Source of the DNA: Phycisphaerae bacterium
GTDB lineage: Bacteria > Planctomycetota > Phycisphaerae > FEN-1346
Length of the DNA stretch: 46,899 bases
Assembly: GCA_035528235.1 (NCBI GenBank)
Contig: DATKZB010000134.1
Coordinates: forward strand, 1 to 46,899
Reading direction: 5' to 3'
The notes below the pieces were generated by a model. The model saw only the letters and a list, made by a program, of their open reading frames with translations, was not told the origin of the DNA and ran no database searches. A program made the position numbers and the translations under genes. Within the stretch, counting starts at the first letter, position 1; each line of letters begins with the position of its first letter. Below are positions 1-46,899 of this stretch, one piece after another.

Positions 1-1029
1 GACCAGGACGGGCTGGAACCGCCGCTCCAGGGCCGCGTCTTTCTCGACGTGCTTGCGATACTCGTCGAGGGTGGTGGCGCCGATGCAATGGAGTTCGCCG
101 CGGGCGAGCATGGGCTTGAGCATGTTGCCGGCGTCGACGGCGCCCTCGGCCCGGCCCGCGCCGACGACGGTGTGGAGTTCGTCGATGAAGAGGAGGGTCC
201 GGCCCTCGGACTCCTTGATTTCGCCGAGGACGGCCTTGAGTCGTTCCTCGAACTCGCCGCGGTACTTCGCCCCGGCCACCAGGGCACCCATGTCGAGCGC
301 GAAGAGGGTCTTGTCTTTGAGGCCCTCGGGCACGTCGCCGCGCACGATCCGCTGGGCCAGGCCCTCGACGATGGCGGTCTTGCCGACGCCGGGCTCGCCG
401 ATGAGGACGGGGTTGTTCTTGGTCTTGCGCGACAGGATTCGGATGACGCGTCGGATCTCGGCGTCGCGTCCGATGACGGGGTCGAGTTTGCCGGCCCGGG
501 CTTCCTTCACCAGGTCGCGGCCGTAGCGGGTCAGGGCGTCGTAGGTGCCCTCGGGGCTCGCGCTCGTGACGCGCTGGCTGCCGCGCACCTCCGACAACGC
601 CTTGAGGAACTTATCGTGCGTAACGCCCAGCGCGGCCAGTGCGCGGCCGGCGGGCGAGTCGGCGGCCGTGTCGATGATGGCCAGGACGACGTGCTCCACC
701 GAGACGTACTCGTCCTTGAGGCGCTTGGCCTCGTCCTCGGCCTTGACGAGGACCTCGCTGAGCCGCTGCGTGACGTACACGTTGCCCGGCCGCACGCCGG
801 GGCCGCCGACCTGCGGCCGGCGGTCGAGTGCGTGCTCCAGTTCCGCCCGGAGGGCGTCAACCGGCACGTCCATCTTGTTCAGCAGGCGCGGCAAGAGGCC
901 TTCGCTCTGGTCGACGAGGGCGGCCAGCAGGTGCTCGACGTCCACCTCCTGGTGACCGCGACGCACGGCCAGCGACTGGGCGTCGTGCATGGCCTCCTGG
1001 CACTTCTGCGTCAGACGATTCGTGTCCAT
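1..1029 (-). CDS. clpB: ClpB-type AAA+ protein disaggregase, N-terminal 343 codons; the 3' end runs off the window
   Basis: The reverse-complement translation starts at the ATG at 1029: [41 protein letters not shown]... It continues in frame to position 1. It contains the Walker A motif [18 protein letters not shown] and the Clp signature [35 protein letters not shown]. It is absent from the ORF track because there is no stop in the window. The plus-strand ORF 49..1116 is its shadow. Confidence 0.9.
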
Positions 1030-1310
1030 CGTGCGTGTCTCCCCCTGCGTCCGCGTCGGCCGGGGCGCGTGTGCCACGGCCGGTCTTGCCCGGCCGTGCT
1101 CGCCACGTGCATGTAGGCCGGGGCGCGCCCCGGCACCGGTGTATAGTCTGTCCACTCTATCCAACAGCAAACACTGTGCCACGAGGGAGCGGGCTTCGCA
1201 AGGTCTTGCGGGCGTTTCTGAGCGGGAACCGGGTCCGGAATATGCCATTTTGGCAGGCGGAACGGCCAGTAACCATCTGTCCTGCAACGCTGCTTCGCTG
1301 CTCAATGCCG

Positions 1311-1336
1311 CCTGGCGGCCTTCCTAGGCCGCCAGG
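1311..1336. repeat. Palindromic hairpin of the GGCC-TTCCTA-GGCC family (CCTGGCGGCC TTCCTA GGCCGCCAGG)
   Basis: Read directly: a 10-bp stem with a 6-nt loop. The same core recurs at 1700-1725, 1747-1770, 33821-33846, 33946-33971 and 33994-34017. Confidence 0.7.
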
Positions 1337-1374
1337 AACATCCGTGAGCCCCCATCGCGGCGGCCCGCGTGCGA

Positions 1375-1550
1375 CATGCCCACGCCAACAGCGAACATTT
1401 TGCATCGTGAATCGCAACCGGCCATCGGAGCATAACTTGTAGCGCGGGGGTTTACCCCCCGCGCCACATGTCCTAAGCCCCACGACCGCGGGGGATAAAC
1501 CCCCGCGCTACAGCGGTGGATGCAAAATGTTCAACAGCGGCGTGGGCATG
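1375..1550. repeat. Nested inverted-repeat structure in the clpB/mfd intergenic region
   Basis: The outer arms 1375-1406 and 1519-1550 are reverse complements in 26 of 32 positions (CATGCCCACGCC...GAACATTTTGCATC). The inner arms 1439-1464 and 1487-1511 match in 24 of 25 positions (GTAGCGCGGGGGTTTA(C/T)CCCCCGCG). Each inner arm is itself a hairpin. Confidence 0.7.
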
Positions 1551-1617
1551 CCACCCCGGAGCGGAGGCTTGCCAGAAACTCTTGGCACACCCCTTCCCGG
1601 CCGCGCGGCACGGTCGG

Positions 1618-1646
1618 TTGACGGCCGCCCCGCGGCCGGCTACAAT
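1618..1646 (+). promoter_or_regulatory. Sigma70-like promoter candidate TTGACG-17 nt-TACAAT for mfd
   Basis: The hexamers were read at 1618-1623 and 1641-1646 with an exact 17-nt spacer. It lies about 170 nt upstream of the mfd ATG, with the MITE-like element in between. Confidence 0.45.
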
Positions 1647-1654
1647 GTCGGCGA

Positions 1655-1805
1655 CTAGTGCTACTTTGTCAACTCGGCGTGGGCCCCTTGGAGCCCGCGC
1701 GGTGGCCTTCCTAGGCCACCGCGAGTTGGCGCAGGGCAACCTGTCGCGGCGGCCTAGGAAGGCCGCCGCGCACGGGGTGGCGATGAGTTGACAAAGTCGC
1801 ACTAC
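1655..1805. mobile_element. MITE-like non-coding repeat, copy 1 (about 150 bp)
   Basis: The imperfect terminal inverted repeats CTAGTGCTACTTTGTCAACTCGGCG (1655-1679) and CGATGAGTTGACAAAGTCGCACTAC (1781-1805) match in 21 of 25 positions. The interior carries two GGCC-TTCCTA-GGCC hairpins. The interior is nearly identical to 33901-34049. There is no coding capacity. Confidence 0.65.
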
Positions 1806-1817
1806 CAACCAGTACTT

Positions 1818-4800
1818 ATGGCCGAGGGCCAGAAAGTCGACATCCCGACCACGGGTCCGGGGGTTACCGACCTGCTGGGCCGTCAGGAGGTCACCGGCCT
1901 CGTCCGCCAGACCTTGCGCGAGGAAAGGCGGGCAAGCGTCGAGGGCCTGTGGGGATCCAGCGCGCCCGCCCTGGCCGCCGCACTTCTTCCGGATTGCCCG
2001 TCCACGCTGCTGTACGTCCTGGCGCACATCGACTCGGTGGACGACGCCCGCGACGACTGGCGCCTGTTTGCCGGCGAGGAGGCCCAGGTCTTTCCGGCGT
2101 GGGAATCGCTGCCGACCGAGTCGGACGTGTCGGACGAGATCCTGGCCGATCGTCTGCGCGTGCTCAAGGTTCTGCGGGCCGGCCAGCAGGGCGCCGGACC
2201 CCTGCCGCGCGTGCTCGTGACCACCATCCAGGCGCTCATGCAGCCGGTGCCGTCGCCGCGCCACCTGGCCGAGAACACGATGGAGTTGACGGTGGGCGCG
2301 GAGTACAGCGTGGCGCGTCTGAGGAAGTGGCTGGCCGAGCGCGGGTTCCGGCCGGCCGAACTGGTCCTGGAGCCCGGCCAGTACGCGGTGCGCGGCGGCA
2401 TTCTGGACGTGTACCCGCCCACGGCACCGGCCCCATATCGGCTGGAGTTCTTCGGCGACGACCTGGAGAGCCTTCGGACGTTCGATCCCTCGACGCAGCG
2501 GAGCCTCGACGACCGCGACCACGTCGCCATCTCGTTCATGCCCACCGGCAAGGGCGGCCCGCTGGCCCCCGAGACGACGACCAACCTGCTGGACTACCTG
2601 CCCGAGGACGCCTGGATCGTGTGGCAGGACCCGCTGGAGATCGCCGAGGTGGGCCGGTCGTTCATCGCGCGGCTGGCGAGCCCGGTGGGCGTGTACGCGT
2701 TCGACGCCGTGGTGCGCGAGTCGCGCGGGTTCGCGCGGCTGGACCTGTCGAGTTTCACGTCGGGTGGCGCCAGCGACGCCTTCACCCTTCGGACCGAAAG
2801 CCTGCCGCCCTTCAGCGGCAAGGCCGAAATGGTGCGGCAGGAACTGGCCGAGGTGGCGGCCGAGTCGGCCGTGCTCCTGTTCTCGGACAACGAGGCGGAG
2901 CGCGACCGCATGGCCGAGATCGTCGGTTCGATGGAACCCCAGGCCAAAGAGCGGATGCGGCTGGGCGTCGGACGGCTCGGGGCCGGCTTCCGCCTGGTGG
3001 CCGAGCGCGTGGCGGTGGTCGCCAATCACGAGATCTTCCGGCGGTACCAGACCCGGCGGCGCCTGGGCCGGCGCATCGAGACCCGGGCCATCGACACCTG
3101 GCTCGACCTGAAGCGCAACGACCTGGTGGTGCACGTGGTGCACGGCATCGGCCGGTACCTGGGCATGAAGACCCTGCGGCGCGACTCCAAGACCCTGTCC
3201 GACACCCGCGAGGCGCCGCCCGCCGACCCGCAGGCCGCGCACCAGACCGCCGATTACCTGCTGCTGGAGTTCCGCGACAAGGTGAAGGTCTACGTGCCGG
3301 CGTCGCAGGTGGACCTGGTGCAGAAGTACGTGGGCGGGTTCAAGGGCCGGCCGCAGTTGTCGCGCGTGGGCGGCAAGGCGTGGGGCGAAAAGAAACGGCG
3401 CGTCGAGGCCGCCGTCGAGACCTTCGCCGTGGAACTCTTGCGCATCCAGGCCGTCCGCCAGGCCCGGCCCGGCATCGCCTACCCCGAGGACAGCCTCTGG
3501 CAGAAGGAGTTCGAGGCCTCGTTCCCCTACCCCGACACCGACGACCAGACGGCCGCCATGCACGAGATCAAGCGCGACATGCGTTCGCAGCGGCCCATGG
3601 ACCGCCTGGTGTGCGGCGACGTGGGTTACGGCAAGACCGAACTGGCGGTCCGGGCGGCCTTCAAGGCCGTCGAGGCGGGCAAGCAGGTGGCCGTCCTCGT
3701 GCCGACGACCGTGCTGACGGTCCAGCACCTGAAGACCTTCCGCGAGCGGATGGCCGATTACCCCGTGGTCGTCGAGATGATGTGCCGGTTCCAGACGCGC
3801 GGCCAGCAGGCCGAGATTCTCGACCGGTTTCGCAAGGGGCAGGTCGACATCCTCATCGGCACGCACCGTCTGCTTCAGAAAGACGTCGTGCCGGCCGACC
3901 TGGGCCTGCTGGTGGTCGACGAGGAGCAGCGTTTCGGCGTCCGGCACAAGGAGACGCTCAAGCAGATGCGGCAGATGGTGGACGTGCTGACGCTGACGGC
4001 CACGCCCATCCCGCGGACGCTGCACATGTCGCTGCTGGGCATCCGCGACATCTCGAGCCTGACGACCGCCCCCCAGGACCGCCGCGCCGTGCGGACCGAG
4101 GTGTGCCCGTGGGCCGACGCGCTGCTGCGCCAGGCCATCCTGCGCGAACTGGCGCGCGACGGCCAGGTCTTCTTCGTGCACAACCGCATCCGGACCATCG
4201 AGTCGGTGGCCGATCGGGTCCGGGCCCTCGTGCCGGAGGCCCGCGTCCAGTGGGCCCACGGCCGCATGAACGAACACGAACTGGAGGACCGGATGCTCCG
4301 GTTCTTTGCGGGCGAGACCGACGTCCTCGTCTCCACCACCATCATCGAGTCCGGCCTCGACGTGCCGCGCGCCAACACCATGTTCATCCACGACGCCGAC
4401 CGCTTCGGCCTGGCCGACATGCACCAGTTGCGTGGCCGCGTGGGACGGTACAAGCACCGGGCGTACTGCTATCTCTTGCGGCCCGAGAACCGCCCGTTGA
4501 CGCCGGCCGCCGCGAAGCGGCTCCACGCCATCGAGCAGTACTCCGAACTCGGGGCCGGGTTCCAGATCGCCATGCGCGACCTGGAGATACGCGGGGCCGG
4601 CAACATCCTGGGGTCCGAGCAGTCCGGCCACATCACCGCCGTCGGGTACGAGATGTACTGCCAGCTCCTGGATGCCGCCGTGAGGCGGTTTCAGGGCAAA
4701 CCCGTTGAGGAGCCCCAACGGGCCGACGTGCAACTCGACCTGCCCGCCTTCATCCCCAACCACTACGTGCCGACCGAGAGCCAGCGCATCAGCCTGTACC

Positions 4801-5168
4801 GTCAGTTGCAACGGGCCGCCACGGCCGAGACCCTGGCGGAGGTGGCGGCCGAGGTCGCCGACATGTACGGCCCCATGCCCGAGGAGGTCCGACGGCTAAC
4901 CGACCTGGAGGCGGTGCGCGTGGCGGCAGGCCGACTGGCCGTCCGGAGTGTGCATCGCAAGGGCGCAGACCTGGTGTTCACGCTCGAAGACGCCGGGCGC
5001 CTCACGCCGCTGCTGGCCGAGCAGGCCGACCCCGAGGTCCGCCGGGCGGGCGTGGTCCGCGTGATCAACCCGTACACCGTCGTCTGGCGGCTGCACGAGG
5101 ACGCCGGGGCTGCGGCCGCCCTCGCGCTGCTGAAGAAGGTGCTTGCCGGTGGCGGGAGCGCCAAATAG
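1818..5168 (+). CDS. mfd: Transcription-repair coupling factor Mfd
   Basis: The product is 1116 aa from the ATG at 1818. The TTG at 1788 given in the ORF track lies inside the MITE-like element. Mfd hallmarks are present: DLVVHVVHGIGRYLGM, FPYPDTDDQTAAMHEIKRDM, the helicase motif I GDVGYGKTELAVRAAF, DEEQRFGV, and TATPIPRTL. Confidence 0.93.
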   Translation: MAEGQKVDIPTTGPGVTDLLGRQEVTGLVRQTLREERRASVEGLWGSSAPALAAALLPDCPSTLLYVLAHIDSVDDARDDWRLFAGEEAQVFPAWESLPTESDVSDEILADRLRVLKVLRAGQQGAGPLPRVLVTTIQALMQPVPSPRHLAENTMELTVGAEYSVARLRKWLAERGFRPAELVLEPGQYAVRGGILDVYPPTAPAPYRLEFFGDDLESLRTFDPSTQRSLDDRDHVAISFMPTGKGGPLAPETTTNLLDYLPEDAWIVWQDPLEIAEVGRSFIARLASPVGVYAFDAVVRESRGFARLDLSSFTSGGASDAFTLRTESLPPFSGKAEMVRQELAEVAAESAVLLFSDNEAERDRMAEIVGSMEPQAKERMRLGVGRLGAGFRLVAERVAVVANHEIFRRYQTRRRLGRRIETRAIDTWLDLKRNDLVVHVVHGIGRYLGMKTLRRDSKTLSDTREAPPADPQAAHQTADYLLLEFRDKVKVYVPASQVDLVQKYVGGFKGRPQLSRVGGKAWGEKKRRVEAAVETFAVELLRIQAVRQARPGIAYPEDSLWQKEFEASFPYPDTDDQTAAMHEIKRDMRSQRPMDRLVCGDVGYGKTELAVRAAFKAVEAGKQVAVLVPTTVLTVQHLKTFRERMADYPVVVEMMCRFQTRGQQAEILDRFRKGQVDILIGTHRLLQKDVVPADLGLLVVDEEQRFGVRHKETLKQMRQMVDVLTLTATPIPRTLHMSLLGIRDISSLTTAPQDRRAVRTEVCPWADALLRQAILRELARDGQVFFVHNRIRTIESVADRVRALVPEARVQWAHGRMNEHELEDRMLRFFAGETDVLVSTTIIESGLDVPRANTMFIHDADRFGLADMHQLRGRVGRYKHRAYCYLLRPENRPLTPAAAKRLHAIEQYSELGAGFQIAMRDLEIRGAGNILGSEQSGHITAVGYEMYCQLLDAAVRRFQGKPVEEPQRADVQLDLPAFIPNHYVPTESQRISLYRQLQRAATAETLAEVAAEVADMYGPMPEEVRRLTDLEAVRVAAGRLAVRSVHRKGADLVFTLEDAGRLTPLLAEQADPEVRRAGVVRVINPYTVVWRLHEDAGAAAALALLKKVLAGGGSAK

Positions 5169-5209
5169 AATAGGGGTCTTGTTTGACGCCTTTGGGGTGG
5201 ACGGGTTCC

Positions 5210-6463
5210 ATGAGAGCCATGCACGTGTTAGGGGTGGTGGGCCTGGTGGTCCTCGCCGCGGCCGGGTGCGGCCGCCGGGGACGCGAACTCGATGCCCTGA
5301 CGCCCCAGGCTGCCGCGCGGGGCGAATACGACGCCGACGCCGGCGCGCCCGGCGAAGAGATCAACCCCGTCCAGTTGGCCAAGCCGGCCACCGGCCTGAC
5401 GGGACCGAAATCGCCCGGCCCCACGGCCACGCTGACGCGGCCCGACCTCGACGCCCAGTACGAGGCCCGTCTGGGCGACGTGGCGCTGCCCATCCCCAAG
5501 GAGCGGCTGCCCGTGCTGGCCGACGCCGACACCAAGGGCGAGTCGCCCATTCTGGTCAACACCGTCCTGGCCGAGGTCAACGGCGAAGTCATCACGCGCG
5601 AAGACATTCTGGGCCCCATACGGCCCCAGATGCAGGCCTGGCGCAAGGAGTACACCCCCGAGGCCTTCGAGAGCCGCTGCCGCCAGGTCATCAACATGAG
5701 ACTGCGAGAGGCGATCAGCCGGCGGCTGGTCGTCCAGGAGGCCAAGGCCAAACTCTCTGAAGAGGAGAAGAAGCAGATCGATAGCACGCTGGGCCGGACC
5801 GTGAAGAACCTGGCGTCCGAGGCAGGCAGCGCCATGCAGCTCGAAGAGAAACTCAAGAGCGAGGGGTCCTCGCTCAGCGAAGAGCAAGAGCGGCAACGAG
5901 ACCAGTTGATGGTCCAGCGGTACCTGCGGAGCAAGATTGCGCCCACGGTCCACATTACCCATTCCGAATTGCTCGACGCCTACAACCAGGTTCGCGACGA
6001 ACGTTACGTCCAGCCCACACGGGTGCGGCTGGGTCTGGTGGCCATCCAAAAGAGCCAGTCGCCCTCCGTGACCGAGGCCCGGGCCGTGGCCGAGGCCGTC
6101 CAGAAACGGGCGTCGGCCGGCGAGGACTTCGGCCGGCTGGCCCGACGCTACAGCCACGACCCCATGGCCGAGAAGGGCGGAGACTGGGGATTCGTGACCC
6201 AAGGGGCCTTTCGCGTCAAGGCCGTCGACGTCGTCCTCTTCGCGCTCGAAGAGGGCCGGGTGGGGCCACTCGTCGAGACCGACGACACCTTCTACGTCGT
6301 CAAGGCCCTCGAACGGAAGCCCGGACACACCATCCCCTTCACCCAGGTCCAGGACGAGTTGGAAGACGAGGTCCGCGACCGCAAGTACAACGAAACGGTC
6401 AGCCAGTACATCCAGGACCTGTACCAGCGCGGCTACGTCCGCGTGATGCCGGAGAACATGTAG
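5210..6463 (+). CDS. SurA/PrsA-like parvulin-type peptidyl-prolyl isomerase, probable lipoprotein
   Basis: The start was chosen at MRAMHVLGVVGLVVLAAAGC, a signal peptide with a lipobox-like LAAAGC. The SurA-like N-terminal region contains VNGEVITREDIL. The C-terminal parvulin-like segment is GGDWGFVTQGAFRVKAVDVVLFALEEGRVGPLVETDDTFYVVKALERKPG. Confidence 0.7.
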   Translation: MRAMHVLGVVGLVVLAAAGCGRRGRELDALTPQAAARGEYDADAGAPGEEINPVQLAKPATGLTGPKSPGPTATLTRPDLDAQYEARLGDVALPIPKERLPVLADADTKGESPILVNTVLAEVNGEVITREDILGPIRPQMQAWRKEYTPEAFESRCRQVINMRLREAISRRLVVQEAKAKLSEEEKKQIDSTLGRTVKNLASEAGSAMQLEEKLKSEGSSLSEEQERQRDQLMVQRYLRSKIAPTVHITHSELLDAYNQVRDERYVQPTRVRLGLVAIQKSQSPSVTEARAVAEAVQKRASAGEDFGRLARRYSHDPMAEKGGDWGFVTQGAFRVKAVDVVLFALEEGRVGPLVETDDTFYVVKALERKPGHTIPFTQVQDELEDEVRDRKYNETVSQYIQDLYQRGYVRVMPENM

Positions 6464-6473
6464 GAGCAGCCGC

Positions 6474-6827
6474 ATGCCCGAAGTGGTTTTCCAGCCGTAC
6501 GATCTTCGCCTCCAGGTGCCGCGCGGCACCAGCCTGCTGGCCGCCGCCGACGAGGCCGCCGAGATGGTGGACGACGATTTCTTCGCCGGCGAACTGTGCG
6601 AAGGACGGCACGAGTGCGGCAACTGCGTGGTCGAGGTCATCGAGGGCGCCGACGCCCTGTCGCCCATGACGGAGTCCGAGCGGAAGTTGCTCGAAAACCT
6701 CGGCCAGGGCACCGCCGCGCGAACCGCCTGCACCGCACGCGTCTACGGCGACGTCACGGTCCGCATCCCCAGCCCCGTCAAACACACCGACCCGCAGGGC
6801 CAGGCCCAGATGCAGGCCCATCCGTAG
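6474..6827 (+). CDS. [2Fe-2S] ferredoxin-like protein
   Basis: The product is 117 aa. The Cys pattern is C-X5-C-X2-C-X34-C (CEGRHECGNC...TACTARV), which resembles adrenodoxin/putidaredoxin-type 2Fe-2S ferredoxins. Confidence 0.6.
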   Translation: MPEVVFQPYDLRLQVPRGTSLLAAADEAAEMVDDDFFAGELCEGRHECGNCVVEVIEGADALSPMTESERKLLENLGQGTAARTACTARVYGDVTVRIPSPVKHTDPQGQAQMQAHP

Positions 6828-6855
6828 GACGCGTCCCCTCGGAGCGAGCGCCCCG

Positions 6856-7812
6856 TTGCCCAGAACCGCCAAGCCCGGCCCCTTCACGCACGTGGCGATC
6901 ATCGGGCCGGGCGCCGTCGGCCTGTGCCTGGCGGTCCGCCTGGCCGGCGCGCCGGCCGCGCCGCGCGTCACACTGATCGACCACGACGCCGCACGGGCCC
7001 GGCGGCTGAGCGCGCGGCCGATCCAACTTCGCTCGCGCTCGGGCGACGCCAAGGCCGACGTCCCGGTCCGCCTGGCGCCCGATGCCCCGGCCGACCTCGT
7101 CATCCTGGCGACCAAGGCCCATCACGCCCGCGCCGCCGCCTCGTCGGCCGCTGCCTGGATAGGCCGGGCGCCCCTGGTGACCATCCAGAACGGTCTGGGC
7201 GCAGGGGCCGAGGTGGCCGACGCCCTGCCCGCCACGACCGTCGTCACGGGTGTGACGTACCTGGCGGCCAACCGGCTGGCCGAGGGCGAGGTCTGCCACG
7301 TGGCCGGCGCCGTGACACACCTGGGGTACGAAGGCCGCCCCGCCGACGGCACGGTCGAGCGGGTGGCGGAGTTGCTGGAGCGGTCGGGCCTTCCGGCCCG
7401 GGCCGAGGCCGACATGGTGCCGCGGGTGTGGGGCAAACTGCTCGTCAACGCGGCCATCAACCCCGTGGCGGCGCTGGCCGGCGCCCGGAACGGGGAGGTC
7501 GCCGTCCGGGCGACGCTGCGGGCGATGGCCGAGGCGATTGCCCTGGAAGGACAGGCCGCCGCGACAGCCGCCGGCATCCGGCTGCCCTACGCGAGCGCCG
7601 CCGAGGCGGCCGTCGAGACCGCCCGCCAGACCGCCGACAACCGCTGCTCGATGCTCCAGGACCTGGAGGCCGGGCGGACCACCGAGATCGAGTACCTGAA
7701 CGGCGCCATCGTCCGCGCGGCCGAGGCCGCCAGCGTGCCGGTGCCGGTCAACCGCGCCGTGACCGCGCTGGTGCGGCAGGTTACGGCGGCACAACCGGGG
7801 GCCCCATCATGA
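6856..7812 (+). CDS. panE: 2-dehydropantoate 2-reductase (ketopantoate reductase)
   Basis: An N-terminal Rossmann motif VAIIGPGAVGLCLA is present. The ApbA/PanE C-terminal motifs are KLLVNAAINPVAALAG and SMLQDLEAGRTTEIEYLNGAIV. The start is a TTG. Confidence 0.85.
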   Translation: MPRTAKPGPFTHVAIIGPGAVGLCLAVRLAGAPAAPRVTLIDHDAARARRLSARPIQLRSRSGDAKADVPVRLAPDAPADLVILATKAHHARAAASSAAAWIGRAPLVTIQNGLGAGAEVADALPATTVVTGVTYLAANRLAEGEVCHVAGAVTHLGYEGRPADGTVERVAELLERSGLPARAEADMVPRVWGKLLVNAAINPVAALAGARNGEVAVRATLRAMAEAIALEGQAAATAAGIRLPYASAAEAAVETARQTADNRCSMLQDLEAGRTTEIEYLNGAIVRAAEAASVPVPVNRAVTALVRQVTAAQPGAPS

Positions 7813-8531
7813 ACCGTGAAGACACGCGACGCCGACAACGACTGGTCCGGCTCGGCATCTGCGGTGCCGTCCTGGCCGCGCTGGTGACGGCGCTGGCCGC
7901 CATACCGGCCGTCGACCGGAACTGGGCCAAGGAACTGGCCACCTCGCGCACCCCGCTGCACGAACCGCAAGAGACCAGCATGGACCGTGTCCAGGAGCCA
8001 CCGTACGTCGCGGCGCTGGTGGTGTGCGCGGTCATGGTGGTCCGTCTGTGGCGGCGGCCCGACCGGCTGCCCTACTGGGTGCTGCTCGCGGCAATGGTGG
8101 CCTGGCTGCTGTGGCGCGAACTGCCGTGGGACGAGCGCATCCTGGGCGCCAACACGTTCAGTTGGGCCAAGTACCTGAAAGACCCGGCCGTGCCGCTGCT
8201 GGCAAGGGTCGGCCTCGGGGGCGGGTCGATAGCCGTGACGGTCGCCCTTATCGGGTACTTCGTGTGGCGCCGCCGGGCGCTCGGGCGGCTCATCCGCGAG
8301 AGGCTCTTCTCGCCCAGCACGGTCTTCGTCGTGCTGGCGGGATTGGCGCTGGTGGCCGCCCAGATGGCCGACAAGCACCGGTCGGTGGACAAGTTCCTCG
8401 GCGTGAGCCTGTCGGCGTGGGACCTCAAGGATTACCTGGAGGAATCCCTGGAGTTGGTGGGCCCGGTGCTCCTGGTGATGGCGTGCATCCTGGCGGCGAT
8501 GGAAGAGCCGCGCCCGGAGCGTCCGTCATAG
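7809..8531 (+). CDS. Hypothetical multi-pass membrane protein
   Basis: The ATG at 7809 overlaps the panE stop (ATGA). The 240-aa product has about 6 hydrophobic segments (LGICGAVLAALVTALAAI, YVAALVVCAVMVV, WVLLAAMVAWLLW, and others). No family was recognised. The upstream part of ORF 6924..8531 is a shadow of panE. Confidence 0.65.
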   Translation: MNREDTRRRQRLVRLGICGAVLAALVTALAAIPAVDRNWAKELATSRTPLHEPQETSMDRVQEPPYVAALVVCAVMVVRLWRRPDRLPYWVLLAAMVAWLLWRELPWDERILGANTFSWAKYLKDPAVPLLARVGLGGGSIAVTVALIGYFVWRRRALGRLIRERLFSPSTVFVVLAGLALVAAQMADKHRSVDKFLGVSLSAWDLKDYLEESLELVGPVLLVMACILAAMEEPRPERPS

Positions 8532-9341
8532 GACGGGCGGGGGTTCGTCGCGCGGCGGCCCGCCGGGCGACGGCCCCGGGCGGCCGGGCCTGTCCTCGCG
8601 AAACGGGCCGCGCTTGCCCGGGCCGCGCTGGCGCGGTTCCGGCCGGTCTTCCATCGCTTCTCGGAGGCGTTGCTCGACGATCTCGCGACGGTGCTCGGCC
8701 CGGTCGCGGAGTTCGCGGCGGAGTTGTTCGATGCGTTCCTCCAGGCCGCGGATGTGGGCCTCCTGGGTGGCCATTTCGAGTTCAAACATTTCGTTGATGA
8801 CGCCCCGAAGTTCCTGAACCAGGGCTTCCCTTTCCTGCTGGTTCTTGGTCTCGCGGACCCGCTGGGCGAGTTCGGCCGCACGCATCCGGATTCGCCGTTC
8901 CTCGATGGCCTTGTGGAAGGCCGCCTCGTCGCGCTCCTTCAGGTGCAGCAGTTGCGAGACCTCGAACCGCAGTCGCCGGCACAGTTGGCGGAACCGCTCG
9001 GGCTCCGACTCCCGCATCTTCTGGAGCGACTCCAGACGCCACGGCATGTGCTTGCGGACGAAGGCCAGGATGTTCTCGACCTGCTCGTCGGTCACGTCGC
9101 GGAAGATGGCCGGCTCGCGGCCGCGCATGAACGGGGGCGGATCGAGGGACCCGCGCCGGTCGCCCTCGCGGGGCCCGGGCGGCAGCGGACCCGGAGGCCG
9201 GTCGGGCGGACCCGGAGGCCGAGGCGGCCCTGCCGCCGGCTCCACTACCCGCGGCGCGCCGCCCGGTTCCTCGGCCGGCGCCCAGCCCGAAATGACCGTC
9301 GTGGCCAGGGCAAACGCCAGCACCGCCAGAAGATGTCGCAT
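8526..9341 (-). CDS. Secreted Pro/Gly/Arg-rich helical protein, possibly Spy/CpxP-like
   Basis: The start was chosen at MRHLLAVLAFALATTVISG, a signal peptide. A PPRPPGPPDRPPGPLPPGP tract follows. Next come an LTxxQ-like VTDEQ motif and a long charged helical region (EERIEQLRRELRDRAEHRREIVEQRL). It is the last gene of the ECF sigma operon. Confidence 0.6.
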   Translation of the reverse strand: MRHLLAVLAFALATTVISGWAPAEEPGGAPRVVEPAAGPPRPPGPPDRPPGPLPPGPREGDRRGSLDPPPFMRGREPAIFRDVTDEQVENILAFVRKHMPWRLESLQKMRESEPERFRQLCRRLRFEVSQLLHLKERDEAAFHKAIEERRIRMRAAELAQRVRETKNQQEREALVQELRGVINEMFELEMATQEAHIRGLEERIEQLRRELRDRAEHRREIVEQRLREAMEDRPEPRQRGPGKRGPFREDRPGRPGPSPGGPPRDEPPPVL

Positions 9342-9427
9342 GACTGCCTCCTCGTCCGCCACGCCGCGCTCGCCGAACCAACTTCCCGGCCGGCGCGGCT
9401 GCCCCAGATTCGACCCGCTATCCCCTC

Positions 9428-9976
9428 TTATCCCTGGACGCCCACCTCGTCGGCCAGGCGGCCGAGGGGCAATCGGCCCTGGCCCTTGATGGCCTCGGGA
9501 ACCGCACCGCCGGAACCGTTTCCGCTATCCCAGGTGGCGGCGAACGTGTTGAGTTCGAGCATCTCCAGTTCCGCCGAGATCTCGGTGATCTCGTCCACCA
9601 CGTAACTCTCGTCGCGCCACGCCGGCTGCGTCACGTCGGAGGCGGGGAAAAGGGTGTACGTCAGCGCGGCCGCGATGAGAACGGCCGCCGCGGCCACCCA
9701 CCGATAGCGGTACACCCGCCCCACCACGCTCGGCCGCGACACCCGGTGGGCCGCCGCCACCGACAGGCGCCGGCGAAGCATCTCGATGGCCTCGGGCCGG
9801 ACGGCCGGCGCGGCCGGGAGCGCCGTGAGGGCCTCCAGGCCCCGCTCGACGGCGCGGCACTCGGTCCGGCAGGTCGGGCAGGTCTCCAGGTGGGCCGCGA
9901 GGGCGCGGCGGCGGCGGGCCGACACCTCGCCGGCAGCGTACAGCACCCACTGGTCTCGATCAGGGCAACGGTTCAT
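9428..9976 (-). CDS. Anti-sigma factor with zf-HC2 motif and one TM helix
   Basis: The H-x3-C-x2-C motif is present in AAHLETCPTCRTEC. The TM segment is WVAAAAVLIAAALTYTLF. The gene overlaps the end of the sigma factor gene by 17 nt. Confidence 0.75.
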   Translation of the reverse strand: MNRCPDRDQWVLYAAGEVSARRRRALAAHLETCPTCRTECRAVERGLEALTALPAAPAVRPEAIEMLRRRLSVAAAHRVSRPSVVGRVYRYRWVAAAAVLIAAALTYTLFPASDVTQPAWRDESYVVDEITEISAELEMLELNTFAATWDSGNGSGGAVPEAIKGQGRLPLGRLADEVGVQG

Positions 9977-10508
9977 GGCTTTCCTCTGGAATCAGGTCCC
10001 CCAACTTTCTCAGCGCCCGGTGGGCCCGTGCCAGGACCGTTCCGAGCGGCTCGCCCGTGGCCCGGGCAATCGCCTTAAACGTCAGGTCGCCGTAATAACG
10101 CATGAGCAGCACCTCGCGATCGGCGTCCGGCAGCCGGGCCAGGGCCTGTTCGACGTCCCGGCGACGTTCCCGGCCGAGGGCGTCGGCCTCCGGCGGCACG
10201 TCCCTGGCGAGGACGGCCTGGGCCGGCGCCGCGGCGGCATCGTCATCGAGGCCCGTGGCGGGCTCGCGCGGGCGACGGCGGATCCAGTCGCGCGCCAGGT
10301 TTACCGCGATGCGAAAGATCCACGCCCGGAACTTCCCCTCCGAGCGATACGTCCCGAGGCTGCGGAAGGCACGAAGAAGCGTTTCCTGCATCAGGTCTTC
10401 GGCCACGTCTGACCGGCCGACCATGCGAAGCAGCAGGCCGTAAACCCGCGGCGAGAACGCCACCAGCAGCCGCTCGACGTCCTCGGAATCGCCTGTCTGT
10501 CCGGTCAT
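9960..10508 (-). CDS. ECF (group IV) sigma-70 family RNA polymerase sigma factor
   Basis: The region 2 sequence is VAEDLMQETLLRAFRSLGTYRSEGKFRAWIFRIAVNLARDWIRRR. The region 4 sequence is REVLLMRYYGDLTFKAIARATGEPLGTVLARAHRALRKL. Confidence 0.88.
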   Translation of the reverse strand: MTGQTGDSEDVERLLVAFSPRVYGLLLRMVGRSDVAEDLMQETLLRAFRSLGTYRSEGKFRAWIFRIAVNLARDWIRRRPREPATGLDDDAAAAPAQAVLARDVPPEADALGRERRRDVEQALARLPDADREVLLMRYYGDLTFKAIARATGEPLGTVLARAHRALRKLGDLIPEESHEPLP

Positions 10509-10575
10509 GCCTTCCGCCTGTCTGAACGGCCGTGTGGCCGGATTATTGCAGGCGATTCCGCCGGCCCCCGGCCGG

Positions 10576-10605
10576 TTGACACCGGGCCGCCCCCCGGGCT
10601 ATCAT
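10576..10605 (+). promoter_or_regulatory. Sigma70-like promoter candidate TTGACA-18 nt-TATCAT; ruvX is probably leaderless
   Basis: The hexamers are at 10576-10581 and 10600-10605. The ruvX ATG at 10612 begins 7 nt after the -10 hexamer. There is no Shine-Dalgarno sequence in between. Confidence 0.45.
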
Positions 10606-10611
10606 CGGCCC

Positions 10612-11028
10612 ATGCGGACGCTCGGCCTCGACCTCGGGCAGCGGCGCGTCGGCGTCGCCGTCAGCGACCCCGATGGTAGCATGGCGCACCCCCTCCTGCA
10701 ATTCGAACCCCGGGGCCGCCGCGACCTCGTGGCCACGGTGGCGCGGCTGGTGGGGGAACAGGAGGCGGGGCGGGTCGTCGTCGGCATGCCCCTGCTCCTG
10801 GACGGCACCAAGGGCGAGCAGGCCCGCCGAACCGAGGCCGTCGTGGCAGCCCTCGAGGAGACGCTCGACGTGCCCGTGACGACGTGGGACGAGCGGTTCA
10901 GCACCGCCCAGGCCGACGCCGCCATGCGCGAGGCGGGTCTTGGGCCCCGCCAACGCCGGTCGCGCCGCGACAAGGTGGCCGCGACGCTCATCCTCCAGTC
11001 TTACCTGGACGCCGGGCGCCGGCCTTAG
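10612..11028 (+). CDS. ruvX: Putative pre-16S rRNA nuclease / Holliday junction resolvase-like YqgF
   Basis: The sequence MRTLGLDLGQRRVGVAVSDPDGSMAHPL...VVVGMPLLLDGTKGEQA...WDERFSTAQA...DKVAATLILQSYLD is the canonical YqgF/RuvX layout. Confidence 0.88.
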   Translation: MRTLGLDLGQRRVGVAVSDPDGSMAHPLLQFEPRGRRDLVATVARLVGEQEAGRVVVGMPLLLDGTKGEQARRTEAVVAALEETLDVPVTTWDERFSTAQADAAMREAGLGPRQRRSRRDKVAATLILQSYLDAGRRP

Positions 11029-12613
11029 CCGGGCCGGCGGCGACGGGCTGGCTGTCGACGCGGACTTCCTGGCCGCGGTCGTCGAGGCAGCGGTACGAGA
11101 CCTGGTCCATGCCGGCCGCGGCGTCGCCGATGAGGCGGATGCGGCGGTTGTAGGTGCTCTCCATCCGCGTCAGGCCCGTGCGCCGGGTGTTGTTGACGTA
11201 CTCGGCCACTTGGGGATGAAGCCGGACCTCGACGGTGCTGACCTGGTTGCAGCCGGCCAGCAGTTTCATGTACCGCATGACCTCCAGGGCCATCGACTCG
11301 GCGTTCTTGATAATGCCGGATCCCTTGCAGTAGGGGCAGTCCATGTAGGTGGTGCGTTCGAGGCTGGGCTGGACGCGCTGGCGGGTCATCTCGACGACGC
11401 CGAACTTCGAGATGTGCGCCATCTGGTACCGGGCGCGGTCGGTCTTGAAGGCGTCGCGGAAGCCCTTCTCGACGTTCCGGCGGTTGGCGAGTTTTTCCAT
11501 GTCGACGAAGTCGATGATGAGCAGGCCGCCGAGGTCGCGCAGGCGGATCTGGCGTGCAATCTCCTTGGCGGCCATGAGATTGAGCTGGTGGGCCGATTCC
11601 TCGGCGTCGCGGCCGTGGCGGAAACTGCCGGAGTTCACGTCGATGGCCACGATGGCTTCCGTCTGGTCGATGACCAGGTTGCCGCCCTTCGGCAGGGGGA
11701 CCGTCCGGCTGTAGACGCGTTCGATGGCCTCCTCGATGCCGTAGCGGTGGAACAGGGGCACGTCGTCGTGGTAGAGTTTGGCGCGGTTCTGGTAGCGAGG
11801 CATGACGATCTTCATAAAGTCGCCGACGCGGCGCAGGGCCGCGTCGGAATCGACCCAGATCGCCTCGATTTCCGGCGTATAGATATCGCGTAGAGTCCGA
11901 AGCACGAGGTCGGACTCGCGGAAGATCTCGGCCGGGGCCTTGTCGGTCTTGGCCCGGGCCTTGACGACCTTCCAGAGGCGCACCAGGTACTGGAGGTCTC
12001 GCTGGATTTCGCGTTTGCTGCGCCCCAGGCCGGCCGTCCGGATGATGAACCCCATGTCGGGCGGGGGATCGAGTTCGGCCAGCAGGTCGCGCATCTGCCG
12101 ACGGACGGCCTCGTCCTCGATCTTGCGCGACACGCCCAGCCGGCCCAGGTGGGGCATCAGAACCAGGTAACGCCCGGGAATCGACAGCGCGGTCGTCAGC
12201 GACGGGCCCTTCGTGCCGATGCCTTCCTTGGTGATCTGGACGACCACGTCGTCGCCGGGCCGGAAGATCTCCTGGATGGTCCGGCGGCGGTGCCGGTCGC
12301 GGCCCTTGCCCTTGTCCTGGTCCTGGTCCTTGTCCGGGTCCTTCGGCTTCCCGTTGCCGCCGCGGAGGCGTCCGGGGTAGGCCCGGGGGATAACGTCGCT
12401 GACGTGGAGGAACCCGTTCTTGGCCATTCCGATGTCGACGAAGGCGGCCTGGATGGAGGGTTCGACGTTGTTGACGCGTCCCTTGTAGATGTTGCTGACG
12501 TGCCGCTCGACGCTGGCACGTTCCATGTAGAGTTCTTCGAGTTCGCCATCGCGGGTGATGGCGATGCGGCACTCCTCGCCCTCCACGACGTTGACCAGCA
12601 TTTCGGTGCTCAT
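10988..12613 (-). CDS. rng: Ribonuclease E/G family endoribonuclease
   Basis: The product is 541 aa. The N-terminal S1 region is MLVNVVEGEECRIAITRDGELEELYMER....NIYKGRVNNVEPSIQAAFVDIGMAKNGFLHVSDV. The catalytic core motifs are VIDQTEAIVAIDVNSG and GLLIIDFVDM. The CPYCKGSG zinc link is present. Confidence 0.9.
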   Translation of the reverse strand: MSTEMLVNVVEGEECRIAITRDGELEELYMERASVERHVSNIYKGRVNNVEPSIQAAFVDIGMAKNGFLHVSDVIPRAYPGRLRGGNGKPKDPDKDQDQDKGKGRDRHRRRTIQEIFRPGDDVVVQITKEGIGTKGPSLTTALSIPGRYLVLMPHLGRLGVSRKIEDEAVRRQMRDLLAELDPPPDMGFIIRTAGLGRSKREIQRDLQYLVRLWKVVKARAKTDKAPAEIFRESDLVLRTLRDIYTPEIEAIWVDSDAALRRVGDFMKIVMPRYQNRAKLYHDDVPLFHRYGIEEAIERVYSRTVPLPKGGNLVIDQTEAIVAIDVNSGSFRHGRDAEESAHQLNLMAAKEIARQIRLRDLGGLLIIDFVDMEKLANRRNVEKGFRDAFKTDRARYQMAHISKFGVVEMTRQRVQPSLERTTYMDCPYCKGSGIIKNAESMALEVMRYMKLLAGCNQVSTVEVRLHPQVAEYVNNTRRTGLTRMESTYNRRIRLIGDAAAGMDQVSYRCLDDRGQEVRVDSQPVAAGPAKAGARRPGKTGG

Positions 12614-12675
12614 CGCGACCCGTGTCCTTTCGGGCTGTCGGTTTCGTGGGGCGGGAGGCGCATCCGGCGGGGCGT

Positions 12676-13305
12676 TCAGCCCAGGCGGACCTCGACGCGG
12701 CGCAGGTCGGCCCGGGCGACGGCCTCGCGGTCGAAGCCCAGCAGCCGCAGGACCTCGTCGGGCCGGACGGTGCCGCCGGGGCCGGTGGTCAGGACCATGC
12801 GCACCCCTTGGGCGCCGACCGGTTCGAGTTGCTCGATGAACGCCCGGGCGTCGAGGGCCTTGTCGCCCTTCGGCCGGTGGCGGACAATCGGCGCCTCGGA
12901 TTGCCCGAGCAACCGGGCGATCCGGTCTGGGAGGTCGGGACAGGGCGCCTCGATCATCGCGACGTAGATGACGGCAACCGGCCGTGCCTTGTCGGTGGGG
13001 CGGATCAGGTCGAGCGAATCGACCCGGACGTCGGCGGGAACCTGGCGGCGAAGCTCGCCGAGTACAGCCTCAGGATTGACCCAGTCGGCCAGTTCGAACT
13101 CCAAAATTTCGGCCTCTGAGGCAATGCCGACGCTGCGCGGTTCCACGAGCGACATCTTCGGCCGCGGGTTGAATCCCTGGCTCATTCGCAGTGGCAAGGC
13201 CGCGCGGCGAAGCGCTCGCTCCCACACTCGCATCATGTCGTGATGACTGAGGTACCGCTTGTCTCCTTCCACGCGAAACCAAAGACGAAGCCGTTGACGA
13301 AACAA
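12676..13305 (-). CDS. TIGR03936/DUF2344 family protein (radical-SAM-associated)
   Basis: The sequence FRVEGDKRYLSHHDMMRVWERALRRAALPLRMSQGFNPRPKMS is the characteristic N-terminus of this family. The start is a TTG. It lies directly upstream of rng, as in many bacteria. Confidence 0.7.
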   Translation of the reverse strand: MFRQRLRLWFRVEGDKRYLSHHDMMRVWERALRRAALPLRMSQGFNPRPKMSLVEPRSVGIASEAEILEFELADWVNPEAVLGELRRQVPADVRVDSLDLIRPTDKARPVAVIYVAMIEAPCPDLPDRIARLLGQSEAPIVRHRPKGDKALDARAFIEQLEPVGAQGVRMVLTTGPGGTVRPDEVLRLLGFDREAVARADLRRVEVRLG

Positions 13306-13382
13306 ACTCGCTCCTGATACAGCGGATGCCTCGTATACCCCTGCCGCGACCGTCGCGGTCCTTGTCGTACTCAGGATACCCT

Positions 13383-13411
13383 ATTGTAGGCCGTTCGCCC
13401 CCGGGCCACAA
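13383..13411 (-). promoter_or_regulatory. Sigma70-like promoter candidate TTGTGG-17 nt-TACAAT for the DUF2344-rng operon
   Basis: On the minus strand the -35 hexamer is at 13411-13406 and the -10 hexamer at 13388-13383. The spacer is exactly 17 nt. Confidence 0.4.
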
Positions 13412-13422
13412 CCCCGAATCCC

Positions 13423-14667
13423 TCAGACGAGTTCCGTCACGCCCGGCACGGGCACCGGCGGCACGGGGTTCGGGCCGAACTCGTACTTGGCCGGCGCCAG
13501 GTCCAGTTTGGACGACTCCATGACCCACTTCCAGGAGATCTCGCGGCCGGTGTAAGCCGACATGCGGCCCATGACGGAGGTCAGCGACGTCTCGGCGATC
13601 TGCCGGCCCTCGTTCAGGGGTTTGCCCGCGCGGATGCCGGCCACCAGGTCGGCGTGTTCCTGGACCGACGGGTCCGGCACGGTCTTCTCGTACGTCCACT
13701 CGTTCTGGCCCGTAATGACCCCGCGCGAGGGGTACGCCATGCCCTTGGAGCCCACGATGACGGCGTCGACCCGGTGGGCGGTATTGTTGGCCTGGCGGCA
13801 GAGGCTCATGACGCGGACCCCGCCGGGGTACTCGTACTCGACGCCGAAGTGGTCCCAGATGTTGCCCCACTTGGGGTCGGTGCGGGTCTGCCGGCCGCCC
13901 GTGGCGATGCACTTGACGGGCGTGGCCCCGAGGGCCCAGTTCATGATGTCGTGCTGGTGGACGTGCTGCTCGACGATGTGGTCGCCGGAGAGCCAGGTGA
14001 AGTAGTACCAGTTGCGGCACTGGTACTCCATTTCGGACCAGTCTGGCTTGGGCTGGTGGTGCCAGAGTTCGCCGGTCAGGAAGTAACACTCGCCGGAGCG
14101 GATGTCGCCGATGGCGCCGTCGTGGACGCGCTGGATGGTCTCGACGGCGTTGGCCTGGTGGCGGGTCTGGGTGCCCGCGACGATGGCCAGACCCTTCTCT
14201 TCGGCCATGCGGGCGGTCTCGATGACGTGCCGCACGCCCGCCGGGTCCACCGCCACGGGTTTCTCGGCAAAGACGTGTTTGCCGGCCTCGATGGCGGCCC
14301 GCATGTGGATGGGCCGGAAGCCCGGGGGCTGGGTCAGCAGCACCAGGTCCACGCACTCCAGGACCGCCTGGCAGTTGTCCCAGCCGTGAAAACAGCGGTC
14401 GGGCGTGACCTGGAACTGGTCGGCCGAGAGTTCCTTGGTTCCCTTGAGGCGGTTGAAGCAGCCGTCGACGCGGTCTTTGAAGAGGTCGCCCAGGGCGCGG
14501 ATCTGAACGCCGGGGGCGGACTTGGCACAGTTCACAACGTCCTGGGTCCCGCGGCCGCCGGTGCCGACCAGGCCGATGCGGAGGGTGTCGGTGCCCGCGG
14601 CATGGGCGACGGCGGCGAGGCCCGCTGCAACGGTTCCGGCCGAGGCAAGGCTCTTGGCTGGCTTCAT
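13423..14667 (-). CDS. Gfo/Idh/MocA family oxidoreductase (exported paralog 1)
   Basis: The start was chosen at MKPAKSLASAGTVAAGLAAVAHAAG and is preceded by AAGGAGGG. The Rossmann motif is IGLVGTGGRGT. The sequence is collinear with the next gene, including the C-terminus GREISWKWV...KYEFGP. Confidence 0.85.
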   Translation of the reverse strand: MKPAKSLASAGTVAAGLAAVAHAAGTDTLRIGLVGTGGRGTQDVVNCAKSAPGVQIRALGDLFKDRVDGCFNRLKGTKELSADQFQVTPDRCFHGWDNCQAVLECVDLVLLTQPPGFRPIHMRAAIEAGKHVFAEKPVAVDPAGVRHVIETARMAEEKGLAIVAGTQTRHQANAVETIQRVHDGAIGDIRSGECYFLTGELWHHQPKPDWSEMEYQCRNWYYFTWLSGDHIVEQHVHQHDIMNWALGATPVKCIATGGRQTRTDPKWGNIWDHFGVEYEYPGGVRVMSLCRQANNTAHRVDAVIVGSKGMAYPSRGVITGQNEWTYEKTVPDPSVQEHADLVAGIRAGKPLNEGRQIAETSLTSVMGRMSAYTGREISWKWVMESSKLDLAPAKYEFGPNPVPPVPVPGVTELV

Positions 14668-14777
14668 GGTCCCACCCTCCTTGGTGCGGGAGCGTCGGTC
14701 CACGGTCGCCCTCTGGACGGCGGCACAGAAAGAGCCCGCGCGGCGGATCGCGAGGACCCGCCGCGCGGGGCTGAACC

Positions 14778-16082
14778 TTAGATGAGTTCCACCTTGCCCG
14801 GAATGGCAACGGCCGGCGGCTCGAACGGCCCGAACTCGTACTTCTCGGGGCCGAGTTTGAGTTTCGACGTCTGGGTGACCCACTTCCAGGAGATTTCGCG
14901 GCCGGTGTAGGCCGACATGCGGCCCATGACGGCGGCCATGCACGATTCGGTGACCTGCTTGCCCTCGTTGTAGTGCGGGCCGGTGCCGAGGATGCTCTTG
15001 ATGAAGTCCTCGTGCTCGACGACGTAGTGGTTGGGGTCTTCGCCCTTGAAGTCCCATTTATTCTCGCCCGAGATGTTGCCGTTGGCGTTGGAGGTGCCCT
15101 TCTCGCCGACGAGGCGTTCGGAGACGCGGCCGGCGCTCTTGGGCCAATGCGAGCAGTAAGACGCGCAGCGGACGCCGCCGGGGAACTCGTACTCGACGGC
15201 AAAGTGGTCGTAGATATTGCCCGGCTCCTCGCGGGTCTGGCGTCCGCCGACGGCGATGCACTTCTCGGGCGGGCCCTTGAACGCCCACAGCATGATGTCG
15301 AGGTTGTGGACGTGCTGCTCGACAATGTGGTCGCCACAGGTCCAGCACCAGGCGTACCAGTTGAGGCACTGCCACTCGATGTCGGACATGTTGTTGCCAC
15401 GTTTGCGGTTGTGGGTAACCGGCCCGCCCATCCAGTAGAACTGTCCGCCGGTGAGTTTGCCCATGGCGCCGTTATGGATCTGCTCGATGGTGGCCTGGTA
15501 GCGTTTGGAGTGGCGGCGCTGGGTGCCGGCGACGACGGTGAGTTCCTTCTTGTCGGCCTCGTCGGCCGCCGCGAGGTTCTGGCGGTAGCCCCAGGGGTCG
15601 ACGCAGACGGGCTTCTCCATGTAGACGTGCTTGCCGGCGGCGATGGCTGCCGGAAAGTGGATGGGCCGGAAGCCCGGCGGCGTGGCCGTGATGATGCCAT
15701 CGATGTCGCAGGCCAGCACCTTCTTGTAGTTGTCGAAGCCGCCGAAGCACCGCTCCTCGGTGACGTCCGTCCGGTCCTTGTAGTTGTCGTCTTTCTTGAG
15801 GCTGTTCATGAAGCCCTTGGCACGGTCGACCCACAGGTCGCCCAGGGCGACGATCTTGACGTTGGCGTTGATGTTCTTGGCGGCGTTCAGGAAGTCGCGC
15901 GTGGCGCCGGTGCCGCGGCCGCCGCAACCGATGACGCCGACCTTGATGACGTCCGACCCGGCCGCATGGGCCACGTGGCCCGCGTACCCCGACATCAGGA
16001 CGGCGGCCGACGTGGCAGCCGTTCCTTTGAGGAAGTTACGGCGACTTACCTGATTCCCTGCACTTGGCTCAGCCATGGACAC
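14778..16082 (-). CDS. Gfo/Idh/MocA family oxidoreductase with twin-arginine signal (paralog 2)
   Basis: The Tat motif is SRRNFLKGTAATSAAVLMSG. The Rossmann motif is VGVIGCGGRGTG. It is a tandem paralog of 13423..14667. Confidence 0.88.
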   Translation of the reverse strand: MSMAEPSAGNQVSRRNFLKGTAATSAAVLMSGYAGHVAHAAGSDVIKVGVIGCGGRGTGATRDFLNAAKNINANVKIVALGDLWVDRAKGFMNSLKKDDNYKDRTDVTEERCFGGFDNYKKVLACDIDGIITATPPGFRPIHFPAAIAAGKHVYMEKPVCVDPWGYRQNLAAADEADKKELTVVAGTQRRHSKRYQATIEQIHNGAMGKLTGGQFYWMGGPVTHNRKRGNNMSDIEWQCLNWYAWCWTCGDHIVEQHVHNLDIMLWAFKGPPEKCIAVGGRQTREEPGNIYDHFAVEYEFPGGVRCASYCSHWPKSAGRVSERLVGEKGTSNANGNISGENKWDFKGEDPNHYVVEHEDFIKSILGTGPHYNEGKQVTESCMAAVMGRMSAYTGREISWKWVTQTSKLKLGPEKYEFGPFEPPAVAIPGKVELI

Positions 16083-16110
16083 ACCCTTTCCGTTCTGTGC
16101 GACGCGTCGT

Positions 16111-17022
16111 TCAGGCGGTCGCTTCTTCCCATTGGGCCTTGAGGAACTTGAATGACTTGGGGATCTCGACGTTCGGATCGCCCTCGACGTGGCATTCGAG
16201 ACTGCAATAGTCCTGGTAACCGATGCGCTCGAGGCCGCGGAACCCGTCGACGAAACTGCGCTCGGGCTTGTTGGGCTCCTTCCGCTGGTCCTGGCCGGGC
16301 AGCCACCGGATGCGGCTCGCCAGGTGCACGTGGTGGCACCACTTGCCGGCCGACAGGAAGGCGCCCTGGTCGCTCGTCTCCTCGATGCACATATGATAGA
16401 AGTCGCCCATCATGCAGACGCCGTCGCTGCCCGAGTCGCGGCAGAGTTGGGCGCCCAGGGCCAACTGGTTCAGGAAGCGGGCCTCGCCGCGGTTCAGCGG
16501 TTCCATGAGCAGGCGGCCGCCGACCTTGGCGGCGTGCTCGCCGACCTCGCGCAGGTGCCCCAGGATGACCTTCTTGGCCTCGTAAAACTCCAGTTGCGGA
16601 TGGCCGTTGAAGGCCGGCACGAGAATGACGCCGGTGGACCCGGCCTCGGCGCCGACCTCGACGGCCCGCTTGAGGTCCTCGACGGCCTTCTGACGCTTGG
16701 CCTCGTCGGGGTCGATGAGGGGGAAGTAACCCCAGCACAGCGCGGCCACGCCGCAGCCGGTGCCTTCGAGGTCCTTCCGTGTCTGCTTGGCCCGGTTCAG
16801 GTCCATGCCGCCGAACTCCAGGCCGCAGCCGCCGAACTCCTGGACCTTCTCGGCCTTCTCCTTGACGCTCTTGCCGGGGATCTTGCCGTCCTGGCTGCAC
16901 AGTTTGAGCACGCCCGGCTTGGCCGGCTCGGCGGCCGCGCGCACCGCCCGCCCGCCCGCCGACAGCCCTGCCGCCGCGCCGGCGCCGACAAGAGACGTCT
17001 TGAGGAAATCGCGTCGATCCAT
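16111..17022 (-). CDS. Xylose isomerase-like TIM-barrel (sugar phosphate isomerase/epimerase family) protein with Tat signal
   Basis: The N-terminus MDRRDFLKTSLVGAGAAAGL is a Tat-type leader. The body has typical AP-endonuclease-2/xylose-isomerase-fold segments (GLEFGG, STGVILVPAFNG, CMMGDFYHMCIEE). Confidence 0.75.
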   Translation of the reverse strand: MDRRDFLKTSLVGAGAAAGLSAGGRAVRAAAEPAKPGVLKLCSQDGKIPGKSVKEKAEKVQEFGGCGLEFGGMDLNRAKQTRKDLEGTGCGVAALCWGYFPLIDPDEAKRQKAVEDLKRAVEVGAEAGSTGVILVPAFNGHPQLEFYEAKKVILGHLREVGEHAAKVGGRLLMEPLNRGEARFLNQLALGAQLCRDSGSDGVCMMGDFYHMCIEETSDQGAFLSAGKWCHHVHLASRIRWLPGQDQRKEPNKPERSFVDGFRGLERIGYQDYCSLECHVEGDPNVEIPKSFKFLKAQWEEATA

Positions 17023-17112
17023 GGTTCCGCCCCTTATACCCGTTTGACGTTCGAAAGCGTAGCACCATTTACCGCCCGGCGTCGCCGCGATGGCAGCCCG
17101 CCGGGCCAGGCC

Positions 17113-18855
17113 TCACGTCACCAGTTCCGGAAACTGCCGCCGGGTAATCTCGGCCAGGTAGGCATCCACTTCGCGGTCGGAATCGAACTGGAACACCTTG
17201 TCGCAGACCTCCCGGGCCTGGTCCATCGTCACGGCGCGAATCACCTTCTTAATCTCCAACAGCGTGGCGGGGGATACGCTGAAAACCTGGACGCCCAGGC
17301 CCAGCAGGACGAGAACGTAGTTGGGCTCGCCGGCCATTTCGCCGCACACCGCCACCTCGACGCCGGCCTCGCGTGCCGCGTCGACGACGGTCTTGATGAG
17401 CCGCAGGACCGCCGGATGGCCGGGCGTGTACATGCCCGCCACGCGTTCGTTCGACCGGTCGACCGCCAGGACGTACTGCGTCAGGTCGTTGGTGCCGATG
17501 CTGAAGAAGTCGCACTCCCGGGCGAAGTTCCGGGCCAGGATGGCGGCACTGGGCACCTCGATCATGATGCCGACCCGGATGTCGGCGTCGGTGTGGACGC
17601 TTTCTTCCTCGAGGTCCTCGCGGACGTCGGCCAGCAGCATCTTCGCCTGCCGCAACTCCTTCAGGTTGGTGATGAGCGGGAACATGATCCGCACGGGCCC
17701 CAGGGTGCTGGCCCGGAGGATGGCCCGCAGTTGCGTCTTGAACGCCGCAACGTGCTGAAGGCTGAAGCGGATGCTGCGGCACCCGAGAAAGGGGTTCCGT
17801 TCGTCGTAGTCGCCCAAGAGATGCGTGAACTTGTCGGCCCCGAGGTCGCACGTCCGGATGGTCAGCGGCCGCCCGCCGCTGGCCTCGACGGCCTCGGCGT
17901 ACGCCCGGAAGTGGTCTTCCTCGCTGGGCTCCTCGTTGCGGTCCAGGTACAGAAACTCCGTCCGGTACAGGCCGATGCCGCTGGCCCCGCGGTCCAGGCA
18001 GGTCCGGACTTCGTGCGGGAACTCGATGTTGCCCCACAGGTGGACCTCGTGGCCGTCCAGGGTGACGGCCGGCTCGTCCTTGAGGTGGCCGAGTTCCTCC
18101 TCAAGACGGTGGAACCGCTGCTCGGCCTCGCGGAAACGCGTGATGGCGGGCTCGTCGGGATTGATGACCACCAGGCCACGGTTGCCGTCGACGATGACGA
18201 GGTCGCCGCCGGAGATGTCGGCGGTGATGTTCTGGAGTCCGACGACCGCCGGGATGCCCATGGCCCGCGCCACGATGGTGGTGTGGCTGGTCCGACCGCC
18301 GGCGTCGGTGGCGAAGGCGAGGACCTTCGAGCGGTCCAGGCCGGCCGTCTGGCTGGGGGTCAGGTCGTGGGCGATGATGATGACGGGCTGCGTCAGTTGA
18401 CTGAGGTTCTCGCGTTTGGCCCCGATCAGGTTCCTCAGGAGCCGCTTCTCGACGTCCCAGACGTCGGCGACGCGCTCGGACATGTACCGGTTCGGCAGGG
18501 CGAGGATCTTGTCGGCATAGCCCTTCACGACCTGGGCGACGGCGAATTCGGGGGTGTAGTGCTCGCGGGAGACCAATTCGCGGACCTCGGCGATGAGTTT
18601 GGGGTCGCCGAGCAGGGCGTCCTGGACGTCGAAGATGGCGCCGAGTTTCTCGCCGATGTCCGACGTCACGCGCTGGCGCAGGTCGCGGACCTCCTCCCTG
18701 GCCCGCCGGACGGCGCCGTCGAACCGGACCAGTTCGGTCTCGACCTCGCCGGGTTCGATGATGCGGCGGGGAATCCGGAACTGCTCGCTGTCCAGGACGA
18801 CGGCGGGAGCGATCGCCACGCCCGGCGAGACCGCGATGCCTTTGCGCGTTTCCAT
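17113..18855 (-). CDS. ptsI: Phosphoenolpyruvate-protein phosphotransferase (PTS Enzyme I), no GAF domain
   Basis: The product is 580 aa. The phospho-histidine region is GGRTSHTTIVARAMGIPAVVG. The PEP-utilising C-terminal motifs are IGTNDLTQY and MIEVPSAA. Confidence 0.92.
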   Translation of the reverse strand: METRKGIAVSPGVAIAPAVVLDSEQFRIPRRIIEPGEVETELVRFDGAVRRAREEVRDLRQRVTSDIGEKLGAIFDVQDALLGDPKLIAEVRELVSREHYTPEFAVAQVVKGYADKILALPNRYMSERVADVWDVEKRLLRNLIGAKRENLSQLTQPVIIIAHDLTPSQTAGLDRSKVLAFATDAGGRTSHTTIVARAMGIPAVVGLQNITADISGGDLVIVDGNRGLVVINPDEPAITRFREAEQRFHRLEEELGHLKDEPAVTLDGHEVHLWGNIEFPHEVRTCLDRGASGIGLYRTEFLYLDRNEEPSEEDHFRAYAEAVEASGGRPLTIRTCDLGADKFTHLLGDYDERNPFLGCRSIRFSLQHVAAFKTQLRAILRASTLGPVRIMFPLITNLKELRQAKMLLADVREDLEEESVHTDADIRVGIMIEVPSAAILARNFARECDFFSIGTNDLTQYVLAVDRSNERVAGMYTPGHPAVLRLIKTVVDAAREAGVEVAVCGEMAGEPNYVLVLLGLGVQVFSVSPATLLEIKKVIRAVTMDQAREVCDKVFQFDSDREVDAYLAEITRRQFPELVT

Positions 18856-18882
18856 GGGACTTAGGTCGGCCCCCGGAGTGGG

Positions 18883-19152
18883 TCAGTCCTTGTCGAAGTC
18901 GGCTACGATTCCGGCCAGGGCATCGAGGCAGGCCTGGGCGTCTTTCCCTTCGCTCTCCAGGAGGAGCATCGTGCCCGGCGCGGCCTCAAGCAACATCATC
19001 TCCGTAATGATCTTGCCGTTGACCTCCTGGTCGCCCTTGTGCACCGTGACGGTGCAGTCGAACCGGCCGGCGGTCTCGACGAATTTGGCCGCCGGCCGCA
19101 TGTGCAGCCCCTGAGGATTGACGATTTTTACCTCGCGTACGGGCACAAGCAT
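18883..19152 (-). CDS. ptsH: HPr/NPr-type phosphocarrier protein
   Basis: The product is 89 aa. The active-site His context is NPQGLHMRPAAKF. Confidence 0.88.
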   Translation of the reverse strand: MLVPVREVKIVNPQGLHMRPAAKFVETAGRFDCTVTVHKGDQEVNGKIITEMMLLEAAPGTMLLLESEGKDAQACLDALAGIVADFDKD

Positions 19153-19188
19153 GTCTTCCCAGGGCGTGGGGGCCGACGCCGGCGGGCG

Positions 19189-19659
19189 TCATCCCATTTC
19201 CTCATCGGCCTCGCGCAGCAAGTCCACCAGTTCCTCGCGGGTGGACGCCTGGCACATGAAGCGGCGGAGGTGGTCGTTCTTGATGCTGCGGAAGATGTGC
19301 TCCATCGCCTTCAGGTGCTGCTCGGGCTGATCCGGGTTCGACAGCAGCAGGAAGAACAGGCGGACCGGCTCGCGGTCCAGGGAGGCGAAATCGATACCCG
19401 CGGCGCTGCGGGCCACCAGACCCACCACCCCCTTGATGCCCTCGTGTTTGGCGTGCGGGATCGCGACACCGTTGCCGAACCCCGTCGTCCCCTTCTTCTC
19501 GCGACGCAGGACGGCCTCCACCACCTTGGCGTGGTCTTTCTTCGCCAGGGCCTTGATGGTGACCAAGTGGCCGACCATCTCGTCGATCACGGCCCGGGCC
19601 GTCTCCGCCGCCAGACTGGGCAGGACGGCGTCGGGCGCGATGAATTCCATCAGTTTCAT
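19189..19659 (-). CDS. ptsN: PTS EIIA-Ntr (nitrogen regulatory IIA)
   Basis: The product is 156 aa. The motif GTTGFGNGVAIPHAK contains the phosphorylatable His. This is the typical PtsN length and context, between hpf and HPr. Confidence 0.88.
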   Translation of the reverse strand: MKLMEFIAPDAVLPSLAAETARAVIDEMVGHLVTIKALAKKDHAKVVEAVLRREKKGTTGFGNGVAIPHAKHEGIKGVVGLVARSAAGIDFASLDREPVRLFFLLLSNPDQPEQHLKAMEHIFRSIKNDHLRRFMCQASTREELVDLLREADEEMG

Positions 19660-19687
19660 CTGGGCAGGTCCTCGTAACCAACGCCGC

Positions 19688-20017
19688 CTACGTGCGCGTG
19701 GGCTGATGCGGGCTCGGCCCGCGGCCTTTCCGGTGGCGGGTCCGGTCCTTGTATTCGATCAACTGCCGCTCGAGGCGGTCCACCGCCTGGTCGATGACCG
19801 CGTGCAAGTCGTGCCCCACGGCATGGGCCACCAGGTCGTGCGTCCGCTCCAGGTTGACGATCAGCTCGCAGGAGAACCCGTCGCCCCCCTTGTTGAGCAC
19901 CACCCGGATCGACTGAATCTTGTCGTAGTACTTGAGCAGTCTCCCGGCTTTCTCCTTAGCCCGGTCCTTCATCTCGTCGGCAATCGAATCGTGCCGAACG
20001 GTGACTTCTATCTGCAA
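19688..20017 (-). CDS. hpf: Ribosome hibernation promoting factor (short HPF/RaiA family)
   Basis: The sequence (M)QIEVTVRHDSIADEMKDRAKEKAGRLLKYYDKIQSIRVVL...DLHAVIDQAVDRLERQLIEYKD fits the family. The TTG start is preceded by GGAGG. Confidence 0.88.
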   Translation of the reverse strand: MQIEVTVRHDSIADEMKDRAKEKAGRLLKYYDKIQSIRVVLNKGGDGFSCELIVNLERTHDLVAHAVGHDLHAVIDQAVDRLERQLIEYKDRTRHRKGRGPSPHQPTRT

Positions 20018-20083
20018 AGTATTCCTCCATCCCTAGAGACCGCTCGTCCGACCGCCAGGAAACGCCTTTCGACGTTGGAACGG

Positions 20084-20112
20084 AGTGTATCAGCCCCCCG
20101 CGGCAAAGTCAA
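20084..20112 (-). promoter_or_regulatory. Sigma70-like promoter candidate TTGACT-17 nt-TACACT for hpf-ptsN-ptsH-ptsI
   Basis: On the minus strand the -35 hexamer is at 20112-20107 and the -10 hexamer at 20089-20084. The spacer is exactly 17 nt. It lies about 70 nt upstream of the hpf start. Confidence 0.5.
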
Positions 20113-20163
20113 CGATTTCGCGCCACGCCCCGAGCAGGCCCCCGTCGGTCGGCCTTTTTGGGG

Positions 20164-20192
20164 TTGACGGTTGGCCTGGCCCGGGGTACAGT
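20164..20192 (+). promoter_or_regulatory. Sigma70-like promoter candidate TTGACG-17 nt-TACAGT for pheA-aroF
   Basis: The hexamers are at 20164-20169 and 20187-20192. It is divergent from the hpf promoter. Confidence 0.45.
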
Positions 20193-20262
20193 AAGCCGCT
20201 TTAGGAAACGGGGAAACTGTGCGCCGGCGCCGTGGCTGCGCGTCGGGCACTCGGGACCGGTC

Positions 20263-21342
20263 ATGAACCTCGACGAACTGAGAAAGCGGATTGATGACAT
20301 CGACACGCGGCTCGTCGAGTTGCTCAACGAGCGGGCCCGCTGTGCCGTCGACGTCGGAAAGGTCAAACGCCAAGCCGGTCAGGACTCGGTCTACAACCCC
20401 GAACGCGAACGCGAGATCTTCGAGCACATCATGCAGGCCAACCAGGGTCCCCTCTCCGACCACGCCCTGATGGCCATCTGGAAAGAGATGATGAGCGGGA
20501 GCCTCTCGCTCGAGAAGGCCCTGAAGATCGCCTACCTGGGGCCGGAGGGCAGTTTCAGCCACCTGGCCGCCCTCGAAAAATTCGGCCACAGCGTCGAACT
20601 CGTCTCCGTCCGCGACATCTCGGCGGTCTTCGACCAGGTGGCCCGCGCCGCGGCCGACTACGGCATCGTCCCCGTCGAGAACACCACCGGCGGCGCCGTC
20701 CGCGACACCATGGAGTGTTTCCTGTGGGTCCACGGGCCCATCAAGGTCTGCGCCGAGATGGCCCTGCCCATCCACCAGAACCTCCTGTCGAAGACGACCC
20801 TCGAAAAAATCACCAAGATCTACTCCAAACCACAGGTCTTCGACCAGTGCCGCCAGTGGCTTACCAAGCACATCAAGCAGGCCGACCTGGTGGCCGTGGG
20901 GTCGACGGCCGAGGCCGCGCTGCTGGCCTCGCGCGTCGAGGGCACCGCCGCCATCGGTTCCGAAATGGCCGCCGAGGTGTACGACCTCACGAACCTGGCC
21001 CCCTCCATCGAAGACAACCCCCGGAACCAGACGCGGTTCCTCGTTCTCGGCCGGGCAAGCCCCAAGCCCACCGGCCGAGACAAGACCTGCCTGCTGTTCA
21101 GCGTCGTTCACAAGGCGGGGGCACTGGTCGAGGTCCTCGACATCATCCGCCGGCACGGCATCAACATGACCAAGATCGAGTCGCACCCCTTCCCCACCAA
21201 GACGTGGGAGTATTACTTCTTCGTCGACATCGAGGGCCACGCCGACGACGAGAACGTCAAGGCGGCCCTCGAAGAGTCGCGGCGCCATTGCCGCCAACTG
21301 GAAATCCTGGGGTCGTTCCCCGTGGCCGTAACGGCCGAATAA
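20263..21342 (+). CDS. pheA: Bifunctional chorismate mutase / prephenate dehydratase (P-protein)
   Basis: The start was chosen at MNLDELRKRIDDIDTRLVELLNERARCA, the chorismate mutase helix. The prephenate dehydratase domain (IAYLGPEGSFSHLAA, NQTRFLVL) and a C-terminal ACT domain follow. Confidence 0.9.
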   Translation: MNLDELRKRIDDIDTRLVELLNERARCAVDVGKVKRQAGQDSVYNPEREREIFEHIMQANQGPLSDHALMAIWKEMMSGSLSLEKALKIAYLGPEGSFSHLAALEKFGHSVELVSVRDISAVFDQVARAAADYGIVPVENTTGGAVRDTMECFLWVHGPIKVCAEMALPIHQNLLSKTTLEKITKIYSKPQVFDQCRQWLTKHIKQADLVAVGSTAEAALLASRVEGTAAIGSEMAAEVYDLTNLAPSIEDNPRNQTRFLVLGRASPKPTGRDKTCLLFSVVHKAGALVEVLDIIRRHGINMTKIESHPFPTKTWEYYFFVDIEGHADDENVKAALEESRRHCRQLEILGSFPVAVTAE

Positions 21343-21364
21343 CCGACGCGAGGCTCGTTTCCGC

Positions 21365-22390
21365 ATGATCATCGTCATGCAATCCAAGGCGGCCGACGCC
21401 CAGGTCGACGCGGTCAGGGGCCGCATCGAGGACCTGGGGCTGAAGGCCCACATCTCGCGCGGCGAGTTCCGGACCATCATCGGGGCCATCGGCGACGAGA
21501 CCCTCCTCAAAGCCGAGTTCTTCGCGGGCCTGGCGGGTGTCGAGTCCGTCATGCCCATCATGAAGCCCTACAAACTCGCCAGCCGCGACTTCCACGCCGA
21601 GGACACCGTCCTGGAGATCGGCCCCTTCAAGGCCGGCGGGCCGTACGTCTCGGTCATCGCGGGCCCCTGTGCCATCGAGAGCGAGAAACAGTGCCGCGAC
21701 ACCGCCCGCGTCGTCCGCGACGCCGGCGCCGTGATGCTCCGCGGCGGCGCCTTCAAGCCGCGCACCAGCCCCTACAGTTTCCAGGGACTGGGGGAGGACG
21801 GCCTCAAGATCCTCCAGGCCGTCGGCGCCGAGGTCGGCCTGCCCACCGTCACCGAAGTCGTCGACGTCCGCGAGGTCGAACTCGTCGCCCGCTACGCCGA
21901 CGTCCTCCAGGTGGGCGCCCGCAACATGCAGAATTTCCGCCTCCTGACCGAGATCGGGCAGACCCGAAAGCCCGTCTTCCTCAAACGCGGACCGGCCGCC
22001 ACCACCGAGGAACTCCTCATGTCGGCCGAGTACATCCTCAGCGAGGGCAACCACCGCGTCATGCTGTGCGAGCGCGGCGTGCGGGGGTTCGACAAGGCCA
22101 CCCGCTACACCCTCGACCTGGCCGCCGTGCCCGTCATCCAGGGCACCTGTCACCTGCCGGTCCTCGTCGACCCCAGTCACGCGACCGGACGCCGCGAACT
22201 CGTCTCCCCCATGGCCCTGGCCGCCGTGGCCGCCGGGGCCCACGGCATCATGGTCGAGGTGCACCCCGACCCCGAGAAGGCCATGAGCGACGGGCCCCAG
22301 CAACTGACGCCCGACGCCTTCCGGTTGATGATGCAGGAACTGGCGCCCATCGCCCACGCCGTCGGACGCCACCTGCAACAGCCCGTTTAG
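21365..22390 (+). CDS. aroF: 3-deoxy-7-phosphoheptulonate (DAHP) synthase, type I-beta with N-terminal regulatory domain
   Basis: The sequence MIIVMQSKAADAQVDAVRGRIEDLGLKAHISRGEFRTIIGAIGD is a ferredoxin-like regulatory domain. The catalytic barrel follows: IAGPCAIESEKQ, LRGGAFKPRTSPYSFQGLG, and VDPSHATGRRELV. Confidence 0.9.
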   Translation: MIIVMQSKAADAQVDAVRGRIEDLGLKAHISRGEFRTIIGAIGDETLLKAEFFAGLAGVESVMPIMKPYKLASRDFHAEDTVLEIGPFKAGGPYVSVIAGPCAIESEKQCRDTARVVRDAGAVMLRGGAFKPRTSPYSFQGLGEDGLKILQAVGAEVGLPTVTEVVDVREVELVARYADVLQVGARNMQNFRLLTEIGQTRKPVFLKRGPAATTEELLMSAEYILSEGNHRVMLCERGVRGFDKATRYTLDLAAVPVIQGTCHLPVLVDPSHATGRRELVSPMALAAVAAGAHGIMVEVHPDPEKAMSDGPQQLTPDAFRLMMQELAPIAHAVGRHLQQPV

Positions 22391-22515
22391 CCGTCGCCAG
22401 CACAGCAACGTACGAACTGTTTAGCCGTCGCCCGTACGACAACGTACGAATACTTAGCCGTCGCCCGTATGGCGACTTACGAACTGTTTAGCCGCGACCC
22501 GAAGGGGAGCGCGTT
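22385..22515. repeat. Tandem array (about 4 units of 32-35 bp) of GTTTAGCCGTCGCC...GGCGAC hairpin repeats
   Basis: The units start at 22385, 22419, 22454 and 22486. The first unit contains the aroF stop codon (GTT TAG at 22385-22390). There are no unique spacers between units. Confidence 0.75.
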
Positions 22516-22557
22516 ACCGTAACCCGCACCGACCGATTCACGGCGGAGGTCGCTCGC

Positions 22558-23328
22558 ATGCGTAAGCCGTTCATCTGTGGCAACTGGAAGATGCACACGA
22601 ACCGGGCCGAGGCCGTCGCCCTGGCCCAGGCCACTGCCAAGACCGCCGCCGAGGTGCCGGCCGTCGAGGTCGGCGCCTGCCCGCCCGCCTGTTACATCGA
22701 GGCGGTCGTGGCTGCCGGCAAGGGCACGCCCCTGGTGGTCGGCGGCCAGAACATGGGCGTCGAGGCCAAGGGCGCCTTTACCGGCGAGATTGCCGGGCCC
22801 ATGCTCAAGGACCTCGGATGCCGGTACGTCATCCTGGGTCACAGCGAGCGGCGGCACGTGTTCGGCGAACCCGACGACCTCATCGCCCGGAAGATGCACG
22901 CGGCCTTCGCCTTCGGCCTGCTGCCGATCCTCTGCGTCGGCGAACTCCTCGAGCAGCGCCAGGCCGGCCAGACCCAGGACGTCGTCCGCCGCCACGTGAC
23001 CGGCGGCTTCGAAGGCCTCTCGAAGGACCAGGCCGCCCAGGTCGTCGTCGCGTACGAACCCGTCTGGGCCATCGGAACCGGCGAGACCGCCACCCCCGAC
23101 CAGGCCCAGGAGGTCCACGCGTTTATCCGGGCCCTGCTGACCGACCTGTACGATGCGCCCCTGGCCCAGGCGATCCGCATTCAGTATGGTGGCAGCGTCA
23201 AGCCCGACAACACGTACGATCTTCTGGGGCAGCCCGACATCGACGGGGCACTCGTCGGCGGCGCCAGCCTCAAGGCCGAGTCGTTCAGCACCATCATCAC
23301 CGAGGCCGCCAGGGCACAAACCGTTTAG
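22558..23328 (+). CDS. tpiA: Triosephosphate isomerase
   Basis: The motifs are MRKPFICGNWKMH, ILGHSERR, AYEPVWAIGTG and YGGSVKPDN. Confidence 0.95.
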   Translation: MRKPFICGNWKMHTNRAEAVALAQATAKTAAEVPAVEVGACPPACYIEAVVAAGKGTPLVVGGQNMGVEAKGAFTGEIAGPMLKDLGCRYVILGHSERRHVFGEPDDLIARKMHAAFAFGLLPILCVGELLEQRQAGQTQDVVRRHVTGGFEGLSKDQAAQVVVAYEPVWAIGTGETATPDQAQEVHAFIRALLTDLYDAPLAQAIRIQYGGSVKPDNTYDLLGQPDIDGALVGGASLKAESFSTIITEAARAQTV

Positions 23329-23417
23329 CCGTCGCCACCCACGGCGACGCATGAACCGTTTAGCCGTCGCCGGCACGGCGACGCATGAACCGTTTAGCCG
23401 TCGCCGGCACGGCGACG
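23323..23417. repeat. Tandem array (3 units of 34-35 bp) of GTTTAGCCGTCGCCGGCACGGCGACGCATGAACC hairpin repeats
   Basis: The units are at 23323-23357, 23358-23391 and 23392-23417 and are nearly identical. The first unit contains the tpiA stop codon (TAG at 23326-23328). Confidence 0.8.
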
Positions 23418-23449
23418 TAAACCGAGCAACTTGTGATACGAGGTGATCC

Positions 23450-23827
23450 GTGGAAACCGTATGCATGGTCATGTTCGTGTTGACGGCCGTCATCCTGGTC
23501 CTTCTGGTCCTGATTCAGAAAGGCCGCGGCGGCGGCCTGGCCGGGGCGTTTGGCGGCCCCGGCGGCCATAGCGCCTTCGGAACCAAGACGGCCGACGTCT
23601 TCATCAAGGCCACCGCCGTCGTCGGGGGCCTCTTCTTCGTCTTGTCGATCCTCACGGCCTGGGTCATGCGGCCCGCCGACGCGTTGCCGCCCGAGAAACC
23701 CAAGGCCACGAGTACGGCCGAACCGGGTGGTGCCGCCGACACCCCGGCCACCGACGAGAACACCGGCACCGACACCGACGCGCCTGCCGCGGGCACGCCG
23801 GCCGGCGAGACCAAGCCCGCGCCGTAG
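23450..23827 (+). CDS. secG: Preprotein translocase subunit SecG with Pro/Thr/Ala-rich C-terminal extension
   Basis: The sequence [28 protein letters not shown]....FGTK......[16 protein letters not shown] is the SecG signature. It follows tpiA, as is common. The GTG start is preceded by GAGGTGA. Confidence 0.85.
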
Positions 23828-23850
23828 CGCGCGGGGGACGGGGAGTCCGT

Positions 23851-24444
23851 ATGGCGGACCAGTCGGCCATTCTCGAGACGTTTCGCGAGGCGGGGGCCCT
23901 CCTCGAGGGCCACTTCCTGCTCTCGAGCGGCATGCACAGCCCCGTGTACCTCCAGTGCGCCCTCGTCCTTCAGGACCCGCGTCGGGCCGAGCGCCTGTGC
24001 GGCCAGTTGGCCAAGGCCGTTTCGGCCGGCTGCGCCCAGACCGTCATCGGCCCGGCCATCGGCGGCATCGTCGTGGCCCAGGAACTGGCCCGCGCCCTGG
24101 GCACCCGGGCCATCTTTGCCGAACGCGAGAACGGCTGCATGACTCTGCGGCGCGGCTTCGCCGTCCAGCCCGCCGAGAAGGTCCTCTTGGCCGAAGACGT
24201 CGTGACCACCGGCGGCAGCCTCCGCGAGGTCCAGCAGATGGTCACGGCCGCCGGCGCCGAGGTGGTGGGCGTGGCGGCCCTGGTGGACCGCACCAGCGGC
24301 CGCGACCCCGGTTTCGGCCTGCCGCTGGCGGCCCTCGTCAGCATCGACGTGCCGGCGTACCCGGCCGACCAGTGTCCCCTGTGCCGCGAGGGCCTGCCGC
24401 TCGTCAAACCCGGCAGCCGCGCGGCGCCGGGCAAGAAAAGTTAG
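23851..24444 (+). CDS. pyrE: Orotate phosphoribosyltransferase
   Basis: The N-terminal sequence is GALLEGHFLLSSGMHSPVYLQCA. The PRPP-binding motif is VLLAEDVVTTGGSL. Confidence 0.9.
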   Translation: MADQSAILETFREAGALLEGHFLLSSGMHSPVYLQCALVLQDPRRAERLCGQLAKAVSAGCAQTVIGPAIGGIVVAQELARALGTRAIFAERENGCMTLRRGFAVQPAEKVLLAEDVVTTGGSLREVQQMVTAAGAEVVGVAALVDRTSGRDPGFGLPLAALVSIDVPAYPADQCPLCREGLPLVKPGSRAAPGKKS

Positions 24445-24516
24445 CCGGCGGACTTGTCCGCCGCGAGGAGTCGAAACCGTTTGTTAGCCGGCGGACTTGT
24501 CCGCCGCGAGGAGTCA
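24440..24516. repeat. Two tandem copies of the hairpin repeat GTTAGCCGGCGGACTTGTCCGCCGCGAGGAGTC
   Basis: The copies begin at 24440 and 24484. The first contains the pyrE stop codon (TAG at 24442-24444). It shares the GTTAGCC leader with the GTTTAGCC family, but the stem is different. Confidence 0.75.
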
Positions 24517-24523
24517 CGACACG

Positions 24524-25390
24524 ATGATCCGCAGTATGACAGGCTATGGCGCGGCCGAGCGGACGAACGACCAGGTCCGCATCGTGGTCGAGGTTCGGTC
24601 CGTCAACAACCGCTTTCTCAAAGTGAACCAGCGGGTGCCCAGCGGCCTGGGCGCCGTCGAGGTGACCATCGAGCGTCTTCTGCGCAAGGCCATCAGCCGC
24701 GGCACCGTGAACGTGGCCCTGACGGTCGAGCCGCGCGGTGTCGCCGCCCGCGCCCCCATCAACACCGACATCCTGGCGGCCTACAAGCGCGACCTGGCCG
24801 CCGTGACCGACCACCTGTCCGACGACGCCCTGCTGACCCTGCCGGGCGTGGTCGGAAGCGAGGAGATCCTGCTGACGGGCATCCACGACCTGCCGCGCGA
24901 GATTGAGGCCGCCGTCGCGGCCGCCGTCGAAAACCTCAACCGCATGCGCGACACCGAGGGCCAGGCCACCGCCGGCGACCTGGCGACCACGATCGACGAC
25001 GTCGAGCAGCGCATCGCCGCCATCCAGGCCCGGGCGCCGACCGTCGTCGACGAGTATCGCGTGCGGCTCAAGGAACGCGTCGAGGCGATGCTCAACGGCG
25101 TCGACGTGACGCCCGACGACCAGACGCTCATCCGCGAGGTCGCCTTCTTTGCCGAACGGTCCGACATCAACGAGGAACTGGCCCGTCTGGCGAGCCACGT
25201 GGCCCAGTTCCGCGAGGTGCTGGCCGACTCGGGGCTCGCCGGCAGGAAGTTCGAGTTCCTGACCCAGGAAATGTACCGCGAGGTCAACACGATCGGTTCC
25301 AAGGCGAACGACCCGGAGATCTCACGCCAGGTCGTCGAGATCAAGGTCGGCATCGACCGGCTCCGCGAACAGTCGCTGAACATCGAATGA
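24524..25390 (+). CDS. yicC: YicC family stress-induced protein
   Basis: The sequence MIRSMTGYGAAE.....IVVEVRSVNNRFLKV is the family N-terminus. The C-terminal sequence is GRKFEFLTQEMYREVNTIGSKAND...VVEIKVGIDRLREQSLNIE. Confidence 0.9.
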   Translation: MIRSMTGYGAAERTNDQVRIVVEVRSVNNRFLKVNQRVPSGLGAVEVTIERLLRKAISRGTVNVALTVEPRGVAARAPINTDILAAYKRDLAAVTDHLSDDALLTLPGVVGSEEILLTGIHDLPREIEAAVAAAVENLNRMRDTEGQATAGDLATTIDDVEQRIAAIQARAPTVVDEYRVRLKERVEAMLNGVDVTPDDQTLIREVAFFAERSDINEELARLASHVAQFREVLADSGLAGRKFEFLTQEMYREVNTIGSKANDPEISRQVVEIKVGIDRLREQSLNIE

Positions 25391-26013
25391 CCGCTCCAGA
25401 GCCAGTGGCGAAACGCAGCACGCCGGGCGCGCGGCCGCCGGCCTCGGGCCGCCACCTCGTCGTGGTCAGCGGGCCCAGCGGCGCGGGCAAGACGACCGTC
25501 TGCCGGGCCGTCGCCGAGCGGATGGGTGTGCCCATCAGCACCAGCGCCACCACGCGGCCGCGGCGGGCCGGAGAGGTCGACGGAAAGGACTATGACTTCA
25601 TCGGCGAGGAAGAGTTCCGCCGGCGCGCCGACCAGGGGCGATTCGTCGAGTGGGCCGAGGTCTTCGGCCGCCTCTACGGCACCCCCGTCGAGCAACTCGA
25701 CCGGGCACGCCAGGCCGGCGACGTCCTGCTCCTGGAGATCGACGTTCAGGGCGGGATCCAGATTAAGAAGAAGTTTCCAGAGGCGTTGGCCATCCTGTTG
25801 CTGCCGCCCGACCCTCAGGCCCTTCGGTCGCGCCTTTCGAAGCGCGGCACCGAAGCGCCCGAGGAGGCCAGCCAACGGGTCGCCCAGGCCCAGGAAGAAG
25901 TCCGGAAAGCCAGGCAAGCCGGCTGCTACGACGCCGAGGTCGTCAACGACCGCCTCGACGACGCCGTCCGGCAGGTCATCGAATGGGTCGAAACACGGAG
26001 GAAGCAATCGTGA
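25387..26013 (+). CDS. gmk: Guanylate kinase
   Basis: The P-loop is VVSGPSGAGKTT. The motifs TTRPRRAGEVDGKDYDF and WAEVFGRLYGT are present. The ATGA overlaps the yicC stop. Confidence 0.92.
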   Translation: MTAPEPVAKRSTPGARPPASGRHLVVVSGPSGAGKTTVCRAVAERMGVPISTSATTRPRRAGEVDGKDYDFIGEEEFRRRADQGRFVEWAEVFGRLYGTPVEQLDRARQAGDVLLLEIDVQGGIQIKKKFPEALAILLLPPDPQALRSRLSKRGTEAPEEASQRVAQAQEEVRKARQAGCYDAEVVNDRLDDAVRQVIEWVETRRKQS

Positions 26014-26261
26014 TTGAGGCACTCAAAAGCGACGACGTCGTCAACAAAGCGGGCGGACGGTTCAAACTGGCCTCCCTCGTCCAGAAGCGGCTCGTCGACG
26101 TGACGTTGGGCGCGCCCCTGCTGGTCGAGCGAGGCAACATGACGCTGATGGAGGCCGTCGTCCAGGAGGTCCTCGAGGGCAAAATCACCCTGGAACCGCG
26201 CGAGACGGGCGCCGCGGCGGCCAAGGGACAAGAGGGCCTCCCCGGCGAGGAAGACAAGTAG
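26010..26261 (+). CDS. rpoZ: DNA-directed RNA polymerase omega subunit (start uncertain: GTG 26010 or upstream ATG 25983)
   Basis: The sequence IEALKSDDVVNKAGGRFKLASLVQKRLVDV...MEAVVQEVLEGKI is omega-like, and the gene follows gmk in the conserved order. The GTG at 26010 overlaps the gmk stop (GTGA). Confidence 0.7.
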   Translation: MIEALKSDDVVNKAGGRFKLASLVQKRLVDVTLGAPLLVERGNMTLMEAVVQEVLEGKITLEPRETGAAAAKGQEGLPGEEDK

Positions 26262-26358
26262 ACGTGATCCGCGGTGCCGGCCTGGCGGACCGGGCATCCT
26301 GGCCCCGCCCGGACGACCCAGGCATGGCAGCCGCCACCGCTGCGCGGAGCCTTCGGCA

Positions 26359-26952
26359 ATGACAACGCCCCAACCCGAATCCAAGACCCTGGCCGGCCGC
26401 GAGGTCCTCGTCGGCGTCACGGGCGGCATTGCGGCCTACAAGACCGCGACGCTCGTCTCGCGCCTCGTCCAGGCCGGCGCCGCCGTCACGGTCGTCATGA
26501 CCGAGGCCGCCAAGCGGTTCGTCGGCCCGCTGACGTTTCAGACGCTCTCCGGCCGACCGGTTTACTCGGACCTGTGGGCGCCGCCCGAGTCGGTCCGGGC
26601 CGACCACGTCGGCCTGGCCCAGGCGGCCGAACTGGTGGTGGTCGCCCCGGCGACGGCCAACCTCCTCGGCCAACTCGCCCACGGCATCGCCGACGATTTG
26701 CTCTCGACCCTGCTGTTGGCCGTCGACGCCCCCGTCATCGTGGCGCCGGCCATGAACGAGCGGATGTGGCGGCACCCGGCCGTCCAGGCGAACTGCGAGA
26801 CACTACGGTCGCGCGGCATACGGTTCGTCGGACCGGCCCAGGGGCACCTGGCCTGCGGCACCGTCGGCGAAGGCCGCATGGCCGAACCCCAAGACATCCT
26901 GGCGTCCGTCGCCCGCCTCCTGGGCGAGACGCCACGCAAAACCAAGCCGTGA
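26359..26952 (+). CDS. coaC: Phosphopantothenoylcysteine decarboxylase (flavoprotein, stand-alone CoaC)
   Basis: The motifs are VLVGVTGGIAAYKTATLVSRL, APATANLLGQLAHGIADDLLST and PAMNERMW. The protein ends 26 codon-lengths before coaB and is in a different frame. Confidence 0.85.
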   Translation: MTTPQPESKTLAGREVLVGVTGGIAAYKTATLVSRLVQAGAAVTVVMTEAAKRFVGPLTFQTLSGRPVYSDLWAPPESVRADHVGLAQAAELVVVAPATANLLGQLAHGIADDLLSTLLLAVDAPVIVAPAMNERMWRHPAVQANCETLRSRGIRFVGPAQGHLACGTVGEGRMAEPQDILASVARLLGETPRKTKP

Positions 26953-27029
26953 GCCACGCACAACGCCGGCGCCGCGGCCGCACGATGGCCGGCGATGATC
27001 ATCCGGACCTCCCCGATCGAGGAGTTCGC

Positions 27030-27662
27030 ATGCGCATTCTCATCACCGCCGGACCCACGCGCGAGTACCTGGACCCCGTGCGGTACATCTCGAACGCATC
27101 GAGCGGGCGTATCGGGGTCGCTCTGGCGGCCGCCGCCAAGGCCCAGGGGCACCACGTCACCCTCATCCTGGGGCCGACCCACCTCGAACCGCCCGAGGTC
27201 GACGACCTCGTCCGCGTGACGAGCGCCGCCGACATGTTCGAGGCCACGGTCGCCCGGTTCGACGGGTGCGAGGTTTTCATCGCCGCGGCCGCCGTCGCCG
27301 ACTTCCGGCCCGTCGGGCGCGAGCAGCACAAGATCAAGAAACGGCCCGGACGCATCAGCATCGAACTCGAAGCCACCGCCGACATCCTCGGCAGCATGGG
27401 CCGACGCCGGCGGCGCGGCCAGGTCCTCGTGGGATTCTGCCTGGAAACGACGGACCTGGAACGCCGGGCACGCGGCAAACTGGAGGCCAAGGGGCTCGAC
27501 CTGGTCGTCGCCAACTCGGCCGACGCCATCGACGCCCCGCGCCAGGACGCACTCATCCTGACACCCGGCGGACGCACCGAGACCCTCACCCAGGTCACCA
27601 AAGAGGAACTCGCCGACCGCGTCCTGGCCGCCGCCATGGCCGTCAAGGGCGCCAGACGCTGA
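27030..27662 (+). CDS. coaB: Phosphopantothenate-cysteine ligase (stand-alone CoaB)
   Basis: The N-terminus is MRILITAGPTREYLDPVRYISNASSGRIG. The motifs AAAVADFRP and KIKK are present. GAGGAG lies 7 nt upstream of the ATG. Confidence 0.85.
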   Translation: MRILITAGPTREYLDPVRYISNASSGRIGVALAAAAKAQGHHVTLILGPTHLEPPEVDDLVRVTSAADMFEATVARFDGCEVFIAAAAVADFRPVGREQHKIKKRPGRISIELEATADILGSMGRRRRRGQVLVGFCLETTDLERRARGKLEAKGLDLVVANSADAIDAPRQDALILTPGGRTETLTQVTKEELADRVLAAAMAVKGARR

Positions 27663-27668
27663 CGCCCA

Positions 27669-27728
27669 AGGCCGCGCCTCGCGGCCGCGGCCATGTGTTT
27701 GCGCGGCGGGTCCCCGTACCCGCCGCGC
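27669..27728. terminator. Hairpin pair between convergent coaB and the small Cys-rich gene (possible bidirectional terminator; the second hairpin is a REP copy)
   Basis: GGCCGCG-CCT-CGCGGCC was read at about 27670-27686. GCGCGGCGGGTCCCCGTACCCGCCGCGC was read at 27701-27728. No clear U-tract is present. Confidence 0.35.
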
Positions 27729-27758
27729 GGCATAAAGGAGCGACGTAACGTCGCGGGC

Positions 27759-27998
27759 CTACGCGGACCCCTCGCAGTCGCAGCCGGTGTCGCACTTCGA
27801 CGGGGCGGCCGGCGGCTCGGCCCCGCAGCACGGTTTCTTCTTCGTCGCGCGGTCCAGCAGGTTGATCTCGGCGTCCACGACGCTCCGCAGTGCGAGCAGG
27901 AACTCCCGCCCGGCGCCCACCGCGTGGTCCTTCGCGGGAGCGAACTCCGCCATAATCGTCCCGAGGGCCTCGCGGGCCTTCTTCACGTGATCCGCCAT
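27759..27998 (-). CDS. Small hypothetical protein (79 aa) with helical N-terminal part and Cys-rich C-terminal tail
   Basis: A strong SD (AAGGAGGA) lies 6 nt upstream of the ATG. Codon third positions are GC-rich like the neighbouring genes. The gene has its own promoter candidate. The tail KKKPCCGAEPPAAPSKCDTGCDCEGSA has 5 Cys in its last 23 residues. Confidence 0.7.
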   Translation of the reverse strand: MADHVKKAREALGTIMAEFAPAKDHAVGAGREFLLALRSVVDAEINLLDRATKKKPCCGAEPPAAPSKCDTGCDCEGSA

Positions 27999-28040
27999 GG
28001 TGCTTCCTCCTTGTGGTTTGTGCTACCGCGTCCGACCATC

Positions 28041-28069
28041 AGCATAGCGTGCGGGGCGGCAGGGGTCAA
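28041..28069 (-). promoter_or_regulatory. Sigma70-like promoter candidate TTGACC-17 nt-TATGCT for the small Cys-rich gene
   Basis: On the minus strand the -35 hexamer is at 28069-28064 and the -10 hexamer at 28046-28041. The spacer is exactly 17 nt. Confidence 0.45.
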
Positions 28070-28084
28070 CCGCAACCCACATCG

Positions 28085-28113
28085 TTGCGGCGGCGGGGCC
28101 GTGCCGCTACGAT
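28085..28113 (+). promoter_or_regulatory. Weaker promoter candidate TTGCGG-17 nt-TACGAT for the FAD protein gene (ATG 8 nt after the -10 hexamer)
   Basis: The hexamers are at 28085-28090 and 28108-28113. The ATG is at 28122 with no SD. Confidence 0.3.
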
Positions 28114-28121
28114 GCACCCTC

Positions 28122-29390
28122 ATGGAATCCTCCGCAATCGGCAGCGAGGCGGCCGACGTGGCGGTCGTCGGCGCCGGGCCGGCCGGCCTGATGGCCGCCA
28201 TCACCGCGGCCCAGGGCGGACGCCGCGTCCTGGTGCTCGAACAACTCCAGGTCCCCGGCCGCAAACTCCTCGCCACCGGCGGCGGACGGTGCAACCTCGC
28301 CAACACGCTCCCCCCCGAGGAGTTCATGGCCCGCTTCGGGCGACAGGGCCGGTTCATGCAGCCCGCGCTCGCGGCCATGGACGGCGACGGCCTGCGCCGG
28401 TTCTTCGACGCCTTGGGCGTGCCCACCCACGCGCCCGACGGCTTGCACGTCTACCCCGTCAGCGAGAAGGCCGCCGACGTTCTGGACGCCCTGCGGCGGC
28501 GGATGAAGACGCTCGGCGGCGTCGTCCGCGCACGGGTCCGCGTGACCGGCCTCGCCATCGGCAACGGCACGCTCCAGGGTCTGGAGACCGACGGCGGCCC
28601 CGTTGCTGCGCGGCACGTCGTCGTGGCGACGGGCGGGCGCGGCTACCCCGCCCTCGGCGCCACCGGCACAGGATACGCCCTCGCCCGGCAGGCGGGGCAC
28701 TCGATGGTCGAGCCGACGCCGGCCCTCGTGCCGCTGGTGACGCGGGAAACGTGGCCGGCCGAGTGCGCGGGCGTCGCGCTGCCGGCCGCCCGGGTCCGCA
28801 TCGACCTGCCCAGACAGGCGAAGGCGGGCCGGACGGGCGACGTCCTCCTGACGCACACGGGCCTCTCGGGCCCGGCGGTGCTCGACCTCTCGGGCGACGT
28901 GGCGGCGATGCTCGCACACCGGCCGACGGTGCCGCTTCGCCTCGACCTTGTGCCGGGAACCACCCACCAGGAGTGGATCCGGCGGTTCGACCGCTGGCAG
29001 GAATCGGACGGGGCCAGGACCCTCGGCACGCTGCTCGGCCGGCACGTGCCACGGTCGTTGGCCAAAGTGCTCTGCCGGCTGGCGGGCATCGACCCCGGCT
29101 GGCGGCCGGGGCGGCTGACGCGGCCGCTCCGCCGCACGCTTGCCGACCTCCTGACCGCCCTGCCCCTGACCGTCACGGGCACCGAGGGTTGGGACCGCGC
29201 CATGGTGACGCGCGGCGGGGTGGCGCTGAAGGAGGTCGACCCGGCGACGCTCGGGAGCCGCCGCCTGCCGGGTCTCGCCTTCGCGGGCGAAATCCTGGAC
29301 CTCGACGGACCCAGCGGCGGGTTCAACCTTCAGTGGGCCTTCGCAAGCGGGCACCTGGCCGGCCGGTCCATGGTCGCCGGAGCAATTTGA
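28122..29390 (+). CDS. HI0933/YhiN-family FAD-dependent oxidoreductase (aminoacetone-oxidase-like flavoprotein)
   Basis: The dinucleotide-binding motif is DVAVVGAGPAGLMAAITAAQGG. The family motifs KLLATGGGRCNLAN, VVVATGGRGYPALGATGTGY and FAGEILDLDGPSGGFNLQWAFASG are present. Confidence 0.85.
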   Translation: MESSAIGSEAADVAVVGAGPAGLMAAITAAQGGRRVLVLEQLQVPGRKLLATGGGRCNLANTLPPEEFMARFGRQGRFMQPALAAMDGDGLRRFFDALGVPTHAPDGLHVYPVSEKAADVLDALRRRMKTLGGVVRARVRVTGLAIGNGTLQGLETDGGPVAARHVVVATGGRGYPALGATGTGYALARQAGHSMVEPTPALVPLVTRETWPAECAGVALPAARVRIDLPRQAKAGRTGDVLLTHTGLSGPAVLDLSGDVAAMLAHRPTVPLRLDLVPGTTHQEWIRRFDRWQESDGARTLGTLLGRHVPRSLAKVLCRLAGIDPGWRPGRLTRPLRRTLADLLTALPLTVTGTEGWDRAMVTRGGVALKEVDPATLGSRRLPGLAFAGEILDLDGPSGGFNLQWAFASGHLAGRSMVAGAI

Positions 29391-29402
29391 GATTGCGTGT
29401 CT

Positions 29403-29480
29403 GCGCGGCGGGTCCCCGCACCCGCCGCGCTGGGCGTCCGACTGCGGGTCGGCGCGGTGGGTACGGGGACCCACCGCGCC
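29403..29480. repeat. Two inverted copies of the hairpin repeat GCGCGGCGGGTCCCCG(C/T)ACCCGCCGCGC
   Basis: The copies are at 29403-29430 and, in inverted orientation, at 29451-29480. The same element occurs at 27701-27728. Confidence 0.7.
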
Positions 29481-29531
29481 CAAGGGATGTGAATACGCAA
29501 TCTTGAGAGCCGGTAGCGGGAGGTCACAGCC

Positions 29532-31709
29532 ATGAAAGCAACCGGACTGCTTGCAGCCGTGGTGCTGGTCGCGTGGTCGGCCGGCACGGCCGCCGGCGCC
29601 GGCCTGGACGTCGCGGCGTCCCAGAACACGAAGACGGTCCCGCGGTGGGACATCTTCGAGGTCACCTTGCGGCACGACGGCGCGGTCAAGGACCCGTTTG
29701 CCGACGTGACGATCGAGGTCGTGTTCACGTCGCCCGGCGGCCGGGCGTACACGGTGGGCGGATTCCACTATGGCTCGACCACGCCGACCCAGATTCGCCG
29801 CAAGGAGATGCCGGCCGGCCACCAGGGCCGCCGCGTCGAGGTCGAGTACGTCCTGGGCAAGCCGAATCTGTGGAAGGCCCGTTTCGCACCCAACGAGGTC
29901 GGCCGCTGGACCTACGCCTGGACGTTCGCCGACGCCACGGGCAACCAGGCCGCCGGCCGGGGCGCGGTCGAGTGCATCCAGGGCCGCCGCCCCCTGCACG
30001 GTTTCGTCCGCCAGGACCCCCGGAGCCCCATGCGATGGGTCTTTGACGACGGCACGCCGTACCACCCCATCGGGCTGCAGGACGGCTGGTTCGACAACCC
30101 GGGCGTGGGGTCGGTGCTGTCGCAGGCGTCGCTGGAGGGTCCGTTCCGGACCGACCGCAAGGACCTGGCCGCCTCGCCGGCGGGGGCGCTTTTTCGGCGT
30201 GGCCCGGCCCCGAACCCGCAGAACGCCGACGCGCAGTTCCGCCGCTTTGCCGCCTGCGGCTTCAACATGATGCGGTTCAGCCAGCACAACTTCTCGTACA
30301 CCATCTCGCACAACCTCGACCATGTCGGCACGCACGAGAGCGTGATGACCGACGAGCTCCTGGCCCGCATGCGGGCCTACGGCCTGCGCGTCTTCTACGG
30401 CATCTTCGGATACATGAAGGTCGCCAACGACCATCCGGACGACGCCGAGGCGATGGCGAAAGTCAAACGCCAGATCAAGTACCACGTCGACCGCTGGGGC
30501 GCCTACGTCGACTTCTGGGAGTTCCTGAACGAGCAGAACGCCAAGGACGAGTGGTACGCCCAGATGGCCCCGTACCTGAAGTCCATCGACCCGTACCACC
30601 ATCCCGTGACCACCAGTTGGGAACGGCCGCACCTGAAGGACATCGACCTGTCGGCCCCGCACGCGTACCTGGGCCTGGGCGAGGACGGCGCCGCCGGCGG
30701 CATGGCCGGGATGTGCACGGGCTGGAAGAAGCCCGGCAAACCCGTCATCGTGGGCGAGACCGGCAACGTCGTCGACGCCAAGCGCATGGGCGAGTTGGCC
30801 GCCAAGGGCATCGGCGGCGTCTGGGACCCGGGGTCGGCCCTGCGGATGCGACTCCGAAACTGGGCCGCCTTCTTCAACGAGGTCTCGCTCGTCTTCTGGA
30901 ACACCAGTTACGCCCGCGACGGGCACTTCATGAACATCTGGCTGGGGCCCCGGGAACGCGAGTACGTCCGGGCCATGCAGTCGTTCGCCTACGCCCTGGG
31001 CGCGGGCCTGCGGATGGTGCCCGTGGAGGTGACCCCGCACGCCGACGCCCGGGCCTGGGGCCTGGCCAACGACCGCCGGGCCGGCGTCTACCTCGAACAC
31101 CCGAAGGACCACGCGACCCCCCTGGAGGGCATCAAGGTAACGCTCGACGTGCCCTGCCCCGCCAAGGCGTACTGGTACTCGCCCGAGACGGCGGCCATCC
31201 TGGCGACGACCGACGCCCCGTCCGGCCGGCACACGTTCGCGGCCCCGGCGTTCGCGATCGACCTGGCGCTGCTCATCACGCCCGACTCACCGCCCGACGT
31301 CGACGGCGACGGCATCCCCAACGATCGCGACCCGGACGACGACAACGACGGCACGCCCGACGCCAAGGACGCCTTTCCGCTCGACCCGTCGGAATGGGCC
31401 GACGCCGACGGCGACCTCATCGGCGATAACATCGATGCCGACGTCGACGCCGACGGCAAGGGCGACGACCGCAACGGCAACGGCACGCCCGATTGCGAGG
31501 AACTCGACATCGACGGCGACGGCGTGCCGCGCTCGGGCGCCGTGCCGTGGGACGCCTTCCCCCTGGACCCCAAGGAGTGCCGCGACACCGACGGCGACGG
31601 CACGGGCGACAACGCCGACACCGACGACGATGGCGACGGCTGGACCGACGACGAGGAGAAGACGGCCGGCACCGACCCGCTGGACCGGCTGAGTTTCCCC
31701 GCGAAGTAA
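29532..31709 (+). CDS. Secreted glycoside-hydrolase-like protein (DUF5060-like N-terminal beta domain plus TIM-barrel-like core) with C-terminal thrombospondin type-3 Ca-binding repeats
   Basis: The signal peptide is MKATGLLAAVVLVAWSAGTAAGAG. WDIFEVTL...DPFADVTIEVVFTSPGGRAYTVGGFHYG resembles DUF5060. The C-terminal 130 aa consist of DxDxDGxxDxxD-type repeats (DVDGDGIPNDRDPDDDNDGTPD, DTDGDGTGDNADTDDDGDGWTDD). The catalytic assignment is tentative. Confidence 0.6.
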   Translation: MKATGLLAAVVLVAWSAGTAAGAGLDVAASQNTKTVPRWDIFEVTLRHDGAVKDPFADVTIEVVFTSPGGRAYTVGGFHYGSTTPTQIRRKEMPAGHQGRRVEVEYVLGKPNLWKARFAPNEVGRWTYAWTFADATGNQAAGRGAVECIQGRRPLHGFVRQDPRSPMRWVFDDGTPYHPIGLQDGWFDNPGVGSVLSQASLEGPFRTDRKDLAASPAGALFRRGPAPNPQNADAQFRRFAACGFNMMRFSQHNFSYTISHNLDHVGTHESVMTDELLARMRAYGLRVFYGIFGYMKVANDHPDDAEAMAKVKRQIKYHVDRWGAYVDFWEFLNEQNAKDEWYAQMAPYLKSIDPYHHPVTTSWERPHLKDIDLSAPHAYLGLGEDGAAGGMAGMCTGWKKPGKPVIVGETGNVVDAKRMGELAAKGIGGVWDPGSALRMRLRNWAAFFNEVSLVFWNTSYARDGHFMNIWLGPREREYVRAMQSFAYALGAGLRMVPVEVTPHADARAWGLANDRRAGVYLEHPKDHATPLEGIKVTLDVPCPAKAYWYSPETAAILATTDAPSGRHTFAAPAFAIDLALLITPDSPPDVDGDGIPNDRDPDDDNDGTPDAKDAFPLDPSEWADADGDLIGDNIDADVDADGKGDDRNGNGTPDCEELDIDGDGVPRSGAVPWDAFPLDPKECRDTDGDGTGDNADTDDDGDGWTDDEEKTAGTDPLDRLSFPAK

Positions 31710-31750
31710 GGCGGCGTTCGGCCCTCGCCGGTACGGCGACGCAAATCCGC

Positions 31751-31859
31751 GTTTAGCCGTCGCCGGCACGGCGACGAGGCTGGGCGCAAGTTCCCGCGGC
31801 CGTACCGGCCGCGGCTAAACGGTCGCGCGCCACGTTTAGCCGTCGCCGGTACGGCGACG
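31751..31859. repeat. Three GTTTAGCC hairpin repeats (direct, inverted variant, direct)
   Basis: GTTTAGCCGTCGCCGGCACGGCGACG is at 31751-31776. An inverted variant is at 31795-31822. GTTTAGCCGTCGCCGGTACGGCGACG is at 31834-31859. Confidence 0.75.
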
Positions 31860-31861
31860 GG

Positions 31862-33124
31862 TCGAAGACCGGCCCCTGGGACCTGGCGACCGCCCTGGCC
31901 CAGCCGGCCGCCGTCCGGCCGGGCGACACCCTCTGGCTGCTGGGCGGGACGTACCGGGGCATCTTCACGGCGCGCCTCAAGGGCACGGCCGAGGCCCCCG
32001 TCACGCTCCGCCAGGCGCCGGGCGAGCGGGCCACCGTCGACTGTGTCGCGGCCGACGGGAAACTGGGTCTCTTCACCGTCGAGGGCGAGCACGCCCGGTA
32101 CTGGGGCTTCGAGGTCACCTGCTCCGGCACCGACCGGTGGGCCGACGACAAGGGCTCGCATCCGGCGGAGTCGGCGCGCGGCGGGGTGAACGCCATGGGC
32201 GGCCACCTGGCCTTCATCAACCTGGTGGTGCACGACGGCTCGAACGGGTTCGGGTGGTGGTCGAGCGGCGAGGGCGGCGAACTCTACGGATGCATTATCT
32301 ATAATAATGGATGGGACGCGCCCGACCGCGGACACGGCCACGCCATCTACGCCCAGAACAGGACGGGCACCAAGCGCATCGTCGATTGCGTGCTGTTCAA
32401 CCAGTTCTGTTACGGCATCCACGCGTACGGGTCGAGCCGGGCCTTCATCAACGGGTTCCACCTGGAGGGCAACGCCAGTTTCAACAACGGGGCCGCCAAG
32501 AGCGCCCAGAGCCTCGCCCCGGGCATCCTGGTGGGCGGCGGAAGCCCCTCGGAACGGATCGTCGTGCGAGACAACTTCACCTACTCCACCGGCCACCGCG
32601 CCACGGCCCTGCAACTCGGGTACGGGGCCGACAACAAGGACGCCGTCGTCACGGGCAACTACTTCGTGGGGCCGTCGACCCTGACGAAGTGGGAGCGGCT
32701 CGAGGTGACGGGCAACACGTTCATCGCGCCCGACGGACCCGTGGGCGTCGGTCCGCCGCCCGAGGGCCTCGACCTGGCGGCATCGAACACGCTCATCCGG
32801 GGCCGGCCCACGGGCACGAAAGTCTTCGTCCGCCCCAACCGGTACGAACCCGGCCGGGCCCACGTCATCGTGTACAACTGGGACCGCCGGAGCGAAGTCG
32901 AGGTCAACCTCGAAGGTCTCCTGAAGACGGGGGCCGCGTACCGCCTCGTCAGCGCCCAGGATTTCTTCGGCAACCCCATTGTCGCAGGTCGATACGACGG
33001 CAAACCCGTGCGCGTGCCGATGACCGAGTATCGGGCGCCGGCGCCCGTGGGCAAACCCGACTACGTGCCGCCCGCCACGGGGCCGGAGTTCAACGTGTTC
33101 GTCGTCCTGCCGCAGGCGCCGTGA
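31862..33124 (+). pseudogene. Right-handed parallel beta-helix protein lacking its 5' end (no start codon or signal peptide for the first ~108 in-frame codons)
   Basis: The frame is open from 31757. From 31862 it reads protein-like sequence: SKTGPWDLATALAQPAAVRPGDTLWLLGGTYRGIFT...VTLRQAPGERATV. The first ATG is at 32186 (GTG at 32177), which is in the middle of the domain. The sequence immediately upstream is the repeat array. Beta-helix motifs include NNGWDAPDRGHGHAIYAQN and CYGIHAYGSS. Confidence 0.55.
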
Positions 33125-33313
33125 CGAGGAGACCCGGGCCCGCCGCGCCGCCGCACGAAGGCTCCGTCTGAAGACGGGTCTTGCGGGTAGCCGCCCTCGG
33201 GCCCGGTGCTTTCCTGCAATAACCCCGACCACCCCCGCGTTCAGACTGGCGCCATCGCAGGAGCACGTGGGTCGAAGGGACCCGCGTCCGAAGCGAAACA
33301 AAAGGAGAGAGAC

Positions 33314-33769
33314 ATGAAGCGGTTAACGATCGTTGGTCTTCTGGTGCTGTTGGTCGCGGTACCCGCCATGGTGGTCTTCGGGCAGGACAATCCGGGCGAG
33401 GGCCGTCCGCCTCCCCCGCCGCGCGGGATGAGAGACCGGCCCGACGGCGAAGGGCCGGGAAGAGGCCCGCCCCCGATGCCGCCGATTCCGCCCGAAAAAC
33501 GCGAGCAACTCGAGCCCGCCGTGCGGGCGTTCACCGAGGCGCTGGCGACGTTCCACCGCGCGGCCGTCGAGGTTCTGGGGCCGCGCCTGGGCACCCGGTT
33601 CACGATGCACGTCATCAGCCGGTTCATGGAAGCGAATCGGCCCAAGCCGCCGGAGGGCGAAAAGCCCGATGGCCCGCCGCCCCAGGGCGAAGGCCCGAGA
33701 GGCCCAAGGCCGCCGAGGGGCGAAGGCCCGAGAGGCCCGAGACCCCCCAGGGGCGGGGGCAACCTGTAA
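33314..33769 (+). CDS. Small secreted Pro/Gly/Arg-rich protein with central helical segment
   Basis: AAAGGAGAGA lies upstream of the ATG. The signal peptide is MKRLTIVGLLVLLVAVPAMVVFG. The C-terminus has a tandem GEGPRGPRPPRG repeat, encoded by a 33-bp DNA repeat at about 33686-33755. Confidence 0.7.
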   Translation: MKRLTIVGLLVLLVAVPAMVVFGQDNPGEGRPPPPPRGMRDRPDGEGPGRGPPPMPPIPPEKREQLEPAVRAFTEALATFHRAAVEVLGPRLGTRFTMHVISRFMEANRPKPPEGEKPDGPPPQGEGPRGPRPPRGEGPRGPRPPRGGGNL

Positions 33770-33820
33770 CGGCGCGGCCAGGCGCGAGTCCTGGAAACTG
33801 TCTGAACACTCAGAGTGACG

Positions 33821-33846
33821 CGCGGCGGCCTTCCCAGGCCGCCGCG
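33821..33846. repeat. GGCC-TTCCCA-GGCC family hairpin
   Basis: The sequence CGCGGCGGCC TTCCCA GGCCGCCGCG was read directly. Confidence 0.65.
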
Positions 33847-33900
33847 TTGTCTTTGCGAAACAGACGCGGGCGGCCCGGCGAGGCCGCTCGCCGCGCAGTC

Positions 33901-34049
33901 CTGGTGCTATTTCGTCAACGCGGTGTGGGCTCCTTTGGACCCCGCGCGGTGGCCTTCCCAGGCCACCGCGAATTGACGCAGAGCAACCTGTCGCGGCGGC
34001 CTAGGAAGGCCGCCGCGCACGGTGACGACGAGTTACAGAGTAGCGCTAG
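33901..34049. mobile_element. MITE-like non-coding repeat, copy 2
   Basis: The interior is nearly identical to 1655-1805 (GCGCGGTGGCCTTCC(T/C)AGGCCACCGCGA(G/A)TTG(G/A)CGCAG(G/A)GCAACCTGTCGCGGCGGCCTAGGAAGGCCGCCGCGCACGG). The terminal inverted repeats are more degenerate. It abuts the moeB/thiF stop. Confidence 0.6.
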
Positions 34050-34059
34050 ATGGGTTGCT

Positions 34060-34833
34060 TCATCCACCGCCGTTCGGCGCACCGCCGCAGAAGCGGCAGG
34101 CCGGGTCGCGCCGCCGCCGGATCGTCCGATACGTCCCCGCCAGACCGTCGTATACGCCCAGGCGATGGGCCATGTTCTCGCCCGCGGCCAGGAGGATCTT
34201 GACGGCCTCGACGGCCTGGAGCGTGCCCAGGACGCCCGCCACGGCGCCGAGGATGCCGACCTCGGCGGCCGTCGGCACCTCGTCGCCCGGCGGCTCGGGC
34301 AGCAGGCACCGGTAACACGGGCTCGCTTCGGCGGGGATGACGCTGAGCAGTTGCCCCTCGAACCGCAGGACCGCGGCCGAAACGAGCGGCCGCCCCTGGC
34401 GCCAGCACGCGTCGGCCACAACGAACCGGGTCGGGAAGTTGTCGGTGCAGTCGAGGACCAGGTCGGCCCCGCTCAGCAGGTGCGGGGCGTTGTCGACCGT
34501 CACGGGGTCGGCGACGGTCTCGACGCGGCAGTCGGGGTTCAGGGCGCGGACGGCCCGCTCGGCCGAGGCGGCCTTCGGCCGGCCGACGTCGGCAGCGCGG
34601 TGAAGGATCTGGCGGTTCAGGTTCGACGGGTCGAGCCGGTCGGGCTCGATAATGGTCAGCCGCCCCACGCCCGCGGCCGCCAGGTAGAGGATGGCCGCCG
34701 ACCCCAGGCCGCCGGCGCCGACGACGACGACGCGGCCGTCCAGGAGCCGCCGCTGCCCCGCCTCGCCTACCTGGGCCAGGCGGAGGTTGCGGTCGTAGCG
34801 GGTGCGTTGGTCGGCGTCCAGGTCCGAAGCCAT
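34060..34833 (-). CDS. ThiF/MoeB family E1-like adenylyltransferase (no rhodanese domain)
   Basis: The sequence RYDRNLRLAQVGEAGQRRLLDGRVVVVGAGGLGSAAILYLAAAGVGRLTIIEPDRLDPSNLNRQILH is the family N-terminus. The zinc motifs are CYRC and CRFC. Confidence 0.85.
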   Translation of the reverse strand: MASDLDADQRTRYDRNLRLAQVGEAGQRRLLDGRVVVVGAGGLGSAAILYLAAAGVGRLTIIEPDRLDPSNLNRQILHRAADVGRPKAASAERAVRALNPDCRVETVADPVTVDNAPHLLSGADLVLDCTDNFPTRFVVADACWRQGRPLVSAAVLRFEGQLLSVIPAEASPCYRCLLPEPPGDEVPTAAEVGILGAVAGVLGTLQAVEAVKILLAAGENMAHRLGVYDGLAGTYRTIRRRRDPACRFCGGAPNGGG

Positions 34834-34951
34834 GGGGTCCGAAGCCTCCGGCCGTCGCTGCCGGGGCGGGGCGACGGCAACGACAGATGTCCATTAGAGA
34901 AAGCGGAACAGGCGGCGGATCATCGCCACCGCCCCCGGTGGCGCCGTCGCG

Positions 34952-37900
34952 TCAGGCCGCGGCCGGACGCCGGCGGGCAAAGAAGAGGCGTACCTTCATG
35001 CCCACGCCCACCAGCACCGTCAGGAGGCCCGCCACCGGGAAGATGCCGATCGCCAGCCCGACGACGCCCAGCACGATGAGGGCCGTCGAGACGGCGGCCT
35101 GTGCCCGCAGGCCCACCTCGCGGCCGCGGAGCCACCGCCGCACCAGGGCAATCAGGATCACCAGGACCGCGGCGCCGCCGACGCGCTCGAGACCCTCGAT
35201 GAGCGGCATCGACGCCGAGCGGGCGGTAACCTCGACCTCTCCGCGCGGCACGGTGAACTGGATCAGCGTGCCACGGCGAGGCAGGTCGACGTCGAGGCTG
35301 GCCGCGCCCGCGACGTCGCCCGGTCCGGCAGCGCCGGTCGCCGGCACCAAAGCCAGGATGGTCCCGCCGTGCGTGACGGCGGCGCCGCTGTGCGTCATGT
35401 AGCCCCACGCGCGGCCCCCGGCACCGCCGCCGACCACTGTTCCCCTCGTGGCCGTCTGGGGTTGCTGCTGTCCGGCGCGTTGTTCGAGTTTGCGTTGGTA
35501 CCGTTCGACGACGGCGGCCTGGCTGAGGCCGCGCTGCTGGGGCTCGGCGGCCTGCTTGGCCTTCTCCTGGGCCTTGCCGGCCTTGTCGCCGAGGATGGCG
35601 AAATTGTCGAACATCTGGACCCCGGCCTGGCCGGGCGCCTGGACCTGCTTGCGCTGGAGGTCTTCCACCTGCTTGCTGTCGCGGAATCGGACGCCGACCT
35701 TGCCCTGCGCGGCCTCGGCTTCCTTGTTGGCGAGGGCGTTCTGGTCGAACCAGGCTTCGTTGAATTGCGGCTGGTCGGCCGGCCTGGCCGCCGGCTTCTG
35801 AGCGGATTCCTTCCAGTTGGGCGAGAGGTCCTGGACGAGATTGCGGGCGCGGCGGTTTCGCTGTCCGGCGTAGAGTTCGCGCATGGAGTCGTTGTTATAA
35901 CCCACCTCGTCGCGCTGGGCCTTTTCCTGCGACTCGATCTCGCGGCCGACGCTCTGGAGGATGGTGGCGCTGCTCGAAAGTTCGGTCTGCACGGTCGCGT
36001 TGCCGCGGTAACTTTTTAGGTCCTCCTGGAGCCCCTGGAGCGACTGGCCGACGTTGGCCAGGTTCGACTTGGCCCGCATCTGGGCGAAGGGGTTCTCGGA
36101 CCGCAGCGTCTGCATCAGGCGGTCGGCCACCTTGTTCTGGTACGACAGCAGGCCCGCCTCGAGTGTGCCCGCCTCGGTCACGCGGGTCATCGTGCCGCCA
36201 AAGTCGAACCACACGTGCGTCTCGGGCAGGTACAACTGCACCTGGCTGAGTTCGGCGTTGATGTTGACGGCGCGGACCAGCGGGAACTCGACCGACCACG
36301 CCAGGGCGCCCAGCGACTCGATCCGGCCGCCGTACTTCAGAACGACGGCGTAGTCGAGGTCGCCGGAGGCGGTCTTGACGATGGGGATGCGCACGCGTCG
36401 CGGCGCGGCGGCGTCGTCCATAAGGGTCGGCTTGACCGGCTCGCCGGCCACGACGGCCGTCCAGAGCGCCGCCCCCTGGGGCATCTCGACCTCCAGAAAC
36501 TGCTCGATCCGGTTGTCGATACGATAGACCACCTGGCCGCGGTAGGCGCCGCTGGAGTCCATCACCAAATCCGTCTGCGCCAGGCCGATGCGTGCACCGA
36601 CGGTCTCGACGGCCGCACGTTCCTTCGTCTGGAACGCCAGCCGGGGCGCCTCGGCGCCCGGCGCGACGATAAACGCCTGCGTCATGCCGCCGCGAAGGAT
36701 CCCCGCCACCGCCGCCCACTCTTTCTGCTGGCGGTTCAGCGATTCCAGGCCGTCTTGCTGCGCGATGACCACCTCGTCGCGGCCCGCGCTCTCGATGGCC
36801 ACGTACCGGCGATCGGTCCGGCCCGTCTCGACGACCGGAATCGGCACGTCGTGCGTCCCGGCCGACAGCAGCCGGTCGTTCTCCACCAGGACGCGCAGGT
36901 CGTCCATGACCTCGTCCTGGAGTTCCAGGCGCACCCGCACCATCGCCCCGTCGTCGCCCACGGGGGTAATCGTCTTCTGCCTGAGGAGCGGCACCTGGAT
37001 GCGGGCGTCCTTCATCCAGGCCGGCAGCAGGAACGTGACCTCGCGGACGCCGGCGTTCTTGATGGTCCAGTTGACCAGGATCGTTTCGTCGATCGAGCGG
37101 TCGGTGACCCGCGAGTTGGTGACCGTGAAGCACGCAACGTCCGGCTGGCGGGCCGCCAGGACCAGCCGCCCCGCGTAGTCGGGCCGGGTGTAATGCAGCG
37201 CCAGCACCGCCAGGCCCTTCTGGTCGTTGCTCAGCCAGCTGCTGACCTGTTGCAGGAGCACCCGCTCGATGTTCGCCAGGTCCTCGGTCCGCACGTCGAA
37301 CGCCGGGTCGACCTGCACGACGACGTCGCCCTGCTGCCGCTCGACGTCGAGGACTTCGATGCGCGGCACGGCCGTTTCGAGCGTCTTGGCGTCCTGGCCG
37401 AGTTTGCCCTGGATGACGATGGGGCACTGGCCCTGGACGCCGCCGGCCAGGTAAACGGTCAGGACCTTGCGGCCGCCGTCGTCGGTCAGGGCCCACTCGA
37501 ACGCGCCGGGCGCCAGAACGCGCTCCAGGTCGAGGTCCGGCGGAACGACGAACCGCGCCCAGTACAGCGGCCGGTTCTCGACGCTCAAGGTCGCCCGGGC
37601 CTCCAGGCTCCGCTCGCGCTCGGCCACCCGGACGATCATCTGGACGGTCGCCGACTTGCGCGCCGCCACCGGCTCGGCCGCCAGACGGACCGAGAACGGC
37701 GTGGCCACGAAAGCGTACGCCTGGAACGGCCGGATGCCCAGGGGGCTTTCGACCTCGGCCGCGCCGGCCTGGGGCTTCTTCTTCGTCTCGGCCGGCAGGT
37801 CGTCGCGCCGCACGCCCGTGGTGCCGACCGTCCGCAGGTCGAGCAGCGGGCTGCGCCGGATGACGAGCCGGCCCGTGTGCCGCTGGGCACCCGTCACGCC

Positions 37901-40900
37901 GATGACGGGCACCTCGAACGGCTGCCCGCCGAACGGGGCCGCGCCCTGCCCGGCCTGCTGCCAGATCGAGACCGTGAAATCCTCCGAGCCCTTGGCCCGC
38001 TTGAGCAGCGTCACCGTGACCTCGCGGCGGCCGGCGGCGTCTTTCAGTTCCCAACCGCGGACGTTCGTCCCCTCGACCTTCTCAACGGCGTACCCGGCGG
38101 GGACCTCGACGGTAAAGAAGTCGCGTTCGCCGTGGCGGAACTCGAGGTGGAGCGACCAGACGAGGCGCAGACTGTCTTCCTGGACGTCGAGGACGGCCTG
38201 GGAATCGGCCGTCAGGGTCTGGTCGAGTTGGCCTTCGGCGACCTTCGGCCGCCACTGGACGCCGACCGATCCGTCGGCGCCGAGGGCCGTGCGGATGGCC
38301 TCGCCGGCGGCTTTCGTCTCGTAGACCGCGCGGTCCGACACGCCGCCCAACCGGACCTCGGTGCCGGCGTCGGGCACCGTCAGGGTCAGCGCCGTGGCGG
38401 GGGCGGCCGGCACACGCCCCTCGGTCACGCGCCATCCGCCGCGGCGCGACAACCGCATCCGCACCGCCACGTCCAGGCGGTGCCGTCCCTTGCCCGAGAC
38501 GTACAGCACGACGAACGACCGCTTGGGCGGTTCCTTGGCGTCCTTGCTCTGGGGCGCACTGGGATCGACGTCGGCCACGCTCAGGCGGGCGGGCCGGCCG
38601 TCGAGGTCGGCCTTGGCCAGGACGCCGCCCTCCAGGGGCAGCGGCACCGCCACGTAGTCGTCGGCGTAGACGTCGACGTCGAGGGTGCCCTCGACCAGCA
38701 GGAACTCGTCGCCGCGCAGGGTCGCGCGGAACGCCGCACCCGCCAGCGCGTACGGCGCGGGCGGCGGCTTGGCGCCGATGGGCTTGTCGGGGTACGCCAG
38801 GTTCCACAACTCGACATATTTGTCATACGGAACGAGCAGGCGGCCGGCCTCCTGGATGCCCGTCTTCGACGCCGGGTCGTACGGCAGGATGATGGCGTCG
38901 GCGGGCACCTTGACCGGCTTGGGCGGCGGCACGATCTGGACGACGTACGGCCCGTCCTTCTCCTCGGCCGCGGCCGGGGCGCCCGTCATCAACAGCGCCG
39001 CCGCCACGAGCACCATCCCCGCCGCCACCACCGGCGGCACGAAGGCCCCGCGCACCTTGCCGGCAAACCATCGAACGCAACTGGCCGCCAGGTAGTACGG
39101 TATCAGCACGCACGCCGCGTAGAACGCCCCGTTCACGACCATCGCCAACTCGATGCGGGCCGTGATGACGGGAATCAGCGTCGCCACCAGGCCGACGCCC
39201 ACCACGTACGCCGCCTTGCGCCAGACCCGCTGCGTCGTCAGGGCCACGCCCACCACGATGACCGCCAGCGCCAGTCCCCACGCCAGGGTCTCGATGCGGC
39301 CGCCGTCGGCGACGGTCAGGTCGAGCCGCGGCTCCGACCCGAGGCTGCGGAACGTGACGGCCTCGCCGGTGGGCACCAGGCGGATGTCGAGACTGGCCAC
39401 GCCCTCCAGGGCCCAGGCCTTTCGGAGTTGTTCCTTGGCGATATCCTTCTTGGACACCGGCGCCTTGGCCGGCCTGGCCGGCGCCGTGGTGGCGGTGGGT
39501 GGCGGCGGGGTCGCCGGCGCCGGTTCCTCGGCCGGCTTGGCGTCGGGCTCCGCGGCGGAAGCCGACTCGTCCCCATCCGGTCCGGCCGGCATTCTCTTAT
39601 GAAGGCGGTCGGCATCCTCCTTGCCGCCCGCGACGCGACCGCGCGAGCGCATGCCGCCCGTCCGGCCGTTCTTCTCCCCCTCGGCGCGCTTGAACTCCTC
39701 GCGCGACTCGCCCCCGGCCTCCTCGTCGGCCTCGACGCCCCCGAGGCTGAGCTGCTCCGCCACCTCACGGCCCGGCCTCTGCCCGACATTCTGCACCATC
39801 TGCACCTTGGGAGCCGCCATCTGCGCGGCGCAGCCGCCGAACCCCAGGACGAGACCCAGGGCGCCGTGGTCGAAGTCCACGCCGCCCGACCCGTAGTACA
39901 GCGCCGTGGCCACGTTGGCGACGGCCAGCGGCGGCGGGGCCACCTCGTGCGTCACGACGCTGCCCTCCGAGCGGATGACCTTGTACCCGGTGGGCATGAA
40001 CAGGCGCCACAGCAGGTCGGCCACGGGCACCTCTTCGCCCTCGCCGACCGTGCCGGCGTGCAGCACCAGCCGCGGCGCCGGCACGTCCACGCCGCGCCAG
40101 AAACCCAGCCCCCCGACCGGCGTCTCGTAGACGACCAGCAGGTCGCGGACGGCCCCGGCGGCGGCGGCCGGCAGGTTCAGCAGCATCCGGTCGGCCTCGC
40201 GCTGCGGCTTGATGGGGTCGGAATCGAGCGTGGCCGACCAGAGGGTCGAACCTTTCGGCAGCCGGACCTCCAGGAACAAGGCCTTCGTCCGCAGCAGGAA
40301 CCGCGCCGCCGTCTGGGCCACGCCGTCGGCCGACATGACGGTGGCCAGTTCGGCCCGCTGGATGATGGCCGGCGGCAGGCCCAGCGTCGGGTGCCGCGCT
40401 ACCGACACACGGACCGCTGCCGGGACGCCCACGAACCCGTACGCCCCCAGCAGGCGGCGGCCGGGCTGGTACTCGGCGTCGACCAGTTCGCCGATGTCGA
40501 CCTTGCGCGGATGGGCCGCGATGCGGACGTCGAGTTCCGGGCTGCCCTCGACGGCCACCAGGCCCGACTGGTACGCCACGCCGTCGGCCTCGACGACCGG
40601 CAGGGCGAGGTCCTCGGGTTCGAGTTGGTCGAGCCGCTGCTCGAAGTCGACGGCCAGGCGGACGGTGCCGCTTTGCCGCTCGGCCAGCAGGGCCGTCCAG
40701 CGGCGGCGGGCCGTGTCCTTCTCGCCGACGGTCTCGCTCGTGTACTCCTTGACCGCGACGTCGTCGAGGCCGCGAATGGCCAGCGCGGTGGGCGTGGTCT
40801 CGGGCAGCACCAGCGCCAGCCGACGCGTCCGGGCACCCGCCACGTCGTACACAATCTCGTAGTGCGCCACCAGGACGTCGCGCTCGACGCGGAAGAACGA

Positions 40901-42730
40901 GAACGTCTGGGCGGTGACGCGCGGCAGCGTCCGCTCGACCGTCAGGCGGGCCCGATACGGCTGGCCCTCGTACCGATAGGCCAGGACGGCCGCCACGCCC
41001 GCCAGGCCGTAACGGGTCTTCTCGTTCTCGTCGAGGGGGGTGAGGCCTTCGAGCGTCTCGGGCCGGACGGTCATGTCGTCGCGGGCGTCGACGGCAATGG
41101 CGCCGACGTCGCGGGCCGCGCCGGCCACCGCGAACACGGGGAACTCGGCCGACGTGCCGGCCCACTCGCTGAACCACGTCTTGGGCACGTGAACGGCCGT
41201 GAAGTACACCTGCCGCTCGGTGCCGGCCGGTATGCCGCTGGGGAGCCGCACGTGGACGCGCGCCGTCTGGCCGGCCGCGCCGTACCGCTCGAACGGCACG
41301 GGGTTGCCGTCGGCCCCGGTAACGGCCGTCACGTCCCAGCCGGCGGGTGCCGAGAAGTCGAACGCGAAGAGTTTTTCCTCTTCGGGCACCAGGGCGAAGC
41401 CGCCGCGAACGGTCAGGCCGCCGTCCTCCAGGACGGCCAGCAGGTTGGTCGTGACGCGCAGCCGCGCGGGCGGCCGGACGAACCGCGCCGCCAGTCCGAA
41501 CGCCGCCTGCGGGGCGTAGTACGCCACCACCGGGCGGATGCGGGCCGCGCCCGGCTGGGCCTCCAGCACGGTGGCCGGCAGGGCCTTCGCCAGGACGGCC
41601 GTGTCGATGGGGATGAGGCCCTCGGGCGAGATCGCTTCGGCCTTCAGCCGGTCCTCGACGGCCAGGCCGACCACGGCCACGTGACCGACCACGTCGAGCG
41701 GTTCGAGTTTCGACAGCGCCCACGACGCCAGGTCGGGCGCGGTCCGCACGGCCGACAGGTTCAGGACGACCGTCTCGGTGGTCTCGTCGCGAAGTTGGAC
41801 GTCGAGGATGCGGCGGTCGCCCTCGGTCACGATGGCCCAGCGGGCCAGGTTGGGCGACCGCACGTCGGTTACCTCGAACCCGGCGGGCACCGCGAACCGG
41901 AAGTCGCGGACGGCCCGGTGCAGGATGCCCATCGACACGGTAACGTGCAGCCGCTCGTAGGCCGCCGTCACCTCGTCGAGCAACACGCTGCGGGCCACCA
42001 CGATGCGGTCCTTGCGCAGGAGCCGGCTGTTGAGCGTCATGACGAGCGAGACGTCGCCGCGCTGCGGCAGCACCTCGATGCGGGTGACATCGGCCTTCTC
42101 GTCGAAGACGCGGGTGACGACCGGCGCGCCGGACTTGACCTCGACGTCGCCGGGCACCGTCAGGCGCAGTCGCGCGGCAGGGGGCGTGGGCAGGCGGAAG
42201 CTCAGGATCTGCCGGGCGGCGGTCGTCTGGATCGCCGTCACCATGTCGAGAACGAGCGTGTGCCGGCCCTTGCCCTCGACGAAGAGGGTCAGGCGGCCGT
42301 CGTCGGCCAGGCCGATGGCGGCACCGTGCCCATCGAGGGTGGCGCCGCGCAGGCCCACGCCGCCCACGTCGAGGCCGATGGCGTGCAGGCCGTCCTCCAG
42401 GATGCTGACGACGAGGGTGCCGGTGATTTCGGCCCGTTCGTCGCCGGCCTTGGCGTCGTAGTCGGCCGAGACCACGAGGGCCGCCTGCGGGGGCCGGCTC
42501 TCGGCCTCCTTTTTGGCCTTCGCCAGGAGCGTCTCGTACTGCTCGCGCGACAGGAGGACGCGGTTCGGGTCGCCCTCCAGCAGGGCATTCAGGTCCTCGA
42601 ACGGGACGAAGATCTCGCGGACGATCTTTTCGGGACCGGGACCGGGCGGGGTCGGCGGTTCGGCGAGGGCCGCGGCCGGGCCGGCCAGCGCGGCCAAGAC
42701 GAGCACGAGCATGGGCAGGAGTCTACGCAT
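34952..42730 (-). CDS. Giant envelope protein (2592 aa) of unrecognised family; two tandem paralogous modules separated by a 4-TM cluster
   Basis: The start was chosen at the ATG at 42730 (MRRLLPMLVLVLAALAGPAAALAEPP, a signal peptide). It is preceded by AGGGGGTGA and overlaps the upstream stop. Codon bias is consistent over 7.8 kb. The internal TM cluster is at about 38965-39286. The C-terminal 3-TM cluster is at about 34955-35191. No named domain was recognised by eye. Confidence 0.8.
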   Translation of the reverse strand: MRRLLPMLVLVLAALAGPAAALAEPPTPPGPGPEKIVREIFVPFEDLNALLEGDPNRVLLSREQYETLLAKAKKEAESRPPQAALVVSADYDAKAGDERAEITGTLVVSILEDGLHAIGLDVGGVGLRGATLDGHGAAIGLADDGRLTLFVEGKGRHTLVLDMVTAIQTTAARQILSFRLPTPPAARLRLTVPGDVEVKSGAPVVTRVFDEKADVTRIEVLPQRGDVSLVMTLNSRLLRKDRIVVARSVLLDEVTAAYERLHVTVSMGILHRAVRDFRFAVPAGFEVTDVRSPNLARWAIVTEGDRRILDVQLRDETTETVVLNLSAVRTAPDLASWALSKLEPLDVVGHVAVVGLAVEDRLKAEAISPEGLIPIDTAVLAKALPATVLEAQPGAARIRPVVAYYAPQAAFGLAARFVRPPARLRVTTNLLAVLEDGGLTVRGGFALVPEEEKLFAFDFSAPAGWDVTAVTGADGNPVPFERYGAAGQTARVHVRLPSGIPAGTERQVYFTAVHVPKTWFSEWAGTSAEFPVFAVAGAARDVGAIAVDARDDMTVRPETLEGLTPLDENEKTRYGLAGVAAVLAYRYEGQPYRARLTVERTLPRVTAQTFSFFRVERDVLVAHYEIVYDVAGARTRRLALVLPETTPTALAIRGLDDVAVKEYTSETVGEKDTARRRWTALLAERQSGTVRLAVDFEQRLDQLEPEDLALPVVEADGVAYQSGLVAVEGSPELDVRIAAHPRKVDIGELVDAEYQPGRRLLGAYGFVGVPAAVRVSVARHPTLGLPPAIIQRAELATVMSADGVAQTAARFLLRTKALFLEVRLPKGSTLWSATLDSDPIKPQREADRMLLNLPAAAAGAVRDLLVVYETPVGGLGFWRGVDVPAPRLVLHAGTVGEGEEVPVADLLWRLFMPTGYKVIRSEGSVVTHEVAPPPLAVANVATALYYGSGGVDFDHGALGLVLGFGGCAAQMAAPKVQMVQNVGQRPGREVAEQLSLGGVEADEEAGGESREEFKRAEGEKNGRTGGMRSRGRVAGGKEDADRLHKRMPAGPDGDESASAAEPDAKPAEEPAPATPPPPTATTAPARPAKAPVSKKDIAKEQLRKAWALEGVASLDIRLVPTGEAVTFRSLGSEPRLDLTVADGGRIETLAWGLALAVIVVGVALTTQRVWRKAAYVVGVGLVATLIPVITARIELAMVVNGAFYAACVLIPYYLAASCVRWFAGKVRGAFVPPVVAAGMVLVAAALLMTGAPAAAEEKDGPYVVQIVPPPKPVKVPADAIILPYDPASKTGIQEAGRLLVPYDKYVELWNLAYPDKPIGAKPPPAPYALAGAAFRATLRGDEFLLVEGTLDVDVYADDYVAVPLPLEGGVLAKADLDGRPARLSVADVDPSAPQSKDAKEPPKRSFVVLYVSGKGRHRLDVAVRMRLSRRGGWRVTEGRVPAAPATALTLTVPDAGTEVRLGGVSDRAVYETKAAGEAIRTALGADGSVGVQWRPKVAEGQLDQTLTADSQAVLDVQEDSLRLVWSLHLEFRHGERDFFTVEVPAGYAVEKVEGTNVRGWELKDAAGRREVTVTLLKRAKGSEDFTVSIWQQAGQGAAPFGGQPFEVPVIGVTGAQRHTGRLVIRRSPLLDLRTVGTTGVRRDDLPAETKKKPQAGAAEVESPLGIRPFQAYAFVATPFSVRLAAEPVAARKSATVQMIVRVAERERSLEARATLSVENRPLYWARFVVPPDLDLERVLAPGAFEWALTDDGGRKVLTVYLAGGVQGQCPIVIQGKLGQDAKTLETAVPRIEVLDVERQQGDVVVQVDPAFDVRTEDLANIERVLLQQVSSWLSNDQKGLAVLALHYTRPDYAGRLVLAARQPDVACFTVTNSRVTDRSIDETILVNWTIKNAGVREVTFLLPAWMKDARIQVPLLRQKTITPVGDDGAMVRVRLELQDEVMDDLRVLVENDRLLSAGTHDVPIPVVETGRTDRRYVAIESAGRDEVVIAQQDGLESLNRQQKEWAAVAGILRGGMTQAFIVAPGAEAPRLAFQTKERAAVETVGARIGLAQTDLVMDSSGAYRGQVVYRIDNRIEQFLEVEMPQGAALWTAVVAGEPVKPTLMDDAAAPRRVRIPIVKTASGDLDYAVVLKYGGRIESLGALAWSVEFPLVRAVNINAELSQVQLYLPETHVWFDFGGTMTRVTEAGTLEAGLLSYQNKVADRLMQTLRSENPFAQMRAKSNLANVGQSLQGLQEDLKSYRGNATVQTELSSSATILQSVGREIESQEKAQRDEVGYNNDSMRELYAGQRNRRARNLVQDLSPNWKESAQKPAARPADQPQFNEAWFDQNALANKEAEAAQGKVGVRFRDSKQVEDLQRKQVQAPGQAGVQMFDNFAILGDKAGKAQEKAKQAAEPQQRGLSQAAVVERYQRKLEQRAGQQQPQTATRGTVVGGGAGGRAWGYMTHSGAAVTHGGTILALVPATGAAGPGDVAGAASLDVDLPRRGTLIQFTVPRGEVEVTARSASMPLIEGLERVGGAAVLVILIALVRRWLRGREVGLRAQAAVSTALIVLGVVGLAIGIFPVAGLLTVLVGVGMKVRLFFARRRPAAA

Positions 42731-45700
42731 GGTTCTCACCCCCTTCGCTCTGCGAGCCTTCAGCGGGCGGCGGGGCGTCCGGCTGAGGCGGCGGGGCCGG
42801 CGGCCTGGCCGCGGCGACGCGAGCGGCGCGGGCGCGGGCCGCCTCGATGGCCTCGCGGCGGGCCTTCCTGCGGGCGATGACGTGCGGGTCGCGCGGACGC
42901 GTCCACACCAGGTACCACACCAGCCAGATGACCAGAACGATGAAGATGGCGGCAAACATGACTCCGCCGGCAACCTGCCGCACGAAGTTCGGCGCAAAGA
43001 CGCCCAGCAGGACCAGCAGGACGATAAACGCCCCCGCGGCCACGCACCGCGTCGTCCACGGCCTCAGCGCCAGGGCGATGCCGATGACGAAGATGACGGC
43101 GAACACCGCCACGGCCAGCCAGTTGCCGTCCATGGCGACCAGGCGCAGGCGTCCCTCGGGCGGGGCGGCGGGCTTCAGCGTCGAGAACAGGTACGCCTGC
43201 CCGTCGGTCTGGAAAGTCTGCTCGGCGCCGCCCTCGACGTTCAGGCCCTCGCGGACCCACGCGATGAGCCCGGCGTCGGCCCTCCGGGGCACCGGGCGCC
43301 ACAGGTCTTCGCCCAGATGCCACACCACTTCCTCGGTCCACGGGCCGACGAAGCCCAGGTAGGCCCACTCGCTCGGCAGCCACGCCGACAGGTACACCTT
43401 CTGGACGGCGGGTTCCTCGGGGAAGACCGGGCACTCCAGCGCCAGGCCCGCGCCGCTGACGGTGTACCGCAGTTCCAGCAGGAACGGTTCGCCGGCCTGT
43501 TGCCCCACGAGGGGCACGAAGAAGGTGTTGCCCTCCTTGTCGCCGCGCTCGAGCGAGACGGCCCGGCCGTTGAGGCGCAGGGGTTCGGTGTCGAACTTCA
43601 CGTTCTCGGGCAGCCGCACCAGCAGCCGCTGCCGCGCACTGCGGGCCTGGTACAGCGCCTGCACGCTCACCAGGTCGCTGCGGGTCACGACGATCCGCAC
43701 GAGGGCCCGCTCGATGCAGGTGTGCTTGATATCTTCGAGTTTGTACATCGTGGCGACGACGGTCAGGGCCCAATCCTCGTGGAACTCGAAGGCCCTGGCG
43801 GCTCCGGGCACCGCGGCCCCGGGCATGAGGTCGTGTTGCGGGTCGATGGGCCGGAGGCCCTTGACCTTTCCCTCGCCCTCGGCCCGCTGGACGTCGATGG
43901 TCTCGGCCTTGGCCAGGACGATCTGGCCCCAGGCGCGGTCGGCGCCCCGGGGAATGAGGCGCGGGATGTCGAGGTTCACGCTCGTGCCGACGTCGAGTTT
44001 CTCGATCTTCTTTTCCCAGGTCAGCCTCACGCCGACCGACCCCATGAACTCGGTGTCGCCGGTCAGTCGCCAAGCCACGTAGCCGTCGGCCAGGTCGTCG
44101 GGTTTCTCGGCGATGGTCTCGTGGCGGACCGTCAGGGGCGTGACGCGGATGTCGGCGGCCAGGTCCTGCGGCACGTCGACGCGCAGGTTCTTCACGCCGC
44201 TGTACAGGACGTCGTAGAACAACTGGGCCGAGTACTTGACGACGCCCGAATCGATTCGCGCCACCAGCAGTTGCCGCGCGGTCACGTGGGGCTTGCGCCG
44301 CTCGGCCGCCAGGGCCAGCGACGCCGGCTCCTGGGTGTAGGCGAACGCCAGGACGGGCCGCTCGCCCTTGTGCTGGCCGCTCGCCATGTTCTGGATGGCT
44401 TCCTGGTGGGTGACGGTCCGCAGGCCGGCCAGTTTGCCGGGGTTGACGCGAAGGCTCTCGGGCGCGTAGACCACGAGGCGGCCCGTCTCGCGTTCGACGC
44501 TCTGGGGCGCCACGCGCGGAATGGCCAGGGGGATGTCGGCGGCCTTGCCGGTGGGCGCCAGCAGGTCGGGCTCGCGCAGGGTCTTGTGGAGTTCCACGGC
44601 CAGGGCCACGGGCCCGAGGGCCTTGCGCGAGAGGTTGACGAGAAGGCGCGTCTTGTCGGGGTCCTGGAGGTGATGCGAATCGACCTGGGCGGCCGGTATC
44701 TTGGCGACGCTCTGGCCGCGAACGCTCCGGACGTCGTAGCCGGCCGGCACGTCGATCTCGAACCGGAAGACCCCGGCCCGCTCCACCGTGTAGACCACCA
44801 GCAGGTTCACCCGCAGGGCCTCGGTGCCCAGGTGGGCCTCGACGAGCGAGTCGGCGAGGACGCGCGGCTGGATCTTCTCGACGCCCAGCGTCAGGTCGAA
44901 CGGCAGGGCGGCGTACCGGTACGAGAAGTCCCACGCGCCCTTGGCCAGGGCGGCGGGGAGTTCGGCGGCGTCGAGTTGCAGCAGGCCCGTGTGGGCGACG
45001 GCCTCGGCCCGCAGGCCCTGGCCCACCTTGACCACGATGACGCCCTGCTGGCGACCCACGCCCACCGCCTTGATGACGGGGGCCTTGACCTGGGGCATCT
45101 GCTCGGCGCTGAACTTCTCGAGGTCCAGCACGAGGCTCTGCTTTTCCTTGGCGGGCTCGAACAACTGGACGGTGATCTTCTGGACCTGGCCGGCGGGCGC
45201 CACCGACCACTCGCGGACGTTCGGGTCGAAGACGCCGGCCACTTTCTGGTCGGCGGGCACCTCGACCTCGAGGCTCCCCAGTTCCGCCCGGCTGATTTCG
45301 TACGCGAGCGTGGCCCGGGTGCGCGCGACGCCCTCCTCGATGGTCGTCTGCTGCTCGACCTGGACGCTGGCCAGCGCCGCCAGGCCCTTGGCCCCTTCGG
45401 CCTTGGGCGTCCAGTCGATGCGGACCGTGGGGGCCGCGCCCACGAACGCCAGCACGACGGTCTCGTTGGCCGCCCCGGCGGCGGGCGGAACCTCGGTAGC
45501 CGCCAGCAGCGGGTGGATGTTCACCTTGACGCCCGACTCCGGTATCCGCACCTCCCACTTGCTGACCGGGGCCTGCGGGCTCTCGAACGACACGCTGTTC
45601 TGGCCCGGGGTCTTGGTGTACGCCTTGGCGAACCCGAGCGTGAGGACCATCGCCTGGGGGGCCTTGCCCTTCTTCTCGACGAGCAACTTGTACCCGCCCT

Positions 45701-46169
45701 TGGGGTCGGCCACGATGCGGGCGGGCTCGTTGCCCAGGGCGGCCTTCGTCAGGGCCACGTCGCCCAGGCGCAGCAGCACTTCGTTCCAGCCCTCCTTGAG
45801 GACCTCGAACTTGATGGTGGCCTCGACGGTGACGACGTCCTTAGAGACGGTGGCCACGCCGGCGATCTCGGTAAGGAGGGCGTCGACGGGCAGTTTGGCC
45901 TCCTCGGGCGGGGCCGTTTTGTCGCGGGCGGCCTTCCAGAGTTCCTGGAACTTTTCGTACGGCAGGAACACGCCGCGACCTTCCTTCTCGAAGATCTCGC
46001 GGAGTTTCGAGTAGGGGATGTAGATGCTCTGCTCGCGGACGGCCTTCGCCTCTTCCGCCGACAGGGGCGCCTTGGCCTCGGGCGCGGGCGCCGCCGCAGG
46101 GGCCGCCGCGGCCCACAGGGTCGCCAGCACCAGTCCGGCCACAACCGGCCATACTCGAGAGGTTCGCAT
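42723..46169 (-). CDS. Large envelope protein (1148 aa) of unrecognised family; single module paralogous to the two halves of the downstream gene
   Basis: The start was chosen at the ATG at 46169 (MRTSRVWPVVAGLVLATLWAAAAPAAAPAPE, a signal peptide). The ectodomain is about 1000 aa. Three TM helices lie at about 42903-43121. A 59-aa basic/Pro-rich tail follows. Confidence 0.8.
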   Translation of the reverse strand: MRTSRVWPVVAGLVLATLWAAAAPAAAPAPEAKAPLSAEEAKAVREQSIYIPYSKLREIFEKEGRGVFLPYEKFQELWKAARDKTAPPEEAKLPVDALLTEIAGVATVSKDVVTVEATIKFEVLKEGWNEVLLRLGDVALTKAALGNEPARIVADPKGGYKLLVEKKGKAPQAMVLTLGFAKAYTKTPGQNSVSFESPQAPVSKWEVRIPESGVKVNIHPLLAATEVPPAAGAANETVVLAFVGAAPTVRIDWTPKAEGAKGLAALASVQVEQQTTIEEGVARTRATLAYEISRAELGSLEVEVPADQKVAGVFDPNVREWSVAPAGQVQKITVQLFEPAKEKQSLVLDLEKFSAEQMPQVKAPVIKAVGVGRQQGVIVVKVGQGLRAEAVAHTGLLQLDAAELPAALAKGAWDFSYRYAALPFDLTLGVEKIQPRVLADSLVEAHLGTEALRVNLLVVYTVERAGVFRFEIDVPAGYDVRSVRGQSVAKIPAAQVDSHHLQDPDKTRLLVNLSRKALGPVALAVELHKTLREPDLLAPTGKAADIPLAIPRVAPQSVERETGRLVVYAPESLRVNPGKLAGLRTVTHQEAIQNMASGQHKGERPVLAFAYTQEPASLALAAERRKPHVTARQLLVARIDSGVVKYSAQLFYDVLYSGVKNLRVDVPQDLAADIRVTPLTVRHETIAEKPDDLADGYVAWRLTGDTEFMGSVGVRLTWEKKIEKLDVGTSVNLDIPRLIPRGADRAWGQIVLAKAETIDVQRAEGEGKVKGLRPIDPQHDLMPGAAVPGAARAFEFHEDWALTVVATMYKLEDIKHTCIERALVRIVVTRSDLVSVQALYQARSARQRLLVRLPENVKFDTEPLRLNGRAVSLERGDKEGNTFFVPLVGQQAGEPFLLELRYTVSGAGLALECPVFPEEPAVQKVYLSAWLPSEWAYLGFVGPWTEEVVWHLGEDLWRPVPRRADAGLIAWVREGLNVEGGAEQTFQTDGQAYLFSTLKPAAPPEGRLRLVAMDGNWLAVAVFAVIFVIGIALALRPWTTRCVAAGAFIVLLVLLGVFAPNFVRQVAGGVMFAAIFIVLVIWLVWYLVWTRPRDPHVIARRKARREAIEAARARAARVAAARPPAPPPQPDAPPPAEGSQSEGGENHA

Positions 46170-46340
46170 GATCAGGCCCTCGGAAATGGATTCATGACGA
46201 TACATTGTGGAGGAAGCCCCCGCCGTCACCGTGCGCACCGGCCGTAGGTCTCTTGAATAGACGCAGCCCCGTCGCCCCGGTTCCCCGCATTTTCGGGCCT
46301 CGCGGCCGCCCCCGCCAGCAAAAAGCCGTCAGTGGCAGCC

Positions 46341-46396
46341 GAACCGCGGCCAATATCCGAGCCGCGGCCAGTATCCGAGCCGCGACCGTCAGGGAG
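46341..46396. repeat. About 2.5 tandem copies of an 18-bp unit GCCGCGGCCA(A/G)TATCCGA
   Basis: The units were read at 46343-46360, 46361-46378 and, degenerate, at 46379-46396. They lie between the giant-gene start and the transposase. Confidence 0.55.
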
Positions 46397-46598
46397 CGGC
46401 AGGCTGGCCGCGTGGCCCCAACGGCGCCGCTCGCTGGCGCTCGCGGCTAGAGCAGTTCACGCTTGATTGTAGCGATACTGGCCTTTCGCAGGTTTTGAGG
46501 ATACCGCGGGCGGATGGGGGAAGCAAGGAAGATGAAAGCGAGCCGGCCCGACGTGCCGAGAGAAGAGTTGCGAAGCGACTCGCACCGGAGGCCGGGCC

Positions 46599-46899
46599 GT
46601 GGCTCGCTATACGATCTCATCGTCATTTCTGGGCGTGGTCTTGAGCGTTCGCCTGGCGTTCTCGAAGCGGTCGTGGCCGTACCTGGTCGCCTGCGCGATC
46701 CCGTGGCTCCTGTGCGCGGGGCAGCGGTCGGTAACGCGTCTTTGGGCGCTCGGGTCCCATCGGCGAAGCCGGTCGGGGTACTACCGGTTCCTGTCGGACG
46801 GCAAGTGGCGATTGGAGGTTTTCTTCCGGTGCCTGTTCGACCTGATGGTTCGGACGTTTCGGGTCTCGGAGTTGACGCTCGTGCTCGACGACACGCTTT
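46599..46899 (+). mobile_element. DDE transposase gene, 5' part only (IS701-like / DDE_5-like N-terminus); the start is uncertain and the gene runs off the window
   Basis: The frame is open from 46536 to the window end, with GC-rich third positions. The translation is ...FLGVVLSVRLAFSKRSWPYLVACAIPWLLCAGQRSVTRLWALGSHRRSRSGYYRFLSDGKWRLEVFFRCLFDLMVRTFRVSELTLVLDDTL. This matches my recollection of the N-terminal layout of this transposase group (GxRTVT, YHRF-S-ARW, LVLDDT). The first candidate start is the GTG at 46599. Confidence 0.5.

What the first reader, a model, noticed from the sequence alone, without database searches (positions are those of the whole stretch)
34952..46169. 11.2 kb tandem pair of giant paralogous envelope proteins with no recognisable family
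Two co-directional genes of 1148 and 2592 aa occupy about a quarter of the window. Neither carries any catalytic, adhesin, cadherin, RHS, VWA, TPR or autotransporter motif that I can recognise. Both have Sec-type signal peptides and very long beta-rich ectodomains. Each has membrane-proximal TM clusters and short basic tails. A segment of the type EVxVPAGxxVxxVxGxxVxxW recurs in the ectodomains at about 38048-38120, 41815-41897 and 44720-44765. Near each N-terminus the block xGTLxVxVLxDGxxxIxLxLGGVxLxxAxLDGxPAxI....LxVxGKGRHxLxL is collinear. This architecture predicts a multi-module scaffold anchored in the cytoplasmic membrane and projecting far into the periplasm or onto the cell surface. 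It is the best candidate in this window for an undescribed envelope system.
Basis: partly seen in the sequence, partly recalled or inferred. Interest (0 to 1): 0.8.

Follow-up and report, generated by a model that had tools for sequence, protein, structure and literature searches.

The report
Undescribed three-module PVC envelope protein complex
Two overlapping genes encode three related giant membrane-anchored proteins, each carrying a long chain of beta-sandwich domains on the periplasmic side; the set is strongly conserved in Planctomycetota, has a distant unfused version in a Verrucomicrobium isolate, matches no described protein family, and has an unknown function.

Summary
On the minus strand, gene A (42723-46169, 1148 aa) and gene B (34952-42730, 2592 aa) are real genes: GC3 is 0.92 and dN/dS of the ectodomains is 0.10-0.14.

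B is itself a fusion of two A-like modules, B1 and B2. A conserved signal-peptide-like segment ending in an AxA site joins them. Each module has the same layout:
- a signal peptide,
- a conserved N-terminal motif,
- about 850 aa of beta-sandwich domains,
- a tether of variable length,
- a beta-hairpin,
- three transmembrane helices,
- a basic tail.

B's start codon lies 8 nt inside the end of A (ATGnnTAR, preceded by GGAGG). B follows A in 73 of 75 related loci. No other neighbour is conserved.

Pfam, NCBIfam, PADLOC and PDB sequence searches give nothing. Structure searches hit only generic beta-sandwich chains (integrin alpha legs, Ost1/ribophorin I, PIG-T). The family has about 2,700 clusters at 50% identity. 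Verrucomicrobium sp. BvORR034 carries an unfused three-gene version.

Best reading: an equimolar scaffold of three modules, anchored in the cytoplasmic membrane and extending into the periplasm. The architecture is shown; the function is inferred. I rate it an undescribed family of moderate to high interest.

The parts
42723..46169 (-). Gene A, 1148 aa: one complete module
   Evidence: ORF and translation. GC3 is 0.92. More than 980 homologues at 54-82% identity, all annotated 'hypothetical' and without Pfam domains. dN/dS is 0.16. AlphaFold2 model has mean pLDDT 86.1.
46089..46169 (-). Signal-peptide-like N-terminus of A (aa 1-27: MRTSR, a hydrophobic core, then PAAA|PAPE)
   Evidence: Sequence, hydropathy and helix 6-21 in the model. 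Cleavage is inferred, not tested.
45918..46034 (-). Conserved N-terminal motif of A (aa 46-84: EQSIYIPYSKLREIFEKEGRGVFLPYEKFQELW)
   Evidence: It holds the densest run of invariant residues in the family (E46, Y50, P52, Y53, L56, G64, R65, F68, L77, W78). pLDDT is only 53-76 in the monomer model.
43287..45881 (-). Ectodomain of A (aa 97-961): about six to seven beta-sandwich domains
   Evidence: Almost all-beta, with pLDDT mostly above 90. dN/dS is 0.10. Weak internal repeat signal: D2~D5 87.6% and D3~D5 77.5% hhalign probability. Foldseek hits are integrin alpha legs, Ost1/ribophorin I and the N-terminal domain of aminopeptidase N.
42900..43199 (-). Pre-membrane beta-hairpin (aa 991-1014) and three transmembrane helices (aa 1015-1090) of A
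   Evidence: Hydropathy. Model helices 1015-1034, 1038-1066 and 1069-1090, joined by loops of 2-3 residues.
42723..42899 (-). Cytoplasmic tail of A (aa 1091-1148): a basic helix, a proline-rich stretch and a conserved ...EGGxxHA end
   Evidence: Helix 1095-1118. The conserved last residues coincide with the Shine-Dalgarno sequence and start codon of B.
42723..42746 (-). Translational-coupling junction: GAAGGGGGTGAG (Shine-Dalgarno-like) followed by ATGCGTAG, so B's ATG at 42730 lies 8 nt inside the end of A
   Evidence: Sequence. An ATGnnTAA/TAG overlap preceded by GGAGG occurs in about 68 of the related loci. B follows A in 73 of 75 loci with enough sequence.
34952..42730 (-). Gene B, 2592 aa: a fusion of modules B1 (aa 1-1228) and B2 (aa 1256-2592)
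   Evidence: B orthologues are 2500-2800 aa, without Pfam domains. dN/dS is 0.27. B1-like and B2-like are separate genes in Verrucomicrobium sp. BvORR034.
39896..42628 (-). N-terminal motif (aa 35-75) and beta-sandwich ectodomain (to aa 945) of B1
   Evidence: Collinear with A at E 8e-26. dN/dS is 0.11. Its last domain is modelled with pLDDT 80-92.
39431..39850 (-). Tether of B1 (aa 961-1100): charged and proline-rich, predicted disordered
   Evidence: pLDDT 28-37. Poorly conserved and gap-rich among orthologues. dN/dS is 1.3.
39047..39361 (-). Pre-membrane hairpin and three transmembrane helices of B1 (aa 1124-1228)
   Evidence: Model strands and helices with pLDDT 85-92. dN/dS is 0.14.
38966..39046 (-). 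Internal signal-peptide-like segment (aa 1229-1255: KVRGAF, an Ala/Leu/Val core, then PAAA|EE)
   Evidence: A basic n-region, a hydrophobic h-region and a c-region with small residues at -3/-1 (the AxA pattern; one of the 44, P0392, has G at -1) occur at this junction in 44 orthologues. pLDDT is below 50, unlike the three preceding helices. The homologous position is the N-terminal signal peptide of the separate gene V3 in Verrucomicrobium. Cleavage is inferred.
36161..38947 (-). N-terminal motif (aa 1262-1313: PYVVQIVPPPKPVKVP..AIILPYDP..LLVPYDKYVELW) and beta-sandwich ectodomain (to aa 2190) of B2
   Evidence: Collinear with A at E 1e-23. Conserved among orthologues. The modelled part (to aa 1940) is beta-rich with pLDDT 80-95. 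dN/dS is 0.14.
35321..36133 (-). Tether of B2 (aa 2200-2470): Q/N/K/E-rich. Its first ~120 aa keep a constant length and the rest varies
   Evidence: Conservation profile. dN/dS is 0.59. This region was not modelled.
34952..35302 (-). Pre-membrane segment, transmembrane cluster and basic tail (RLFFARRRPAAA) of B2 (aa 2477-2592)
   Evidence: Sequence and hydropathy. dN/dS is 0.19. Collinear with the C-terminal part of A (A 990-1078 vs B 1122-1210 for B1; B2 by inspection).

Best explanation
A and B encode a three-module complex made in equal amounts and anchored in the cytoplasmic membrane, with its bulk in the periplasm.

Shown:
- There are three paralogous modules (A, B1, B2). Each has a signal peptide, a conserved N-terminal motif, a chain of about six or seven beta-sandwich domains, a tether, a beta-hairpin, a tight bundle of three transmembrane helices and a basic tail.
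- B's start codon overlaps the end of A behind a Shine-Dalgarno sequence, and this arrangement is conserved across the family.
- The ectodomains and membrane segments evolve as slowly as cytoplasmic enzymes, while the tethers evolve freely.

Inferred:
1. The Sec system exports each ectodomain. The positive-inside rule places all three ectodomains in the periplasm and the tails in the cytoplasm.
2. Signal peptidase I cuts B at the conserved internal AxA site. This would give three mature modules with free N-termini.
3. The modules assemble 1:1:1 through their membrane bundles and/or their conserved N-terminal motifs.
4. The beta-sandwich arms sit on tethers of about 30 (A), 160 (B1) and 280 (B2) residues. 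They would form a non-enzymatic scaffold or spacer that organises the periplasm, or that links the cytoplasmic membrane to the wall, the outer membrane or a partner enzyme.

No catalytic motif is present. The actual cellular role is unknown.
For: - Real genes under purifying selection: GC3 0.92. dN/dS is 0.10-0.14 in the ectodomains and 0.14-0.19 in the B1/B2 membrane segments (0.44 for A's C-terminal part, aa 962-1148, which includes its tail), against 0.36 for the neighbouring ThiF gene and 0.6-1.3 in the tethers.
- Three collinear paralogous modules.
- Topology and fold: AlphaFold2 of A has pLDDT 86.1, with an all-beta region 97-961, a hairpin, three helices at 1015-1090 and a cytoplasmic helix. 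The B 741-1940 model shows the same hairpin and three-helix bundle, a disordered tether and a low-confidence fourth helix.
- Coupling and co-occurrence: A is followed by B in 73 of 75 loci. The junction is GGAGG, 6-8 nt, then ATGnnTAR in about 68 loci. No other neighbour is conserved.
- Internal signal peptide: conserved in 44 orthologues. It is homologous to the N-terminal signal peptide of a separate gene in Verrucomicrobium sp. BvORR034, where the system is three genes.
- Conservation comparable to housekeeping proteins in the same genome pairs: A 59% and B 61% versus ThiF 61%; A 54% and B 45% versus YicC 38%.
- Non-enzymatic scaffold analogues: Foldseek best hits are integrin alpha legs (E 4e-10 to 1e-9), Ost1/ribophorin I (E 3e-9 to 7e-8) and PIG-T (E 2e-5). 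All are beta-sandwich stalks or scaffolds next to a membrane anchor.
- No enzyme or adhesin family is detected.
Against: - No experiment or expression data are available.
- Physical association of A, B1 and B2 is not shown. The single-chain model spanning B1 and B2 had pTM of only 0.38, and the N-terminal motif of B2 reached only pLDDT 58-78, so no inter-module contact was demonstrated.
- Signal-peptide cleavage, at the N-termini and internally, is predicted by eye only.
- No conserved partner gene points to a process.
- Periplasmic rather than surface location rests on topology rules and slow evolution. The one domain hint is a weak sub-threshold STN match in the Verrucomicrobium B1-like protein (Pfam E 2.9e-5, 24.2 bits against a cut-off of 28.4), and it has no PDB sequence support.
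- 'Scaffold' is a default reading for a protein with no catalytic signature.
Confidence: 0.4

Rival explanations
1. The modules are accessory subunits of an unidentified membrane enzyme or of the Sec translocon. Their beta-sandwich platforms would hold exported polypeptides or glycans next to the membrane. This is how Ost1/ribophorin I works in oligosaccharyltransferase and PIG-T in GPI transamidase.
For: Two independent models (A, and B 741-1940) both hit Ost1/ribophorin I with probability 1.00. The E-values are 3e-9 to 7e-8, covering about 440-500 columns, essentially the whole lumenal part. PIG-T is hit at E 2e-5. The general layout is the same: beta-sandwiches outside the cytoplasm followed by a C-terminal membrane anchor.
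Against: TM-scores are low (0.23-0.31 on the target). Pfam Ribophorin_I does not match any of 37 members even at E<=10. No STT3/PglB-like, transamidase or Sec gene is linked in 84 loci. Integrin legs score equally well, so the resemblance may only reflect tandem beta-sandwiches.
Confidence: 0.15
2. It is a conduit or shuttle across the periplasm for a bulky substrate such as lipid, polysaccharide or protein. This would be analogous in principle to the multi-domain MCE (LetB/PqiB) or AsmA-like bridges.
For: Each of the three arms has about 850 aa of stacked beta domains, long enough to cross a periplasm. The different tether lengths could stack the arms. PVC bacteria lack characterised equivalents for several envelope-trafficking steps (general knowledge).
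Against: There is no MlaD/MCE, AsmA or TamB signature. Neither model reports a groove or tunnel, although coordinates could not be inspected. No ABC transporter or outer-membrane partner gene is linked. The membrane helices carry no conserved charged residue.
Confidence: 0.12
3. It is a cell-surface layer or adhesin: an S-layer-like lattice, or a stalked adhesin anchored by its C-terminal helices. Archaeal S-layer glycoproteins and the SlaA/SlaB pair are comparable.
For: Giant beta-sandwich proteins with a C-terminal membrane anchor, encoded by adjacent genes, resemble archaeal S-layer systems (general knowledge). The tether of B2 could act as a stalk.
Against: Planctomycetota and Verrucomicrobiota have an outer membrane, so a protein anchored in the cytoplasmic membrane ends up in the periplasm. 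There is no SLH, PEP-CTERM, T9SS, autotransporter or cadherin/Big signature. The ectodomains evolve more slowly than a neighbouring cytoplasmic enzyme, which is the opposite of exposed surface proteins. No tandem-repeat expansion is present.
Confidence: 0.07
4. It is a periplasmic protease trap or defence protein of the bacterial alpha-2-macroglobulin type.
For: Alpha-2-macroglobulin appears among the Foldseek hits (rank 43, E 5e-5). One B orthologue (P0344) carries a weak SQHop_cyclase_C-like insert that recalls thioester-domain folds.
Against: The Foldseek probability is only 0.18 and the TM-score 0.07. There are no MG-domain or thioester Pfam matches. No CxEQ thioester motif is visible in A or B. 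No PBP1c neighbour is present. PADLOC finds nothing.
Confidence: 0.03

Closest known systems
Ost1 / ribophorin I (non-catalytic subunit of eukaryotic oligosaccharyltransferase) and PIG-T (GPI transamidase)
   Same: Tandem beta-sandwich domains outside the cytoplasm, followed by a C-terminal membrane anchor, with no catalytic site. Foldseek probability is 1.00 and E 3e-9 to 7e-8 for two independent models. PIG-T is hit at E 2e-5.
   Different: No sequence or profile similarity. There are six or seven domains rather than two, and three membrane helices rather than one. The system has three paralogues made from one operon. No linked transferase gene is present. TM-scores are only 0.23-0.31.
Integrin alpha-subunit legs (thigh, calf-1, calf-2)
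   Same: A chain of beta-sandwich domains leading to a membrane anchor and a short basic cytoplasmic tail, in a protein that works as part of a hetero-oligomer. These are the best Foldseek E-values (4e-10 to 1e-9).
   Different: There is no beta-propeller head and no FG-GAP repeats. TM-scores are 0.10-0.16. The host is bacterial and the likely location periplasmic. It has three helices, not one.
BatD and DUF4139/MuiA
   Same: Exported bacterial proteins rich in beta-sandwich domains, of poorly known function and common in the same phyla (general knowledge).
   Different: Neither Pfam family matches A, B1, B2 or 34 other diverse members, even at E<=10. No MoxR/DUF58/VWA (Bat operon) genes lie nearby. 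A structural comparison was not possible because no AlphaFold DB library was available.
Bacterial alpha-2-macroglobulins (e.g. YfhM/ECAM)
   Same: Very large periplasmic proteins built from many beta-sandwich domains and tethered to the cytoplasmic membrane.
   Different: No MG or thioester domain matches. Foldseek probability is 0.18. The anchor is transmembrane helices rather than a lipid. No PBP1c partner is present.
Archaeal S-layer pair SlaA/SlaB
   Same: Adjacent genes encode giant beta-sandwich proteins, one with a stalk and a C-terminal membrane anchor (general knowledge).
   Different: No detectable similarity in any search. The host here has two membranes. All three modules are anchored. 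Evolution is slow.

Membership tests
BatD (Pfam PF13584, Bat aerotolerance operon) | Match to the BatD profile | tested here: not met
   No Pfam hit at E<=1 for A or B. BatD is absent from the weak hits of 37 members at E<=10.
BatD (Pfam PF13584, Bat aerotolerance operon) | Neighbourhood with MoxR ATPase, DUF58 and VWA (BatA/BatB) genes | tested here: not met
   The window neighbours are ThiF, a beta-helix protein, a DUF5060 protein, a HI0933-like protein and others. No conserved neighbour occurs across 84 loci.
DUF4139 / MuiA family | Match to the DUF4139/DUF4140 profiles (TIGR02231) | tested here: not met
   No Pfam or NCBIfam hit.
DUF4139 / MuiA family | Shared fold with DUF4139 models | not testable with these tools
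   No AlphaFold DB library was available, and the searches returned no solved structure of the family.
Ribophorin I / Ost1 (Pfam PF04597) | Match to the Ribophorin_I profile | tested here: not met
   PDB profile searches do not retrieve Ost1/RPN1.
Ribophorin I / Ost1 (Pfam PF04597) | Structural superposition of the two lumenal beta-sandwich domains | tested here: inconclusive
   Foldseek E 3e-9 to 7e-8 and probability 1.00, but TM-score 0.23-0.31 and rmsd 11-25 A. A domain-by-domain comparison was not possible.
Ribophorin I / Ost1 (Pfam PF04597) | Association with an STT3/PglB-type oligosaccharyltransferase | tested here: not met
   No such gene lies in the window flanks or is conserved near the pair. 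Genome-wide presence was not tested.
Integrin alpha | Seven-bladed FG-GAP beta-propeller head | tested here: not met
   No FG-GAP or VCBS hits. The similarity is confined to a beta-sandwich chain with a global TM-score of 0.10-0.16.
Alpha-2-macroglobulin | MG domains plus a thioester (CxEQ) domain | tested here: not met
   No Pfam hits. The motif is not seen in the translations. Foldseek probability is 0.18.
Autotransporter / RHS / cadherin / VWA / TPR adhesins | Any of the corresponding profile matches | tested here: not met
   Zero families at E<=1 in Pfam and NCBIfam.
Anti-phage defence systems (PADLOC) | Match to any PADLOC model | tested here: not met
The A/B family itself (undescribed) | Module layout (signal peptide, phi-phi-phi-P-Y motif, beta array, hairpin, three transmembrane helices), with an A gene overlapped by a double-module B gene | tested here: met
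   An unfused variant is in L085.

The most novel reading that the evidence does not exclude
The three modules form a PVC-specific machine that spans the periplasm and has no counterpart in model bacteria. It could be the organiser of the unusually wide and invaginated planctomycetal periplasm. It could also be a membrane-to-wall or outer-membrane connector that replaces missing classical envelope-tethering systems. B would then be a bacterial polyprotein cut at an internal signal peptide.
Probability: 0.12. Interest if true: 0.9.

Novelty: categorically new. Interest (0 to 1): 0.66.

Why it matters
The cell biology of Planctomycetota and their relatives is still poorly explained at the molecular level. 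This includes the enlarged periplasm, membrane invaginations and atypical division.

These 11 kb of coding sequence are kept under selection as strong as on housekeeping enzymes. The family has thousands of sequence clusters, is always made as a coupled set of three modules, and cannot be assigned to any described family.

That makes it a well-defined, testable candidate for a core envelope component specific to this group. An unfused version exists in a cultured Verrucomicrobium, which gives an experimental entry point.

The conserved internal signal peptide in a bacterial membrane protein is unusual in itself. If it is cleaved, B would be a Sec-processed polyprotein.

Tried and rejected
- Pfam, NCBIfam and PADLOC scans of A and B found nothing. 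Pfam on six atypical or distant members gave only sub-threshold noise.
- Pfam at E<=10 on 37 members gave no recurrent family. DUF5693 appeared in 6 members with best E 0.037, probably from the membrane segments.
- PDB sequence and profile searches with A, B and alignments A1 and A2 gave only chance-level hits. P0406 gave none.
- A Rfam scan of the window found nothing.
- The promoter and terminator scan was uninformative.
- A homologue search with a profile of distant members returned only 5 proteins, limited by the word index. It did uncover the Verrucomicrobium relative.
- I looked for a conserved third gene. The large gene upstream in the closest relatives (L005, L007, L086) is unrelated and absent from the window. 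ThiF downstream is kept only in the window's own lineage.
- I tried to link the family to the Akkermansia mucin-utilisation (MUL) 'periplasmic protein complexes'. The primary paper is not held, and the reviews give no protein details. This lead is untested and is not used.
- A single-chain model across the B1-B2 junction did not reveal inter-module docking. pTM was 0.38 and the motif pLDDT was only moderate.
- MAG labels such as Kiritimatiellia, Lentisphaeria, Omnitrophota and Anaerolineales on proteins 50-82% identical to A are probably unreliable. The true Verrucomicrobium orthologue is only 24% identical. I therefore do not use them to claim breadth.

Full report
**1. What is in the sequence**

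The region holds two co-directional genes on the minus strand. A is 42723-46169 (1148 aa). B is 34952-42730 (2592 aa). The window is about 70% G+C, so long ORFs occur in several frames. These include antisense ORFs of 2221 and 1244 aa over the same DNA. ORF length is therefore not evidence of a gene.

The minus-strand frames have the composition expected of real genes at this G+C: GC at codon positions 1/2/3 is 0.72-0.74 / 0.46-0.49 / 0.92. A contig 95% identical in DNA (L086) allows a direct test of selection:

| Region | dN/dS |
|---|---|
| A, whole gene | 0.16 |
| B, whole gene | 0.27 |
| Three ectodomains | 0.10-0.14 |
| B1/B2 membrane segments | 0.14-0.19 |
| A C-terminal part (aa 962-1148, tail included) | 0.44 |
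| Two long linkers of B | 1.3 and 0.59 |
| Adjacent ThiF-family gene | 0.36 |

The genes are real and strongly constrained.

**2. Three modules, not two**

A aligns with B 35-841 (E 8e-26) and with B 1226-1947 (E 1e-23). The two halves of B align with each other (E 1e-15 over about 870 residues). B is thus a head-to-tail fusion of two A-like modules, B1 and B2.

The two in B are equivalent positions of B1 and B2. The one in A (44720-44765) is the same strand motif in the next domain; the strict A equivalent is at 45228-45272. Profile comparison of the domains of A gives weak support for internal repetition: D2~D5 87.6% and D3~D5 77.5% probability.

**3. Anatomy of a module**

AlphaFold2 on A, with 113 homologues, gave mean pLDDT 86.1 and pTM 0.53. 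The model shows:
- a signal-peptide-like helix at 6-21,
- two short helices at 53-84 that carry the most conserved motif of the family (EQSIYIPY..GRGVFLPY..F..LW), at only moderate confidence,
- an almost purely beta region at 97-961, about six or seven sandwich domains with pLDDT mostly above 90,
- a beta-hairpin at 991-1014,
- three helices at 1015-1090 joined by loops of 2-3 residues,
- a basic cytoplasmic helix at 1095-1118.

A second model covered B 741-1940 with 44 orthologues, giving pLDDT 73.6 and pTM 0.38. It shows:
- the last sandwich domain of B1,
- a disordered linker of about 130 residues (pLDDT near 30),
- the same hairpin and three-helix bundle (pLDDT 85-92),
- a fourth hydrophobic helix with pLDDT below 50,
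- the N-terminal motif of B2, here as two short strands plus a helix (pLDDT 58-78),
- a beta array like that of A.

With the N-terminus outside, three helices put the basic tails in the cytoplasm. The fourth segment of B1 then returns the chain outside for B2. All three ectodomains are therefore on the same, extracytoplasmic side. This follows from the sequence and the positive-inside rule; it was not tested.

The spacer between the last sandwich and the hairpin differs between modules: about 30 residues in A, 160 in B1 and 280 in B2. The spacers are the only poorly conserved parts.

**4. The internal signal peptide**

In all 44 B orthologues examined, the B1-B2 junction has the same sequence of features:
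- a basic stretch,
- an Ala/Leu/Val-rich core of 15-20 residues,
- a site with small residues at -3/-1 (AAA|EE, AVA|D, AMA|D, AQA|A, ARA|E; one orthologue, P0392, has AYG|QE),
- then the conserved PYVIQVVPPPxPVKVPxDAIILPYDP.

This is the anatomy of a Sec signal peptide with a signal peptidase I site.

The cultured Verrucomicrobium sp. BvORR034 carries the same system as three separate genes (L085):
- V1, 1193 aa, is A-like over its full length (BLAST E 1.5e-53; family profile E 8e-164).
- V2, 1559 aa, is closest to B1.
- V3 is cut by the contig end. It has its own N-terminal signal peptide followed by the motif (..VIVPFD....YYLDYATFQKLW).

The internal segment of B is therefore the retained signal peptide of a formerly separate gene. 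Whether it is still cleaved is an inference.

**5. Coupling and gene context**

B's ATG lies 8 nt inside the end of A (ATGCGTAG) and is preceded by GAAGGGGGTGAG. Across the related loci, B follows A in 73 of 75 cases with enough sequence. The junction is GGAGG, 6-8 nt, then ATGnnTAA/TAG in about 68 loci. The conserved C-terminal '...EGGxxHA' of A is this signal read in A's frame. This implies coupled, equimolar synthesis.

Nothing else is conserved around the pair. ThiF downstream is kept only in the window's lineage. The other window neighbours are housekeeping or unrelated genes.

**6. Distribution and conservation**

A has more than 980 relatives in the word-indexed search, at 54-82% identity, all 'hypothetical' and none with a Pfam domain. 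B behaves the same way, with orthologues of 2500-2800 aa. An exhaustive HMMER search of 1.84 billion cluster representatives found 2,672 clusters at E<=1e-3 and 681 at E<=1e-30. Two exact peptide patterns alone found the gene in 318 species genomes, and the 80 loci kept and listed are all MAGs. Most are labelled Planctomycetota, Phycisphaerae or Pirellulales. The nearest named relatives are 'Planctomycetes bacterium SM23_25' and 'Phycisphaerae bacterium'.

Labels such as Kiritimatiellia or Anaerolineales on proteins more than 50% identical are probably unreliable, because the true Verrucomicrobium orthologue is only 24% identical.

Between the same genome pairs, A and B are as conserved as cytoplasmic proteins, or more so: A 59% and B 61% versus ThiF 61%; A 54% and B 45% versus YicC 38%. 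That is unusual for envelope proteins and argues against an exposed, fast-evolving adhesin or surface layer.

**7. Comparison with known families**

- Pfam, NCBIfam and PADLOC give no hit to A or B at E<=1.
- Pfam at E<=10 on 37 diverse members, including B1 and B2, shows no recurrent family. BatD, DUF4139, Ribophorin_I, MG and Big domains are all absent.
- PDB sequence and profile searches give only chance-level hits.
- Foldseek against the PDB gives confident but low-overlap matches for both models. These are integrin alpha legs (E 4e-10 to 1e-9, TM 0.10-0.16), Ost1/ribophorin I (E 3e-9 to 7e-8, TM on target 0.23-0.31), PIG-T (E 2e-5), the N-terminal domain of M1 aminopeptidases and LTA4 hydrolase, and alpha-2-macroglobulin (probability 0.18).

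All of these are chains of beta-sandwiches. Several are non-catalytic stalks or scaffolds next to a membrane anchor. They describe what the fold looks like, not what the family is.

**8. Most likely mechanism**

I propose a 1:1:1 complex of A, B1 and B2, anchored in the cytoplasmic membrane, whose beta-sandwich arms project into the periplasm from tethers of different length.

The support is indirect:
- coupled translation,
- conserved triplication,
- conserved loops and N-terminal motifs that are poorly ordered in monomer models, which suggests interfaces,
- slow evolution,
- absence of catalytic signatures,
- scaffold-like structural analogues.

Assembly, processing, location and role are all inferred, so my confidence is about 0.4.

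The rivals are:
- an Ost1/PIG-T-like accessory platform for a membrane enzyme or the translocon (0.15),
- a trans-periplasmic conduit (0.12),
- a surface layer or adhesin (0.07),
- an alpha-2-macroglobulin-like trap (0.03).

A weak STN-domain hit in the tether of the Verrucomicrobium B1-like protein (E 2.9e-5, below threshold) hints at a periplasmic setting, but it has no PDB sequence support. The presence of the system in Verrucomicrobium, a genus I recall as having FtsZ (from general knowledge; not tested here), argues against a role tied to FtsZ-less division.

**9. Verdict**

- The family is undescribed, large and strongly constrained.
- It has two notable features: conserved translational coupling, and a fused double module with a retained internal signal peptide.
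- The function remains unknown.

Noticed in passing
window 33901-34048 and 1655-1804: A roughly 150-nt imperfectly palindromic intergenic element is present twice at 87% identity. One copy lies just after the ThiF stop codon, at the 3' end of the A-B-ThiF block. It is also present at the same place in the related contig L086. It could be a REP/MITE-like element or a terminator.
   Followed up: partly
window 22383-22479, 23321-23419, 31715-31776: Further short intergenic repeats of 60-100 nt at 79-85% identity.
   Followed up: no
window 46339-46448: Upstream of gene A there is an 18-nt tandem direct repeat (CCGARCCGCGGCCARTAT, two copies) and a 23-nt inverted repeat. Synteny with the 95%-identical contig L086 breaks at about 46336, right next to these repeats.
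   Followed up: partly
window 36215-42880 (+) and 42513-46247 (+): Antisense ORFs of 2221 and 1244 aa lie over genes B and A. They are not among the ORFs that pass the coding-type GC3 filter and are by-products of the 70% G+C content.
   Followed up: yes
L085 (Verrucomicrobium sp. BvORR034, BATQ01000050.1) 6405-15447: An unfused three-gene version of the system (V1 A-like, V2 B1-like, V3 B2-like). V2 carries weak STN and Secretin_N-like hits in its tether region. Two FtsW/RodA-family genes lie 3-5.5 kb upstream of V1 (about 6.5-9 kb upstream of V2).
   Followed up: partly
P0344 (B orthologue, 3504 aa), residues 1035-1143: A B orthologue with an extra insert that weakly matches SQHop_cyclase_C (E 1.8e-6). 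The insert lies roughly where the B1 tether lies in the window's B (aa 961-1100); the two proteins were not aligned here. P0197 (2372 aa) is another atypical fusion.
   Followed up: no
L056 and L061 (same MAG, CAZJYI01): One metagenome-assembled genome carries two separate A-B loci.
   Followed up: no
window 13421-14329 and 14776-15681: Two adjacent stretches 68% identical in DNA. They look like tandem paralogous genes on the minus strand.
   Followed up: no
window 29532-33124 (+): A DUF5060 plus bacterial TSP3-repeat protein (725 aa) is followed by a right-handed beta-helix protein. The pair is conserved next to ThiF in L086. They are probably secreted glycan-active proteins unrelated to A and B.
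   Followed up: no
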